Assembly (NCBI GenBank): GCA_029247025.1
Contig: JAQWLZ010000005.1
Span: forward strand, 1-24,000
Origin: Alphaproteobacteria bacterium
GTDB taxonomy: Bacteria; Pseudomonadota; Alphaproteobacteria; TMED109
Length of the DNA: 24,000 bases
Direction: 5' to 3'
In this document: piece after piece, positions 1 through 24,000 of the stretch
How positions within the stretch are numbered: the first letter of the stretch is position 1
Layout of the letters: each line of letters begins with the position of its first letter
Notes under the pieces: generated by a model
What the model was told of the DNA's origin: nothing
Databases searched by the model: none
Seen by the model: only the letters and a program-made list of their open reading frames with translations
Position numbers and translations under genes: made by a program

Positions 1-113
1 CGAGACTAGATATCCCTTGAGAGTCGTGGAAGACTACCACGTTGATAGGCCAGGTGTGGAAGCGCAGTAATGTGTGAAGCTAACTGGTACTAATAACTCG
101 ATCGGCTTTAGTT
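1..113 (+). rRNA. rrl: 23S rRNA, 3'-terminal fragment (gene continues upstream of the window)
   Basis: Carries the conserved LSU 3' end (GTTGATAGGCCAGGTGTGGAAGCGCAGTAATGTGTGAAGCTAACTGGTACTAATAACTCGATCGGCTT), colinear with the E. coli 23S terminus as I recall it. The 3' boundary is approximate. Confidence 0.85.
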
Positions 114-181
114 CAACCCATGTACAGTAATTACTCTGTATGTTTGGCAAGTATGTATATTAACTTAACGGTATTAAGATG

Positions 182-298
182 ACTTGGTGATTATAGCGAG
201 GGGGCTGCACCCGATCCCATTCCGAACTCGGTAGTGAAAATCCTCAGCGCCGATGGTACTTCATCTTAAGGTGTGGAAGAGTAGGTCGTTGCCAGGTC
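182..298 (+). rRNA. rrf: 5S rRNA
   Basis: About 117 nt with 5S hallmarks (CCCGATCCCATTCCGAACTCGG, GCGCCGATGGTACT, GAGAGTAGGTCGTTGCCAGGTC-like). The 5' CTTGGTG pairs with the 3' GCCAGGT as helix I. The ends are within a few nt. Confidence 0.9.
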
Positions 299-364
299 TT
301 CTTAATACCGTTAGTATTAACTTCTTATGCAATTATTAGTTTATTTAGGAATTAAACTTATTAA

Positions 365-441
<77 letters not shown>

Positions 442-542
442 AAATAAATAACTAATTTTTAACAAGTTTTTTTCTTGAATAATTTAGACTAAACCCTATT
501 TATATTCTGCTGATTTAATAATATTATTTTTAGTATTTTAGT

Positions 543-785
543 TTAAATAAGTTTATTTTTACTAATCCAAAATCTATCTAGAAGGTAATACCAAAAACCA
601 TTAATTATTGGCTCTACTAATGCATCTGTTAAGCTTTCATAAATATTCGCACCTGTAAAATACATTACGCATGAAGCGGCAATAAACATATGTCCAATTG
701 AATATACAATTGTTCTAATTACTGAACCTGATTGATTTTTATAAAGATTTTTAATTTTTACCATCACGGGCCTGATAATAGGCAT
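543..785 (-). CDS. DUF2061-family small membrane protein
   Basis: 80 aa with two hydrophobic segments. The C-terminal pattern EPIINGFWYYLLDRFW resembles the DUF2061 signature (..YYxHERxW). Confidence 0.6.
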   Translation of the reverse strand: MPIIRPVMVKIKNLYKNQSGSVIRTIVYSIGHMFIAASCVMYFTGANIYESLTDALVEPIINGFWYYLLDRFWISKNKLI

Positions 786-819
786 TTATAACTATACTTT
801 ATTTTATTAAACTATATAC

Positions 820-838
820 GAGAATGATTATCATTCTC
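820..838. promoter_or_regulatory. Fur-box-like 19-bp palindrome (candidate Fur/Mur/Zur-family operator) upstream of the DUF2061 gene
   Basis: GAGAATGATTATCATTCTC has perfect 9+1+9 dyad symmetry and matches the classical Fur box GATAATGATAATCATTATC at 16 of 19 positions. It lies 35-53 nt upstream of the minus-strand start at 785. No T-run follows on either strand, so it is not an intrinsic terminator. Confidence 0.45.
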
Positions 839-949
839 AAAAAGTATTGTATAGAAATTATTTTTTTTTATATTAAATTTAATTCTTAGTATAATTTATA
901 AAATGCTAAATTAATAATTTATAGATTTTAGTAATCAATTATTAAAATA

Positions 950-1324
950 TTATTTAGTCATAGGTCCATTATTTTTTTTCCAATCACCTATAGCACCTAC
1001 ATTGGAGACATTAATGTAACCCATATCTATTAAAGTTTTTCCTGTTAATGCAGCTTGACCTCCAGCACCACAAACTAGAATAATTTCTGAGTTTTTTTTA
1101 AGATTATCATTATATAAAGGTGTAGCTTTATCAGCTACAAATTCAATTAATCCTCTTGGAATTTTTAAAGAGCCCGTTATGCTTCCTGTTTTAATTATAT
1201 CGGAGCTATCTCTTACATCAATAAAAACAGCTGAGTTATTTTTATGTTTTTCTATAGCGTCATTTAAATCAATTTTTTTTACAACTTTATTTGCTTCTTC
1301 AAGATAATCTTTTGCTGTTTTCAT
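950..1324 (-). CDS. Single-domain rhodanese-like sulfurtransferase
   Basis: 124 aa with the rhodanese layout: FIDVRD...G.I.GSLKIPRG..., and an active-site Cys loop ILVCGAGGQAALTG. Confidence 0.75.
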   Translation of the reverse strand: MKTAKDYLEEANKVVKKIDLNDAIEKHKNNSAVFIDVRDSSDIIKTGSITGSLKIPRGLIEFVADKATPLYNDNLKKNSEIILVCGAGGQAALTGKTLIDMGYINVSNVGAIGDWKKNNGPMTK

Positions 1325-1437
1325 TTTTTTTCCAATTAGTTTTAGTTTTTATTTATTAATCATAACACTCTATATTTTATCTATCAAATTTTCTTATTTT
1401 ATTTAAATATTTTAATTCTTTTGCTATATAAATATTA

Positions 1438-1914
1438 ATGTATATTTACTTTTTAAAAATTATTTTTATCTATTTAATAATAAATTTCAGTTTTGTAAAT
1501 TTATTAAAATCGCAAGACTTAACTAGACAAGAGCCTATTGAAAAAATAGTTTACTTCAAAGGAGTTTCAGGAGAATCTCATTATTATGAACCAAATGAAT
1601 TAGTATTTGAAACTGGTAAATTGTATAAATTAAAATTATTAAATAATAGTGATTCTAAACATTATTTTTCATCAGGTTCTTTTTCTAAATCTATTTTTAC
1701 AAGAAAAATATAAGTAAATTTTGAGGGTAAGAAATTAGCCGAGGTAAAAGGTATTATTAATGAGGTTGAAGTATGGCCAAATCATGAAGTTGAATGGTGG
1801 TTTGTGCCCATTAAAACGGGTCGATTTGAAGATTTATATTGTAGAGTTAAAGATATGAAAAATGGATTAAAACATAGTGAAATGGGTATGCAGGGTACTA
1901 TAATTATTAATTAA
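1438..1914 (+). pseudogene. Secreted type-1-copper cupredoxin interrupted by one in-frame TAA (1711-1713)
   Basis: ORF 1438-1713 encodes a signal peptide plus the N-terminal half of a cupredoxin (YEPNELVFETGKLYKLKLLNNSDSKHYF). The same frame continues after the TAA for 66 more codons to TAA at 1912-1914. That part encodes the C-terminal half with Cys/His/Met ligands (FEDLYCRVKDMKNGLKHSEMGMQGTIIIN). The second half has no start codon of its own. Confidence 0.65.
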
Positions 1915-2012
1915 GCTATTCGATTTATCTGCTTTAAAAAATATCATTAAATTTTACATATATAATTTTCTATTAAGTATGATTATATTACTGTATTTCA
2001 TAGGAGTATATT

Positions 2013-2402
2013 ATGACATCTGAAATTTTTTATTTAGTTTTAAGTACAGGTTTATGTCTAATTTTATGGCTACCTTATTTATTAGAAAGAATTTTTAATC
2101 AAGGTTTAATAGATACTGCAGGTTATCCAGAAAAAATTGCAGCGCCTGCTAAGTGGGCACAAAGGTCAAAATTAGCACATAGCAATATGGTAGAAAATTT
2201 ACCTCTTTTTGCAATTTTAATTATATGTCTAAATATTTTAGAAATATCTAATTCAAATACATTATTAGCAGCTAGCTTATTCTTTTATGCAAGAATTATT
2301 CATGCAGTGGTATATACATTAGGTATACCATGGGTAAGAACTTTAGCATTCGTAGCATCATGGTTAGCAAATATTATTTTATTTATAAATATTATTTTAT
2401 AA
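2013..2402 (+). CDS. MAPEG-family membrane protein (membrane glutathione S-transferase-like)
   Basis: 129 aa with about 4 TM segments and the MAPEG signature RSKLAHSNMVENLPLFAILI (compare R.H.N..EN.P.F). AGGAG lies 7 nt upstream of the ATG. Confidence 0.7.
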   Translation: MTSEIFYLVLSTGLCLILWLPYLLERIFNQGLIDTAGYPEKIAAPAKWAQRSKLAHSNMVENLPLFAILIICLNILEISNSNTLLAASLFFYARIIHAVVYTLGIPWVRTLAFVASWLANIILFINIIL

Positions 2403-2442
2403 TTCATATACACTTTAATCTTGTTAAGAGATTAGTCATATA

Positions 2443-2784
2443 ATGTTTTCAATTTCTTTTCTTATTAGTATAATTAGAATAGCTACATTTGTAATATTTG
2501 CTTTTCTGCTTGAAAAAATATTTTATAATAGAAATTTAAATTCAGAACAAAAAAAATTATATAACTATAATAGCCGAAATAATATTAGTTCATATTTAAT
2601 TATAGGACTTTCAGTATCCACTATTTTTAATATTACTGAAGATTCTTATATTTATAGAATTAATAGTTTAATGGCAATATATGGGCCATGGCTTTTTATA
2701 TTAACTGGAGTATTAATACTTATAAAAAATTTAAAGTATAATATTAGAGTAAGGCAAAAGATTTTTGAAAATAAAATAGATTAA
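2443..2784 (+). CDS. Hypothetical small membrane protein (about 3 TM)
   Basis: Only an ORF with hydrophobic segments, on the same strand between the MAPEG gene and pmoC. No family recognised. Confidence 0.35.
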   Translation: MFSISFLISIIRIATFVIFAFLLEKIFYNRNLNSEQKKLYNYNSRNNISSYLIIGLSVSTIFNITEDSYIYRINSLMAIYGPWLFILTGVLILIKNLKYNIRVRQKIFENKID

Positions 2785-2908
2785 ATTTTTCATTTAATAA
2801 TTAAATATAAATTTTACATATTAATTAGTTGGTTTCCTAAAAATAAATAAGTTACGGTTTTTAGATTAATTTTTTTAATCTTATGTTTGAATATATTGGG
2901 AGAAAAAC

Positions 2909-3766
2909 ATGGCTTTTATAGATAATATAATACATGGAAAGGGTTTAAAAAAGTCTGTGAATAGTGAAAAGTATTCTAATGATAAATTACCTTGGTATAC
3001 TAAAACAACGGTATTTAAATACGGAAATTTTGGAATATTTATGTTTGGTATTATTGTAGTTGCTGCATTGGTAGCTGGCGCTAGAATTTATCAGGGATTA
3101 TATGGATTTGAGCATGGTCTAGATTCAATGTCACAAGGATTCCAAGATTATTGGATGACTCTTGTTAAAGCAGAGTTAATAGGTATATTTTCATTTAATG
3201 TGGTGCTTTGGTTATATCTTTGGTACTCGAGAGAAAGAGATATGGATAATGTAAAACCCGAAGTTGAATTAAAAAGATATATTAATTTAGTCCTTTGGAT
3301 ATTGTCATATACATTTATAGTTTACTGGACTACTAGTTATTTTGCGTATGCCGATGGTGCCTGGCATCAAACAGTTTTAAGAGATACCAGCTTTACTCCA
3401 AGTCATAATATTTTATTCTATGGCTGTATTCCATTATATTTAACATTTGGAGTAGGAGGTTTTTTGTATGCAATGACAAGACTGCCTTCCTTTGGAAGAG
3501 CCATATCTATTGCTTATACTTTTGCTGTCCTAGGACCTGCTCTTATCCTTCCTAATTTAGGTTTTAATGAATGGGGACATGCATATTGGATGACAGAAGA
3601 AATATTTTCCCATCCACTTCATTGGGGCTTTGTAGTTTTAGGTTGGAATGCTCTAGCTATAGGTGGCGTTCTAATGCAGATTGTTATTGGAATGTCTAAA
3701 TCATTTAAAAAAATAAATTCTAAATTTGCTGATAATTCAAATTCGGAATTTACTGAAAATCTATAA
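2909..3766 (+). CDS. pmoC: Copper membrane monooxygenase subunit C (PmoC/AmoC family)
   Basis: 285 aa polytopic protein. ADGAWHQTVLRDTSFTPSHNILFYG closely matches the PmoC core (..WHQ..RDT.FTPSH..FY). D149/H153/H166 and N220/H224/H238 align with M. capsulatus PmoC D156/H160/H173 and N227/H231/H245 at a constant offset of 7. RBS is GGGAG. Confidence 0.93.
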   Translation: MAFIDNIIHGKGLKKSVNSEKYSNDKLPWYTKTTVFKYGNFGIFMFGIIVVAALVAGARIYQGLYGFEHGLDSMSQGFQDYWMTLVKAELIGIFSFNVVLWLYLWYSRERDMDNVKPEVELKRYINLVLWILSYTFIVYWTTSYFAYADGAWHQTVLRDTSFTPSHNILFYGCIPLYLTFGVGGFLYAMTRLPSFGRAISIAYTFAVLGPALILPNLGFNEWGHAYWMTEEIFSHPLHWGFVVLGWNALAIGGVLMQIVIGMSKSFKKINSKFADNSNSEFTENL

Positions 3767-3780
3767 TTATAAAATTTATA

Positions 3781-3812
3781 ACACTCCATTAAATAATCAT
3801 TTAATGGAGTGT
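3781..3812 (+). promoter_or_regulatory. Perfect 14-bp stem / 4-nt loop hairpin in the pmoC-pmoA spacer
   Basis: ACACTCCATTAAAT-aatc-ATTTAATGGAGTGT. It starts 15 nt after the pmoC stop and ends 22 nt before the pmoA ATG. It is followed by CTATAAATTT, only a weak U-tract. Confidence 0.6.
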
Positions 3813-3834
3813 CTATAAATTTGGGGGTAGAAGT

Positions 3835-4668
3835 ATGAGTAAATCTGAATCTAGAAGTTTTTTTGGTAAAATTTTCAGAATGAGGTCTGAAGATAGAGAG
3901 ATTCTTAAAATAGTAGGACTGAATAAAGAGCAAGCGGGTTTAGCCAGATATTTTGATTTTTTAGTTGTAGCGGCTGCTTTTTTATTATTTTGCGGTGCAT
4001 TTCACCTGCATGTTATGTTGTCTGCTGGTGACTGGGATATGTTTATAGATTGGAAAGATAGGCAATACTGGCCTTTAATTATTCCGATTGATACAATTAT
4101 GTTTCCGGCCGCTGTTCAAGCAGCTTTTTGGTATTATTTTAGACTTCCAATAGGAGCTACTTTATGCGGTGTTTGTCTTTTAACATCGGTATGGATTGGA
4201 ACATATAGTTATTGGCATTTATGGACTATGTTTCCTATAGTTTTAAATGTACCATCTATAATTATAGCAGGATGTATTTTACTAGATGTAATTTTACTTA
4301 TTTTTAGAAGATGGATATTTGTTGCATGTATAGGAGCTCCATTATTTGCTTTAACTTTTTATCCTAGTAATATGGCGGCTTTAACGGGTTATTATGTTCC
4401 AGTTGAACATTTAGGGTCCATGGCATCAATGGCTGATGTTATTGGCTATACTTTTCCTAGATCTGCAACACCTGAATATATTAGAATTATTGAAACAGGT
4501 ACTTTGAGAACATTTGAGGGTACTTCAGTATGGGTTTCAGGAGTATTTGCTGCTTTTGTGTGCATATTTTTATATATGCTTTGGTGGCAGATTGGAATGG
4601 CTTTTTCTACAGTTAAAACTTGGTCACAATCTCCTAAACTTAAAAAATATTTGGGATTTAAGGGATAG
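3835..4668 (+). CDS. pmoA: Copper membrane monooxygenase subunit A (PmoA/AmoA family)
   Basis: 277 aa with long colinear similarity to PmoA as I recall it: SAGDWDMFIDWKDRQYW, MFPAAVQAAFW, RLPIGATLC, YVPVEH, TPEYIRIIETGTLRTFEG. RBS is GGGGG. Confidence 0.95.
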   Translation: MSKSESRSFFGKIFRMRSEDREILKIVGLNKEQAGLARYFDFLVVAAAFLLFCGAFHLHVMLSAGDWDMFIDWKDRQYWPLIIPIDTIMFPAAVQAAFWYYFRLPIGATLCGVCLLTSVWIGTYSYWHLWTMFPIVLNVPSIIIAGCILLDVILLIFRRWIFVACIGAPLFALTFYPSNMAALTGYYVPVEHLGSMASMADVIGYTFPRSATPEYIRIIETGTLRTFEGTSVWVSGVFAAFVCIFLYMLWWQIGMAFSTVKTWSQSPKLKKYLGFKG

Positions 4669-4671
4669 CAA

Positions 4672-5961
4672 ATGAAAATTAATTATACAAAATTATTAAA
4701 AATATTTTTAATATCAATATTTTATTTTGTTATTGATATGGTAGTGGCATATGCACATGGCGAAAAAGCTATGGAACCATATTTTAGAACAAGGACTGTT
4801 ATGTTTTATGATGTCACTTGGTCTACAGATAATGTAAAAGTAGGAGAGAATGTAACTATAGAGGGTAAATTTAGATTACATAGTGATTGGCCACAAGCAG
4901 TAGATGACCCTGACGTAATATATGTAAATCAAAGTATACCAGGTCCAGTATTTGCAAAAATTGAATCTTACTTAAATGGAGTTCCTGCACGACAATCTTT
5001 TAGAGATATGGAAGTTGGTAAAGATTACCATTACAAGATGGTGCTTCAAGGGAGAGTTCCTGGAAACCATCATGTGCACCCTGGAATAGCAATTAAAGGC
5101 TCTGGAACAATTATTGGTCCAGGACAGTTTATTAAGGTGTCAGGTTCACAAAAAGATTTTAAATTTCCTGTAACTACGATGGATGGAGTATTAATTGAAG
5201 ATTTAGAAACATATGCACTAGCAGATGTATTTAAATGGCATTCTACGCTAGCAATTCTGGGAATTTTTTGGCTACTTTGGTGGGTTTGGAGGCCACTATT
5301 AATTCCTAGATATCAAGCATTAAAGCAAGGACGAGAAGATTTATTAATAACTAGACTAGATTTAACAGTAGGAATTTTATTAGGAGTATTTGTTTTTGTT
5401 GCCATTGTTTATAATTATAATGTTCAGGCTAATAAATATCCTATAACAGTTCCTTTACAGACTAGTAGAATGTATACAGATCCTTTACCTGTTGCTGATC
5501 CACAAATTAAAATTAATGTCAGTCGTGCAGAATATGATATTCCAGGAAGAACTATGCGTATGTGGGTTGAAGTAAAAAACAATGGAGATAATAAAGTACG
5601 TTTAGGTGAGTTAACAACGGCTAATTTAAGGTTTATAAATAAATCTTTCGGTCATGCTATGAATAATGTAACTGCAAATTATCCATCAGAACATATGGCA
5701 GATGGTGGGTTAGAAATAGATAAGGATAAGTATATAAACCCAGGAGAAAGTCATAAAATGTTCATTACTGCTCAGGATGCAAGATGGGAAACCGAACGTC
5801 TTACAGCATTTTTAACGGACGTTGATGCCAGAGTAGGTGCATTATTGTTTTTTTATGATGAAGAAGGTAATAGAAAGATACTTGATGTAGCGTCATCAAT
5901 ATTACCAGTATTTACAGATGATGATGGAACTGGTCCAAGTTATCAAAGGATTGGAAGGTAG
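4672..5961 (+). CDS. pmoB: Copper membrane monooxygenase subunit B (PmoB/AmoB family)
   Basis: 429 aa. A signal peptide ends AYA|HGEKAMEPYFRTRTV (compare HGEKSQAAFMRMRT in PmoB). An H-V-H pair sits in PGNHHVHPG..GPGQFIKVSG. Two central TM helices separate two cupredoxin-like halves. It starts 3 nt after the pmoA stop. Confidence 0.93.
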   Translation: MKINYTKLLKIFLISIFYFVIDMVVAYAHGEKAMEPYFRTRTVMFYDVTWSTDNVKVGENVTIEGKFRLHSDWPQAVDDPDVIYVNQSIPGPVFAKIESYLNGVPARQSFRDMEVGKDYHYKMVLQGRVPGNHHVHPGIAIKGSGTIIGPGQFIKVSGSQKDFKFPVTTMDGVLIEDLETYALADVFKWHSTLAILGIFWLLWWVWRPLLIPRYQALKQGREDLLITRLDLTVGILLGVFVFVAIVYNYNVQANKYPITVPLQTSRMYTDPLPVADPQIKINVSRAEYDIPGRTMRMWVEVKNNGDNKVRLGELTTANLRFINKSFGHAMNNVTANYPSEHMADGGLEIDKDKYINPGESHKMFITAQDARWETERLTAFLTDVDARVGALLFFYDEEGNRKILDVASSILPVFTDDDGTGPSYQRIGR

Positions 5962-5962
5962 C

Positions 5963-6457
5963 GTGCTAAATTTAAAAAAATCAAGATTTCTTTATTTTAT
6001 AATTATAAGCATCTTAGGTTTATTATTTACATTTACTAGTAACGCACATACTTACAAGAAAATGGATGTTGAAATTATTCATCCTTGGTGTGTAGCTACT
6101 TTATCGGGCGGTAATTCAAATGCGTATATTACTATTTCTAATGATTCTAATAAAGACGTAGAATTAATAGGAATTAGTTCTGATTTTATTCAACATATAA
6201 TGATTATGAAAAATGGTAAATCTATAGAAAAAATTTCTATTTCTGCAGATGGTGGAATAAGAGGCGAAGATGATTTTTCAATTATGTTTCATGGCTCAAA
6301 AAAAGATTTAGTAAGTGGAGAAAATATTCCAGCAATTTTAAAATTTTCATCAGGTATGACAATTGATATTAAGTTTGTTATAGGTGAAAATACTACTCTT
6401 GATGAAAAAGAAAATACAGAAAACAAACAAGAGCATCATGATCATAGTAACCACTAA
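5963..6457 (+). CDS. PCu(A)C-like periplasmic copper chaperone (DUF461) with a His-rich C-terminal tail
   Basis: Family layout: IIHPWCVAT..NAYITISNDSNKDVELIGISS..QHIMIMKNG...IMFHGSKKDLVSGENIPAILKFSSGMTIDIKFVI, with tail EHHDHSNH. I prefer the GTG at 5963 (GGAAGG upstream, 1 nt after the pmoB stop, directly preceding the signal peptide) over the track's ATG at 5918 inside pmoB. Confidence 0.7.
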   Translation: MLNLKKSRFLYFIIISILGLLFTFTSNAHTYKKMDVEIIHPWCVATLSGGNSNAYITISNDSNKDVELIGISSDFIQHIMIMKNGKSIEKISISADGGIRGEDDFSIMFHGSKKDLVSGENIPAILKFSSGMTIDIKFVIGENTTLDEKENTENKQEHHDHSNH

Positions 6458-7028
6458 TAAATTGCACTTATATTTAAAGTTTTTTTTATTATATTCTTTT
6501 TTATTAGTAATTTTAATTCCTAAAAGTTTTGCCCATGGAGGTTTATCTTTAGATGAAGATTATTGTGTATTAACAGTCGGTAAATATGAAATGCATTTTA
6601 GCGGCTACCAACCAGAAAATAATGGTCCTAAAGAATTTTGCGAAGATATTCCTGAGACAGGAAATACAATTGTGGTATTAGATTTTATGGATGATGAATT
6701 ACGTTCGCTCCCCGTTGAAGTAAGAATAATTCTTGATACGGAAGAAAATAATGAGGATTTAGAAAGTATTACTGTATATAAAAAAGATTATAAAATATAT
6801 AAAAATGGAACAATAAGTTTAAGAAAAAATTTTGAAAACAAAGGAAAATTCATAGGTTATGTAACAGTAAAGGATGAAAATAATTTCATAATATCTGAAT
6901 TTCCATTTTCAGTAGGCATAGAAAGAAAAAGTTCATCTTATATTTACTTTATCATATTGGCTCTAATTACTGGAGCATCATTATTTTATTTTGGTAATAA
7001 GATTAGAAATAAATCGTTGAATGCGTAA
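6438..7028 (+). CDS. Orphan periplasmic protein with a C-terminal TM anchor and predicted N-terminal His (PmoD/AmoD-like position and architecture; homology unverified)
   Basis: Signal peptide ...ILIPKSFA|HGGLSLDEDYCVLTVGKYEMHFSGYQPENNGPKEFCEDIP, then an acidic beta-rich domain and a C-terminal helix YIYFIILALITGASLFYFG. The ATG at 6438 is chosen because it directly precedes the signal peptide. It overlaps the upstream stop by 20 nt. Confidence 0.6.
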   Translation: MIIVTTNKLHLYLKFFLLYSFLLVILIPKSFAHGGLSLDEDYCVLTVGKYEMHFSGYQPENNGPKEFCEDIPETGNTIVVLDFMDDELRSLPVEVRIILDTEENNEDLESITVYKKDYKIYKNGTISLRKNFENKGKFIGYVTVKDENNFIISEFPFSVGIERKSSSYIYFIILALITGASLFYFGNKIRNKSLNA

Positions 7029-7386
7029 TCTTTTAAAATATGTTTTATTAATATTTATATTTGAATATAATTATGCTTGTGCACACGCAGTATTAGAGTT
7101 TTCTGAACCAGCAAGGAGAGCTATATTATATAGAGCTCCTGAGCAAGTTGTTTTAACTTTTAATGAACCTGTAGAAATAGAATTTTCTAAAATACTATTA
7201 ATGAATAATGAAGATAAAATAATAGCTTCAAGTAGTAATCTGAAAAATATATATGATAATAATTCAATAGGTATGCAAATTCCTAAGTTAACTTCAGGAA
7301 TATATTTTATTCAATTTCAAGTTCTTTCAATTGATGGACATAAAGTAAAAGGCAGATATAAATTTACTATTAAGGATAGTAATTAA
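7021..7386 (+). CDS. copC: CopC-family periplasmic copper-binding protein
   Basis: 121 aa. The signal peptide ends ACA|HAVLEFSEPA. VVLTFNEPVE..FSKI, GIYFIQFQVLSIDGHKVKGRYKFTI matches the CopC/YobA pattern (HA.L..S.P...V.L.F.E.v...G.Y.v.w.v.S.DGH...G.f.F.v). It overlaps the upstream gene by 8 nt. Confidence 0.85.
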   Translation: MRNLLKYVLLIFIFEYNYACAHAVLEFSEPARRAILYRAPEQVVLTFNEPVEIEFSKILLMNNEDKIIASSSNLKNIYDNNSIGMQIPKLTSGIYFIQFQVLSIDGHKVKGRYKFTIKDSN

Positions 7387-7391
7387 TTCAA

Positions 7392-9338
7392 ATGGTTGAA
7401 ATACTTCTAAGTATCTCAAAATTTTTTCAAAGTATAATTTTAACATTTACACTTGGGTTTTATTTTGTAAATTATTACATAATAAAAAAATTTAAATATA
7501 GTATTAGTATTATTAATAGAATTACTCTGTATCTAATAATAGTATTAATAATATCAATTATTATACTTTTTCTTCAAGTTTATTATCGTTATGAAGATAT
7601 AAATGAATTACTTAATTTAAACTATATTATTACAATCTTATTTAAAACAAGGTTTGGCGGAATATGGTTAATAAAATTTTTTATTTTTATATTATTAATT
7701 ATAATATGTAGAATAAGAAATATTAACAATTTCTTAATAATATTTTTATTATCTTTGTCTTTAGGCTTAGTAACTCTGACAGGTCATGCTATTTCATCTG
7801 ATATGGTTTATGTAACTATTCCAGTTAATTTTATTCATATTGTTTCTGTTAGCTTATGGGTTGGAGCTTTACCATACCTCTTTTTTAATATATCAAAAGA
7901 TAATAATTCAGTAATTTACCAAGTTAAAAGATTTTCATCTTTTGCTTCTTATAATATGGTTTTTATATTATTTTCTGGTTTCTTATTATCATTAATAAAC
8001 TTAGATTATAGTTTTGCTGCATTATTAGGCACTGATTATGGTCAAGTTATAATTTTAAAATTATTATTTGTATCAATAGCATTACTTAGCGCTCTTTATA
8101 TAAGAATGTCTTTATTAAATGGAAAAAAATTTTTAAAATTTAATTTTTCTATTAAAAATATATTAAAGTTAGAGATTATTTCTGTTGTATTTATTTTTGG
8201 TATTGGAATTTTTCTTTCACAAACTATACCAGGAGCACACGATGAAATAGAGTGGCCATTAAATTTTAGATTATCTATAGATGTTGCAATGGAAGATACT
8301 ATAAATAAAAATAGTATTTTATTCCTATTAATTTTTATTAGTTTGTTTCTTGGTATAATTTTTATGGATTTTATTTTAAATAAAAAATTTAGTAAATCTT
8401 TCTTTTATTCAATTTCTATTATATCTATTTCAGGATTAGGTATAGTTTACTTATTATCTATTGAAGCTTACCCTGTAACCTATAAGCAACCGTCTGTCCC
8501 TTACTCGGCAATATCTGTTTATAATGGAAAATTATTATATAGAAATAATTGCGTACAATGTCACGGCTATTCTGGTCAAGGCGATGGGATAATAGTAAAT
8601 GAAGATTTAGCTATTTTACCTGCAAATTTAACTGAACCACATACTGCCTATCATACTGCTGGAGATATTTATTGGTGGTTAACAAACGGAATGCCTCCAA
8701 GCATAATGCCAGGATTTGAGAGTATATTGAATGAAGATAATAGGTGGGATTTAATAAATTTTTTAAGAACTTTATCTTTAAGTTATGAGGCAAGAATACT
8801 AAATAATAAAATTGTTTATAAAAAGCCTTGGTTACCAGCAGTAGATTTTGACTTTGTAACTCTAAATGGAAAAACAGGAAGGTTATCTCAGTATAGAGGT
8901 AAAAAAGCAATAATACTTATCATAATGGATAATATAAACAATAATGAAAATAGAATTAATAAAATTATTCAGGCGTATAATGACATAAAAGAATTAGGTG
9001 CAGAGGTATTATTGGTTTCTAGTAATAATAATTTTAAGCAAGAAAATTTCAATAAAAAATACAAAAATATTCCTTTTCCTATAATATATGAAGGTTCTGA
9101 AGAAATATTAAACACCTATAATTTATTTAGAAGAACTATATTAAATCCTGATAAAAAAGATAAAAATGAAAGCATAGAATATATCGAGTTTTTAATTGAT
9201 CAGTATGGTTATATTAGAACTAGATGGAAGCAAGATGAAATTAATGATGAAAATAAATCACTTAATTATTTATCAGCAATACAAGAATTAGAAAAAGAAG
9301 GTAAAATATTGGATTATCCTGATGAGCACGTTCATTAA
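7392..9338 (+). CDS. copD: CopD-family membrane protein fused to a class-I c-type cytochrome domain and a Cys-less thioredoxin/AhpC-TSA-like domain
   Basis: The N-terminal ~360 aa is polytopic with CopD motifs (LTGHAISSD; IHIVSVSLWVGALPYLF). Then comes the heme motif NNCVQCHGYSGQGDG with a distal GMPPSIMPGF. After that, VDFDFVTLNGKTGRLSQYRGKKAIILIIMD...GAEVLLVSSNN...FPIIYE looks like a redoxin fold lacking the CxxC/peroxidatic Cys. Confidence 0.8.
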   Translation: MVEILLSISKFFQSIILTFTLGFYFVNYYIIKKFKYSISIINRITLYLIIVLIISIIILFLQVYYRYEDINELLNLNYIITILFKTRFGGIWLIKFFIFILLIIICRIRNINNFLIIFLLSLSLGLVTLTGHAISSDMVYVTIPVNFIHIVSVSLWVGALPYLFFNISKDNNSVIYQVKRFSSFASYNMVFILFSGFLLSLINLDYSFAALLGTDYGQVIILKLLFVSIALLSALYIRMSLLNGKKFLKFNFSIKNILKLEIISVVFIFGIGIFLSQTIPGAHDEIEWPLNFRLSIDVAMEDTINKNSILFLLIFISLFLGIIFMDFILNKKFSKSFFYSISIISISGLGIVYLLSIEAYPVTYKQPSVPYSAISVYNGKLLYRNNCVQCHGYSGQGDGIIVNEDLAILPANLTEPHTAYHTAGDIYWWLTNGMPPSIMPGFESILNEDNRWDLINFLRTLSLSYEARILNNKIVYKKPWLPAVDFDFVTLNGKTGRLSQYRGKKAIILIIMDNINNNENRINKIIQAYNDIKELGAEVLLVSSNNNFKQENFNKKYKNIPFPIIYEGSEEILNTYNLFRRTILNPDKKDKNESIEYIEFLIDQYGYIRTRWKQDEINDENKSLNYLSAIQELEKEGKILDYPDEHVH

Positions 9339-10170
9339 AAGATACCAGATAATTATTTATTGTTCTTTAGTATTTACTTTATGGATATTAATAAGTTTTA
9401 GTTTTATTTTTTGTAGTTTTACTGATTATTGTATTATAAAAAAAATAGATAATAGTATTACTTTGCAGGAGCATATACCCAAATTAACTTGTGATAATAT
9501 AATGGCACAAGGTATAAAGAATATTTATACAAAAAGTAAATTAAAGGTATTAGTAATTCCTCCTAAAAATCATTTTGCTGATAAAAAATATTCTGCAATT
9601 ATAGTTCTTCCACCAGCAGGAAAAACTGTAAGAAAATCAGAGGGTTTTTATGAAGGGTTAACTTCATTAGCTAATAATAGTGGTTTCATAATTGCTTATA
9701 GCGATTACCTTCCTCTAAATGAAACTAATTTATCTAAAATATCAGAGGTAAAAAATACTCTGAGTGAAAATTATTGTATTAATAAAAATGATATAACTAT
9801 GTTAGGACATTCTGATGGAGCTACAAATGCCGCAATTATTTCTTATAGAGATATTGGAATAAAAATAAAGAATCTTATTATTTCTGCTAATGGGATTAAT
9901 AAAAAAGCTTTAGAAAGTGAAATATGTCCTAAAAAATTTTTTTCCCTTATGATACTGCATAGTGTAAATGATGCTTTTTTTAGAGATTTTGGCAGAGATA
10001 ATATTGAATGGATTTCGCTTTGCAGTAACTGCAAGAATACTTATGAAAAGCTAGATAATGGGTGTATGAAAATAAAAGATTGCGATAGAAAAATTGTATA
10101 TTGTGAAGGTAAAGAGTCACATAATGAATGGCCAAAAAGAAATAATATTATTATTGATTTTTTAAAGTAA
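9322..10170 (+). CDS. Alpha/beta-hydrolase esterase, PHB-depolymerase/LpqC-like family, N-terminally anchored
   Basis: N-terminal TM/signal segment, then IIVLPPAGKT...GFIIAYSDY, a nucleophile elbow MLGHSDGA (GxSxG), LHSVNDAFF, and a Cys-rich C-terminus ending ..VYCEGKESHNEWP as in the COG3509-type esterases I recall. The ATG overlaps the copD 3' end by 17 nt. Confidence 0.6.
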   Translation: MSTFIKRYQIIIYCSLVFTLWILISFSFIFCSFTDYCIIKKIDNSITLQEHIPKLTCDNIMAQGIKNIYTKSKLKVLVIPPKNHFADKKYSAIIVLPPAGKTVRKSEGFYEGLTSLANNSGFIIAYSDYLPLNETNLSKISEVKNTLSENYCINKNDITMLGHSDGATNAAIISYRDIGIKIKNLIISANGINKKALESEICPKKFFSLMILHSVNDAFFRDFGRDNIEWISLCSNCKNTYEKLDNGCMKIKDCDRKIVYCEGKESHNEWPKRNNIIIDFLK

Positions 10171-10238
10171 AACTAAATCTTTTTATAAAGATGTTAGAAT
10201 AATTTAAAAATTAATTTTAGTAGATATAAATATTAAAT

Positions 10239-13031
10239 TTAAAAGCTCATTAAAGATGAATCGATTGACTTTTCTTTTGGCGGAGCAAATTTAGTTAAAT
10301 CAATCCCTTTAACTGCATTTTTATATTCTTCGATAGTAGGAGTTCTTCCCAAAATTGCTGATAGAACCACAACGGGAGTTGAAGCTAAAAGAGATTCTCC
10401 TTTTTTATCTTCAGAATCTTCCACAACTCTTCCTTTGAATAGTCTTGTTGAGGTAGCCATTACCGTATCACCTTTTGATGCTTTTTCTTGGTTTCCCATA
10501 CAAAGATTACAACCAGGTCTTTCTAAATATAATATATTTTCATATTGCGTTCTTGCCGCATTTTTTGGATTAACATCATCGAATTCAAAACCTGAATACT
10601 TTTGTAAAATACTCCAATCACCCTCTGACTTAAGTTCATTTATAATATTATATGTGGGAGCAGCTACTACTAAAGGAGCTTTAAATTTAACACTACCAGA
10701 TTGATCTTCCAAATTTCTAAGCATTTGTGCAACTATTTTTACATCACCTTTATGCACCATACAGGAACCCACAAATCCAAGGTCTACGGTTTTCTCCGCA
10801 CCATAATAGGATATAGGCCTAATGGTGTCGTGTGTATAACGTTTAGATACATCAATATTATTAACATCTGGGTCAGCAATCATAGGCTCATCTATTTGAT
10901 CTAATTCAACAACTACTTCAGCGTAATATTTAGCATTTTCATCAGGTTTTAAAGCAGGTTTAGTACCAGATCTGATTTCAGAAATACGTTTGTTTGCAAT
11001 CTCTACTAATCTTTCTAGCATTGCTGCATCGTTTTCCATTCCATTATCTATCATTATTTGTATGCGATCTCTTGCTATATTGAGTGACTCAATTAATGTA
11101 CTATCATTAGAAATACATATTGATGCTTTTGCCTTCATTTCGGCAGTCCAATCAGTAAATGTAAAAGCTTGGTCTGCTAAAAGAGTACCAGTATGAACTT
11201 CAATCACTCTACCTTGAAAAACATTATCACCAAATTGTTTTAACATTTGCGATTGTGTGGCATGAACGACATCACGGAAATCAAGATGTTCTGACATTTT
11301 TCCCTTAAAAGTAACTTTAACAGATTCAGGGATTGGCATAGTAACCTCTCCTGTTGCAAGAGCTAATGCAACGGTTCCGGAATCTGCTCCGAAAGCAACT
11401 CCCTTAGACATACGAGTATGAGAATCTCCTCCAATTATAATCGCCCAATCATCTACAGTAATATCATTTAATACTTTATGAATTACATCTGTCATTGCAT
11501 GATAAACGCCTTTCGGGTCTCTGCCAGTTATTAAACCAAAATCGTGCATAAATTTCATTAATTTAGGTGTGTTTGTCTGAGCCTTTGAGTCCCAAACAGA
11601 AGCGGTATGACATCCAGATTGATAAGCTCCATTGACGGTAGGTGAGATAGTTGTCGCTGCCATAGATTCAAGTTCTTGTGCAGTCATTAATCCAGTAGTA
11701 TCCTGAGACCCAACTATATTTACTTTTGCTCTAACATCTGAACCTGCATGGAGAATAGAGTCTAGTTCAACACCAACAGCATTAGCATTAAATATTTTTT
11801 CAACAGCAGTAAGTCCTTGGTCCTTATGTAATACTTCTTTAGAAGGTGCATAAGCTGATTGTAAATCAATATTAAGGGCCTCACATGCAAAACTCTGTAA
11901 TTTTTTTCCAAATACAATTGCATATGAACCGCCTGCTTTCATAAATTCTGTTTTTTGAGGATTAAAGGATGATGAAATATCAACTAGTTCTTCATTACCA
12001 TTTTTATCATATAGTTTTTTATTTTTAGTATTTATGTTGAGAACAGTTCCTGTTTCTACTGAATACTTTTGTTCAAGAACAGGGTTACCATCATTATTTA
12101 TAATAGGGTTACCATTTGGATCTAATTTTTTTACCCAATTTTTTAAGTCAATTCCTATTCCACCAGTTACGCCTACAGTAGTTAAGAATATAGGAGAAAT
12201 ACCATTAGTTCCAGCAACTATTGGTGCATTATTAACAAAAGGTATGAATGGACTCGTTTTTTTTCCAGTAAGAAGGGCTACATTATTTACCCCAGACATT
12301 CTCGATGACCCTACACCCATAGTCCCTTTCTCTGCAATTAGCATAACACTTTTATCTGGATTCTCATTTTGTAATTTTTTAATTTCAGCTTGAGCTTTTT
12401 CTGTAATCATACATTTACCATGAAGTTCTCTATCTGATCGAGAATGTGCTTGATTTCCAGGAGATAAAAGATCTGTTGAGATGTCACCTTCTCCTGCCAC
12501 ATAAGTAACTACTTTTATTTCTTCATTTATATCTGGTAGGCTTGTATAAAATTCTGCTTTTGAATAACTTTTAAGAATATCTAGAGCTATTAAATTACCA
12601 CTCTGATAGGCATTTTTAAGACGGGTAGTATCAGCTTCGTATAAAAATACTTGTGTTTTAAGAATTTCTGCAGCATCAATAGCATTTCTTTGATTATCAC
12701 TTAAAGCTAAATCTAGAAGGATCTCTATAGATGGGCCTCCTTTCATGTGCGATAAAAGCTCTAATGCAAATGGTTTTGAAATTTCTGCAACCGATGTATT
12801 ATCTAAAATAATTTTTTTTAAAAATTTTGCTTTTTCATAAGCTGCGGTAGTAGTACCTGGAAGAGTATTATAAATTAGAAAATTTAGAGAGTCATCTCTG
12901 TATATACTGTTTTTATCTTCTATATTTATAATAAGTTCTTTTATTAATTCACCATCATCAATTGGCTTTGGTTTTAAATCTTGTTTTTTTCTTTCATTAA
13001 TTTCATTTAAGTAATCTTTGTACAAATTCAT
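10239..13031 (-). CDS. acnB: Aconitate hydratase B (bifunctional aconitase 2 / 2-methylisocitrate dehydratase type)
   Basis: 930 aa, colinear with E. coli AcnB: N-terminal HEAT-like domain, VGSQDTTG, GGDSHTR, FVGSCMVH, and PGCNLCMGNQ (Fe-S Cys ligands). Confidence 0.92.
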   Translation of the reverse strand: MNLYKDYLNEINERKKQDLKPKPIDDGELIKELIINIEDKNSIYRDDSLNFLIYNTLPGTTTAAYEKAKFLKKIILDNTSVAEISKPFALELLSHMKGGPSIEILLDLALSDNQRNAIDAAEILKTQVFLYEADTTRLKNAYQSGNLIALDILKSYSKAEFYTSLPDINEEIKVVTYVAGEGDISTDLLSPGNQAHSRSDRELHGKCMITEKAQAEIKKLQNENPDKSVMLIAEKGTMGVGSSRMSGVNNVALLTGKKTSPFIPFVNNAPIVAGTNGISPIFLTTVGVTGGIGIDLKNWVKKLDPNGNPIINNDGNPVLEQKYSVETGTVLNINTKNKKLYDKNGNEELVDISSSFNPQKTEFMKAGGSYAIVFGKKLQSFACEALNIDLQSAYAPSKEVLHKDQGLTAVEKIFNANAVGVELDSILHAGSDVRAKVNIVGSQDTTGLMTAQELESMAATTISPTVNGAYQSGCHTASVWDSKAQTNTPKLMKFMHDFGLITGRDPKGVYHAMTDVIHKVLNDITVDDWAIIIGGDSHTRMSKGVAFGADSGTVALALATGEVTMPIPESVKVTFKGKMSEHLDFRDVVHATQSQMLKQFGDNVFQGRVIEVHTGTLLADQAFTFTDWTAEMKAKASICISNDSTLIESLNIARDRIQIMIDNGMENDAAMLERLVEIANKRISEIRSGTKPALKPDENAKYYAEVVVELDQIDEPMIADPDVNNIDVSKRYTHDTIRPISYYGAEKTVDLGFVGSCMVHKGDVKIVAQMLRNLEDQSGSVKFKAPLVVAAPTYNIINELKSEGDWSILQKYSGFEFDDVNPKNAARTQYENILYLERPGCNLCMGNQEKASKGDTVMATSTRLFKGRVVEDSEDKKGESLLASTPVVVLSAILGRTPTIEEYKNAVKGIDLTKFAPPKEKSIDSSLMSF

Positions 13032-13180
13032 GTTTGTATCCTAAATATAAGCAAATTTTAGCGAAAAATTGTTAACATATTTATATCTTTATTATAATTT
13101 AAGTCAAGGTGAAAGCAAGTGCTACTGTCATATATACAGTTTTAAAGATAGTATAAAAAAATTAAATTTTACTTTTTTAT

Positions 13181-13582
13181 TTATAATTTATTACCGTAAT
13201 CAATTATCAAATCATCTATTAACGGGATATCTGCTTCAAGCCAATTTAAGGATTTTAAATCATTTATTTTTAGTAATTTATAATCAGTATGTTCGTATAA
13301 TTTTCCATTAAAATCTTCAGTTATGCATATATAGCTATGTAGCTTGATACCAAAATCTGGGTAATTATGAGTTATAATCTTATATTTTTTTTGAATTATT
13401 ATATCTATACTTAGTTCTTCTTTGATCTCTCTATTTAAAGCATCAATATAAGATTCATCATTTTTAATTTTCCCACCAGGAAATTCATATTTAAAAGAAA
13501 CATAATCGTATTTACTATATCCTCTTTTTAGACATAATATTTTATCTTCAATGAAAATTATTGCTGCAACGACTTCTATCAC
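13181..13582 (-). CDS. NUDIX hydrolase (MutT-like)
   Basis: Nudix box GGKIKNDESYIDALNREIKEELSI. I shorten the track ORF to the in-frame GTG at 13582 ((M)IEVVAAIIFIEDKILCLKR, a typical MutT N-terminus). The 81-aa upstream extension is low-complexity and runs antisense through the DUF2805 gene. The start is uncertain. Confidence 0.7.
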   Translation of the reverse strand: MIEVVAAIIFIEDKILCLKRGYSKYDYVSFKYEFPGGKIKNDESYIDALNREIKEELSIDIIIQKKYKIITHNYPDFGIKLHSYICITEDFNGKLYEHTDYKLLKINDLKSLNWLEADIPLIDDLIIDYGNKL

Positions 13583-13688
13583 ATTAAAACCTAGGTAATT
13601 TTTTTTATATATTAAACTAATAAAAAATAATGATCTATTTAAATTTTTCTTCACGTATTTAAATAGTATATTTTGTAATTGGAATGAT

Positions 13689-13886
13689 ATGAAAAATTTA
13701 GATGAAATTATTGAAATGGCGTGGTGTGATAAAACTAGCTTTGATGATATTAAATCCTTTTGTAATTTAGAAGAAAGAGATGTTATAAAAATAATGAGAA
13801 AGAATTTAAAACCTTCAAGTTTCAAAATGTGGAGAAAGAGAGTTACAGGAAGAAAAAGTAAGCATTCAAATTATAATAAATTATAA
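13689..13886 (+). CDS. DUF2805 / TIGR03643-family small protein
   Basis: 65 aa. IIEMAWCDKTSFDDI...VIKIMRKNLKPSSFKMWRKRVTGRKSKH matches the conserved pattern of this family as I recall it. Confidence 0.7.
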   Translation: MKNLDEIIEMAWCDKTSFDDIKSFCNLEERDVIKIMRKNLKPSSFKMWRKRVTGRKSKHSNYNKL

Positions 13887-13890
13887 CAAA

Positions 13891-14232
13891 CTATTTTTGT
13901 ATTTCGATATTGGAGCATCCTTCAATGCTTTTCTCTCCGTTAGGCATGATTGTATTACAAAAGTTAGTGGACCTTATGAATGAGCTAGTTAAATTTACTT
14001 CGAATAGATTAGAATATGATAAATCAGTTCCAATAAGTATTGAGCCCTTTAATGTTGACCCTTGTAGATTAGAACCTTTTAAATTCATACCCCCAAGATC
14101 TGCGTTTGATAAATCACAATTTAAACAAATATGGGTATTGTTTAGTTTTAATAGATCATTTTCATCGTATGCTTTTAATTCAAACGATATAATAAAAAGC
14201 ATTAAATATTTTAACATTTTTAAAGATTCCAA
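13891..14232 (-). CDS. Secreted pentapeptide-repeat protein
   Basis: Signal peptide, then tandem A(D/N)LxX pentapeptides: CDLSNADLGGMNLKGSNLQGSTLKGSILIGTDLSYSNLFEVNLTSS. Confidence 0.75.
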   Translation of the reverse strand: MESLKMLKYLMLFIISFELKAYDENDLLKLNNTHICLNCDLSNADLGGMNLKGSNLQGSTLKGSILIGTDLSYSNLFEVNLTSSFIRSTNFCNTIMPNGEKSIEGCSNIEIQK

Positions 14233-14350
14233 TTATATTAAATATAATTTTTATATGGCATAGGTAACAAAATGGATCATTTAAAAAAATTGTGTAGTAA
14301 AGTAATATTTTTTAATTGTATAAATAAATGGAGAATTGGAGGTATGTTAT

Positions 14351-14845
14351 ATGATTGAAAATTTTAATAAAGTTTCTGATAGTTATGACTCTGATAAAGT
14401 AGAATGGAGAAATTATAAAGACTTAAATAATAAAGACTTCAAAATTGATTTTGATTACAGTCTTTTAGGCTTTGATATTCAAAATGGAAGATTAGATATG
14501 CTTCTTAGATATCCTGAAGGAAGCAGTCACTGCAGAAGGCACCGTCATGTAGCCTCTACAGTAACTCTAGTTTTACAAGGTGAGCAATACCTTACAGAAA
14601 TTAATGAAGACGGCTCCAAAAATTTAATATATAGGAAAAAAGGAGATTATGCATTGGCAAAATCAGATGCTTCTCCTCACTTAGAGCACGGCGGTGAAAA
14701 GGGTGGAACAGTATTACTATCTATGCAAGCTAAAGAAGGTATCTTATTTGAATATTATGATGAGAATATGTCTAATAGTTGGACAGTCTCAGTAGAAGAG
14801 TTTGTTAGAAGTTGGGAAGAAGGTGCTACTTATGGTGATAAATAA
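14351..14845 (+). CDS. Cupin-fold protein (ChrR-like cupin), function unknown
   Basis: YPEGSSHCRRHRHVASTVTLVLQGEQY fits the cupin metal motif (H.H....v.vl.G). The ATG at 14351 has GGAGG 8 nt upstream, so it is preferred over the TTG at 14336. Confidence 0.55.
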   Translation: MIENFNKVSDSYDSDKVEWRNYKDLNNKDFKIDFDYSLLGFDIQNGRLDMLLRYPEGSSHCRRHRHVASTVTLVLQGEQYLTEINEDGSKNLIYRKKGDYALAKSDASPHLEHGGEKGGTVLLSMQAKEGILFEYYDENMSNSWTVSVEEFVRSWEEGATYGDK

Positions 14846-14859
14846 TATAGAATTAATAA

Positions 14860-15732
14860 ATGGATAGTTATTCTATTATTAGTAATGATAGGTCTATTTT
14901 AGGAGAGTCCCCTGTATGGGATGAGAAACTACAAAGAATATATTGGGTTGATATAGAAGGTAAGTGTTTACATGCATGGTCATATATAGAAAATAAAAAA
15001 CTAATTTGGAATTTTGATCATAGACTATGTGCAATTTCATTAACAAATCAAAATAATATACTTTTATGTGCGTTTGATACTTTTTTTTCTTTCTTTGACA
15101 TAACAAATCACATTATTAAAAAACTAGATAAACAAGTTAACCTTCCATCAAAGGTTCGTTTTAATGATGGAAAGACAGATGGTTATGGACGGTTTTGGTG
15201 TGGAAGTATGAGTGAATCTAATCCTTCTAAACCAGGTGGTGCAATATATATGTTGGATAGAAAACAAGAAATACATGAAGTTATAAAAGGTATACATATC
15301 AGTAATTCTATAACAGCATCATTTGATAATAAAAATTTTTACTACGCTGATACTTACAAAAAATTAATTTATAAAACATCTTTATATAAGAATAAACCTT
15401 ATATAAAAAATGCTAATATATTAGTAGATAATTCAAATGTATCCGGCTTTCCTGACGGCTCTACAGTGGACAGCAATAATACTCTATGGAATGCAGAATG
15501 GAATGGAGGGCAAGTTGCTCAATATGATAAGAATGGAAAAATAATAAGTACAATAAAGACTCCAATGAAAAAACCTACATGCGTTGCATTTGGAGGTCCA
15601 AATATGAATAAACTATTTATTACTTCCGCAAAAGATATAAATTCTAATGAAGATGATGCTTCTGGGAAAACTATTTGCATCCAAATGAATGTAAAAGGAC
15701 AATTATCGAATAGATATATTCTTAATTTATGA
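14860..15732 (+). CDS. SMP-30/gluconolactonase/LRE-family protein
   Basis: ILGESPVWDEKLQRIYWVDIEGKCLH, FNDGKTDGYGRFW, PDGSTVDSNNTLWNAEWNGG and FGGPNMNKLFITSA are the typical six-blade propeller lactonase motifs. Confidence 0.85.
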   Translation: MDSYSIISNDRSILGESPVWDEKLQRIYWVDIEGKCLHAWSYIENKKLIWNFDHRLCAISLTNQNNILLCAFDTFFSFFDITNHIIKKLDKQVNLPSKVRFNDGKTDGYGRFWCGSMSESNPSKPGGAIYMLDRKQEIHEVIKGIHISNSITASFDNKNFYYADTYKKLIYKTSLYKNKPYIKNANILVDNSNVSGFPDGSTVDSNNTLWNAEWNGGQVAQYDKNGKIISTIKTPMKKPTCVAFGGPNMNKLFITSAKDINSNEDDASGKTICIQMNVKGQLSNRYILNL

Positions 15733-15873
15733 AGTAAATATTAAATTTATTAGATTACTTTTATAAAATAGGTGCCAAGTATGAGTCATTATTATAATCA
15801 AGGTGATTATAAAAATTATAAGAAAAGCCATTCCAGGAATAGCCAGAGGTTTTATTTTAAGTTTACTTTTCAT
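15727..15873 (-). CDS. Possible 48-aa single-TM peptide (below the ORF-track cutoff)
   Basis: ATG at 15873 gives MKSKLKIKPLAIPGMAFLIIFIITLIIIMTHTWHLFYK.... The only support is that it fills an otherwise empty 255-nt spacer. Confidence 0.15.
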   Translation of the reverse strand: MKSKLKIKPLAIPGMAFLIIFIITLIIIMTHTWHLFYKSNLINLIFTS

Positions 15874-15987
15874 TTTTTAATTATTTATAAGTAAAATAAA
15901 GAAAATATATTTCTATTATGAAGATTATATGAAGTCAGAAATTTATTTAAAATATATAAAAAGTAAAAGTATTTCCAAAAAAAGACT

Positions 15988-17079
15988 ATGAACCCTATAT
16001 TCTTATATATGATAGGATTGATGCGCCATAATTTTTTTTCTTTTGTATGCTATTTTTTCTACTTTCTTACTTATAGTAGTAATATATTAGCTGAAAAAAT
16101 AGACTTAATAGAGAGTGAAGATATAACTATAATTGCTTTTGGTTCTTGCAATGACCAATCTTTATCACAAAATTTTTGGAAAAACATACAAGCTTATAAG
16201 CCTGATGTTTTTCTTCAAATTGGAGATAATGTTTATGCCAAAAATAAAAATTTAATTAGCTTAACTGATGCCTATAAAGATCTTAAAAATAATATTTATT
16301 ATCAAAATTTTTCATTAAATACTGAGATTATAGGAATATGGGATGATCATGACTATGGGAAGAATGATGGTGGAAAAAACTATAAGGATAAATACGAATC
16401 TAAAAATATATTTTTAAATTTTTTTGAAGTAAACAAAAACGATGAACGTTATTTTCGTGAAGGCTTATATAAAGAATATATTTTAAATTATAAAGATAAA
16501 TTTATACAAATAATTATTCTAGACACTCGTTTTTTTAAATCTGATTTTAAAGCTACAAATAATATAAATACTAAAGGTAAAGAAAGATATATTCCTGACT
16601 TCAGTGAAGATAAAACTATTCTCGGAAATAAACAATGGGAATGGTTTGAAGAACAATTGAAGAAAAAAGTTGATTTAAGAATTATTGTTTCTTCTTTTCA
16701 AGTATTACCAAAAGACCATGGTTGGGAAAAATGGGGAAATTTTCCTTTAGAACAAAGAAAATTATATTCTTTAATTAATAATACTAACCACCCTTATACT
16801 TTAATAATTTCTGGAGATAGACATGTTGGGGCTCTATATAAAAAAGAGTTGAGTAATAATATTAGTATTTATGAACTAACATCTAGCTCTTTAAATCAAC
16901 CTTTAAAATTTAAAGTTGAAGAGTACGATAGTATGCAGATAGGAGATTTAGTCGTTTCAGAAAACTTTGGCTTAATATCAATTGATTGGGCTCAAAGTAT
17001 AATATCTTTGCAATTGAAATCTCCTTATTTAACAAAAACAAATTCCTTGTTAAGGAAAGATATATTATTTAATAATTAA
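15988..17079 (+). CDS. PhoD-like metallophosphatase (alkaline phosphatase D family)
   Basis: N-terminal hydrophobic leader, then IIAFGSCNDQ, FLQIGDNVYA, GIWDDHDYGKNDGG and IISGDRHVG (calcineurin-like/PhoD motifs). Confidence 0.75.
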   Translation: MNPIFLYMIGLMRHNFFSFVCYFFYFLTYSSNILAEKIDLIESEDITIIAFGSCNDQSLSQNFWKNIQAYKPDVFLQIGDNVYAKNKNLISLTDAYKDLKNNIYYQNFSLNTEIIGIWDDHDYGKNDGGKNYKDKYESKNIFLNFFEVNKNDERYFREGLYKEYILNYKDKFIQIIILDTRFFKSDFKATNNINTKGKERYIPDFSEDKTILGNKQWEWFEEQLKKKVDLRIIVSSFQVLPKDHGWEKWGNFPLEQRKLYSLINNTNHPYTLIISGDRHVGALYKKELSNNISIYELTSSSLNQPLKFKVEEYDSMQIGDLVVSENFGLISIDWAQSIISLQLKSPYLTKTNSLLRKDILFNN

Positions 17080-17097
17080 ATATTAAGGGATTTAATA

Positions 17098-18957
17098 ATG
17101 AAAACAATAAAGCCTAAATATAAAATTTCTGATTTTGAATTACTAGTAACTAAATCTATATCTAGGAGAAACTTATTAAAAAACGGAATATCTTTTGGGG
17201 TATCAAGTTTTATATTAGGTACGGCGTCTAAATCTGTTCTAGCAGATAATAAAAAAACTAGCTTTGACTTTAACCAAGTAAAATCTAATACATTAGATAC
17301 AGTTACTTTACCAGATAACTATATGTGGCAAACAGTTATTAGGTGGGGAGACCCAATGTGGACTGAAGGAGAGGAATTTAATAGCTTTTCTAGAGGGAAT
17401 GCTAATTCTCAAAAATTATCTTTTGGAGATAATAATGATGGAATGCACTTATTTAATCATAATGGGCACAATATATTAGTTGTTAATAATGAATATACTA
17501 ATCAAAAAATTATTTATGGGAACAGAGACAGTAAAAGCGCAGAAAATTTAGATGACATTAATAAAGGTAAAGCTGCACATGGTATAAGCATAGTAGAACT
17601 TTCATTTAATAAAAAATGGGAGGTTGTAAAAGATTCTAATTTTAATAGAAGAATTACTGCAGATACTCCTATGGAACTATCTGGATATGCAAGAGGGCAT
17701 GAATTATTAAAAACATCTTTTGATAAAAATGGAACAAAGTGTCTAGGTACATGGAATAACTGTGGTAATGGGAAGACTCCTTGGGGAACCTATCTTGCAT
17801 GTGAAGAAAATTTTAATGGATATTTTTCAAGTAATGATAAAAAGACAAAGTTATCTAATGAATTTATAAGATATGGAATAAGTGCAAATGATTGGGGATA
17901 TAATTGGGCTAATTATGATGAGCGTTTTGATATTTCTCTTCATCCTAATGAGTCTAATAGATTTGGATATATAGTTGAAATAGATCCTCTTAACCCCAAT
18001 AGTATTCCAAAAAAATTGACTAGTTTAGGACGCTTTAAACATGAAAATGCAGAACTTGTAATTAATAAAGATAGTAGAGTAGTTGTATATATGGGTGATG
18101 ATGAGAGAGGAGAGTTTTTATATAAATTTGTTTCAGAAAATAAATATAAAAAAAATGGAGATAATAGAAACTTATTAAATAATGGAAAATTATTTGTAGC
18201 TAAATTTCATGATCATAAGAGGGGAGAGTGGATTGAACTAAATCCAAAAACAACTGGTTTTAAAACACAGGCAGAAATATGTATTTATACAAGAATTGCA
18301 GCATCAAATGTAGGTGCAACAACAATGGATCGTCCTGAATGGGTAGCTTCAAACCCTAATAAGGCAGAAGTTTATTGTTCTTTAACAAATAATAGAAATA
18401 GAGGTATTAAACCTAATAAGGGAGGTGACCTTACACCTTTATTTGGGCCAAATAAAAGAAAAAATAATATATATGGACAGATTATTAAATGGAATCCTAA
18501 TAATAATGACCATAGTTCCAATTTATTTGAATGGAGTTTATTTGCTATGGCTGGAAACCCGGAAATTCATAACAATAATTATGCCGGAACAGAAAATATA
18601 GATAAAGACAATATGTTCAACTCTCCAGATGGGTTAGGCTTTAATAAAGAAGGAGTATTACTTATACAAACAGATGGAAGCTATTCTAATGAAGGAGAAT
18701 ATATTGGAATGGGTAATAATCAAATGCTATGTGGTAATCCTATAACCGGAGAAATAAAAAGATTTTTAGTAGGGCCAAAAGAATGTGAAGTAACCGGTAT
18801 AACATGGAGTAAAGATTACAAAACACTATTTGTAGGTTTGCAACATCCAGGAGAGAAGGGAAATAGTAATTTTCCTGGAGGAAAAAATTCAGTACCAAGA
18901 TCATCTGTAATAGCAATTAGTAAAAAAGATGGTTCTAAAATAACATTCATATCTTGA
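17098..18957 (+). CDS. phoX: PhoX-family alkaline phosphatase (DUF839), Tat-exported
   Basis: Twin-arginine leader SRRNLLKNGISFGV, then FGDNNDGM, LGRFKHENA, MDRPEWV and FNSPDGLGF (beta-propeller PhoX motifs). RBS AAGGGA lies 18 nt after the previous stop. Confidence 0.85.
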   Translation: MKTIKPKYKISDFELLVTKSISRRNLLKNGISFGVSSFILGTASKSVLADNKKTSFDFNQVKSNTLDTVTLPDNYMWQTVIRWGDPMWTEGEEFNSFSRGNANSQKLSFGDNNDGMHLFNHNGHNILVVNNEYTNQKIIYGNRDSKSAENLDDINKGKAAHGISIVELSFNKKWEVVKDSNFNRRITADTPMELSGYARGHELLKTSFDKNGTKCLGTWNNCGNGKTPWGTYLACEENFNGYFSSNDKKTKLSNEFIRYGISANDWGYNWANYDERFDISLHPNESNRFGYIVEIDPLNPNSIPKKLTSLGRFKHENAELVINKDSRVVVYMGDDERGEFLYKFVSENKYKKNGDNRNLLNNGKLFVAKFHDHKRGEWIELNPKTTGFKTQAEICIYTRIAASNVGATTMDRPEWVASNPNKAEVYCSLTNNRNRGIKPNKGGDLTPLFGPNKRKNNIYGQIIKWNPNNNDHSSNLFEWSLFAMAGNPEIHNNNYAGTENIDKDNMFNSPDGLGFNKEGVLLIQTDGSYSNEGEYIGMGNNQMLCGNPITGEIKRFLVGPKECEVTGITWSKDYKTLFVGLQHPGEKGNSNFPGGKNSVPRSSVIAISKKDGSKITFIS

Positions 18958-19013
18958 TATTATATTTTTAATAGTTATTTTTTATTATTTAATCATCTTT
19001 ATTAAGGAATATT

Positions 19014-19556
19014 ATGGTCAGATTCATTTTTATTATATATCTAGTTCTAATTAAACAGAGTATTGGAGAAGAAGTTTTGTTTGAAAACTTTATTAAAAAC
19101 CCTGAAAAAAAATGGGAGTTTATAAGTGATCAGGTTATGGGTGGCGAATCTGATGGAAAAGTAGAATTTATCAAAGAAGATGATAAAAGCTTTGCGCGTA
19201 TGACAGGAATAGTGAGTTTAGAGAATAATGGTGGCTTTATTCAAATAAGGAAGAAGATAGACTATTCATTATCTAAAAATAGTAAAGCCATAAAAATAGA
19301 AGTAAGAGGCAATAATCAAGAATATTTTGTCCATATTAGAACTAGCGGAACTATTTTACCTTGGCAATATTATCAGGCTCCATTTTTAGCTACTAATGCA
19401 TGGGAAACACAAAATATAAACCTTAATGAATTTAAAAGGTCAGGAATTATGCTCGCAAAAAATATCAATCCTAAAAATATAAAATCTATAGCTATAGTTG
19501 CTTATGGAAAAGAATATGAAGCTGTTGTTGAAGTTAATAATATAATTATTTATTAA
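19014..19556 (+). CDS. CIA30-family (complex I intermediate-associated protein 30-like) secreted protein
   Basis: WEFISDQVMGGESDGKV...GGFIQIR fits the CIA30 domain signature (W..v.D.VMGG.S). It has an N-terminal signal-like segment. Confidence 0.65.
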   Translation: MVRFIFIIYLVLIKQSIGEEVLFENFIKNPEKKWEFISDQVMGGESDGKVEFIKEDDKSFARMTGIVSLENNGGFIQIRKKIDYSLSKNSKAIKIEVRGNNQEYFVHIRTSGTILPWQYYQAPFLATNAWETQNINLNEFKRSGIMLAKNINPKNIKSIAIVAYGKEYEAVVEVNNIIIY

Positions 19557-21333
19557 TTACTGCTAGAAAACTACTGCCATACTTTTTAAGTTTACTTGGC
19601 CCAACACCATTTATTTTAATCATTTCTTGTAAGCTTTCTGGCTTAAATTTTGCCATTTCTATGAGGCTTAAATCTGTAAAAATTACAAATGCTGGAATAG
19701 ACTTTTCTCTTGCGATGTTTAACCTTAGCTCTTTTAATGCGGTTAAAATTTTCAAATCATTATCGTCTATATCTGCAATTACTTTTATTCTATTATTCTT
19801 TGCACTTTTTGGCTCTTTTACTATTATTTCTTTATAATTAAAATATTTTTTATCTTTTAAAATTTCAAGGCCAGATCTTGTAATCTGTAAACAACCAAAT
19901 TTTTTAATATTAATTATTATGTGTCCTGAGGAAATTAGTTGTCTAATAAATCCTTGCCAAAAATCTTTTTTATAATTATTTCCTATACCGAAGGTTTTAA
20001 TTTTATCATGTTTCTTTTCAATTATTTTGTCAGTTTTATTTCCTAATAAAATGTTTATTATATGAATTGTTCCAAAATATTGTCCAGTCCGATATATTGC
20101 AGATAGAGCCATTTGTGCTAATTTTGTTCCATCAAGCATTTTAGGAGGAATTAAACAATTATCACAGTTATTACAATCTTCTACCTTTTCATCAAAATAT
20201 GATAATAAAGATTTTTTTCTGCATATTGGTGTCTCACAATAAGCTAAAAGACTATCAAGTCTTTTATTCTCTCTTAATTTATGTTGTATATCATCCCCAT
20301 CATTCTCTATGAAGCGGCGTCTTTGAAATAAATCATTAAGGCCATAGAGTAATAAAGTCTCAGCCGGATTCCCGTCACGACCTGCTCTTCCAATTTCTTG
20401 ATAATATGCTTCAATACTAGAGGGTAGACTTAGGTGAGCAACAAACCTTACATTTGATTTATTTATTCCCATTCCAAATGCAATTGTAGCTACTATAATT
20501 ACACCTCTATCATTCATAAAAATTTCTTGATTTGATTTACGTGTACTACTATCTTGCCCTGCATGATAAGGTATTGCATTATAATTATTTTTATTAAGGA
20601 ATAAAGAGACATCTTCAGTTTGTTTTCTTGATAAGCAATATATAATACCTGACTCACCATTTTTATTTTCTAAAAATATAAGTATTTGTTTTTTCCAATC
20701 ATCCTTTAGTTCTACAGCAAGACTTAGATTAGGCCTATCAAACCCTTGAATAAATATTTTTGAATTATAATTACTAAGTTTTTTAACTATATCTTCTCTT
20801 GTGTTTTTATCAGCTGTAGCTGTAAAGCCAGCAATAATAGAATCAGGATATATTTTAGATAATTGAGACAGTTCTTCATATTGGGGTCTAAAACTAACAC
20901 CCCATTTTGAAATACAATGAGCTTCATCAATAGCAAACATTGCAATATCAGTGTCACTAAGTTCTTGTAATGTTTTTTCACTCATCAAATTTTCAGGAGA
21001 TAAATATAATATTTTTATTTTACCTTTTTTAAAATTATCTAAGGTTTTTTTATTTAATTCTTCTGATATATGAGAATGAATTCTATCTGCAGCAACTCCA
21101 TTTTCTTTTAGAGATAAAATTTGATCGTCCATTAAAGCTACTAAAGGAGAAACTACAATTGTTCCTCTAGAAAATATTAATGCAGGAATTTGGTAGCATA
21201 ATGATTTACCTGCTCCGGTAGGCATTACAGCAAGTATATTTTTTTTATCGAGTAAATTATTGATAATCTCTTCCTGTCCAGAACGGAAAGAGTTATATCC
21301 AAATACATCATTAAGTATTTGTAGAGCCTGCAT
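19546..21333 (-). CDS. recQ: ATP-dependent DNA helicase RecQ
   Basis: MPTGAGKSLCYQIPAL, DEAHCISKWG, a Zn-finger Cys cluster (CRKK...CNNCDNC), and a C-terminal HRDC-like region (LKELRLNIAREKSIPAFVIF). It overlaps the convergent CIA30 gene by 11 nt. Confidence 0.93.
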   Translation of the reverse strand: MQALQILNDVFGYNSFRSGQEEIINNLLDKKNILAVMPTGAGKSLCYQIPALIFSRGTIVVSPLVALMDDQILSLKENGVAADRIHSHISEELNKKTLDNFKKGKIKILYLSPENLMSEKTLQELSDTDIAMFAIDEAHCISKWGVSFRPQYEELSQLSKIYPDSIIAGFTATADKNTREDIVKKLSNYNSKIFIQGFDRPNLSLAVELKDDWKKQILIFLENKNGESGIIYCLSRKQTEDVSLFLNKNNYNAIPYHAGQDSSTRKSNQEIFMNDRGVIIVATIAFGMGINKSNVRFVAHLSLPSSIEAYYQEIGRAGRDGNPAETLLLYGLNDLFQRRRFIENDGDDIQHKLRENKRLDSLLAYCETPICRKKSLLSYFDEKVEDCNNCDNCLIPPKMLDGTKLAQMALSAIYRTGQYFGTIHIINILLGNKTDKIIEKKHDKIKTFGIGNNYKKDFWQGFIRQLISSGHIIINIKKFGCLQITRSGLEILKDKKYFNYKEIIVKEPKSAKNNRIKVIADIDDNDLKILTALKELRLNIAREKSIPAFVIFTDLSLIEMAKFKPESLQEMIKINGVGPSKLKKYGSSFLAVINK

Positions 21334-21542
21334 TATATATCCATATTAATAAAGTTTCTATATTACTATAATTTTAGTTGTTAATCATTACAAACATAAT
21401 CATCTTTATTTAAATATCTTGCTATTAAATTATGCATGTGATATCGCCCCTTATAATTTTTATTTTATATAATTTATCTTATTAAGCTTAAAATAGACGT
21501 TTTATAGATTATATGAATTCTTAAAACTGAAAGTATAACTCT

Positions 21543-23018
21543 ATGGATTTTGATGAACTAGGTTTAACAGGCCCAATTCTTAAAGCAATTGCTTCTGAAA
21601 ATTATGACAAGCCAACTCCTATTCAAAATGCTGTCATTCCAAAATTTTTAAATAATCATGATATAGTTGGAATTGCTCAAACAGGTACTGGAAAAACAGC
21701 TGCATTTGTATTGCCTATATTGGAAAGGTTGATAAAGAAAAATAAAAAAAATTTACCTAAATCATTTCCTGTGCTCATATTAGTACCCACACGAGAGCTA
21801 GCAATGCAAATTATTGATAAAATTAGAACTTATGGAAAAATTATTAGGCCTAAAGCTGTTTTAATAGTGGGAGGTGCTAAACCGGGTCCACAGATAAAGT
21901 CTCTGAAGGATGGAGCTGATATTGTAGTTGCTACTCCTGGCAGATTATTAGATCATGTAAAATCTAAAGTTGCATATTTAAATAATACAAATACTGTAAT
22001 TTTAGATGAAGCGGATCAAATGTTAGATTTAGGGTTTATGCCTAGCATAAAGTTAATTATGTCTAATATTTCTAAATCAAAGCAAGCAGTTCTTTTATCT
22101 GCAACAATGCCCAAAGCGGTTAGAAGTCTAGCTAATGAATTTTTAAACAAACCTGAAGAAGTAAACGTTGCACCTACTGCAAAACCTATAGAGTTAATTG
22201 ATCAAAGAGTATTTATAGTTAAGAGAGAAGCAAAACTTAAATTTCTTAAAGATATATTTGATAATCATAACATTTATAGGTCTATAGTCTTTGTTAGAAC
22301 CAAGATAGGTGCAAATAAATTAGCAACTAAATTAAAGACATCAGGAATAGATGTAGATGCAATTCATGGTGATAAAAGTCAAAGTCAAAGAACTAGAACA
22401 TTAAAAAATTTTAGAATTGGAAAATTAAATATTTTAATAGCTACAGATATAGCTGCGAGAGGAATAGATGTGGATAATATTTCTCATATTATAAATTATG
22501 ACATGCCAAATGAATCTGAAATTTATATTCACCGAATAGGAAGAACAGCTAGAGCTGGAAAAAGTGGTATAGCAATCTCTTTGTGTGATGTATCTGAAAA
22601 AAGAAAGCTTAAATCGATTGAAAAATTGATAGGTTATTCTCTGTATGCAAAGGTATTAAATTCATCAGAAACTTTGACACTTGGTAATACTAATAAAAAT
22701 TCGACTTTAAAAGATAAAATTAATACTAAAAATGAATTAAATAGTAATAAAGTAGTTAAGAGTACAAAAAAAAGAAATTCAGCTAAACTTTTTAGTAAGA
22801 AAGCAAAAAAACGTTTTGCAGAAAAGAGAAAAAAAAGAATACAACAAGATAATCATCAATCTATAGAGAAACTAAGTACTAAACCAAATAAACGTAAAGA
22901 TAAAAAATTAAAAAATAACAGTGTAAAAAATAGTAATTTGCCTTTTAAAAAGAAGTCTAATAAAAGAAAATTTTCACTTAATTTAGATGATGCTTTTCAT
23001 GGTAAAGCTCATAATTAA
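21543..23018 (+). CDS. rhlE: DEAD-box ATP-dependent RNA helicase (RhlE-like) with a Lys-rich C-terminal tail
   Basis: Q-motif (PTPIQ), AQTGTGKTAAF, PTRELA, DEAD, SAT, HRIGRTARAG, and a ~120-aa K/N-rich tail. Confidence 0.9.
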   Translation: MDFDELGLTGPILKAIASENYDKPTPIQNAVIPKFLNNHDIVGIAQTGTGKTAAFVLPILERLIKKNKKNLPKSFPVLILVPTRELAMQIIDKIRTYGKIIRPKAVLIVGGAKPGPQIKSLKDGADIVVATPGRLLDHVKSKVAYLNNTNTVILDEADQMLDLGFMPSIKLIMSNISKSKQAVLLSATMPKAVRSLANEFLNKPEEVNVAPTAKPIELIDQRVFIVKREAKLKFLKDIFDNHNIYRSIVFVRTKIGANKLATKLKTSGIDVDAIHGDKSQSQRTRTLKNFRIGKLNILIATDIAARGIDVDNISHIINYDMPNESEIYIHRIGRTARAGKSGIAISLCDVSEKRKLKSIEKLIGYSLYAKVLNSSETLTLGNTNKNSTLKDKINTKNELNSNKVVKSTKKRNSAKLFSKKAKKRFAEKRKKRIQQDNHQSIEKLSTKPNKRKDKKLKNNSVKNSNLPFKKKSNKRKFSLNLDDAFHGKAHN

Positions 23019-23033
23019 ATTTCTAAATATTTA

Positions 23034-24000
23034 TTATTTTAATATAAATCCTTGATAATTATTTTTAGAAACTTCATCACATTTTTCAACATATTTTGAA
23101 TACCCTCCCACATAAGGCATAAAGTTTTTAGCCTTTCCTTTTATATTGGCACCAATATACCATGAGCTACAGGAAGAACGAACATGATCTACAGACACTT
23201 CTTGATTGTGTTTATACCATTCATTTTCTGCTTTTAAAGATGCTTCTATAAAATTTTTATTATTATTTTTCATGTATTTAATACAATCAAATATCCAGTT
23301 AACATGCTGTTCGATCGAAACTATCATATTTGTCAAAACTGATGGACTTCCTGGACCTGAGATAGTAAATAAATTTGGAAAACCTGAAGATGCTAAACCT
23401 AGATAATTTTTAGGACCTTCAGACCATTTATTTTTTAATTTAATATTATTTTTTCCTTCAATATCAATATTGAATAAGGTCCCTGTCATAGCATCAAAGC
23501 CTGTTGCTAAGATAATTATATCAAGATCATAATGATTTTTAGAAGTAGTTATTCCTTTTGTATAAAATTCTTCAAGAGGCTCTGTTTTCAGGTCAACAAG
23601 CGTTATATTAGGCTTATTATATGTTTCATAATAATTGCTATCTACAGCTAACCTTTTACAGCCTATTGGGTAATCTGGAGTTAATAGCTTAGCAACATGT
23701 GAATCTTTTACTAAAGACTTTATTTTGTTTCTTACAAATTTAGCAGCTGTTTCATTAGCTTCTCTATCAAAGTTTAAGTCTTCAAAAGCTGCAATAAAGG
23801 GAACTCCACCTTCATTCCACCTATCTTCGAATACTGTTTCTCTTCTTTCTTTAGAAACATCCAACGCAGACTGATGATTAATAGGTAAAGCCAGTGCGGC
23901 TAATGAATTTTGTGCTTTTAATCTAAAATTCGAATAATTATATTTAACTTCTTCTATAAATAAATCATTATCGTATCCCACAGGTTCTCTCATGTATTTT
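23034..24000 (-). CDS. Type I Baeyer-Villiger monooxygenase (cyclohexanone/acetone monooxygenase-like), N-terminus outside the window
   Basis: IILATGFDAMTG, GFPNLFTISGPGSPSVLTNM and SWYIGANIKGKAKNFMPYVGG...YQGF match the C-terminal two thirds of CHMO-type BVMOs. The reading frame stays open to the window edge. Confidence 0.85.
   Translation of the reverse strand, partial: KYMREPVGYDNDLFIEEVKYNYSNFRLKAQNSLAALALPINHQSALDVSKERRETVFEDRWNEGGVPFIAAFEDLNFDREANETAAKFVRNKIKSLVKDSHVAKLLTPDYPIGCKRLAVDSNYYETYNKPNITLVDLKTEPLEEFYTKGITTSKNHYDLDIIILATGFDAMTGTLFNIDIEGKNNIKLKNKWSEGPKNYLGLASSGFPNLFTISGPGSPSVLTNMIVSIEQHVNWIFDCIKYMKNNNKNFIEASLKAENEWYKHNQEVSVDHVRSSCSSWYIGANIKGKAKNFMPYVGGYSKYVEKCDEVSKNNYQGFILK

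What the first reader, a model, noticed from the sequence alone, without database searches (positions are those of the whole stretch)
2909..5961. Complete copper membrane monooxygenase (pmoCAB/amoCAB family) in an AT-rich, streamlined, alphaproteobacterium-like genome
Three adjacent genes in the canonical C-A-B order encode proteins of the right sizes (285, 277 and 429 aa). They show long unmistakable similarity to PmoC, PmoA and PmoB.
- The same contig carries the 23S-5S-tRNA-fMet end of an rrn operon 2.5 kb away, so the enzyme is physically tied to a phylogenetic marker.
- By eye, pmoCAB composition and AT-biased third positions resemble core genes such as acnB. I saw no integrase, transposase or tRNA-derived direct repeat, so this does not look like a recent island.
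- Characterised CuMMOs belong to methanotrophs, ammonia oxidisers and a few short-chain alkane or alkene oxidisers. I know of no characterised CuMMO from a Pelagibacterales-like oligotroph.
- No methanol, hydroxylamine or alcohol dehydrogenase gene is in the window, so the substrate is open: methane, ammonia, ethane/propane, or ethylene/isoprene.
Basis: partly seen in the sequence, partly recalled or inferred. Interest (0 to 1): 0.9.

Follow-up and report, generated by a model that had tools for sequence, protein, structure and literature searches.

The report
Strain-variable copper monooxygenase island, marine alphaproteobacterium
The window really does carry a complete, apparently functional copper membrane monooxygenase (the enzyme family that oxidises methane, ammonia or small hydrocarbons) in an AT-rich open-ocean alphaproteobacterium, but it sits on an 8.3-kb cassette that the closest related strains lack, and its substrate is still unknown.

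Summary
Genes at 2909-3766, 3835-4668 and 4672-5961 are XmoC, XmoA and XmoB (Pfam 272, 252 and 449 bits). All nine copper ligands of the CuB, CuC and CuD sites are conserved, and the genes are under strong purifying selection.

The three genes are the core of a 10-gene cassette at about 1910-10208: MAPEG, a small 2-TM protein, xmoCAB, PCuAC, a PmoD homologue, CopC, a CopD-cytochrome c fusion and a secreted serine hydrolase.

However, the closest relatives (flanks 94-95% identical in DNA) have only 21-27 nt at this site, and a more distant relative carries the cassette at another locus. It is therefore a strain-variable island in a hypervariable region next to the rrn operon, without an integrase or att repeats.

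The host is an uncultured marine low-GC alphaproteobacterium related to MarineAlpha9. It has not been shown to be SAR11.

XmoA forms its own clade: 39% identity to AMO, 42% to pMMO, 45% to a marine ethane oxidiser's protein, 51-53% to Burkholderiales proteins, and 64% to its nearest outside relative. The most likely function is oxidation of short-chain hydrocarbons, but this is inferred. It is a new member of a known enzyme family in an unusual host. Interest is moderate to high.

The parts
1..441 (+). 3' end of the rrn operon: 23S rRNA 3' end (1-114), 5S rRNA (183-297), tRNA-fMet (365-441). This is the left border of the hypervariable region.
   Evidence: Rfam and ARAGORN. The same rRNA end lies near the rhodanese gene in L101 and L104.
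1438..1914 (+). Cupredoxin-like periplasmic protein gene (158 aa in relatives), interrupted here by a TAA at 1711-1713. It is a flanking gene, present with or without the cassette, and its stop codon marks the left edge of the island.
   Evidence: Alignment with L113 and L108. Weak Cupredoxin_1 matches. Synteny.
1910..10208 (+). The whole 8.3-kb CuMMO cassette. It is replaced by 27 nt in L108 and 21 nt in L112.
   Evidence: blastn breakpoints: window 1909/10209 against L108 12851/12823, and window 1914/10205 against L112 12849/12827.
2013..2402 (+). MAPEG-family membrane protein (membrane glutathione-transferase-like, 3 predicted TM segments). Found only in the marine low-GC versions of the cassette.
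   Evidence: Pfam PF01124, 71 bits. Present in L001, L113 and L116-L121; absent from the high-GC relatives L109, L111, L126 and L127.
2443..2784 (+). Small membrane protein with 2 predicted TM segments (113 aa; 84-109 aa in relatives), always between MAPEG and xmoC. It is a candidate extra transmembrane subunit (inference only).
   Evidence: Alignment A2, hydropathy, synteny. Supernumerary helices are known in pMMO and AMO (PMC11725843).
2909..3766 (+). XmoC. CuC ligands Asp149, His153, His166. CuD ligands Asn220, His224, His238.
   Evidence: PF04896, 272 bits. Alignment to AMO and pMMO chains. Residue positions.
3780..3813 (+). Stem-loop of about 15 bp in the xmoC-xmoA spacer, followed by a GGGGG/GGAGG ribosome-binding site. 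A hairpin occurs here in all three marine subtypes despite different sequences.
   Evidence: 9 of 22 pairs show both-side changes, for example C:G in the window against U:A in L113.
3835..4668 (+). XmoA
   Evidence: PF02461, 252 bits. 39% identical to AMO 9pxf_D and 42% to pMMO 1yew_B. dN/dS 0.03 against L113.
4672..5961 (+). XmoB. Signal peptide, then the N-terminal His29 plus His134 and His136 (CuB site); two TM helices.
   Evidence: PF04744, 449 bits. Alignment to 3rgb, 6cxh and 9leg. Residue positions.
5918..6457 (+). PCuAC-type periplasmic copper chaperone with a His-rich tail. It lies at the end of the cassette in the L001/L121 subtype.
   Evidence: PF04314, 43.8 bits. Position in other subtypes.
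6438..7028 (+). PmoD/AmoD homologue (196 aa from the ATG at 6438): signal peptide, cupredoxin-like domain with conserved Cys and His, C-terminal TM anchor.
   Evidence: PDB 6CPD PmoD, E 5.5e-16. Start codon and TM segments.
7021..7386 (+). CopC periplasmic copper-binding protein
   Evidence: PF04234, 66.6 bits.
7392..9338 (+). CopD membrane domain (9 predicted TM segments) fused to a c-type cytochrome (CVQCH at residue 387) and a thioredoxin-fold domain that has no CxxC motif.
   Evidence: Pfam CopD, Cytochrom_C, AhpC-TSA. Motifs.
9322..10170 (+). Membrane-anchored, Cys-rich alpha/beta-hydrolase-like protein with an invariant GHSDG motif and conserved Asp and His. It is the last gene of the 7-gene core conserved across the wider clade.
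   Evidence: Alignment A1. Weak alpha/beta-hydrolase Pfam matches in homologues. Synteny in L001, L109, L111, L126 and L127.
10239..13031 (-). acnB (aconitase B), the core gene flanking the right edge of the island.
   Evidence: NCBIfam NF006690, 930 bits. Relatives 88-97% identical, with or without the cassette.

Best explanation
Window 1910-10208 is a self-contained accessory cassette that encodes a working copper membrane monooxygenase and the periplasmic machinery to load it with copper.

Proposed mechanism:
- XmoC, XmoA and XmoB form the membrane enzyme, with intact CuB, CuC and CuD sites. It inserts one oxygen atom from O2 into a small, poorly reactive substrate.
- PCuAC, CopC, the CopD-cytochrome c fusion and the PmoD homologue acquire and deliver copper, and possibly electrons, on the periplasmic side.
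- The small 2-TM protein may be an extra subunit.
- The MAPEG protein and the secreted serine hydrolase probably deal with reactive products.

The cassette sits in a hypervariable locus between the rrn operon and acnB of an uncultured, AT-rich pelagic alphaproteobacterium related to MarineAlpha9. Only some strains carry it. It has been in low-GC marine genomes long enough to share their codon usage and to split into at least three subtypes.

The most likely substrate class is short-chain (C2-C4) alkanes or alkenes rather than methane or ammonia. These would be oxidised as a supplementary energy or carbon source.

Shown: gene identities, conserved ligands, selection, presence/absence polymorphism and conservation of the module. 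Inferred: activity, roles of the accessory proteins and substrate.

Confidence by claim: about 0.9 that it is a functional CuMMO, about 0.9 that it is a flexible-genome cassette, about 0.45 for the substrate class.
For: Family and integrity:
- Pfam and NCBIfam matches for all three subunits.
- Ligands His29, His134, His136 in XmoB and Asp149, His153, His166, Asn220, His224, His238 in XmoC.
- dN/dS of 0.03-0.13 for xmoCAB against L113, where synonymous sites are not saturated.
- A member of the 85% subtype's cluster (P0122) comes from a metatranscriptome assembly.

Module:
- PmoD homologue; PCuAC, CopC and CopD-cytochrome c.
- The order xmoCAB-pmoD-copC-copD-hydrolase is conserved even in relatives with 58-69% GC and only 51-62% XmoA identity.

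Island status:
- Empty sites in L108, L112 and L101-L107.
- A different locus in L001 and L121.
- Other cargo at the same breakpoint in L010.

Long residence: GC3 and RSCU equal to the flanks; three AT-rich subtypes.

Substrate:
- XmoA lies outside the AMO and pMMO references (39% and 42% identity).
- It falls in a large clade whose named members are Burkholderiales MAGs (51-53%).
- From my own knowledge, not checked here: Rochman et al. 2020 (ISME J 14:714) reported CuMMOs in alkane-using Comamonadaceae that are induced by C2-C4 alkanes.
- Tara Oceans CuMMO homologues were classed as 'ethane and hydrocarbon monooxygenases', not pMMO (PMC11996626).
Against: - There is no biochemical or expression evidence for this exact cassette.
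- Identity to any named protein is at most 53%, too low to transfer substrate specificity in a family where specificity has switched repeatedly (PMC6215863).
- The tree is a midpoint-rooted neighbour-joining tree of hits found by a word index, with only three functional anchors.
- No alcohol or aldehyde dehydrogenase is on the cassette, and the rest of the genome could not be inspected.
- NCBIfam AmoB_BACT scores above its cut-off, and AmoA_BACT and AmoC_BACT fall only 3-8 bits below theirs.
Confidence: 0.6

Rival explanations
1. It is a methane monooxygenase. Island-bearing strains would oxidise the nanomolar methane produced in oxic, phosphate-starved surface water (for example from methylphosphonate cleavage) and gain reducing power from it.
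For: The CuB, CuC and CuD ligands are identical to those of pMMO. XmoB scores best against the pMMO chains 6cxh and 3rgb (331 and 325 bits, against 322 for AMO). The host locus carries phosphate-starvation genes PhoD and PhoX. The habitat is the open ocean, as shown by the Tara, Mediterranean and ALOHA sample names.
Against: XmoA is only 42% identical to M. capsulatus PmoA and lies outside the pMMO/AMO reference group in the tree. TIGR03080 scores 240 bits against a cut-off of 318. No methanol dehydrogenase or C1 pathway gene lies in the cassette or the window. Tara homologues were judged not to cluster with pmoA (PMC11996626).
Confidence: 0.12
2. It is an ammonia monooxygenase that produces hydroxylamine, giving heterotrophic or incomplete nitrification.
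For: NCBIfam AmoB_BACT scores 495 bits, above its cut-off of 336. AmoC_BACT (315.7 against 319) and AmoA_BACT (281.9 against 290) are just below theirs. XmoC scores best against AMO chains (228 bits, against 215 for the best pMMO chain). From my own knowledge, the order xmoCAB-pmoD-copCD resembles amoCAB-amoED-copCD of betaproteobacterial ammonia oxidisers.
Against: XmoA is 39% identical to the AMO structure, its lowest identity to any reference. No hao, cytochrome c554 or cM552 gene lies in the cassette, the window or the related cassettes. The same gene order occurs in many non-nitrifier relatives.
Confidence: 0.1
3. It oxidises some other small molecule: an alkene such as ethylene or isoprene with glutathione-dependent epoxide handling, acetone, or another volatile. 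Alternatively it acts mainly in detoxification or co-metabolism rather than energy gain.
For: A MAPEG (membrane glutathione-transferase-like) gene is tightly linked to xmoCAB in all three marine subtypes but not in the high-GC relatives. A conserved secreted serine hydrolase ends the module. CuMMO homologues are known to oxidise ethylene in marine Haliea (PMC4036023) and acetone in Verrucomicrobia (PMC8630023). The cassette carries no dehydrogenase.
Against: MAPEG proteins have many roles, and no glutathione or CoM epoxide pathway genes are nearby. The hydrolase has a Ser nucleophile, not the Asp nucleophile typical of epoxide hydrolases. All of this is circumstantial.
Confidence: 0.15
4. The association of the CuMMO with this alphaproteobacterial backbone is an assembly or binning artefact.
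For: The contig comes from a metagenome-assembled genome. The stretch 441-927 is not reproduced in the same order in any other contig seen. Contigs of relatives often break in this region.
Against: Both cassette junctions are reproduced in independent assemblies from other samples (L113, a 9.5-kb ENA contig and L010). Cassette and flanks have identical codon usage. All three cassette subtypes sit on contigs of 26-30% GC.
Confidence: 0.02

Closest known systems
Uncharacterised CuMMO clade with xmoCAB-pmoD-copC-copD-hydrolase modules (high-GC metagenomic relatives L109, L111, L126, L127; Burkholderiales, Methylibium and Vitreoscilla MAG proteins P0041, P0081, P0090, P0099). It probably includes the alkane-induced CuMMOs of Comamonadaceae isolates (Rochman et al. 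2020, from memory).
   Same: Same 7-gene core order. XmoA is 51-64% identical. The same accessory proteins are present: PmoD-like, CopC, CopD-cytochrome c fusion and a 282-288 aa GHSDG hydrolase.
   Different: The marine cassette is 26-30% GC and adds MAPEG, a small 2-TM protein and PCuAC. It forms its own long branch. It is carried as a strain-variable island in a streamlined pelagic alphaproteobacterium.
Particulate methane monooxygenase (pMMO; PDB 1yew, 3rgb, 6cxh, 7s4h)
   Same: Three-subunit architecture, CAB gene order, all CuB, CuC and CuD ligands, and association with PmoD and CopCD.
   Different: XmoA is only 42% identical. TIGR03080 and TIGR03078 score below their cut-offs. It lies outside the pMMO group in the tree. 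No C1-pathway genes are nearby.
Bacterial ammonia monooxygenase (AMO; PDB 9pxf, 9leg, 9cl6)
   Same: Architecture and ligands. AmoB_BACT scores above its cut-off. XmoC scores slightly better against AmoC than against PmoC.
   Different: XmoA is 39% identical. AmoA_BACT and AmoC_BACT score below their cut-offs. No hao or cytochrome genes are nearby.
Marine ethane/ethylene-oxidiser CuMMOs (Methylococcaceae ET-HIRO 'pmoA2', P0118; Haliea ETY-M/ETY-NAG, PMC4036023)
   Same: Marine bacteria that use a pMMO-like enzyme on C2 hydrocarbons rather than methane. ET-HIRO is among the hits.
   Different: 45% identity. ET-HIRO groups with the AMO and pMMO references, not with the window clade. The hosts are gammaproteobacteria.
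CuMMOs of unknown function in non-methanotrophic Alphaproteobacteria (Skermanella, Bradyrhizobium sp. ERR11; Khadka et al. 2018, PMC6215863)
   Same: A precedent for orphan xmoCAB operons in alphaproteobacteria that are neither methanotrophs nor nitrifiers.
   Different: Those are soil organisms with large, GC-rich genomes. Skermanella's enzyme nests within the pMMOs. I could not compare the sequences directly.
Flexible genomic islands of streamlined marine bacteria (SAR11 HVR2 next to rRNA genes, from my own knowledge; HIMB59 phosphate islands, PMC10734472)
   Same: A fixed chromosomal position next to rRNA/tRNA genes, different cargo in different strains, no integrase, host-like composition, and frequent contig breaks.
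   Different: The cargo here is a complete trace-gas or hydrocarbon oxidation module rather than cell-envelope or phosphate genes.

Membership tests
Copper membrane monooxygenase (CuMMO: pMMO/AMO/hydrocarbon MO) | Three subunits, each matching the C, A and B family profiles above the curated thresholds | tested here: met
   PF04896 272 bits (cut-off 26.7), PF02461 252 bits (27.5), PF04744 449 bits (22.7)
Copper membrane monooxygenase (CuMMO: pMMO/AMO/hydrocarbon MO) | Contiguous operon in C-A-B order on one strand | tested here: met
   2909-3766, 3835-4668 and 4672-5961, all on the + strand. The same order occurs in 15 or more related loci.
Copper membrane monooxygenase (CuMMO: pMMO/AMO/hydrocarbon MO) | CuB ligands in subunit B (N-terminal His after the signal peptide plus HxH) | tested here: met
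   His29 (AYA|HGEK), His134 and His136 align with His33, His137 and His139 of M. capsulatus PmoB
Copper membrane monooxygenase (CuMMO: pMMO/AMO/hydrocarbon MO) | CuC (Asp/His/His) and CuD (Asn/His/His) ligands in subunit C | tested here: met
   Asp149, His153, His166 and Asn220, His224, His238
Copper membrane monooxygenase (CuMMO: pMMO/AMO/hydrocarbon MO) | O2- and copper-dependent hydroxylation activity | not testable with these tools
   Needs expression, activity assays or activity-based labelling
pMMO of methanotrophs | Clusters with PmoA of known methanotrophs and passes the equivalog model | tested here: not met
   42% identity to 1yew_B. Separate from the pMMO reference in the NJ tree. 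TIGR03080 240 bits against a 318 cut-off and TIGR03078 261 against 281.
pMMO of methanotrophs | Host has methanol dehydrogenase and formaldehyde assimilation/oxidation pathways | not testable with these tools
   None in the 24-kb window or cassette.
Bacterial AMO | Passes the NCBIfam AmoA_BACT, AmoB_BACT and AmoC_BACT equivalog cut-offs | tested here: inconclusive
   AmoB 495 against 336 (passes). AmoA 281.9 against 290 and AmoC 315.7 against 319 (both fail narrowly). 39% identity to AMO 9pxf_D.
Bacterial AMO | Linked hydroxylamine oxidation machinery (hao, c554, cM552) in the genome | not testable with these tools
   Absent from the window and from all related cassettes. The whole genome was not seen.
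Short-chain alkane CuMMO of Burkholderiales (Rochman et al. 2020) | Phylogenetic clustering with the characterised isolates' XmoCAB | tested here: inconclusive
   Falls in the same broad clade as Burkholderiales-labelled MAG proteins at 51-53% identity. The isolate sequences and the paper were not available.
PmoD/AmoD family (window 6438-7028) | Sequence similarity to the PmoD cupredoxin-like domain; signal peptide; C-terminal TM anchor; location next to xmoB/copCD | tested here: met
   6CPD, E 5.5e-16 over residues 60-178, with Cys and His of the metal motif aligned. TM segments at both ends. Position conserved.
Flexible genomic island | Present or absent between close relatives with conserved flanks and defined breakpoints | tested here: met
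   L108 has a 27-nt gap and L112 a 21-nt gap, with 94-95% flank identity. 24 contigs of a sister population lack it.
Flexible genomic island | Integrase/transposase, flanking direct repeats or atypical composition (classical mobile island) | tested here: not met
   No such genes. Only chance AT-rich repeats. GC3 and RSCU equal to the flanks.
Pelagibacterales (SAR11) host | Marker-gene placement within Pelagibacterales | tested here: inconclusive
   No ribosomal proteins or 16S rRNA are available. For RecQ, the 87% relative is labelled Pelagibacterales by its submitter and the 79% relative is MarineAlpha9_Bin3, followed by a drop to 58%. The best GTDB-representative AcnB hits are low-GC SAGs labelled SAR116. 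23S and 5S are contiguous here, unlike the split I recall for SAR11.

The most novel reading that the evidence does not exclude
Some strains of an abundant, streamlined, open-ocean alphaproteobacterium carry an exchangeable copper monooxygenase cassette. It lets them oxidise a climate-relevant trace gas (methane, or ethylene/ethane/isoprene) at nanomolar concentrations in sunlit, oxic water. This would be an unrecognised biological sink, run by oligotrophic heterotrophs rather than by specialised methanotrophs or hydrocarbon degraders. The MAPEG protein, the small 2-TM protein and the serine hydrolase would form a previously undescribed accessory set for CuMMOs.
Probability: 0.12. Interest if true: 0.9.

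Novelty: new member of a known kind. Interest (0 to 1): 0.6.

Why it matters
CuMMOs control the first step of methane, ammonia and light-hydrocarbon oxidation, and characterised examples come from a few specialised guilds. This one sits in an AT-rich, uncultured pelagic alphaproteobacterium as a strain-variable module, with conserved copper sites and strong purifying selection.

If it is active, surface-ocean heterotrophs can tap trace gases or volatile hydrocarbons. Surveys that use amoA or pmoA as markers would misassign or miss these genes.

The precisely defined empty and occupied sites give a natural comparison of strains with and without the cassette. That makes ecological questions testable by read recruitment: where, and under what copper, phosphate or hydrocarbon conditions, is the cassette favoured?

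The conserved seven-gene core (xmoCAB, pmoD, copC, copD-cytochrome c, hydrolase) also points to accessory factors that may matter for CuMMO biochemistry in general.

Tried and rejected
- A scan of GTDB species representatives with XmoB found nothing.
- Exact look-ups of the window's own XmoB and AcnB found no indexed contig.
- Literature searches for this CuMMO in Pelagibacterales, HIMB59, SAR116 or bacterioplankton, and for the assembly accessions, found no description. The HIMB59 island paper and two SAR116 papers do not mention it. The Gulf of Mexico 'novel methanotroph' paper concerns Planctomycetota and Verrucomicrobiota.
- Rochman et al. 2020 is not held.
- The Tara pmoA tree in PMC11996626 carries only gene-catalogue identifiers, so hosts could not be matched.
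- The structure of the 282-aa hydrolase could not be used.
- The PDB sequence search for that protein found nothing.
- The promoter scan was uninformative in this AT-rich DNA: 67 sites found against 68 expected.
- The search for att-like direct repeats at the island ends gave only chance AT-rich matches.
- I considered and rejected three ideas. A recent import from a compositionally foreign donor is excluded by codon usage. A decaying pseudogene cluster is excluded by intact ORFs and dN/dS of 0.03-0.13. An assembly chimera is made unlikely by independently assembled junctions.

Full report
**1. Observation**

The window has three adjacent + strand ORFs of 285, 277 and 429 aa at exactly the stated coordinates. 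They match Pfam AmoC, AMO and Monooxygenase_B at 272, 252 and 449 bits, far above the gathering scores. NCBIfam's bacterial AMO and methane/ammonia models also match. AmoB_BACT is above its cut-off; AmoA_BACT and AmoC_BACT are just below theirs. Rfam and ARAGORN confirm the 23S 3' end (1-114), 5S rRNA (183-297) and tRNA-fMet (365-441).

**2. The enzyme looks functional**

I aligned the proteins to solved pMMO and AMO chains.
- XmoB keeps the N-terminal histidine after a signal peptide (His29) and the HxH pair (His134, His136) of the CuB site.
- XmoC keeps Asp149, His153 and His166 (CuC) and Asn220, His224 and His238 (CuD).
- Against an independently assembled copy (L113), where synonymous sites are not saturated, dN/dS is 0.13, 0.03 and 0.08 for xmoC, xmoA and xmoB.
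- A cluster member of the 85% subtype (P0122) comes from a metatranscriptome assembly.

**3. xmoCAB is the core of a larger module**

Downstream lie:
- a PCuAC copper chaperone (5918-6457);
- a PmoD/AmoD homologue (6438-7028; PDB 6CPD, E 5.5e-16);
- CopC (7021-7386);
- a CopD membrane domain fused to a c-type cytochrome (CVQCH) and a thioredoxin-fold domain without CxxC (7392-9338);
- a membrane-anchored, Cys-rich protein with an invariant GHSDG serine-hydrolase motif (9322-10170).

Upstream lie a MAPEG-family membrane protein (2013-2402) and a small 2-TM protein (2443-2784).

The order xmoCAB-pmoD-copC-copD/cytochrome c-hydrolase recurs in distant relatives with 58-69% GC and only 51-62% XmoA identity (L109, L111, L126, L127). 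That seven-gene set is therefore the conserved unit of a broad CuMMO clade. MAPEG, the small TM protein and PCuAC are specific to the marine low-GC versions.

Those marine versions come in at least three subtypes:
- 94% or more XmoC identity: L113, L116, L117, L010;
- 87%: L118, L119;
- 77%: L001, L120, L121, with PCuAC moved to the end.

**4. Core gene or island?**

GC3 is 0.159 in the cassette and 0.163 in flanking genes. RSCU correlates at 0.98, better than two halves of the flanking genes with each other. There is no integrase, transposase or meaningful flanking repeat.

Comparison with relatives nevertheless shows the cassette is accessory.
- In L108 (AcnB 95% identical, flanks 93.6-95.1% identical in DNA), window positions 1909 and 10209 are 27 nt apart.
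- In L112 (AcnB 96%) they are 21 nt apart.
- In a sister population (AcnB 94%, 24 contigs read) a 143-aa ORF sits there instead.
- In L010 the cassette is followed, at the same breakpoint (10210), by a 2063-aa autotransporter gene.
- In L001 and L121 the related cassette lies in a different neighbourhood.

Beyond the rhodanese gene, relatives carry a type I restriction system (L101) or pirin, DUF2924 and RND efflux genes (L108) before or instead of the rrn end. Contigs of many relatives break in this region.

So the 8.3 kb from about 1910 to 10208 is a strain-variable cassette in a hypervariable locus next to the rrn operon. It has long been resident in low-GC marine genomes and is not a recent foreign import.

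**5. Chimerism**

The left junction (cupredoxin gene to MAPEG) is reproduced in L113 and in a 9.5-kb ENA contig. The right end of the cassette is reproduced in L010. Rhodanese-cupredoxin adjacency is reproduced in L108. The proximity of the rrn end to rhodanese and acnB is reproduced in L101 and L104, where DUF2061 and rhodanese are in swapped order. Only 441-927 lacks independent support in this exact arrangement. Read mapping could not be done.

**6. Host**

NCBI lists the source as a MAG of 'Alphaproteobacteria bacterium' on a 37.4-kb contig. The 23S-5S-tRNA-fMet arrangement is the usual alphaproteobacterial one (my own knowledge).

RecQ relatives at 87% are labelled 'Pelagibacterales bacterium' by one submitter. 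At 79% the named relative is 'MarineAlpha9_Bin3', and identity then falls to 58%. MarineAlpha9 is described as an AT-rich, streamlined marine lineage distinct from HIMB59 and Pelagibacterales, with uncertain placement (PMC8879329; bioRxiv 715870). AcnB's best GTDB-representative hits (77-81%) are low-GC single-cell genomes labelled SAR116.

No ribosomal proteins or 16S rRNA were available. I therefore call the host an uncultured, low-GC pelagic alphaproteobacterium related to MarineAlpha9, not shown to be SAR11. Sample names (Tara Oceans, Mediterranean, ALOHA) indicate a wide open-ocean distribution.

**7. Placement of the enzyme**

Among 5.8 billion clustered proteins, only seven clusters are 85% or more identical to XmoA. 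The next is at 64%. Identity is 39% to an AMO structure, 42% to M. capsulatus PmoA, 45% to the 'pmoA2' of the marine ethane oxidiser ET-HIRO, and 51-53% to Burkholderiales, Methylibium and Vitreoscilla MAG proteins.

In a neighbour-joining tree the marine sequences form their own long branch. That branch lies inside a large, mostly unnamed clade that excludes the AMO, pMMO and ET-HIRO anchors. The tree is crude: it is midpoint-rooted, has few anchors and uses hits recruited through a word index.

From memory, CuMMOs of alkane-using Comamonadaceae (Rochman et al. 2020) belong to the Burkholderiales part of that clade and are induced by C2-C4 alkanes. I could not read that paper. A Tara Oceans study noted CuMMO homologues that are 'only ethane and hydrocarbon monooxygenases', without host analysis (PMC11996626).

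**8. Mechanism**

Shown: a complete CuMMO with intact copper sites, under purifying selection, co-inherited with periplasmic copper chaperones, a PmoD homologue and a CopD-cytochrome c fusion.

Inferred: the chaperones and CopCD import and insert copper, and the cytochrome domain may pass electrons. The small 2-TM protein may be a supernumerary subunit of the kind recently seen in pMMO and AMO (PMC11725843). The MAPEG protein and the hydrolase may handle reactive products.

I rank the substrates as follows:
- short-chain alkanes or alkenes: about 0.45;
- another volatile, or a co-metabolic role: 0.15;
- methane: 0.12;
- ammonia: 0.10.

The remainder covers an unknown substrate or inactivity. 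Nothing on the cassette converts the alcohol or epoxide product, so host core metabolism would have to do that. That could not be examined.

**9. Novelty and verdict**

The family is well known. Orphan CuMMOs exist in other non-methanotrophic proteobacteria (PMC6215863), and NCBI already annotates these genes as methane/ammonia monooxygenase subunits. Three things are new:
- the host (a streamlined, AT-rich pelagic alphaproteobacterium);
- the status as an exchangeable cassette with precisely defined empty sites;
- the marine-specific accessory genes.

I found no paper describing it. I classify it as a new member of a known kind, with interest 0.6. The ecological question it opens is real and testable.

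Noticed in passing
window 1438-1914 (stop at 1711-1713): The cupredoxin-like gene flanking the island is intact (158 aa) in L113 and L108. In the window a CAA has become TAA, splitting the gene. This is either a pseudogene in this strain or a consensus error in the MAG.
   Followed up: partly
window 3780-3813; L113, L117, L118, L001 and L121 xmoC-xmoA spacers: A strong hairpin sits between xmoC and xmoA just before the xmoA ribosome-binding site. All three marine subtypes have a hairpin here despite different sequences, with compensatory changes (9 of 22 pairs). It may be an mRNA processing or stability element, or a partial terminator that sets the C:AB ratio.
   Followed up: partly
window ~10209; L010 5823-11587; L101 12908-13339: The right breakpoint of the island is reused. 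In L010 a 2063-aa autotransporter gene (Big_5, Autotransporter) is inserted there. In L101-L107 a 143-aa ORF at the same place has DNA resembling the start of that insert, so it may be a remnant.
   Followed up: partly
window 14251-14299, compared with L004 1841-7201, L092/L093 and L108 7712-8784: A second variable spot lies between the pentapeptide gene and orf169. Relatives carry an epimerase alone, or an epimerase plus Hydrolase_3 (S6PP-like), a 406-aa protein and an alpha-amylase-family enzyme (possibly for sugar or compatible-solute synthesis). The window has none of these.
   Followed up: partly
L101 15052-21385; L108 13833-22793: Between rhodanese and the rrn end, relatives carry other cargo: a complete type I restriction-modification system (HsdR, HsdS, HsdM) in L101-L103, and pirin, two DUF2924 genes and an OEP/RND efflux system in L108. 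The whole rrn-to-acnB interval behaves as a hypervariable region.
   Followed up: no
window 543-1324, compared with L101/L104 14065-14866: The DUF2061 and rhodanese genes are in swapped order relative to the sister population. This is a small local rearrangement next to the rrn operon.
   Followed up: no
window 7392-9338 (residues 482-609 of the protein): The thioredoxin/AhpC-TSA-like domain at the C-terminus of the CopD-cytochrome c fusion has no CxxC or other cysteine pair. It is probably not a redox-active thioredoxin.
   Followed up: partly
window 23034-23993 (partial); full length in L093 6647-8299: This is a 550-aa flavin monooxygenase. Its best NCBIfam hit is a Baeyer-Villiger monooxygenase (PtlE, 249 bits, far below the cut-off), not trimethylamine monooxygenase. 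It is a core gene, also present in island-free relatives. Ergothioneine-type genes (DinB_2/FGE-sulfatase plus Methyltransf_33) and SelO follow in related loci.
   Followed up: partly
P0122 (cluster of P0007; record KNS9250_BmetaT_FD_k123_181391_2): An XmoA of the 85% subtype was assembled from a sample whose name indicates a metatranscriptome. This suggests the marine cassette is transcribed in situ.
   Followed up: no
L010 1-200: The first ~200 nt of this 27.9-kb ENA contig do not match xmoA. Similarity to the window starts at L010 201 (window 4575), inside xmoA. This is probably a strain-level assembly join at the contig end.
   Followed up: no

What the first reader, a model, noticed from the sequence alone, without database searches (positions are those of the whole stretch)
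2909..10170. Eight-gene, translationally coupled cluster joining the monooxygenase to a full periplasmic copper-handling module
Gene junctions after pmoC are, in order:
- 68 nt (pmoC-pmoA, containing the hairpin);
- 3 nt (pmoA-pmoB);
- 1 nt (pmoB to the PCu(A)C-like gene, with the GTG start);
- a 20-nt overlap (to the orphan anchored protein);
- an 8-nt overlap (to CopC);
- 5 nt (to the CopD-cytochrome c-Trx fusion);
- a 17-nt overlap (to the esterase).

Ammonia oxidisers are known for amoCAB(ED)-copCD, and methanotrophs for pmoCAB-pmoD. Here a PCu(A)C-type chaperone is inserted and the CopD is extended by redox domains. The cluster therefore combines parts from different known operon types. 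A cell with very few regulators hard-wiring copper acquisition to the enzyme fits copper-poor open-ocean conditions.
Basis: partly seen in the sequence, partly recalled or inferred. Interest (0 to 1): 0.75.

Follow-up and report, generated by a model that had tools for sequence, protein, structure and literature searches.

The report
Extended copper monooxygenase operon, marine alphaproteobacterium
This is a tightly packed eight-gene operon for a copper membrane monooxygenase and its copper-handling helpers, and the same helper set is already known from nitrifiers and methanotrophs and is widespread in soil and freshwater relatives, so it is largely ordinary.

Summary

The interpretation mostly does not hold:
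- The "orphan anchored protein" is a PmoD/AmoD-family protein. It matches PDB 6CPD at E 4.6e-16 and carries the AmoD-type Cx8MH motif.
- The PCu(A)C gene is the methanotroph PmoF type, with an HX10H histidine brace at the mature N-terminus.
- The CopD-cytochrome c-Trx-fold fusion is the ordinary CopD of Nitrosospira and comammox Nitrospira amo clusters. Its Trx-like domain has no cysteine in any member aligned.
- The "esterase" is a real periplasmic alpha/beta-hydrolase with a Ser-Asp-His triad (AlphaFold2 model, pLDDT 94).

Among the 80 most similar CuMMO loci from GTDB species genomes:
- 67 have PmoD.
- 45 have the CopD-cytochrome c fusion.
- 45 have the esterase.
- 7 have the PmoD, CopD-cytochrome c fusion, esterase and PCuAC families beside xmoCAB (Bradyrhizobium, Burkholderiales).

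Only the position of PCuAC, between pmoB and pmoD, is particular to this marine sub-lineage. Sister lineages place it last. The copper-poor-ocean reading is not supported.

What remains of interest is the host, a roughly 28% GC marine alphaproteobacterium whose CuMMO has an unknown substrate. The small esterase family linked to CuMMO loci and a marine-only upstream MAPEG gene are also worth following.

The parts
2785..2908 (+). AT-rich 124-nt spacer upstream of pmoC. It is the likely promoter and 5' UTR region, with GGGAG 7 nt before the ATG.
   Evidence: Sequence. Promoter-like matches are no more frequent than in shuffled sequence, so the promoter is inferred, not shown.
2909..3766 (+). xmoC (PmoC/AmoC-like subunit).
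   Evidence: PF04896 at 6.6e-81. AmoC_BACT scores 315.7 bits, just under its cutoff of 319. The stretches DGAWHQ...TPSH and NEWGHA...PLHWGF, which carry the metal-site Asp/His and Asn/His ligands as recalled from published pMMO structures, align identically or near-identically with solved AMO chains.
3767..3834 (+). pmoC-pmoA spacer with a long stem-loop (15-bp perfect core, 4-nt loop; about 23 pairs in the MFE fold), followed by the pmoA SD-like GGGGG.
   Evidence: dG -23.4 kcal/mol, z -7.0. A stem-loop of different sequence sits at the same place in L091, L093, L085 and L001.
3835..4668 (+). xmoA (PmoA/AmoA-like subunit).
   Evidence: PF02461 at 1.1e-74. About 200 bits to both AMO and pMMO PDB chains. 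The nearest non-marine relatives are 54-64% identical.
4672..5961 (+). xmoB (PmoB/AmoB-like subunit), with signal peptide, N-terminal His after cleavage (AYA|HGEKA) and an HVH motif.
   Evidence: PF04744 at 2.2e-134. AmoB_BACT scores 495 bits against a cutoff of 336. PDB hits. Sequence.
5963..6457 (+). PmoF-type PCu(A)C copper chaperone. The signal peptide is followed by a mature N-terminus HTYKKMDVEIIH (HX10H histidine brace) and a His-rich C-terminal tail.
   Evidence: PF04314 at 2.2e-11. N-terminal match to the M. trichosporium PCuAC structures 6p1g/6p1f. The HX10H class is described in PMC13006917. The motif is conserved in L085, L091 and L093.
6438..7028 (+). It has a signal peptide, a cupredoxin-like periplasmic domain with CVLTVGKYEMH...C (Cx8MH...C) and a C-terminal TM helix.
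   Evidence: PDB 6CPD (PmoD) at E 4.6e-16 over residues 42-160. 643 homologues, including Nitrosospira and Nitrospira. Motif classes in PMC6189053. Motif census.
7021..7386 (+). CopC periplasmic Cu(II)-binding protein, with mature N-terminal His (ACA|HAVLE) and a DGH motif.
   Evidence: PF04234 at 4.1e-18 and NF033814 at 2.7e-21. Sequence.
7392..9338 (+). CopD membrane protein fused to a periplasmic c-type cytochrome domain (CVQCH) and a cysteine-free thioredoxin-fold domain that ends in the conserved PDEHVH.
   Evidence: PF05425, PF00034/PF13442 and PF00578. The same architecture occurs in all 61 homologues and in Nitrosospira NpAV and comammox Nitrospira. The alignment shows no Cys in the Trx-like part and a conserved (D/E)HVH terminus.
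9322..10170 (+). N-terminally anchored periplasmic alpha/beta-hydrolase (esterase-like), with GHSDG Ser164, Asp217, His267 and eight conserved cysteines.
   Evidence: No Pfam or PDB hit for the single sequence. The family profile hits LC-Est1C at 1.7e-11, feruloyl esterases and a PHB depolymerase. Invariant residues are listed. AF2 model pLDDT 94.2. Foldseek top hits are feruloyl and acetyl-xylan esterases and PHB depolymerase.
2013..2784 (+). MAPEG-family membrane protein plus a 113-aa TM protein. They form a conserved upstream block in the marine lineages only; membership of the operon is uncertain.
   Evidence: PF01124 at 1.1e-19. The block is present upstream of pmoC in L085, L086, L091 and L093 and in 0 of 80 GTDB CuMMO loci.

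Best explanation
The locus is an extended copper membrane monooxygenase (CuMMO) operon of the type known from beta-proteobacterial ammonia oxidisers and alpha-proteobacterial methanotrophs.

Gene order:
- xmoCAB encodes the enzyme.
- Then come a PmoF-type PCuAC (His-brace Cu chaperone), an AmoD-type PmoD (membrane-anchored cupredoxin-like Cu protein), CopC (periplasmic Cu(II) binder) and CopD (inner-membrane Cu transporter).
- CopD carries its usual periplasmic cytochrome c domain and a cysteine-free Trx-fold domain ending in an HxH motif.
- Last is a membrane-anchored periplasmic serine esterase.

Inferred working model:
- One promoter upstream of pmoC drives the whole unit.
- The stem-loop after pmoC modulates read-through or transcript stability.
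- The downstream genes mostly lack their own Shine-Dalgarno sequence and overlap or abut, so they are translated by coupling.
- The accessory proteins capture periplasmic copper (CopC), move and/or reduce it (CopD-cytochrome c), and hand it to the enzyme's copper sites (PCuAC, PmoD).
- The esterase's role is unknown. My best guess is lipid or ester processing in the membrane and periplasm around the enzyme.

What is shown: gene identities, conserved motifs, and conserved synteny across phyla-level distances.

What is inferred: co-transcription, translational coupling, direction of copper flow, the esterase's role and the enzyme's substrate.

The tight packing reflects a streamlined genome plus an ancestral operon. 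It is not a new combination.
For: - Gene identities.
- Published precedents: pmoCAB-pmoD-copC-copD-pCuAC in M. trichosporium OB3b and amoCABED-copCD in beta-AOB (PMC6189053; PMC3764937). HX10H PCuACs of methanotrophs (PMC13006917). The CopD domain is implicated in copper uptake (PMC8424229).
- The same CopD+cytochrome c+AhpC/TSA architecture follows amoE-amoD-copC in Nitrosospira sp. NpAV (L090) and in comammox Nitrospira (L088).
- Census of the 80 nearest CuMMO loci from GTDB species genomes: PmoD 67, CopD always with cytochrome c 45, esterase 45. PmoD+CopC+CopD+Est occur together in 30. Seven loci hold PmoD, the CopD-cytochrome c fusion, Est and PCuAC together.
- Marine relatives L085, L091 and L093 carry the same eight genes with similarly tight junctions. 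The copC-copD gap is 5 nt in all three. The copD-est overlap is 17 nt in L085 and 11 nt in L091 and L093.
- GC3 of the cluster genes (0.09-0.20) matches the flanking housekeeping genes, so the operon is compositionally native.
- No internal terminator-like signal above background.
- SD-like motifs precede pmoC, pmoA, pmoB and the PCuAC GTG, but are weak or absent before pmoD, copC, copD and est.
Against: - No expression data exist. Internal promoters cannot be excluded in 72% A+T DNA, where promoter-like hits equal the shuffled expectation.
- The direction of CopCD transport (import or export) and the roles of PmoD and PCuAC are unproven even in model organisms.
- The AmoD-type Cx8MH motif class does not carry the Cx7MxH ligand set to which PMC6189053 confines CuA-site formation, so its copper chemistry is unknown.
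- The esterase has no evident link to copper.
- Distant members of the esterase family are not always next to a CuMMO.
Confidence: 0.85

Rival explanations
1. One reading: a novel chimeric operon that merges parts of different known operon types (amoCAB-copCD, pmoCAB-pmoD, plus an inserted PCuAC and a redox-extended CopD). It would have been assembled as an adaptation of a regulator-poor cell to copper-poor open-ocean water.
For: - The PCuAC gene sits between pmoB and pmoD only in the window's own population (L081-L084) and in one related marine lineage (L091).
- Junctions are tighter here than in Nitrosospira and Nitrospira.
- No regulator gene lies beside the cluster in the window.
Against: - Every component is already part of extended pmo/amo operons.
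- PmoD, the CopD-cytochrome c fusion, the esterase and PCuAC occur beside xmoCAB in soil Bradyrhizobium and in Burkholderiales MAGs, with PCuAC last. Marine sister lineages L085 and L093 have the same layout.
- The CopD fusion is the standard nitrifier form.
- The physical link between copper genes and the enzyme therefore predates colonisation of the open ocean.
Confidence: 0.07
2. The accessory genes are primarily an electron-delivery path to the monooxygenase rather than a copper-supply chain. The cytochrome c domain on CopD and the cupredoxin-like PmoD would pass reducing equivalents to the enzyme's copper site.
For: - The cytochrome c domain with CxxCH and the conserved block LTEPHTA.HTAGD are present in every CopD found next to a CuMMO.
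- PMC6189053 lists supplying reducing equivalents as one possible PmoD function.
- The physiological reductant of pMMO and AMO is unresolved (my own knowledge).
Against: - CopC, CopD and PCuAC homologues act in copper trafficking in many bacteria that lack any CuMMO (PMC8424229; PMC13006917).
- L092 carries copC-copD(cyt c)-PCuAC with no pmoCAB within 10 kb.
- CuA-site formation is reported to be confined to Cx7MxH-type PmoDs, and this one is Cx8MH.
Confidence: 0.15
3. The cluster is several independent transcription units that are close together only because the genome is streamlined. The accessory genes would serve general copper homeostasis, for example cytochrome oxidase assembly, rather than the monooxygenase.
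For: - Same-strand genes elsewhere in the window are also close, with gaps of 14, 18, 40 and 56 nt.
- A strong hairpin follows pmoC.
- copC-copD-PCuAC occurs without pmoCAB in L092.
- PCuAC classically serves CuA assembly in oxidases.
Against: - Synteny with xmoCAB is conserved across Alpha-, Beta- and Gammaproteobacteria of very different genome sizes and GC content.
- Four junctions are overlaps, and three of the downstream starts lack an SD-like motif.
- PmoD homologues are reported only from genomes that contain a CuMMO (PMC6189053).
Confidence: 0.1

Closest known systems
Full pmo operon of Methylosinus trichosporium OB3b (pmoCAB-pmoD-copC-copD-pCuAC; Kenney 2016 and Fisher 2018, as summarised in PMC6189053)
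   Same: The accessory gene families are the same: PmoD, CopC, CopD and a PCuAC of the His-brace (PmoF) kind. They lie directly downstream of xmoCAB on one strand.
   Different: - PCuAC is placed before pmoD instead of last.
- PmoD has the Cx8MH (AmoD-type) motif rather than the Cx7MxH CuA-forming motif.
- An alpha/beta-hydrolase gene follows copD.
- The enzyme belongs to a different, uncharacterised CuMMO clade. I could not check whether the OB3b CopD carries the cytochrome c and Trx-like domains.
amoCABED-copCD clusters of beta-proteobacterial ammonia oxidisers (e.g. Nitrosospira sp. NpAV) and the amoE/D-copCD cluster of comammox Nitrospira
   Same: - The PmoD is AmoD-type, about 50% identical.
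- CopC is followed by a CopD of about 650-680 aa with the same CopD + cytochrome c + cysteine-free Trx-fold architecture. The PPP(D/G)(D/E)HVH end is seen in Nitrospira; the Nitrospira and Nitrosospira architectures are.
   Different: - There is a single PmoD paralogue, with no amoE.
- PCuAC and the esterase are present here.
- Junctions are much tighter.
- No evidence exists that the host oxidises ammonia, and no hao gene lies in the window.
CuMMO clusters of unknown function in Bradyrhizobium spp. (including strain ERR11) and Solimonas aquatica, and those of alkane-utilising Burkholderiales (Khadka 2018, PMC6215863; Rochman 2020, from memory)
   Same: - These are the nearest sequence relatives of the enzyme, with PmoA 45-59% identical.
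- They share the downstream order PmoD-CopC-CopD(cyt c)-esterase, with PCuAC present in seven loci.
   Different: - In those loci PCuAC is the last gene.
- Their hosts have high-GC, large genomes.
- None has the upstream MAPEG and small TM gene pair.

Membership tests
Copper membrane monooxygenase (xmoCAB) | Three subunit genes in C-A-B order that match the family models. | tested here: met
   PF04896, PF02461 and PF04744 at E 1e-74 to 1e-134. PDB AMO and pMMO chains match at E 1e-54 to 1e-97.
Copper membrane monooxygenase (xmoCAB) | Metal-ligand residues: PmoB N-terminal His plus HxH; PmoC Asp/His/His and Asn/His/His. | tested here: met
   PmoB shows AYA|HGEKA and HHVH. The PmoC stretches DGAWHQ..TPSH and NEWGHA..PLHW align with the same stretches of solved AMO chains. 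The ligand roles of these residues come from my own knowledge of published structures.
Bacterial ammonia monooxygenase (NCBIfam equivalogs AmoA/B/C_BACT) | Scores above the curated cutoffs for all three subunits, and a hydroxylamine-oxidising partner in the genome. | tested here: inconclusive
   AmoB scores 495, above its cutoff of 336. AmoA scores 281.9, below 290, and AmoC scores 315.7, below 319. A non-nitrifier Methylibium MAG protein is also named AmoA by its source. PmoA and PmoB are about equidistant from AMO and pMMO structures, and PmoC is slightly closer to AMO. The presence of hao cannot be checked from the window.
PmoD/AmoD family | Signal peptide, periplasmic cupredoxin-like domain with two conserved Cys and a metal motif, and a C-terminal TM helix. 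| tested here: met
   6CPD at E 4.6e-16 over the whole periplasmic domain. The sequence shows ...SFA|HGG, CVLTVGKYEMH...C and a C-terminal hydrophobic helix. Cx8MH is the AmoD class.
PmoD/AmoD family | CuA-forming ligand set Cx7MxH. | tested here: not met
   A regular-expression search finds Cx8MH and not Cx7MxH. It is therefore a family member but not of the CuA-forming subclass.
Canonical PCu(A)C (Cu(I) chaperone) | Primary Cu(I) site HXnMX21/22HXM. | tested here: not met
   In the alignment to 9yah and 1x9l, the second His position is Ser (SIM instead of HxM). The motif definition comes from PMC13006917.
PmoF-type PCuAC of methanotrophs | PCuAC fold with an N-terminal HX10H histidine brace. 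| tested here: met
   PF04314 at 2.2e-11. The predicted mature N-terminus HTYKKMDVEIIH is conserved as H-x10-H in L085, L091 and L093 and aligns to HEYAVGKIKIEH of 6p1g. The signal-peptide cleavage site is predicted, not shown.
CopC | Periplasmic CopC domain with an N-terminal His and the D-x-H Cu(II) site. | tested here: met
   PF04234 at 4.1e-18. The sequence shows ACA|HAVLE... and ...IDGHKV. The ligand pattern comes from my own knowledge of Lawton 2016.
CopD | Polytopic CopD domain encoded next to copC. | tested here: met
   PF05425 at 6.2e-11 and NF033808 at 7.7e-19. The gene lies 5 nt after copC.
Thioredoxin/AhpC-TSA thiol-redox domain | Redox-active CxxC or a peroxidatic Cys. | tested here: not met
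   No cysteine occurs after the cytochrome c domain in the window protein or in any of 17 aligned homologues, Nitrosospira and Nitrospira included. Only the fold is shared.
Alpha/beta-hydrolase serine esterases | GxSxG nucleophile elbow, Ser-Asp-His triad in that order, and the alpha/beta-hydrolase fold. | tested here: met
   GHSDG is present, and S164, D217 and H267 are invariant in 66 sequences. The profile matches PDB esterases at 1.7e-11. The model has pLDDT 94.2, and Foldseek matches feruloyl esterase and PHB depolymerase at about 1e-10. Activity and substrate were not testable.
Single polycistronic, translationally coupled operon | One transcript, with downstream translation dependent on upstream translation. 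| not testable with these tools
   The evidence is only indirect: one strand, gaps of 68 nt or less, four overlaps, no terminator-like signal above background, and weak or absent SD motifs before pmoD, copC, copD and est.

The most novel reading that the evidence does not exclude
The operon layout may be the least interesting part. The evidence does not exclude a more novel reading with three elements.

First, the locus may mark an undescribed, globally distributed group of streamlined marine Alphaproteobacteria:
- GC is about 26-29%, and at least four deep lineages exist (window, L085, L091, L093).
- Close relatives occur in Tara Oceans data, and one is on a 1.12-Mb contig.
- Their chromosomally native CuMMO belongs to a clade with no characterised substrate, and may oxidise methane, ethylene or another small hydrocarbon, or ammonia, in surface seawater.

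Second, the conserved periplasmic esterase may be an unrecognised accessory component of CuMMO systems. It belongs to a tiny family of 144 cluster representatives among 1.84 billion proteins and is found in 45 of the 80 related CuMMO loci.

Third, the marine-only upstream MAPEG (membrane glutathione-transferase-like) gene may be another such component. A role in handling reactive oxidation products such as epoxides is possible.
Probability: 0.25. Interest if true: 0.65.

Novelty: new member of a known kind. Interest (0 to 1): 0.3.

Why it matters
As an operon it matters little. It confirms that joining PmoD, CopC, CopD and PCuAC to the enzyme genes is an old, widely conserved design, not an ocean-specific invention.

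Three by-products could matter to specialists:
1. A compositionally native CuMMO sits in a very low-GC marine alphaproteobacterium whose close relatives occur in Tara Oceans data. Its substrate is unknown, which bears on who consumes methane, ethylene or other small hydrocarbons, or ammonia, in surface seawater.
2. The CopD of nitrifier-type clusters always carries a cytochrome c domain and a cysteine-free Trx-fold domain ending in (D/E)HVH. This is a concrete handle on how copper is reduced and delivered.
3. A small, Pfam-less family of disulfide-rich periplasmic esterases travels with CuMMO operons. It may be a missing accessory factor for an enzyme family that is notoriously hard to reconstitute.

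Tried and rejected
- **Orphan, single-sequence scans.** Pfam and NCBIfam gave nothing. The PDB sequence search and the homologue search resolved it.
- **Esterase, single-sequence scans.** Pfam and PDB gave nothing. A family profile and a structure model were needed.
- **Exact look-up of P0001.** It found no contig on record.
- **Host species.** The GTDB genome scan did not return the window's own species (best match 59% PmoA identity), so the host could not be placed more finely. Relatives are labelled Alphaproteobacteria, Pelagibacterales or Rickettsiales bacterium.
- **Literature on a marine alphaproteobacterial CuMMO.** Searches found nothing relevant. TMED127/Methylaequorales was considered as host, but that paper never mentions a monooxygenase or methane.
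- **Papers not held.** Fisher 2019 (PMC6827282) could not be read, so the HX10H statement is taken from PMC13006917. Rochman 2020 did not turn up in a search of the library and is cited from memory.
- **Metagenome scan with the wide esterase alignment.** It failed because the alignment had no conserved stretch to search with. The narrower alignment returned only 3 loci.
- **First re-census script.** It timed out. In the rerun, the third CopC HMM iteration drifted onto PmoD (57 to 133 hits), so CopC hits on PmoD ORFs were discarded.
- **Literature on a hydrolase in xmo operons.** The search found nothing.
- **AMO versus pMMO assignment.** I rejected it. Bit scores to solved AMO and pMMO chains are nearly equal for PmoA and PmoB, and only slightly favour AMO for PmoC.
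- **Recent horizontal acquisition.** I rejected it on GC3.

Full report
**Observation.**
The window is about 28% G+C. Eight ORFs on the + strand occupy 2909-10170 exactly as described. I recomputed every junction and they match:
- 68-nt gap, pmoC to pmoA
- 3-nt gap, pmoA to pmoB
- 1-nt gap, pmoB to the GTG at 5963
- 20-nt overlap, to the "orphan" ATG at 6438
- 8-nt overlap, to copC
- 5-nt gap, to copD
- 17-nt overlap, to the last gene

The GTG start of the fourth gene is an inference. Gene callers on identical metagenome contigs chose the ATG at 5918. The GTG is preceded by GGAAGG at a proper distance and leaves a classical signal peptide, while the ATG has no such motif.

The 68-nt pmoC-pmoA spacer folds into a long hairpin with a 15-bp perfect core: dG -23.4 kcal/mol, z -7.0. 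Inside the cluster, terminator-like and promoter-like matches are no more frequent than in shuffled sequence.

**What the genes are.**
Pfam and NCBIfam confirm AmoC, AMO, Monooxygenase_B, PCuAC, CopC and a CopD + cytochrome c + AhpC/TSA fusion. Two genes had no family hit.

*The "orphan anchored protein" (6438-7028).*
- It has 643 homologues, about 50% identical in Nitrospira, Nitrosospira sp. NpAV and Burkholderiales.
- It matches the solved PmoD structure 6CPD at E 4.6e-16 across the whole periplasmic domain.
- It has the family's signal peptide, two conserved cysteines and C-terminal helix.
- Its motif CVLTVGKYEMH is Cx8MH, the class that Fisher et al. 2018 equate with amoD. The Cx7MxH class corresponds to amoE and the alpha-methanotroph pmoD (PMC6189053; regular-expression check).

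*The last gene (9322-10170).*
- It belongs to a well-conserved family with an invariant GHSDG serine, an Asp, a His and eight cysteines.
- A profile of the family hits PDB esterases: LC-Est1C at 1.7e-11, feruloyl esterases and a PHB depolymerase.
- An AlphaFold2 model built on 66 sequences has pLDDT 94.2. It shows an N-terminal helix and an alpha/beta-hydrolase body.
- Foldseek returns feruloyl and acetyl-xylan esterases and PHB depolymerases.

**The PCuAC and CopD details.**
The predicted mature N-terminus of the PCuAC is HTYKKMDVEIIH, which is HX10H. The canonical Cu(I) site HXnMX21/22HXM is incomplete, because a Ser sits at the second His position. PMC13006917 describes exactly this class: PCuACs from methanotrophs that lack the primary site and use an HX10H histidine brace. 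The N-terminus aligns with the M. trichosporium structures 6p1g/6p1f. The motif and a His-rich tail are conserved in three other marine lineages.

The CopD fusion is not an innovation:
- In cultured Nitrosospira sp. NpAV the genes run amoE-amoD-copC-copD, and that CopD is 683 aa with CopD, Cytochrom_C and AhpC-TSA hits.
- Comammox Nitrospira has the same architecture.
- All 61 homologues found share it.
- In an alignment of 18 members, no sequence has a cysteine after the CxxCH haem motif, so the Trx-like domain cannot be a thiol oxidoreductase.
- Sixteen of the 18 end in (D/E)HVH. The exceptions are the contig-truncated Nitrosospira sequence and the most distant hit, P0392.

**How common the arrangement is.**
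A PmoA alignment retrieved the 80 most similar CuMMO loci among GTDB species genomes. I searched their six-frame ORFs with the window's proteins and iterated HMMs. Results:
- PmoD-like in 67 of 80
- CopD in 45 of 80, never without the cytochrome c domain
- the esterase in 45 of 80
- PmoD+CopC+CopD+esterase together in 30 of 80, although many contigs end early
- PCuAC in 9 of 80, always as the last gene
- PmoD, the CopD-cytochrome c fusion, the esterase and PCuAC all present in 7 loci: four Bradyrhizobium species, including strain ERR11, and three Burkholderiales MAGs

The commonest layout is xmoCAB-pmoD-copC-copD-est.

Low-GC marine relatives tell the same story:
- L091 has the window's exact order.
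- L085 and L093 have PCuAC last.
- The window is closest to L091 in every protein: PmoA 90%, CopD 56%, esterase 56%.
- PCuAC-last is therefore probably ancestral, and the move to behind pmoB is a rearrangement within one marine sub-lineage.
- Junction tightness is also shared. The copC-copD gap is 5 nt in all three relatives. The copD-est overlap is 17 nt in L085 and 11 nt in L091 and L093.

**Comparison with what is published.**
PMC6189053 states that extended operons of alpha-methanotrophs and beta-AOB encode PmoD/AmoD, CopC, CopD and sometimes PCuAC. [quoted passage not shown] PMC3764937 notes copCD downstream of amoCAB in all other described beta-AOB. CuMMOs of unknown function in Bradyrhizobium ERR11 and Solimonas aquatica are mentioned in PMC6215863.

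I found no paper in the searchable library that discusses three things: the hydrolase as part of these clusters, the cysteine-free Trx-like domain, or a CuMMO in streamlined marine Alphaproteobacteria. That is absence of evidence only.

**Mechanism.**
Shown: gene identities, motif conservation and deep synteny.

Inferred:
- One promoter lies in the 124-nt spacer before pmoC.
- The post-pmoC stem-loop acts as a partial terminator, processing site or stability element. A stem-loop is present at the same place in L091, L093, L085 and L001, but with unrelated sequences.
- Translational coupling serves pmoD, copC, copD and est, which overlap or abut and lack good SD motifs.
- Copper flows from CopC through CopD and its cytochrome c domain, and through PCuAC and PmoD, to the enzyme's copper sites.

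The start codon of est lies inside the codons for CopD's conserved C-terminal Asp-Glu (GATGAG). The esterase's role is unknown.

**The enzyme and host.**
PmoA and PmoB score almost equally against solved AMO and pMMO chains, and PmoC is slightly closer to AMO. AmoB passes the NCBIfam equivalog cutoff, while AmoA and AmoC fall just short. The substrate cannot be assigned.

The contig is an NCBI MAG labelled Alphaproteobacteria bacterium. Proteins more than 90% identical come from MAGs labelled Pelagibacterales or Rickettsiales bacterium and from Tara Oceans, and one lies on a 1.12-Mb contig.

The window begins with the end of a 23S-5S-tRNA-fMet unit. GC3 of the cluster genes equals that of the neighbouring housekeeping genes, so the operon is resident and not a recent import.

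**Verdict.**
This is a new member of a known kind of extended CuMMO operon, with one local rearrangement. The operon finding itself is of low to moderate interest. The host lineage, the CuMMO-linked esterase family and the marine-only upstream MAPEG gene are the parts worth following.

Noticed in passing
window 1-441: The window starts with the 3' end of the 23S rRNA (1-114), a 5S rRNA (183-297) and tRNA-Met(CAT) (365-441). The monooxygenase cluster therefore lies about 2.5 kb downstream of an rrn operon.
   Followed up: partly
window 2013-2784; L085 8190-8974; L091 668-1476; L093 5059-5847: A MAPEG-family (membrane glutathione-transferase-like) gene plus a small TM protein precede pmoC in all four low-GC marine lineages. 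They are absent from all 80 non-marine CuMMO loci. This may hint at handling of reactive oxidation products such as epoxides.
   Followed up: partly
window 3772-3821; L091 2550-2584; L093 6807-6839; L085 9940-9981: A stem-loop directly after pmoC is conserved in position but not in sequence across the marine lineages (dG -13 to -23 kcal/mol, z -2.6 to -7). A GC-rich one occupies the same place in a Rhodocyclaceae MAG (L001).
   Followed up: partly
window 8800-9338 (CopD C-terminal domain): The thioredoxin-fold domain of CopD contains no cysteine in any of 18 aligned members, nitrifiers included. Sixteen of the 18 end in a conserved (D/E)HVH, which may be a copper-binding tail.
   Followed up: partly
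window 9322-10170; L099 9001-9927: The esterase family is very small, with 144 cluster representatives among 1.84 billion proteins. A 31%-identical member sits divergently next to another pmoCAB in L099. Two other members looked up (P0410 and P0474, 34% and 25% identical) showed no CuMMO in the DNA available; the P0410 contigs are only 3-4 kb.
   Followed up: partly
window 9322-9338: The est start codon is embedded in the codons for CopD's conserved C-terminal Asp-Glu (GATGAG). The same 17-nt overlap occurs in L085.
   Followed up: yes
L085 12274-12777; L093 9347-9634: In the two marine lineages with PCuAC last, PmoD is flagged as a Cx9H motif in the regular-expression census. In L085 the sequence is CILTLGTNKIH, where the Met of Cx8MH is replaced. 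The L093 gene as called is N-terminally short, so its motif was not read directly.
   Followed up: no
L092 9630-12491: A related low-GC marine genome carries copC-copD(cyt c)-PCuAC with no pmoCAB within 10 kb. The copper module therefore also exists on its own.
   Followed up: no
L093 13691-15139: One marine relative has an HMA-domain (heavy-metal-associated) gene and a MerR-family regulator immediately downstream of the cluster. The window has no regulator there; acnB converges on it instead.
   Followed up: no
window 1438-1713: A short ORF (91 aa) has a hydrophobic N-terminus and a weak cupredoxin-like hit (PF13473, E 0.005, below cutoff). It could be a small copper protein, a gene remnant or chance.
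   Followed up: no
window 15988-18957: Adjacent PhoD-like and PhoX phosphatase genes suggest adaptation to phosphate scarcity.
   Followed up: no

What the first reader, a model, noticed from the sequence alone, without database searches (positions are those of the whole stretch)
6438..7028. Orphan anchored periplasmic protein in the PmoD/AmoD slot, a candidate new copper protein
This ~197-aa protein has a signal peptide, a ~150-aa acidic beta-rich ectodomain and a single C-terminal TM helix. That is the architecture of PmoD/AmoD, the copper proteins encoded after pmoB/amoB. I could not recognise the sequence as any family. Near the mature N-terminus it has potential Cu ligands: His1, then C-x8-M-H in DYCVLTVGKYEMHF. 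A second Cys follows 24 residues after that His (EFCEDIP). The Cys/Met/His combination resembles the ligand types reported for the PmoD CuA-like site, but I cannot confirm spacing or homology from memory. It is translationally coupled on both sides, to the PCu(A)C-like gene and to CopC.
Basis: partly seen in the sequence, partly recalled or inferred. Interest (0 to 1): 0.65.

Follow-up and report, generated by a model that had tools for sequence, protein, structure and literature searches.

The report
AmoD-type copper protein, not an orphan
The gene is real. It encodes a membrane-anchored periplasmic protein, but not a new family: it is a clear member of the known PmoD/AmoD copper-protein family that accompanies copper methane/ammonia monooxygenases, here in an uncultured AT-rich marine bacterium.

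Summary
Window 6438-7028 (+) encodes a 196-aa protein.

It is not an orphan:
- phmmer hits the PmoD crystal structure 6CPD at E=4.6e-16.
- An AlphaFold model superposes on 6CPD (TM 0.86, rmsd 1.8 A).
- It is 49% identical to Nitrosomonas europaea AmoD (orf5).
- It carries the published AmoD-class motif Cx8MHxnC (C43, M52, H53, C68).
- The family has 783 clusters at 50% identity.
- In 74 of 80 genomic loci, relatives sit beside xmoCAB and/or copCD.

It lacks the Met at C+8 that PmoD needs for its CuA site (Glu51 here). Its own Met52 is Ile in close relatives. H33, C43, H53 and C68 are invariant.

Best reading: a periplasmic, membrane-tethered copper-binding accessory of the adjacent CuMMO. It is probably not a PmoD-type CuA centre, and its exact role is unresolved, as it is for the whole family.

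Novelty: new member of a known kind.

Side observation: the whole 8.3-kb CuMMO/AmoD/Cop cluster is a strain-variable island in a streamlined marine alphaproteobacterium.

The parts
6438..7028 (+). amoD-type pmoD/amoD family gene (196 aa plus stop)
   Evidence: ORF list. phmmer to 6CPD PmoD E=4.6e-16. Foldseek TM 0.86 to 6CPD. 49% identity to N. europaea AmoD.
6438..6533 (+). Predicted Sec signal peptide (aa 1-32), with cleavage S-F-A|H
   Evidence: Hydropathy. The A|HGGLS junction is invariant in alignment A1. Fisher 2018 proteomics found PmoD without its signal peptides. No SignalP run was available.
6534..6641 (+). Metal-binding region: His33 (6534-6536, predicted mature N-terminus), Cys43 (6564-6566), Met52-His53 (6591-6596), Cys68 (6639-6641). 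This is the Cx8MHxnC motif.
   Evidence: Sequence. H33, C43, H53 and C68 are invariant in 27 sequences; M52 is Met or Ile. Motif classes are defined in PMC6189053.
6534..6932 (+). Periplasmic cupredoxin-like ectodomain (aa 33-165), acidic (pI 4.6)
   Evidence: AF2 model, mean pLDDT 80.7 over the whole protein, 10 strands. Superposes on 6CPD with rmsd 1.8 A over 124 columns.
6936..6998 (+). C-terminal transmembrane anchor (aa 167-187)
   Evidence: Hydropathy above 1.6. Helix 168-194 in the model. This is a family-defining feature.
2909..5961 (+). xmoCAB, the copper membrane monooxygenase subunits C (2909-3766), A (3835-4668) and B (4672-5961)
   Evidence: Pfam AmoC, AMO and Monooxygenase_B, E=1e-74 to 1e-134. 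NCBIfam AmoB_BACT 495 bits. Equidistant from solved AMO and pMMO structures.
5918..6457 (+). PCu(A)C-like copper chaperone gene. Predicted mature N-terminus is His (SNA|HTYK), with a His-rich C-terminal tail.
   Evidence: Pfam PCuAC 43.8 bits, above the 29.4 cut-off. PDB PCuAC hits are weak, E=0.002. Sequence.
7021..7386 (+). CopC gene. Predicted mature N-terminus is His (ACA|HAVLE).
   Evidence: Pfam CopC E=4e-18. Sequence.
7392..9338 (+). CopD - cytochrome c - AhpC/TSA-like fusion gene
   Evidence: Pfam CopD, Cytochrom_C and AhpC-TSA. CVQCH haem motif at aa 387-391, and no Cys in the C-terminal redoxin-like domain.
9322..10170 (+). orf282, a conserved cassette gene. It has an N-terminal TM and a GHSDG motif, which suggests a serine hydrolase.
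   Evidence: Sequence. Homologues lie downstream of copD in L010, L023, L026, L051, L073, L078 and L088. No Pfam hit.
1910..10208 (.). 8.3-kb strain-variable island carrying MAPEG, orf113, xmoCAB, PCuAC, amoD, copC, the copD fusion and orf282
   Evidence: blastn against L082: the flanks are 88-95% identical, and the two alignment blocks end about 28 bp apart in L082. Junction alignment.

Best explanation
The gene encodes an AmoD-class member of the PmoD/AmoD family.

Proposed path of the protein:
1. It is exported by the Sec pathway (inferred).
2. Signal peptidase I cuts after Ala32, which exposes His33 (inferred).
3. The acidic cupredoxin-like domain stays tethered to the periplasmic face of the inner membrane by the C-terminal helix (inferred).
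4. It binds copper through the surface cluster near its N-terminus. The invariant residues there are Cys43 and His53, with invariant His33 and Cys68 as likely extra ligands or a redox-switch disulfide partner (inferred).

It is co-transcribed with xmoCAB, PCuAC, CopC and CopD (inferred from gene overlaps). It serves the monooxygenase, most likely in copper supply or metallation of the enzyme, and possibly in electron delivery.

The Met that PmoD needs for its homodimeric CuA site is replaced here by Glu51. The site is therefore probably not a PmoD-type CuA centre.

Shown: family membership, fold, motif class, residue conservation and gene linkage. Inferred: export, cleavage, copper binding and the physiological role.
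For: Sequence and fold:
- phmmer to 6CPD PmoD: E=4.6e-16 over aa 42-160.
- AF2 model, pLDDT 80.7. Its top Foldseek hit is 6CPD at E=2e-12, TM 0.86, rmsd 1.8 A, 34% identity. The next hits have TM no higher than 0.64 on the same measure and rmsd of 4.7 A or more.
- blastp: 49% identity (E=1.5e-49) to N. europaea AmoD/orf5, 32% to PmoD Rockwell, 35% to AmoE.

Motif and conservation:
- The Cx8MHxnC motif is the AmoD class of Fisher 2018.
- H33, C43, H53 and C68 are invariant in 27 diverse homologues.

Genomic linkage:
- Of the 80 loci kept from 260 confirmed relatives, 74 have xmoCAB and/or copC-copD(cyt c) in the flank. The best-matching copy always carries Cx8[M/I]H.
- The same cassette occurs in related marine contigs L001, L086 and L088.

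Literature:
- PmoD homologues of the four motif classes that were tested bind copper in vitro.
- Disruption of pmoD gives a copper-dependent growth defect (PMC6189053).
Against: - No AmoD-class (Cx8MH) protein has been characterised biochemically. The 2026 review says little work has been done on amoD.
- The CuA-essential Met (PmoD M49) is Glu51 here, and Met52 is Ile in close relatives. The published copper site therefore cannot simply be transferred.
- The two invariant Cys form a disulfide in the 6CPD crystal, so a purely structural role for them is possible.
- The model is least confident at aa 28-40 (pLDDT below 60), exactly where His33 lies.
- No physical association of PmoD with pMMO has been seen in structures.
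Confidence: 0.8

Rival explanations
1. It forms a PmoD-like mixed-valent CuA centre at a homodimer interface. Two Cys43 thiolates bridge two Cu, and His53 provides the N ligands. It acts as the electron-transfer partner that feeds reducing equivalents to the CuMMO.
For: Cys43 and His53 align exactly with the PmoD CuA ligands Cys41 and His51. The fold is the same. It is encoded in the operon, as are the CuA-forming PmoDs. A cytochrome c domain is fused to the adjacent CopD, so periplasmic electron carriers are encoded in the cluster.
Against: Fisher 2018 found CuA formation only in Cx7MxHxnC proteins, and M49A abolished it. The aligned position here is Glu51 and is not conserved (E/K/M/V/N/T). 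On a beta-strand, Met52 (i-1 of His) would point to the opposite face from His53, and it is Ile in L088, P0015, P0016 and P0019.
Confidence: 0.15
2. It binds Cu(II) in a histidine-brace-like site. The ligands would be the free amino group and imidazole of the mature N-terminal His33 together with His53. It would then work as one link in a relay of N-terminal-His copper carriers (PCuAC, AmoD, CopC) that hands copper to the N-terminal-His CuB site of XmoB.
For: His33 directly follows the predicted cleavage site and is invariant in AmoD- and AmoE-type sequences. Four consecutive gene products are predicted to start with His after cleavage: XmoB A|HGEK, PCuAC A|HTYK, AmoD A|HGGL and CopC A|HAVL. 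For PmoB CuB, CopC and the PCuAC domain of PmoF, His-brace copper binding by an N-terminal His is established (PMC8424229). The published experiments could not have seen such a site. The characterised PmoD has Glu at this position (Suppl. Data 2 column H1), and all constructs carried an extra N-terminal Ser-Met.
Against: There is no experimental evidence for any family member. The model has low confidence for aa 28-40, so proximity of His33 to His53 is not shown. A conserved His next to a cleavage site could also serve signal-peptidase recognition or folding. The third comammox paralogue has Gln-His instead.
Confidence: 0.3
3. It is a non-metal structural or assembly factor. The membrane-tethered beta-sandwich would stabilise or organise CuMMO trimers in the membrane, with the two Cys forming a structural disulfide.
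For: Cys41-Cys65 form an intramolecular disulfide in 6CPD. A structural role is one of the three options named by Fisher 2018. Family classes with only CxnC exist.
Against: All tested PmoD homologues bound copper, including a CxnC-only one. The invariant His33 and His53 are hard to explain by structure alone. Cryo-EM structures of pMMO/AMO have not shown PmoD/AmoD bound.
Confidence: 0.1
4. One reading: an orphan protein founding a new copper-protein family that merely occupies the PmoD slot.
For: No Pfam or NCBIfam model matches. Database names are 'hypothetical protein'.
Against: Direct sequence, profile and fold matches to PmoD/AmoD.
Confidence: 0.01

Closest known systems
AmoD (orf5) of ammonia-oxidising bacteria, e.g. 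Nitrosomonas europaea NE0941/NE2060; also the middle AmoD paralogue of comammox Nitrospira
   Same: - 49% identity over 160 aa.
- The same Cx8MHxnC motif, A|HGGLS mature N-terminus and FCEDIP box.
- One C-terminal TM.
- Encoded downstream of xmoB and directly upstream of copC-copD(cyt c).
   Different: - A PCuAC gene sits between xmoB and amoD where beta-AOB have amoE. No amoE paralogue is present.
- The host is an AT-rich marine alphaproteobacterium, not a known nitrifier.
- The associated CuMMO is only 36-46% identical to AOB and comammox subunits.
PmoD of Methylocystis sp. Rockwell (Met49242_1452; PDB 6CPD), the only structurally and spectroscopically characterised member
   Same: - Same fold (TM 0.86, rmsd 1.8 A).
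- Signal peptide, ectodomain and TM architecture.
- Two invariant Cys.
- Cys41 and His51 equivalents are conserved (C43, H53).
- Encoded in an extended CuMMO operon with copC, copD and PCuAC.
   Different: - 32-34% identity.
- The motif is Cx8MH, not Cx7MxH. The CuA-essential Met49 position is Glu51.
- It has an N-terminal His where PmoD has Glu, and a linker 4 residues shorter before the first Cys.
- CuA formation is therefore not expected from published criteria.
AmoE (orf4) of beta-AOB
   Same: Same family, with the A|HG mature N-terminus, two Cys, and His at C+10.
   Different: 35% identity over only 106 aa. AmoE has Met at C+8 (Cx7MxH) and a divergent C-terminal half.
N-terminal-His periplasmic copper carriers (CopC; PmoF-type PCuAC; YcnI/DUF1775)
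   Same: All are small, secreted or membrane-tethered beta-sandwich proteins with a conserved His as first mature residue. They are encoded next to copD. YcnI also has a C-terminal TM anchor.
   Different: No sequence relationship: no Pfam CopC, PCuAC or DUF1775 hit at E<=1. There is no significant fold match either; the LPMO and X325 hits have TM of about 0.3. This is a 'works like' analogy only, and it is untested.

Membership tests
PmoD/AmoD family (Fisher et al. 2018) | Detectable sequence homology to PmoD/AmoD periplasmic domains | tested here: met
   phmmer against PDB: 6CPD E=4.6e-16. blastp against NeAmoD E=1.5e-49 and MrPmoD E=7e-23.
PmoD/AmoD family (Fisher et al. 2018) | Cupredoxin-like beta-sandwich periplasmic domain | tested here: met
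   AF2 model pLDDT 80.7. Foldseek 6CPD TM 0.86, rmsd 1.8 A.
PmoD/AmoD family (Fisher et al. 2018) | N-terminal signal peptide | tested here: met
   Hydrophobic aa 9-32 ending in SFA|H, conserved in homologues. No dedicated signal-peptide predictor was available.
PmoD/AmoD family (Fisher et al. 2018) | Two strictly conserved cysteines (CxnC) | tested here: met
   C43 and C68 are invariant in A1 and align with Cys41 and Cys65 of PmoD.
PmoD/AmoD family (Fisher et al. 2018) | Single C-terminal transmembrane helix | tested here: met
   aa 167-187 by hydropathy. Helix 168-194 in the model.
PmoD/AmoD family (Fisher et al. 2018) | Occurs in genomes with a CuMMO, typically next to xmoCAB and/or copCD/PCuAC | tested here: met
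   Same operon as xmoCAB, PCuAC and copCD. 74 of 80 related loci show the same linkage.
PmoD/AmoD family (Fisher et al. 2018) | Binds copper | not testable with these tools
   Needs metal analysis of the purified ectodomain.
AmoD class (orf5; Cx8MHxnC) | Cx8MHxnC motif | tested here: met
   C43-x8-M52-H53-x14-C68. The class is defined in PMC6189053.
AmoD class (orf5; Cx8MHxnC) | Closest to bona fide AmoD rather than to AmoE or PmoD | tested here: met
   49% identity to NeAmoD, against 35% (partial) to NeAmoE and 32% to MrPmoD. In multi-copy loci the best-matching copy is the Cx8MH one.
AmoD class (orf5; Cx8MHxnC) | Gene immediately follows amoB (gamma-AOB) or amoE (beta-AOB) | tested here: not met
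   A PCuAC gene lies between xmoB and this gene. In the related cassette L088, amoD does follow xmoB directly and PCuAC is at the end. This looks like a local rearrangement, not a different family.
CuA-forming PmoD subclass (Cx7MxHxnC) | Met at C+8 and His at C+10 (PmoD Met49 and His51), both required for CuA | tested here: not met
   His53 is at C+10, but C+8 is Glu51 and Met is at C+9. M49A abolishes CuA in PmoD.
CuA-forming PmoD subclass (Cx7MxHxnC) | Copper-dependent homodimer with CuA optical and EPR signature | not testable with these tools
   Needs SEC-MALS, UV-vis and EPR.
   No Pfam or NCBIfam hit at E<=1. Apart from 6CPD, the best Foldseek hits are unrelated beta-sandwiches (E>=6e-5, rmsd >=4.7 A); none is a CopC, PCuAC, YcnI or classical cupredoxin structure.

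The most novel reading that the evidence does not exclude
AmoD-class proteins, including this one, may not be CuA proteins at all. They may hold a previously unseen copper site built on the invariant mature N-terminal His33 (free amine plus imidazole, as in a histidine brace) together with His53 and/or Cys43. Published experiments could not have detected such a site: every construct carried an extra N-terminal Ser-Met, and the one characterised PmoD has Glu at that position. Here the protein would be one step in a portable relay of N-terminal-His copper carriers (PCuAC, AmoD, CopC to XmoB). The whole relay travels with xmoCAB as an 8.3-kb island among streamlined marine alphaproteobacteria.
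Probability: 0.3. Interest if true: 0.55.

Novelty: new member of a known kind. Interest (0 to 1): 0.25.

Why it matters
As a protein it adds little. It is a divergent orthologue of AmoD, from a family described in 2008 and 2018 whose exact role is still open.

Its value is as a data point in three ways:
- The AmoD class keeps His1, Cys, His and Cys invariant across very distant hosts, while the Met is dispensable. This sharpens which ligands to test.
- The AmoD-CopC-CopD(cyt c) module travels with CuMMOs outside classical nitrifiers and methanotrophs.
- The surrounding island suggests that some abundant, streamlined marine alphaproteobacteria carry a CuMMO of unknown substrate.

The third point is the more interesting lead for ocean carbon and nitrogen cycling.

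Tried and rejected
- **Pfam and NCBIfam scans of the target** gave no family. This reflects missing models, not an orphan protein.
- **The look-up of encoding contigs for the window's own protein** found nothing on record.
- **The GTDB species-representative scan** did not recover the host lineage. The best AmoD match was 58% identical, so host taxonomy was inferred only from AcnB.
- **tblastn with the window PCuAC** found no PCuAC in the 80 genome loci at E<=1e-5. It may be too divergent to detect that way. L088 has one, at the end of the cassette.
- **The promoter/terminator scan** was uninformative in this AT-rich DNA: 67 sites found against 67.8 expected.
- **TlpA-like redoxin idea.** I considered that the AhpC/TSA-like domain fused to CopD might act as a TlpA-like reductase keeping the AmoD cysteines reduced. 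I rejected this because the domain contains no cysteine.
- **Model coordinates** are not exposed by the tools. Distances between H33, C43, H53 and C68 could not be measured.
- **The PmoF/PCuAC histidine-brace paper (PMC6827282)** is not held. I cited it only through PMC8424229.
- **Literature searches** for a described marine alphaproteobacterial CuMMO found nothing specific. HIMB59-like affiliation fits the GC content and PhoX but is not shown.
Full report
**Observation**

Window 6438-7028 (+) is an ORF of 196 codons plus stop.
- Kyte-Doolittle analysis gives two hydrophobic segments, aa 9-32 and aa 167-187.
- The first ends in S-F-A|H33, a standard signal-peptidase I site.
- In 27 diverse homologues the junction A|HGGLS is invariant.
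- The intervening 133 residues are acidic: 26 D+E against 15 K+R, pI 4.6.
- The AlphaFold2 model shows ten strands in this stretch.

Two numbers need correcting:
- The ectodomain is 133 aa, not about 150.
- Cys68 lies 15 residues after His53.

The gene overlaps the upstream PCuAC gene by 20 nt and the downstream CopC gene by 8 nt. In-frame alternative starts at 6384 and 6402 exist. Gene calls on related contigs and the homologue alignment use the 6438-equivalent start. The mature protein is unaffected.

**What it is**

Pfam and NCBIfam contain no matching model. That may be why homologues in the databases are named only 'hypothetical protein'. Direct comparison is unambiguous:
- phmmer against all PDB chains finds the PmoD soluble domain of Methylocystis sp. 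Rockwell (6CPD) at E=4.6e-16 over aa 42-160.
- An AF2 model built on 27 homologues has mean pLDDT 80.7.
- Its two top Foldseek hits are the 6CPD chains: E=2e-12, target-normalised TM 0.86, rmsd 1.8 A over 124 columns, 34% identity.
- The next hits are unrelated beta-sandwiches with E of 6e-5 or worse and rmsd of 4.7 A or more.

I took reference sequences from Supplementary Data 3 of Fisher et al. 2018. Against these:

| Reference | Identity | Aligned length | E-value |
|---|---|---|---|
| N. europaea AmoD/orf5 (NE0941) | 49% | 160 aa | 1.5e-49 |
| PmoD Rockwell | 32% | 149 aa | 7e-23 |
| N. europaea AmoE/orf4 | 35% | 106 aa | 2e-21 |

A profile of the alignment finds 783 clusters (50% identity) at E<=1e-3 and 547 at E<=1e-10 in 1.8 billion representatives. 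This is a sizeable, established family.

**Class within the family**

Fisher et al. 2018 (PMC6189053) divide PmoD homologues by their cysteine motif.
- Cx7MxHxnC covers PmoD Rockwell and AmoE. It is the only class shown to form the homodimeric CuA site, with ligands Cys41, Met49 and His51.
- Cx8MHxnC makes up 13.4% of PmoDs. [quoted passage not shown]
- Three further classes exist.

The target is Cx8MHxnC. In the alignments the histidine sits at C+10 in both classes. Cys43 and His53 therefore match PmoD Cys41 and His51. The CuA-essential Met49 position is Glu51 in the target. That position varies among homologues (E/K/M/V/N/T).

The target's own Met52 (C+9) is Ile in its closest marine relatives (L088, P0015, P0016, P0019) and in several MAGs.

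His33, the predicted first mature residue, is invariant in AmoD- and AmoE-type sequences. Fisher's Supplementary Data 2 tabulates this position as 'H1'. It is His in NeAmoD and NeAmoE but Glu in the characterised PmoD.

**Genomic linkage**

The gene lies in a co-oriented, tightly packed cluster of ten genes:
- MAPEG: 2013-2402
- orf113: 2443-2784
- xmoC: 2909-3766
- xmoA: 3835-4668
- xmoB: 4672-5961
- PCuAC: 5918-6457
- amoD: 6438-7028
- copC: 7021-7386
- copD-cytochrome c-AhpC/TSA-like: 7392-9338
- orf282: 9322-10170

A scan of one genome per GTDB species found 260 confirmed relatives. Of the 80 best loci, 74 have xmoCAB and/or copC-copD(cyt c) within the fetched flank. Four of the six exceptions end on short contigs.

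The hosts are:
- comammox Nitrospira;
- Nitrosospira, Nitrosomonas and Nitrosovibrio;
- MAGs labelled Burkholderiales, Rhodocyclales/Rhodocyclaceae, Sterolibacterium, Polycyclovorans, Gammaproteobacteria and Alphaproteobacteria.

The criterion 'homologues never linked to CuMMO or cop genes' is therefore refuted in the opposite sense: linkage is the rule. In beta-AOB the order is amoCAB-amoE(Cx7MxH)-amoD(Cx8MH)-copC-copD, and the target always matches the amoD copy best.

This window differs in having PCuAC where amoE would be. In a related AT-rich marine contig (L088) the cassette is MAPEG-orf-xmoCAB-amoD-copC-copD(cyt c)-orf285-PCuAC. The same parts are kept, and only PCuAC has moved.

**How it most likely works**

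Shown: fold, family, motif class, conserved residues and operon context.

Inferred:
1. Sec export and cleavage before His33.
2. Tethering at the periplasmic face by the C-terminal helix.
3. Copper binding by the N-terminal surface cluster (Cys43, His53, with His33 and Cys68).
4. A role serving the adjacent CuMMO.

The literature supports a copper role for the family. All tested PmoD homologues bind copper, and pmoD disruption in Methylosinus trichosporium OB3b gives a copper-dependent growth defect. The literature leaves the mechanism open: electron supply, copper loading or stabilisation. A 2026 review notes that little work has been done on amoD itself.

A PmoD-type CuA centre is unlikely (about 0.15), for three reasons:
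- The Met at C+8 is missing.
- M49A abolishes CuA in PmoD.
- CuA was confined to the Cx7MxH class.

Musiani et al. 2020 likewise modelled CuA only in NeAmoE, not NeAmoD.

I favour a mononuclear or otherwise different site involved in copper handling. The most interesting untested variant is a histidine-brace-like site using the free N-terminus of His33.
- Four consecutive products of this cluster are predicted to begin with His after cleavage: XmoB A|HGEK, PCuAC A|HTYK, AmoD A|HGGL and CopC A|HAVL.
- For PmoB CuB, CopC and the PCuAC domain of PmoF, N-terminal-His copper binding is established (PMC8424229).
- The published PmoD experiments could not have detected such a site. All constructs carried an extra Ser-Met at the N-terminus, and the studied protein has Glu at H1.
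Geometry therefore could not be checked.

**Comparison with what is known, and novelty**

The protein meets every testable defining feature of the PmoD/AmoD family and of its AmoD class. The one exception is strict adjacency to xmoB, because PCuAC intervenes. It fails the motif test for the CuA-forming subclass. It has no relationship to CopC, PCuAC, YcnI or classical cupredoxin models.

It is a new, divergent member of a known kind. At most about 58% identity links it to anything in GTDB species representatives. Identity to sequences in other marine metagenome contigs, Tara Oceans among them, is 55-99%. The 'orphan / new copper protein' interpretation is not supported. The placement in the 'PmoD/AmoD slot' is correct and is explained by homology.

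**Context noticed on the way**

AcnB next to the cluster is 80-83% identical to alphaproteobacterial AcnB (Roseibium, Rhodobiaceae, Hyphomicrobiales). It is 88-97% identical to many marine metagenome contigs.

In such relatives (L082-L085) the flanks are syntenic at 82-95% nucleotide identity. Window 1910-10208 is absent from them. In L082 the two flanking alignment blocks end about 28 bp apart. The entire CuMMO/AmoD/Cop cassette is therefore a strain-variable 8.3-kb island in a streamlined, roughly 27-32% GC marine alphaproteobacterium.

The XmoA and XmoB proteins are equidistant from solved AMO and pMMO structures. They are closest, at 50-58% identity, to operons in Burkholderiales and Rhodocyclaceae MAGs of unknown function. 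No hao or methanol dehydrogenase lies in the window, so the substrate is unknown.

**Verdict**

This is a real gene and its architecture was correctly read. It is an ordinary AmoD-class member of a known family. Interest is 0.25.

Residual novelty lies in two places:
- the untested copper site of the AmoD class;
- the marine island that carries the gene.

Noticed in passing
window 1910-10208 (flanks 927-1909 and 10209-22029): The whole cluster (MAPEG, orf113, xmoCAB, PCuAC, amoD, copC, copD fusion, orf282) is an 8.3-kb presence/absence island. Closely related marine contigs (L082, L083-85) share both flanks at 82-95% nt identity but lack it. In L082 the two flanking alignment blocks end about 28 bp apart. 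L086 carries the island at the same site.
   Followed up: partly
window 10239-13031 (-) and the whole window (about 27% GC): The host appears to be an uncultured, AT-rich marine alphaproteobacterium. AcnB is 80-83% identical to Roseibium, Rhodobiaceae and Hyphomicrobiales, and 88-97% to Tara and ENA marine contigs. No AmoD match above 58% identity was found among GTDB species representatives. HIMB59-like GC and PhoX are compatible but unproven. A CuMMO in such a lineage was not found described in the literature searched.
   Followed up: partly
window 2909-5961: The CuMMO is of uncertain type. NCBIfam AmoB_BACT is above its cut-off, but AmoA_BACT and AmoC_BACT fall just below theirs. XmoA and XmoB score equally against solved AMO and pMMO structures. 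The closest operons (50-58% identity) are in Burkholderiales and Rhodocyclaceae MAGs and in MAGs labelled Alphaproteobacteria and Bordetella parapertussis; canonical AOB and comammox are only 36-46% identical. No hao or methanol dehydrogenase is nearby.
   Followed up: partly
window 5918-6457: The PCuAC-like protein is atypical. Its predicted mature N-terminus is His (SNA|HTYK). It has a His-rich C-terminal tail (EHHDHSNH). In the PDB alignment the canonical H-x-M appears altered (dfSiMFHG against syHvMFMG). This is reminiscent of the His-brace PCuAC domains of methanotroph PmoF (PMC8424229). It occupies the slot that amoE holds in beta-AOB. In L088 it sits at the end of the cassette.
   Followed up: partly
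window 7392-9338: CopD is fused to a cytochrome c domain (CVQCH at aa 387-391) and to a C-terminal AhpC/TSA-like thioredoxin-fold domain that has no cysteine at all, so it is presumably not redox-active. The CopD-cyt c fusion is shared with AOB and comammox loci. tblastn with the window's AhpC/TSA-like segment found no match in the 80 genome loci.
   Followed up: partly
window 9322-10170: orf282 has no Pfam family. It has an N-terminal TM and a GHSDG serine-hydrolase-like motif. It is conserved downstream of copD in the related non-AOB CuMMO operons L010, L023, L026, L051, L073, L078 and L088. It is a candidate uncharacterised accessory gene of this CuMMO clade.
   Followed up: partly
window 2013-2784: A MAPEG-family membrane protein (2013-2402) and a small hydrophobic orf113 (2443-2784) precede xmoC. 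Both are conserved at that position in L086 and L088, and the orf113-like ORF at least is also there in L001. Their role is unknown.
   Followed up: no
window 3780-3813 (xmoC-xmoA intergenic): A 15-bp-stem inverted repeat lies in the 68-nt spacer between xmoC and xmoA. The scan reported it as terminator-like on the minus strand. It could be an mRNA processing or stability element within the operon.
   Followed up: no
window 15988-18957: PhoD-like and PhoX alkaline phosphatase genes lie side by side in the conserved flank. This fits a phosphorus-limited oligotrophic marine host.
   Followed up: no
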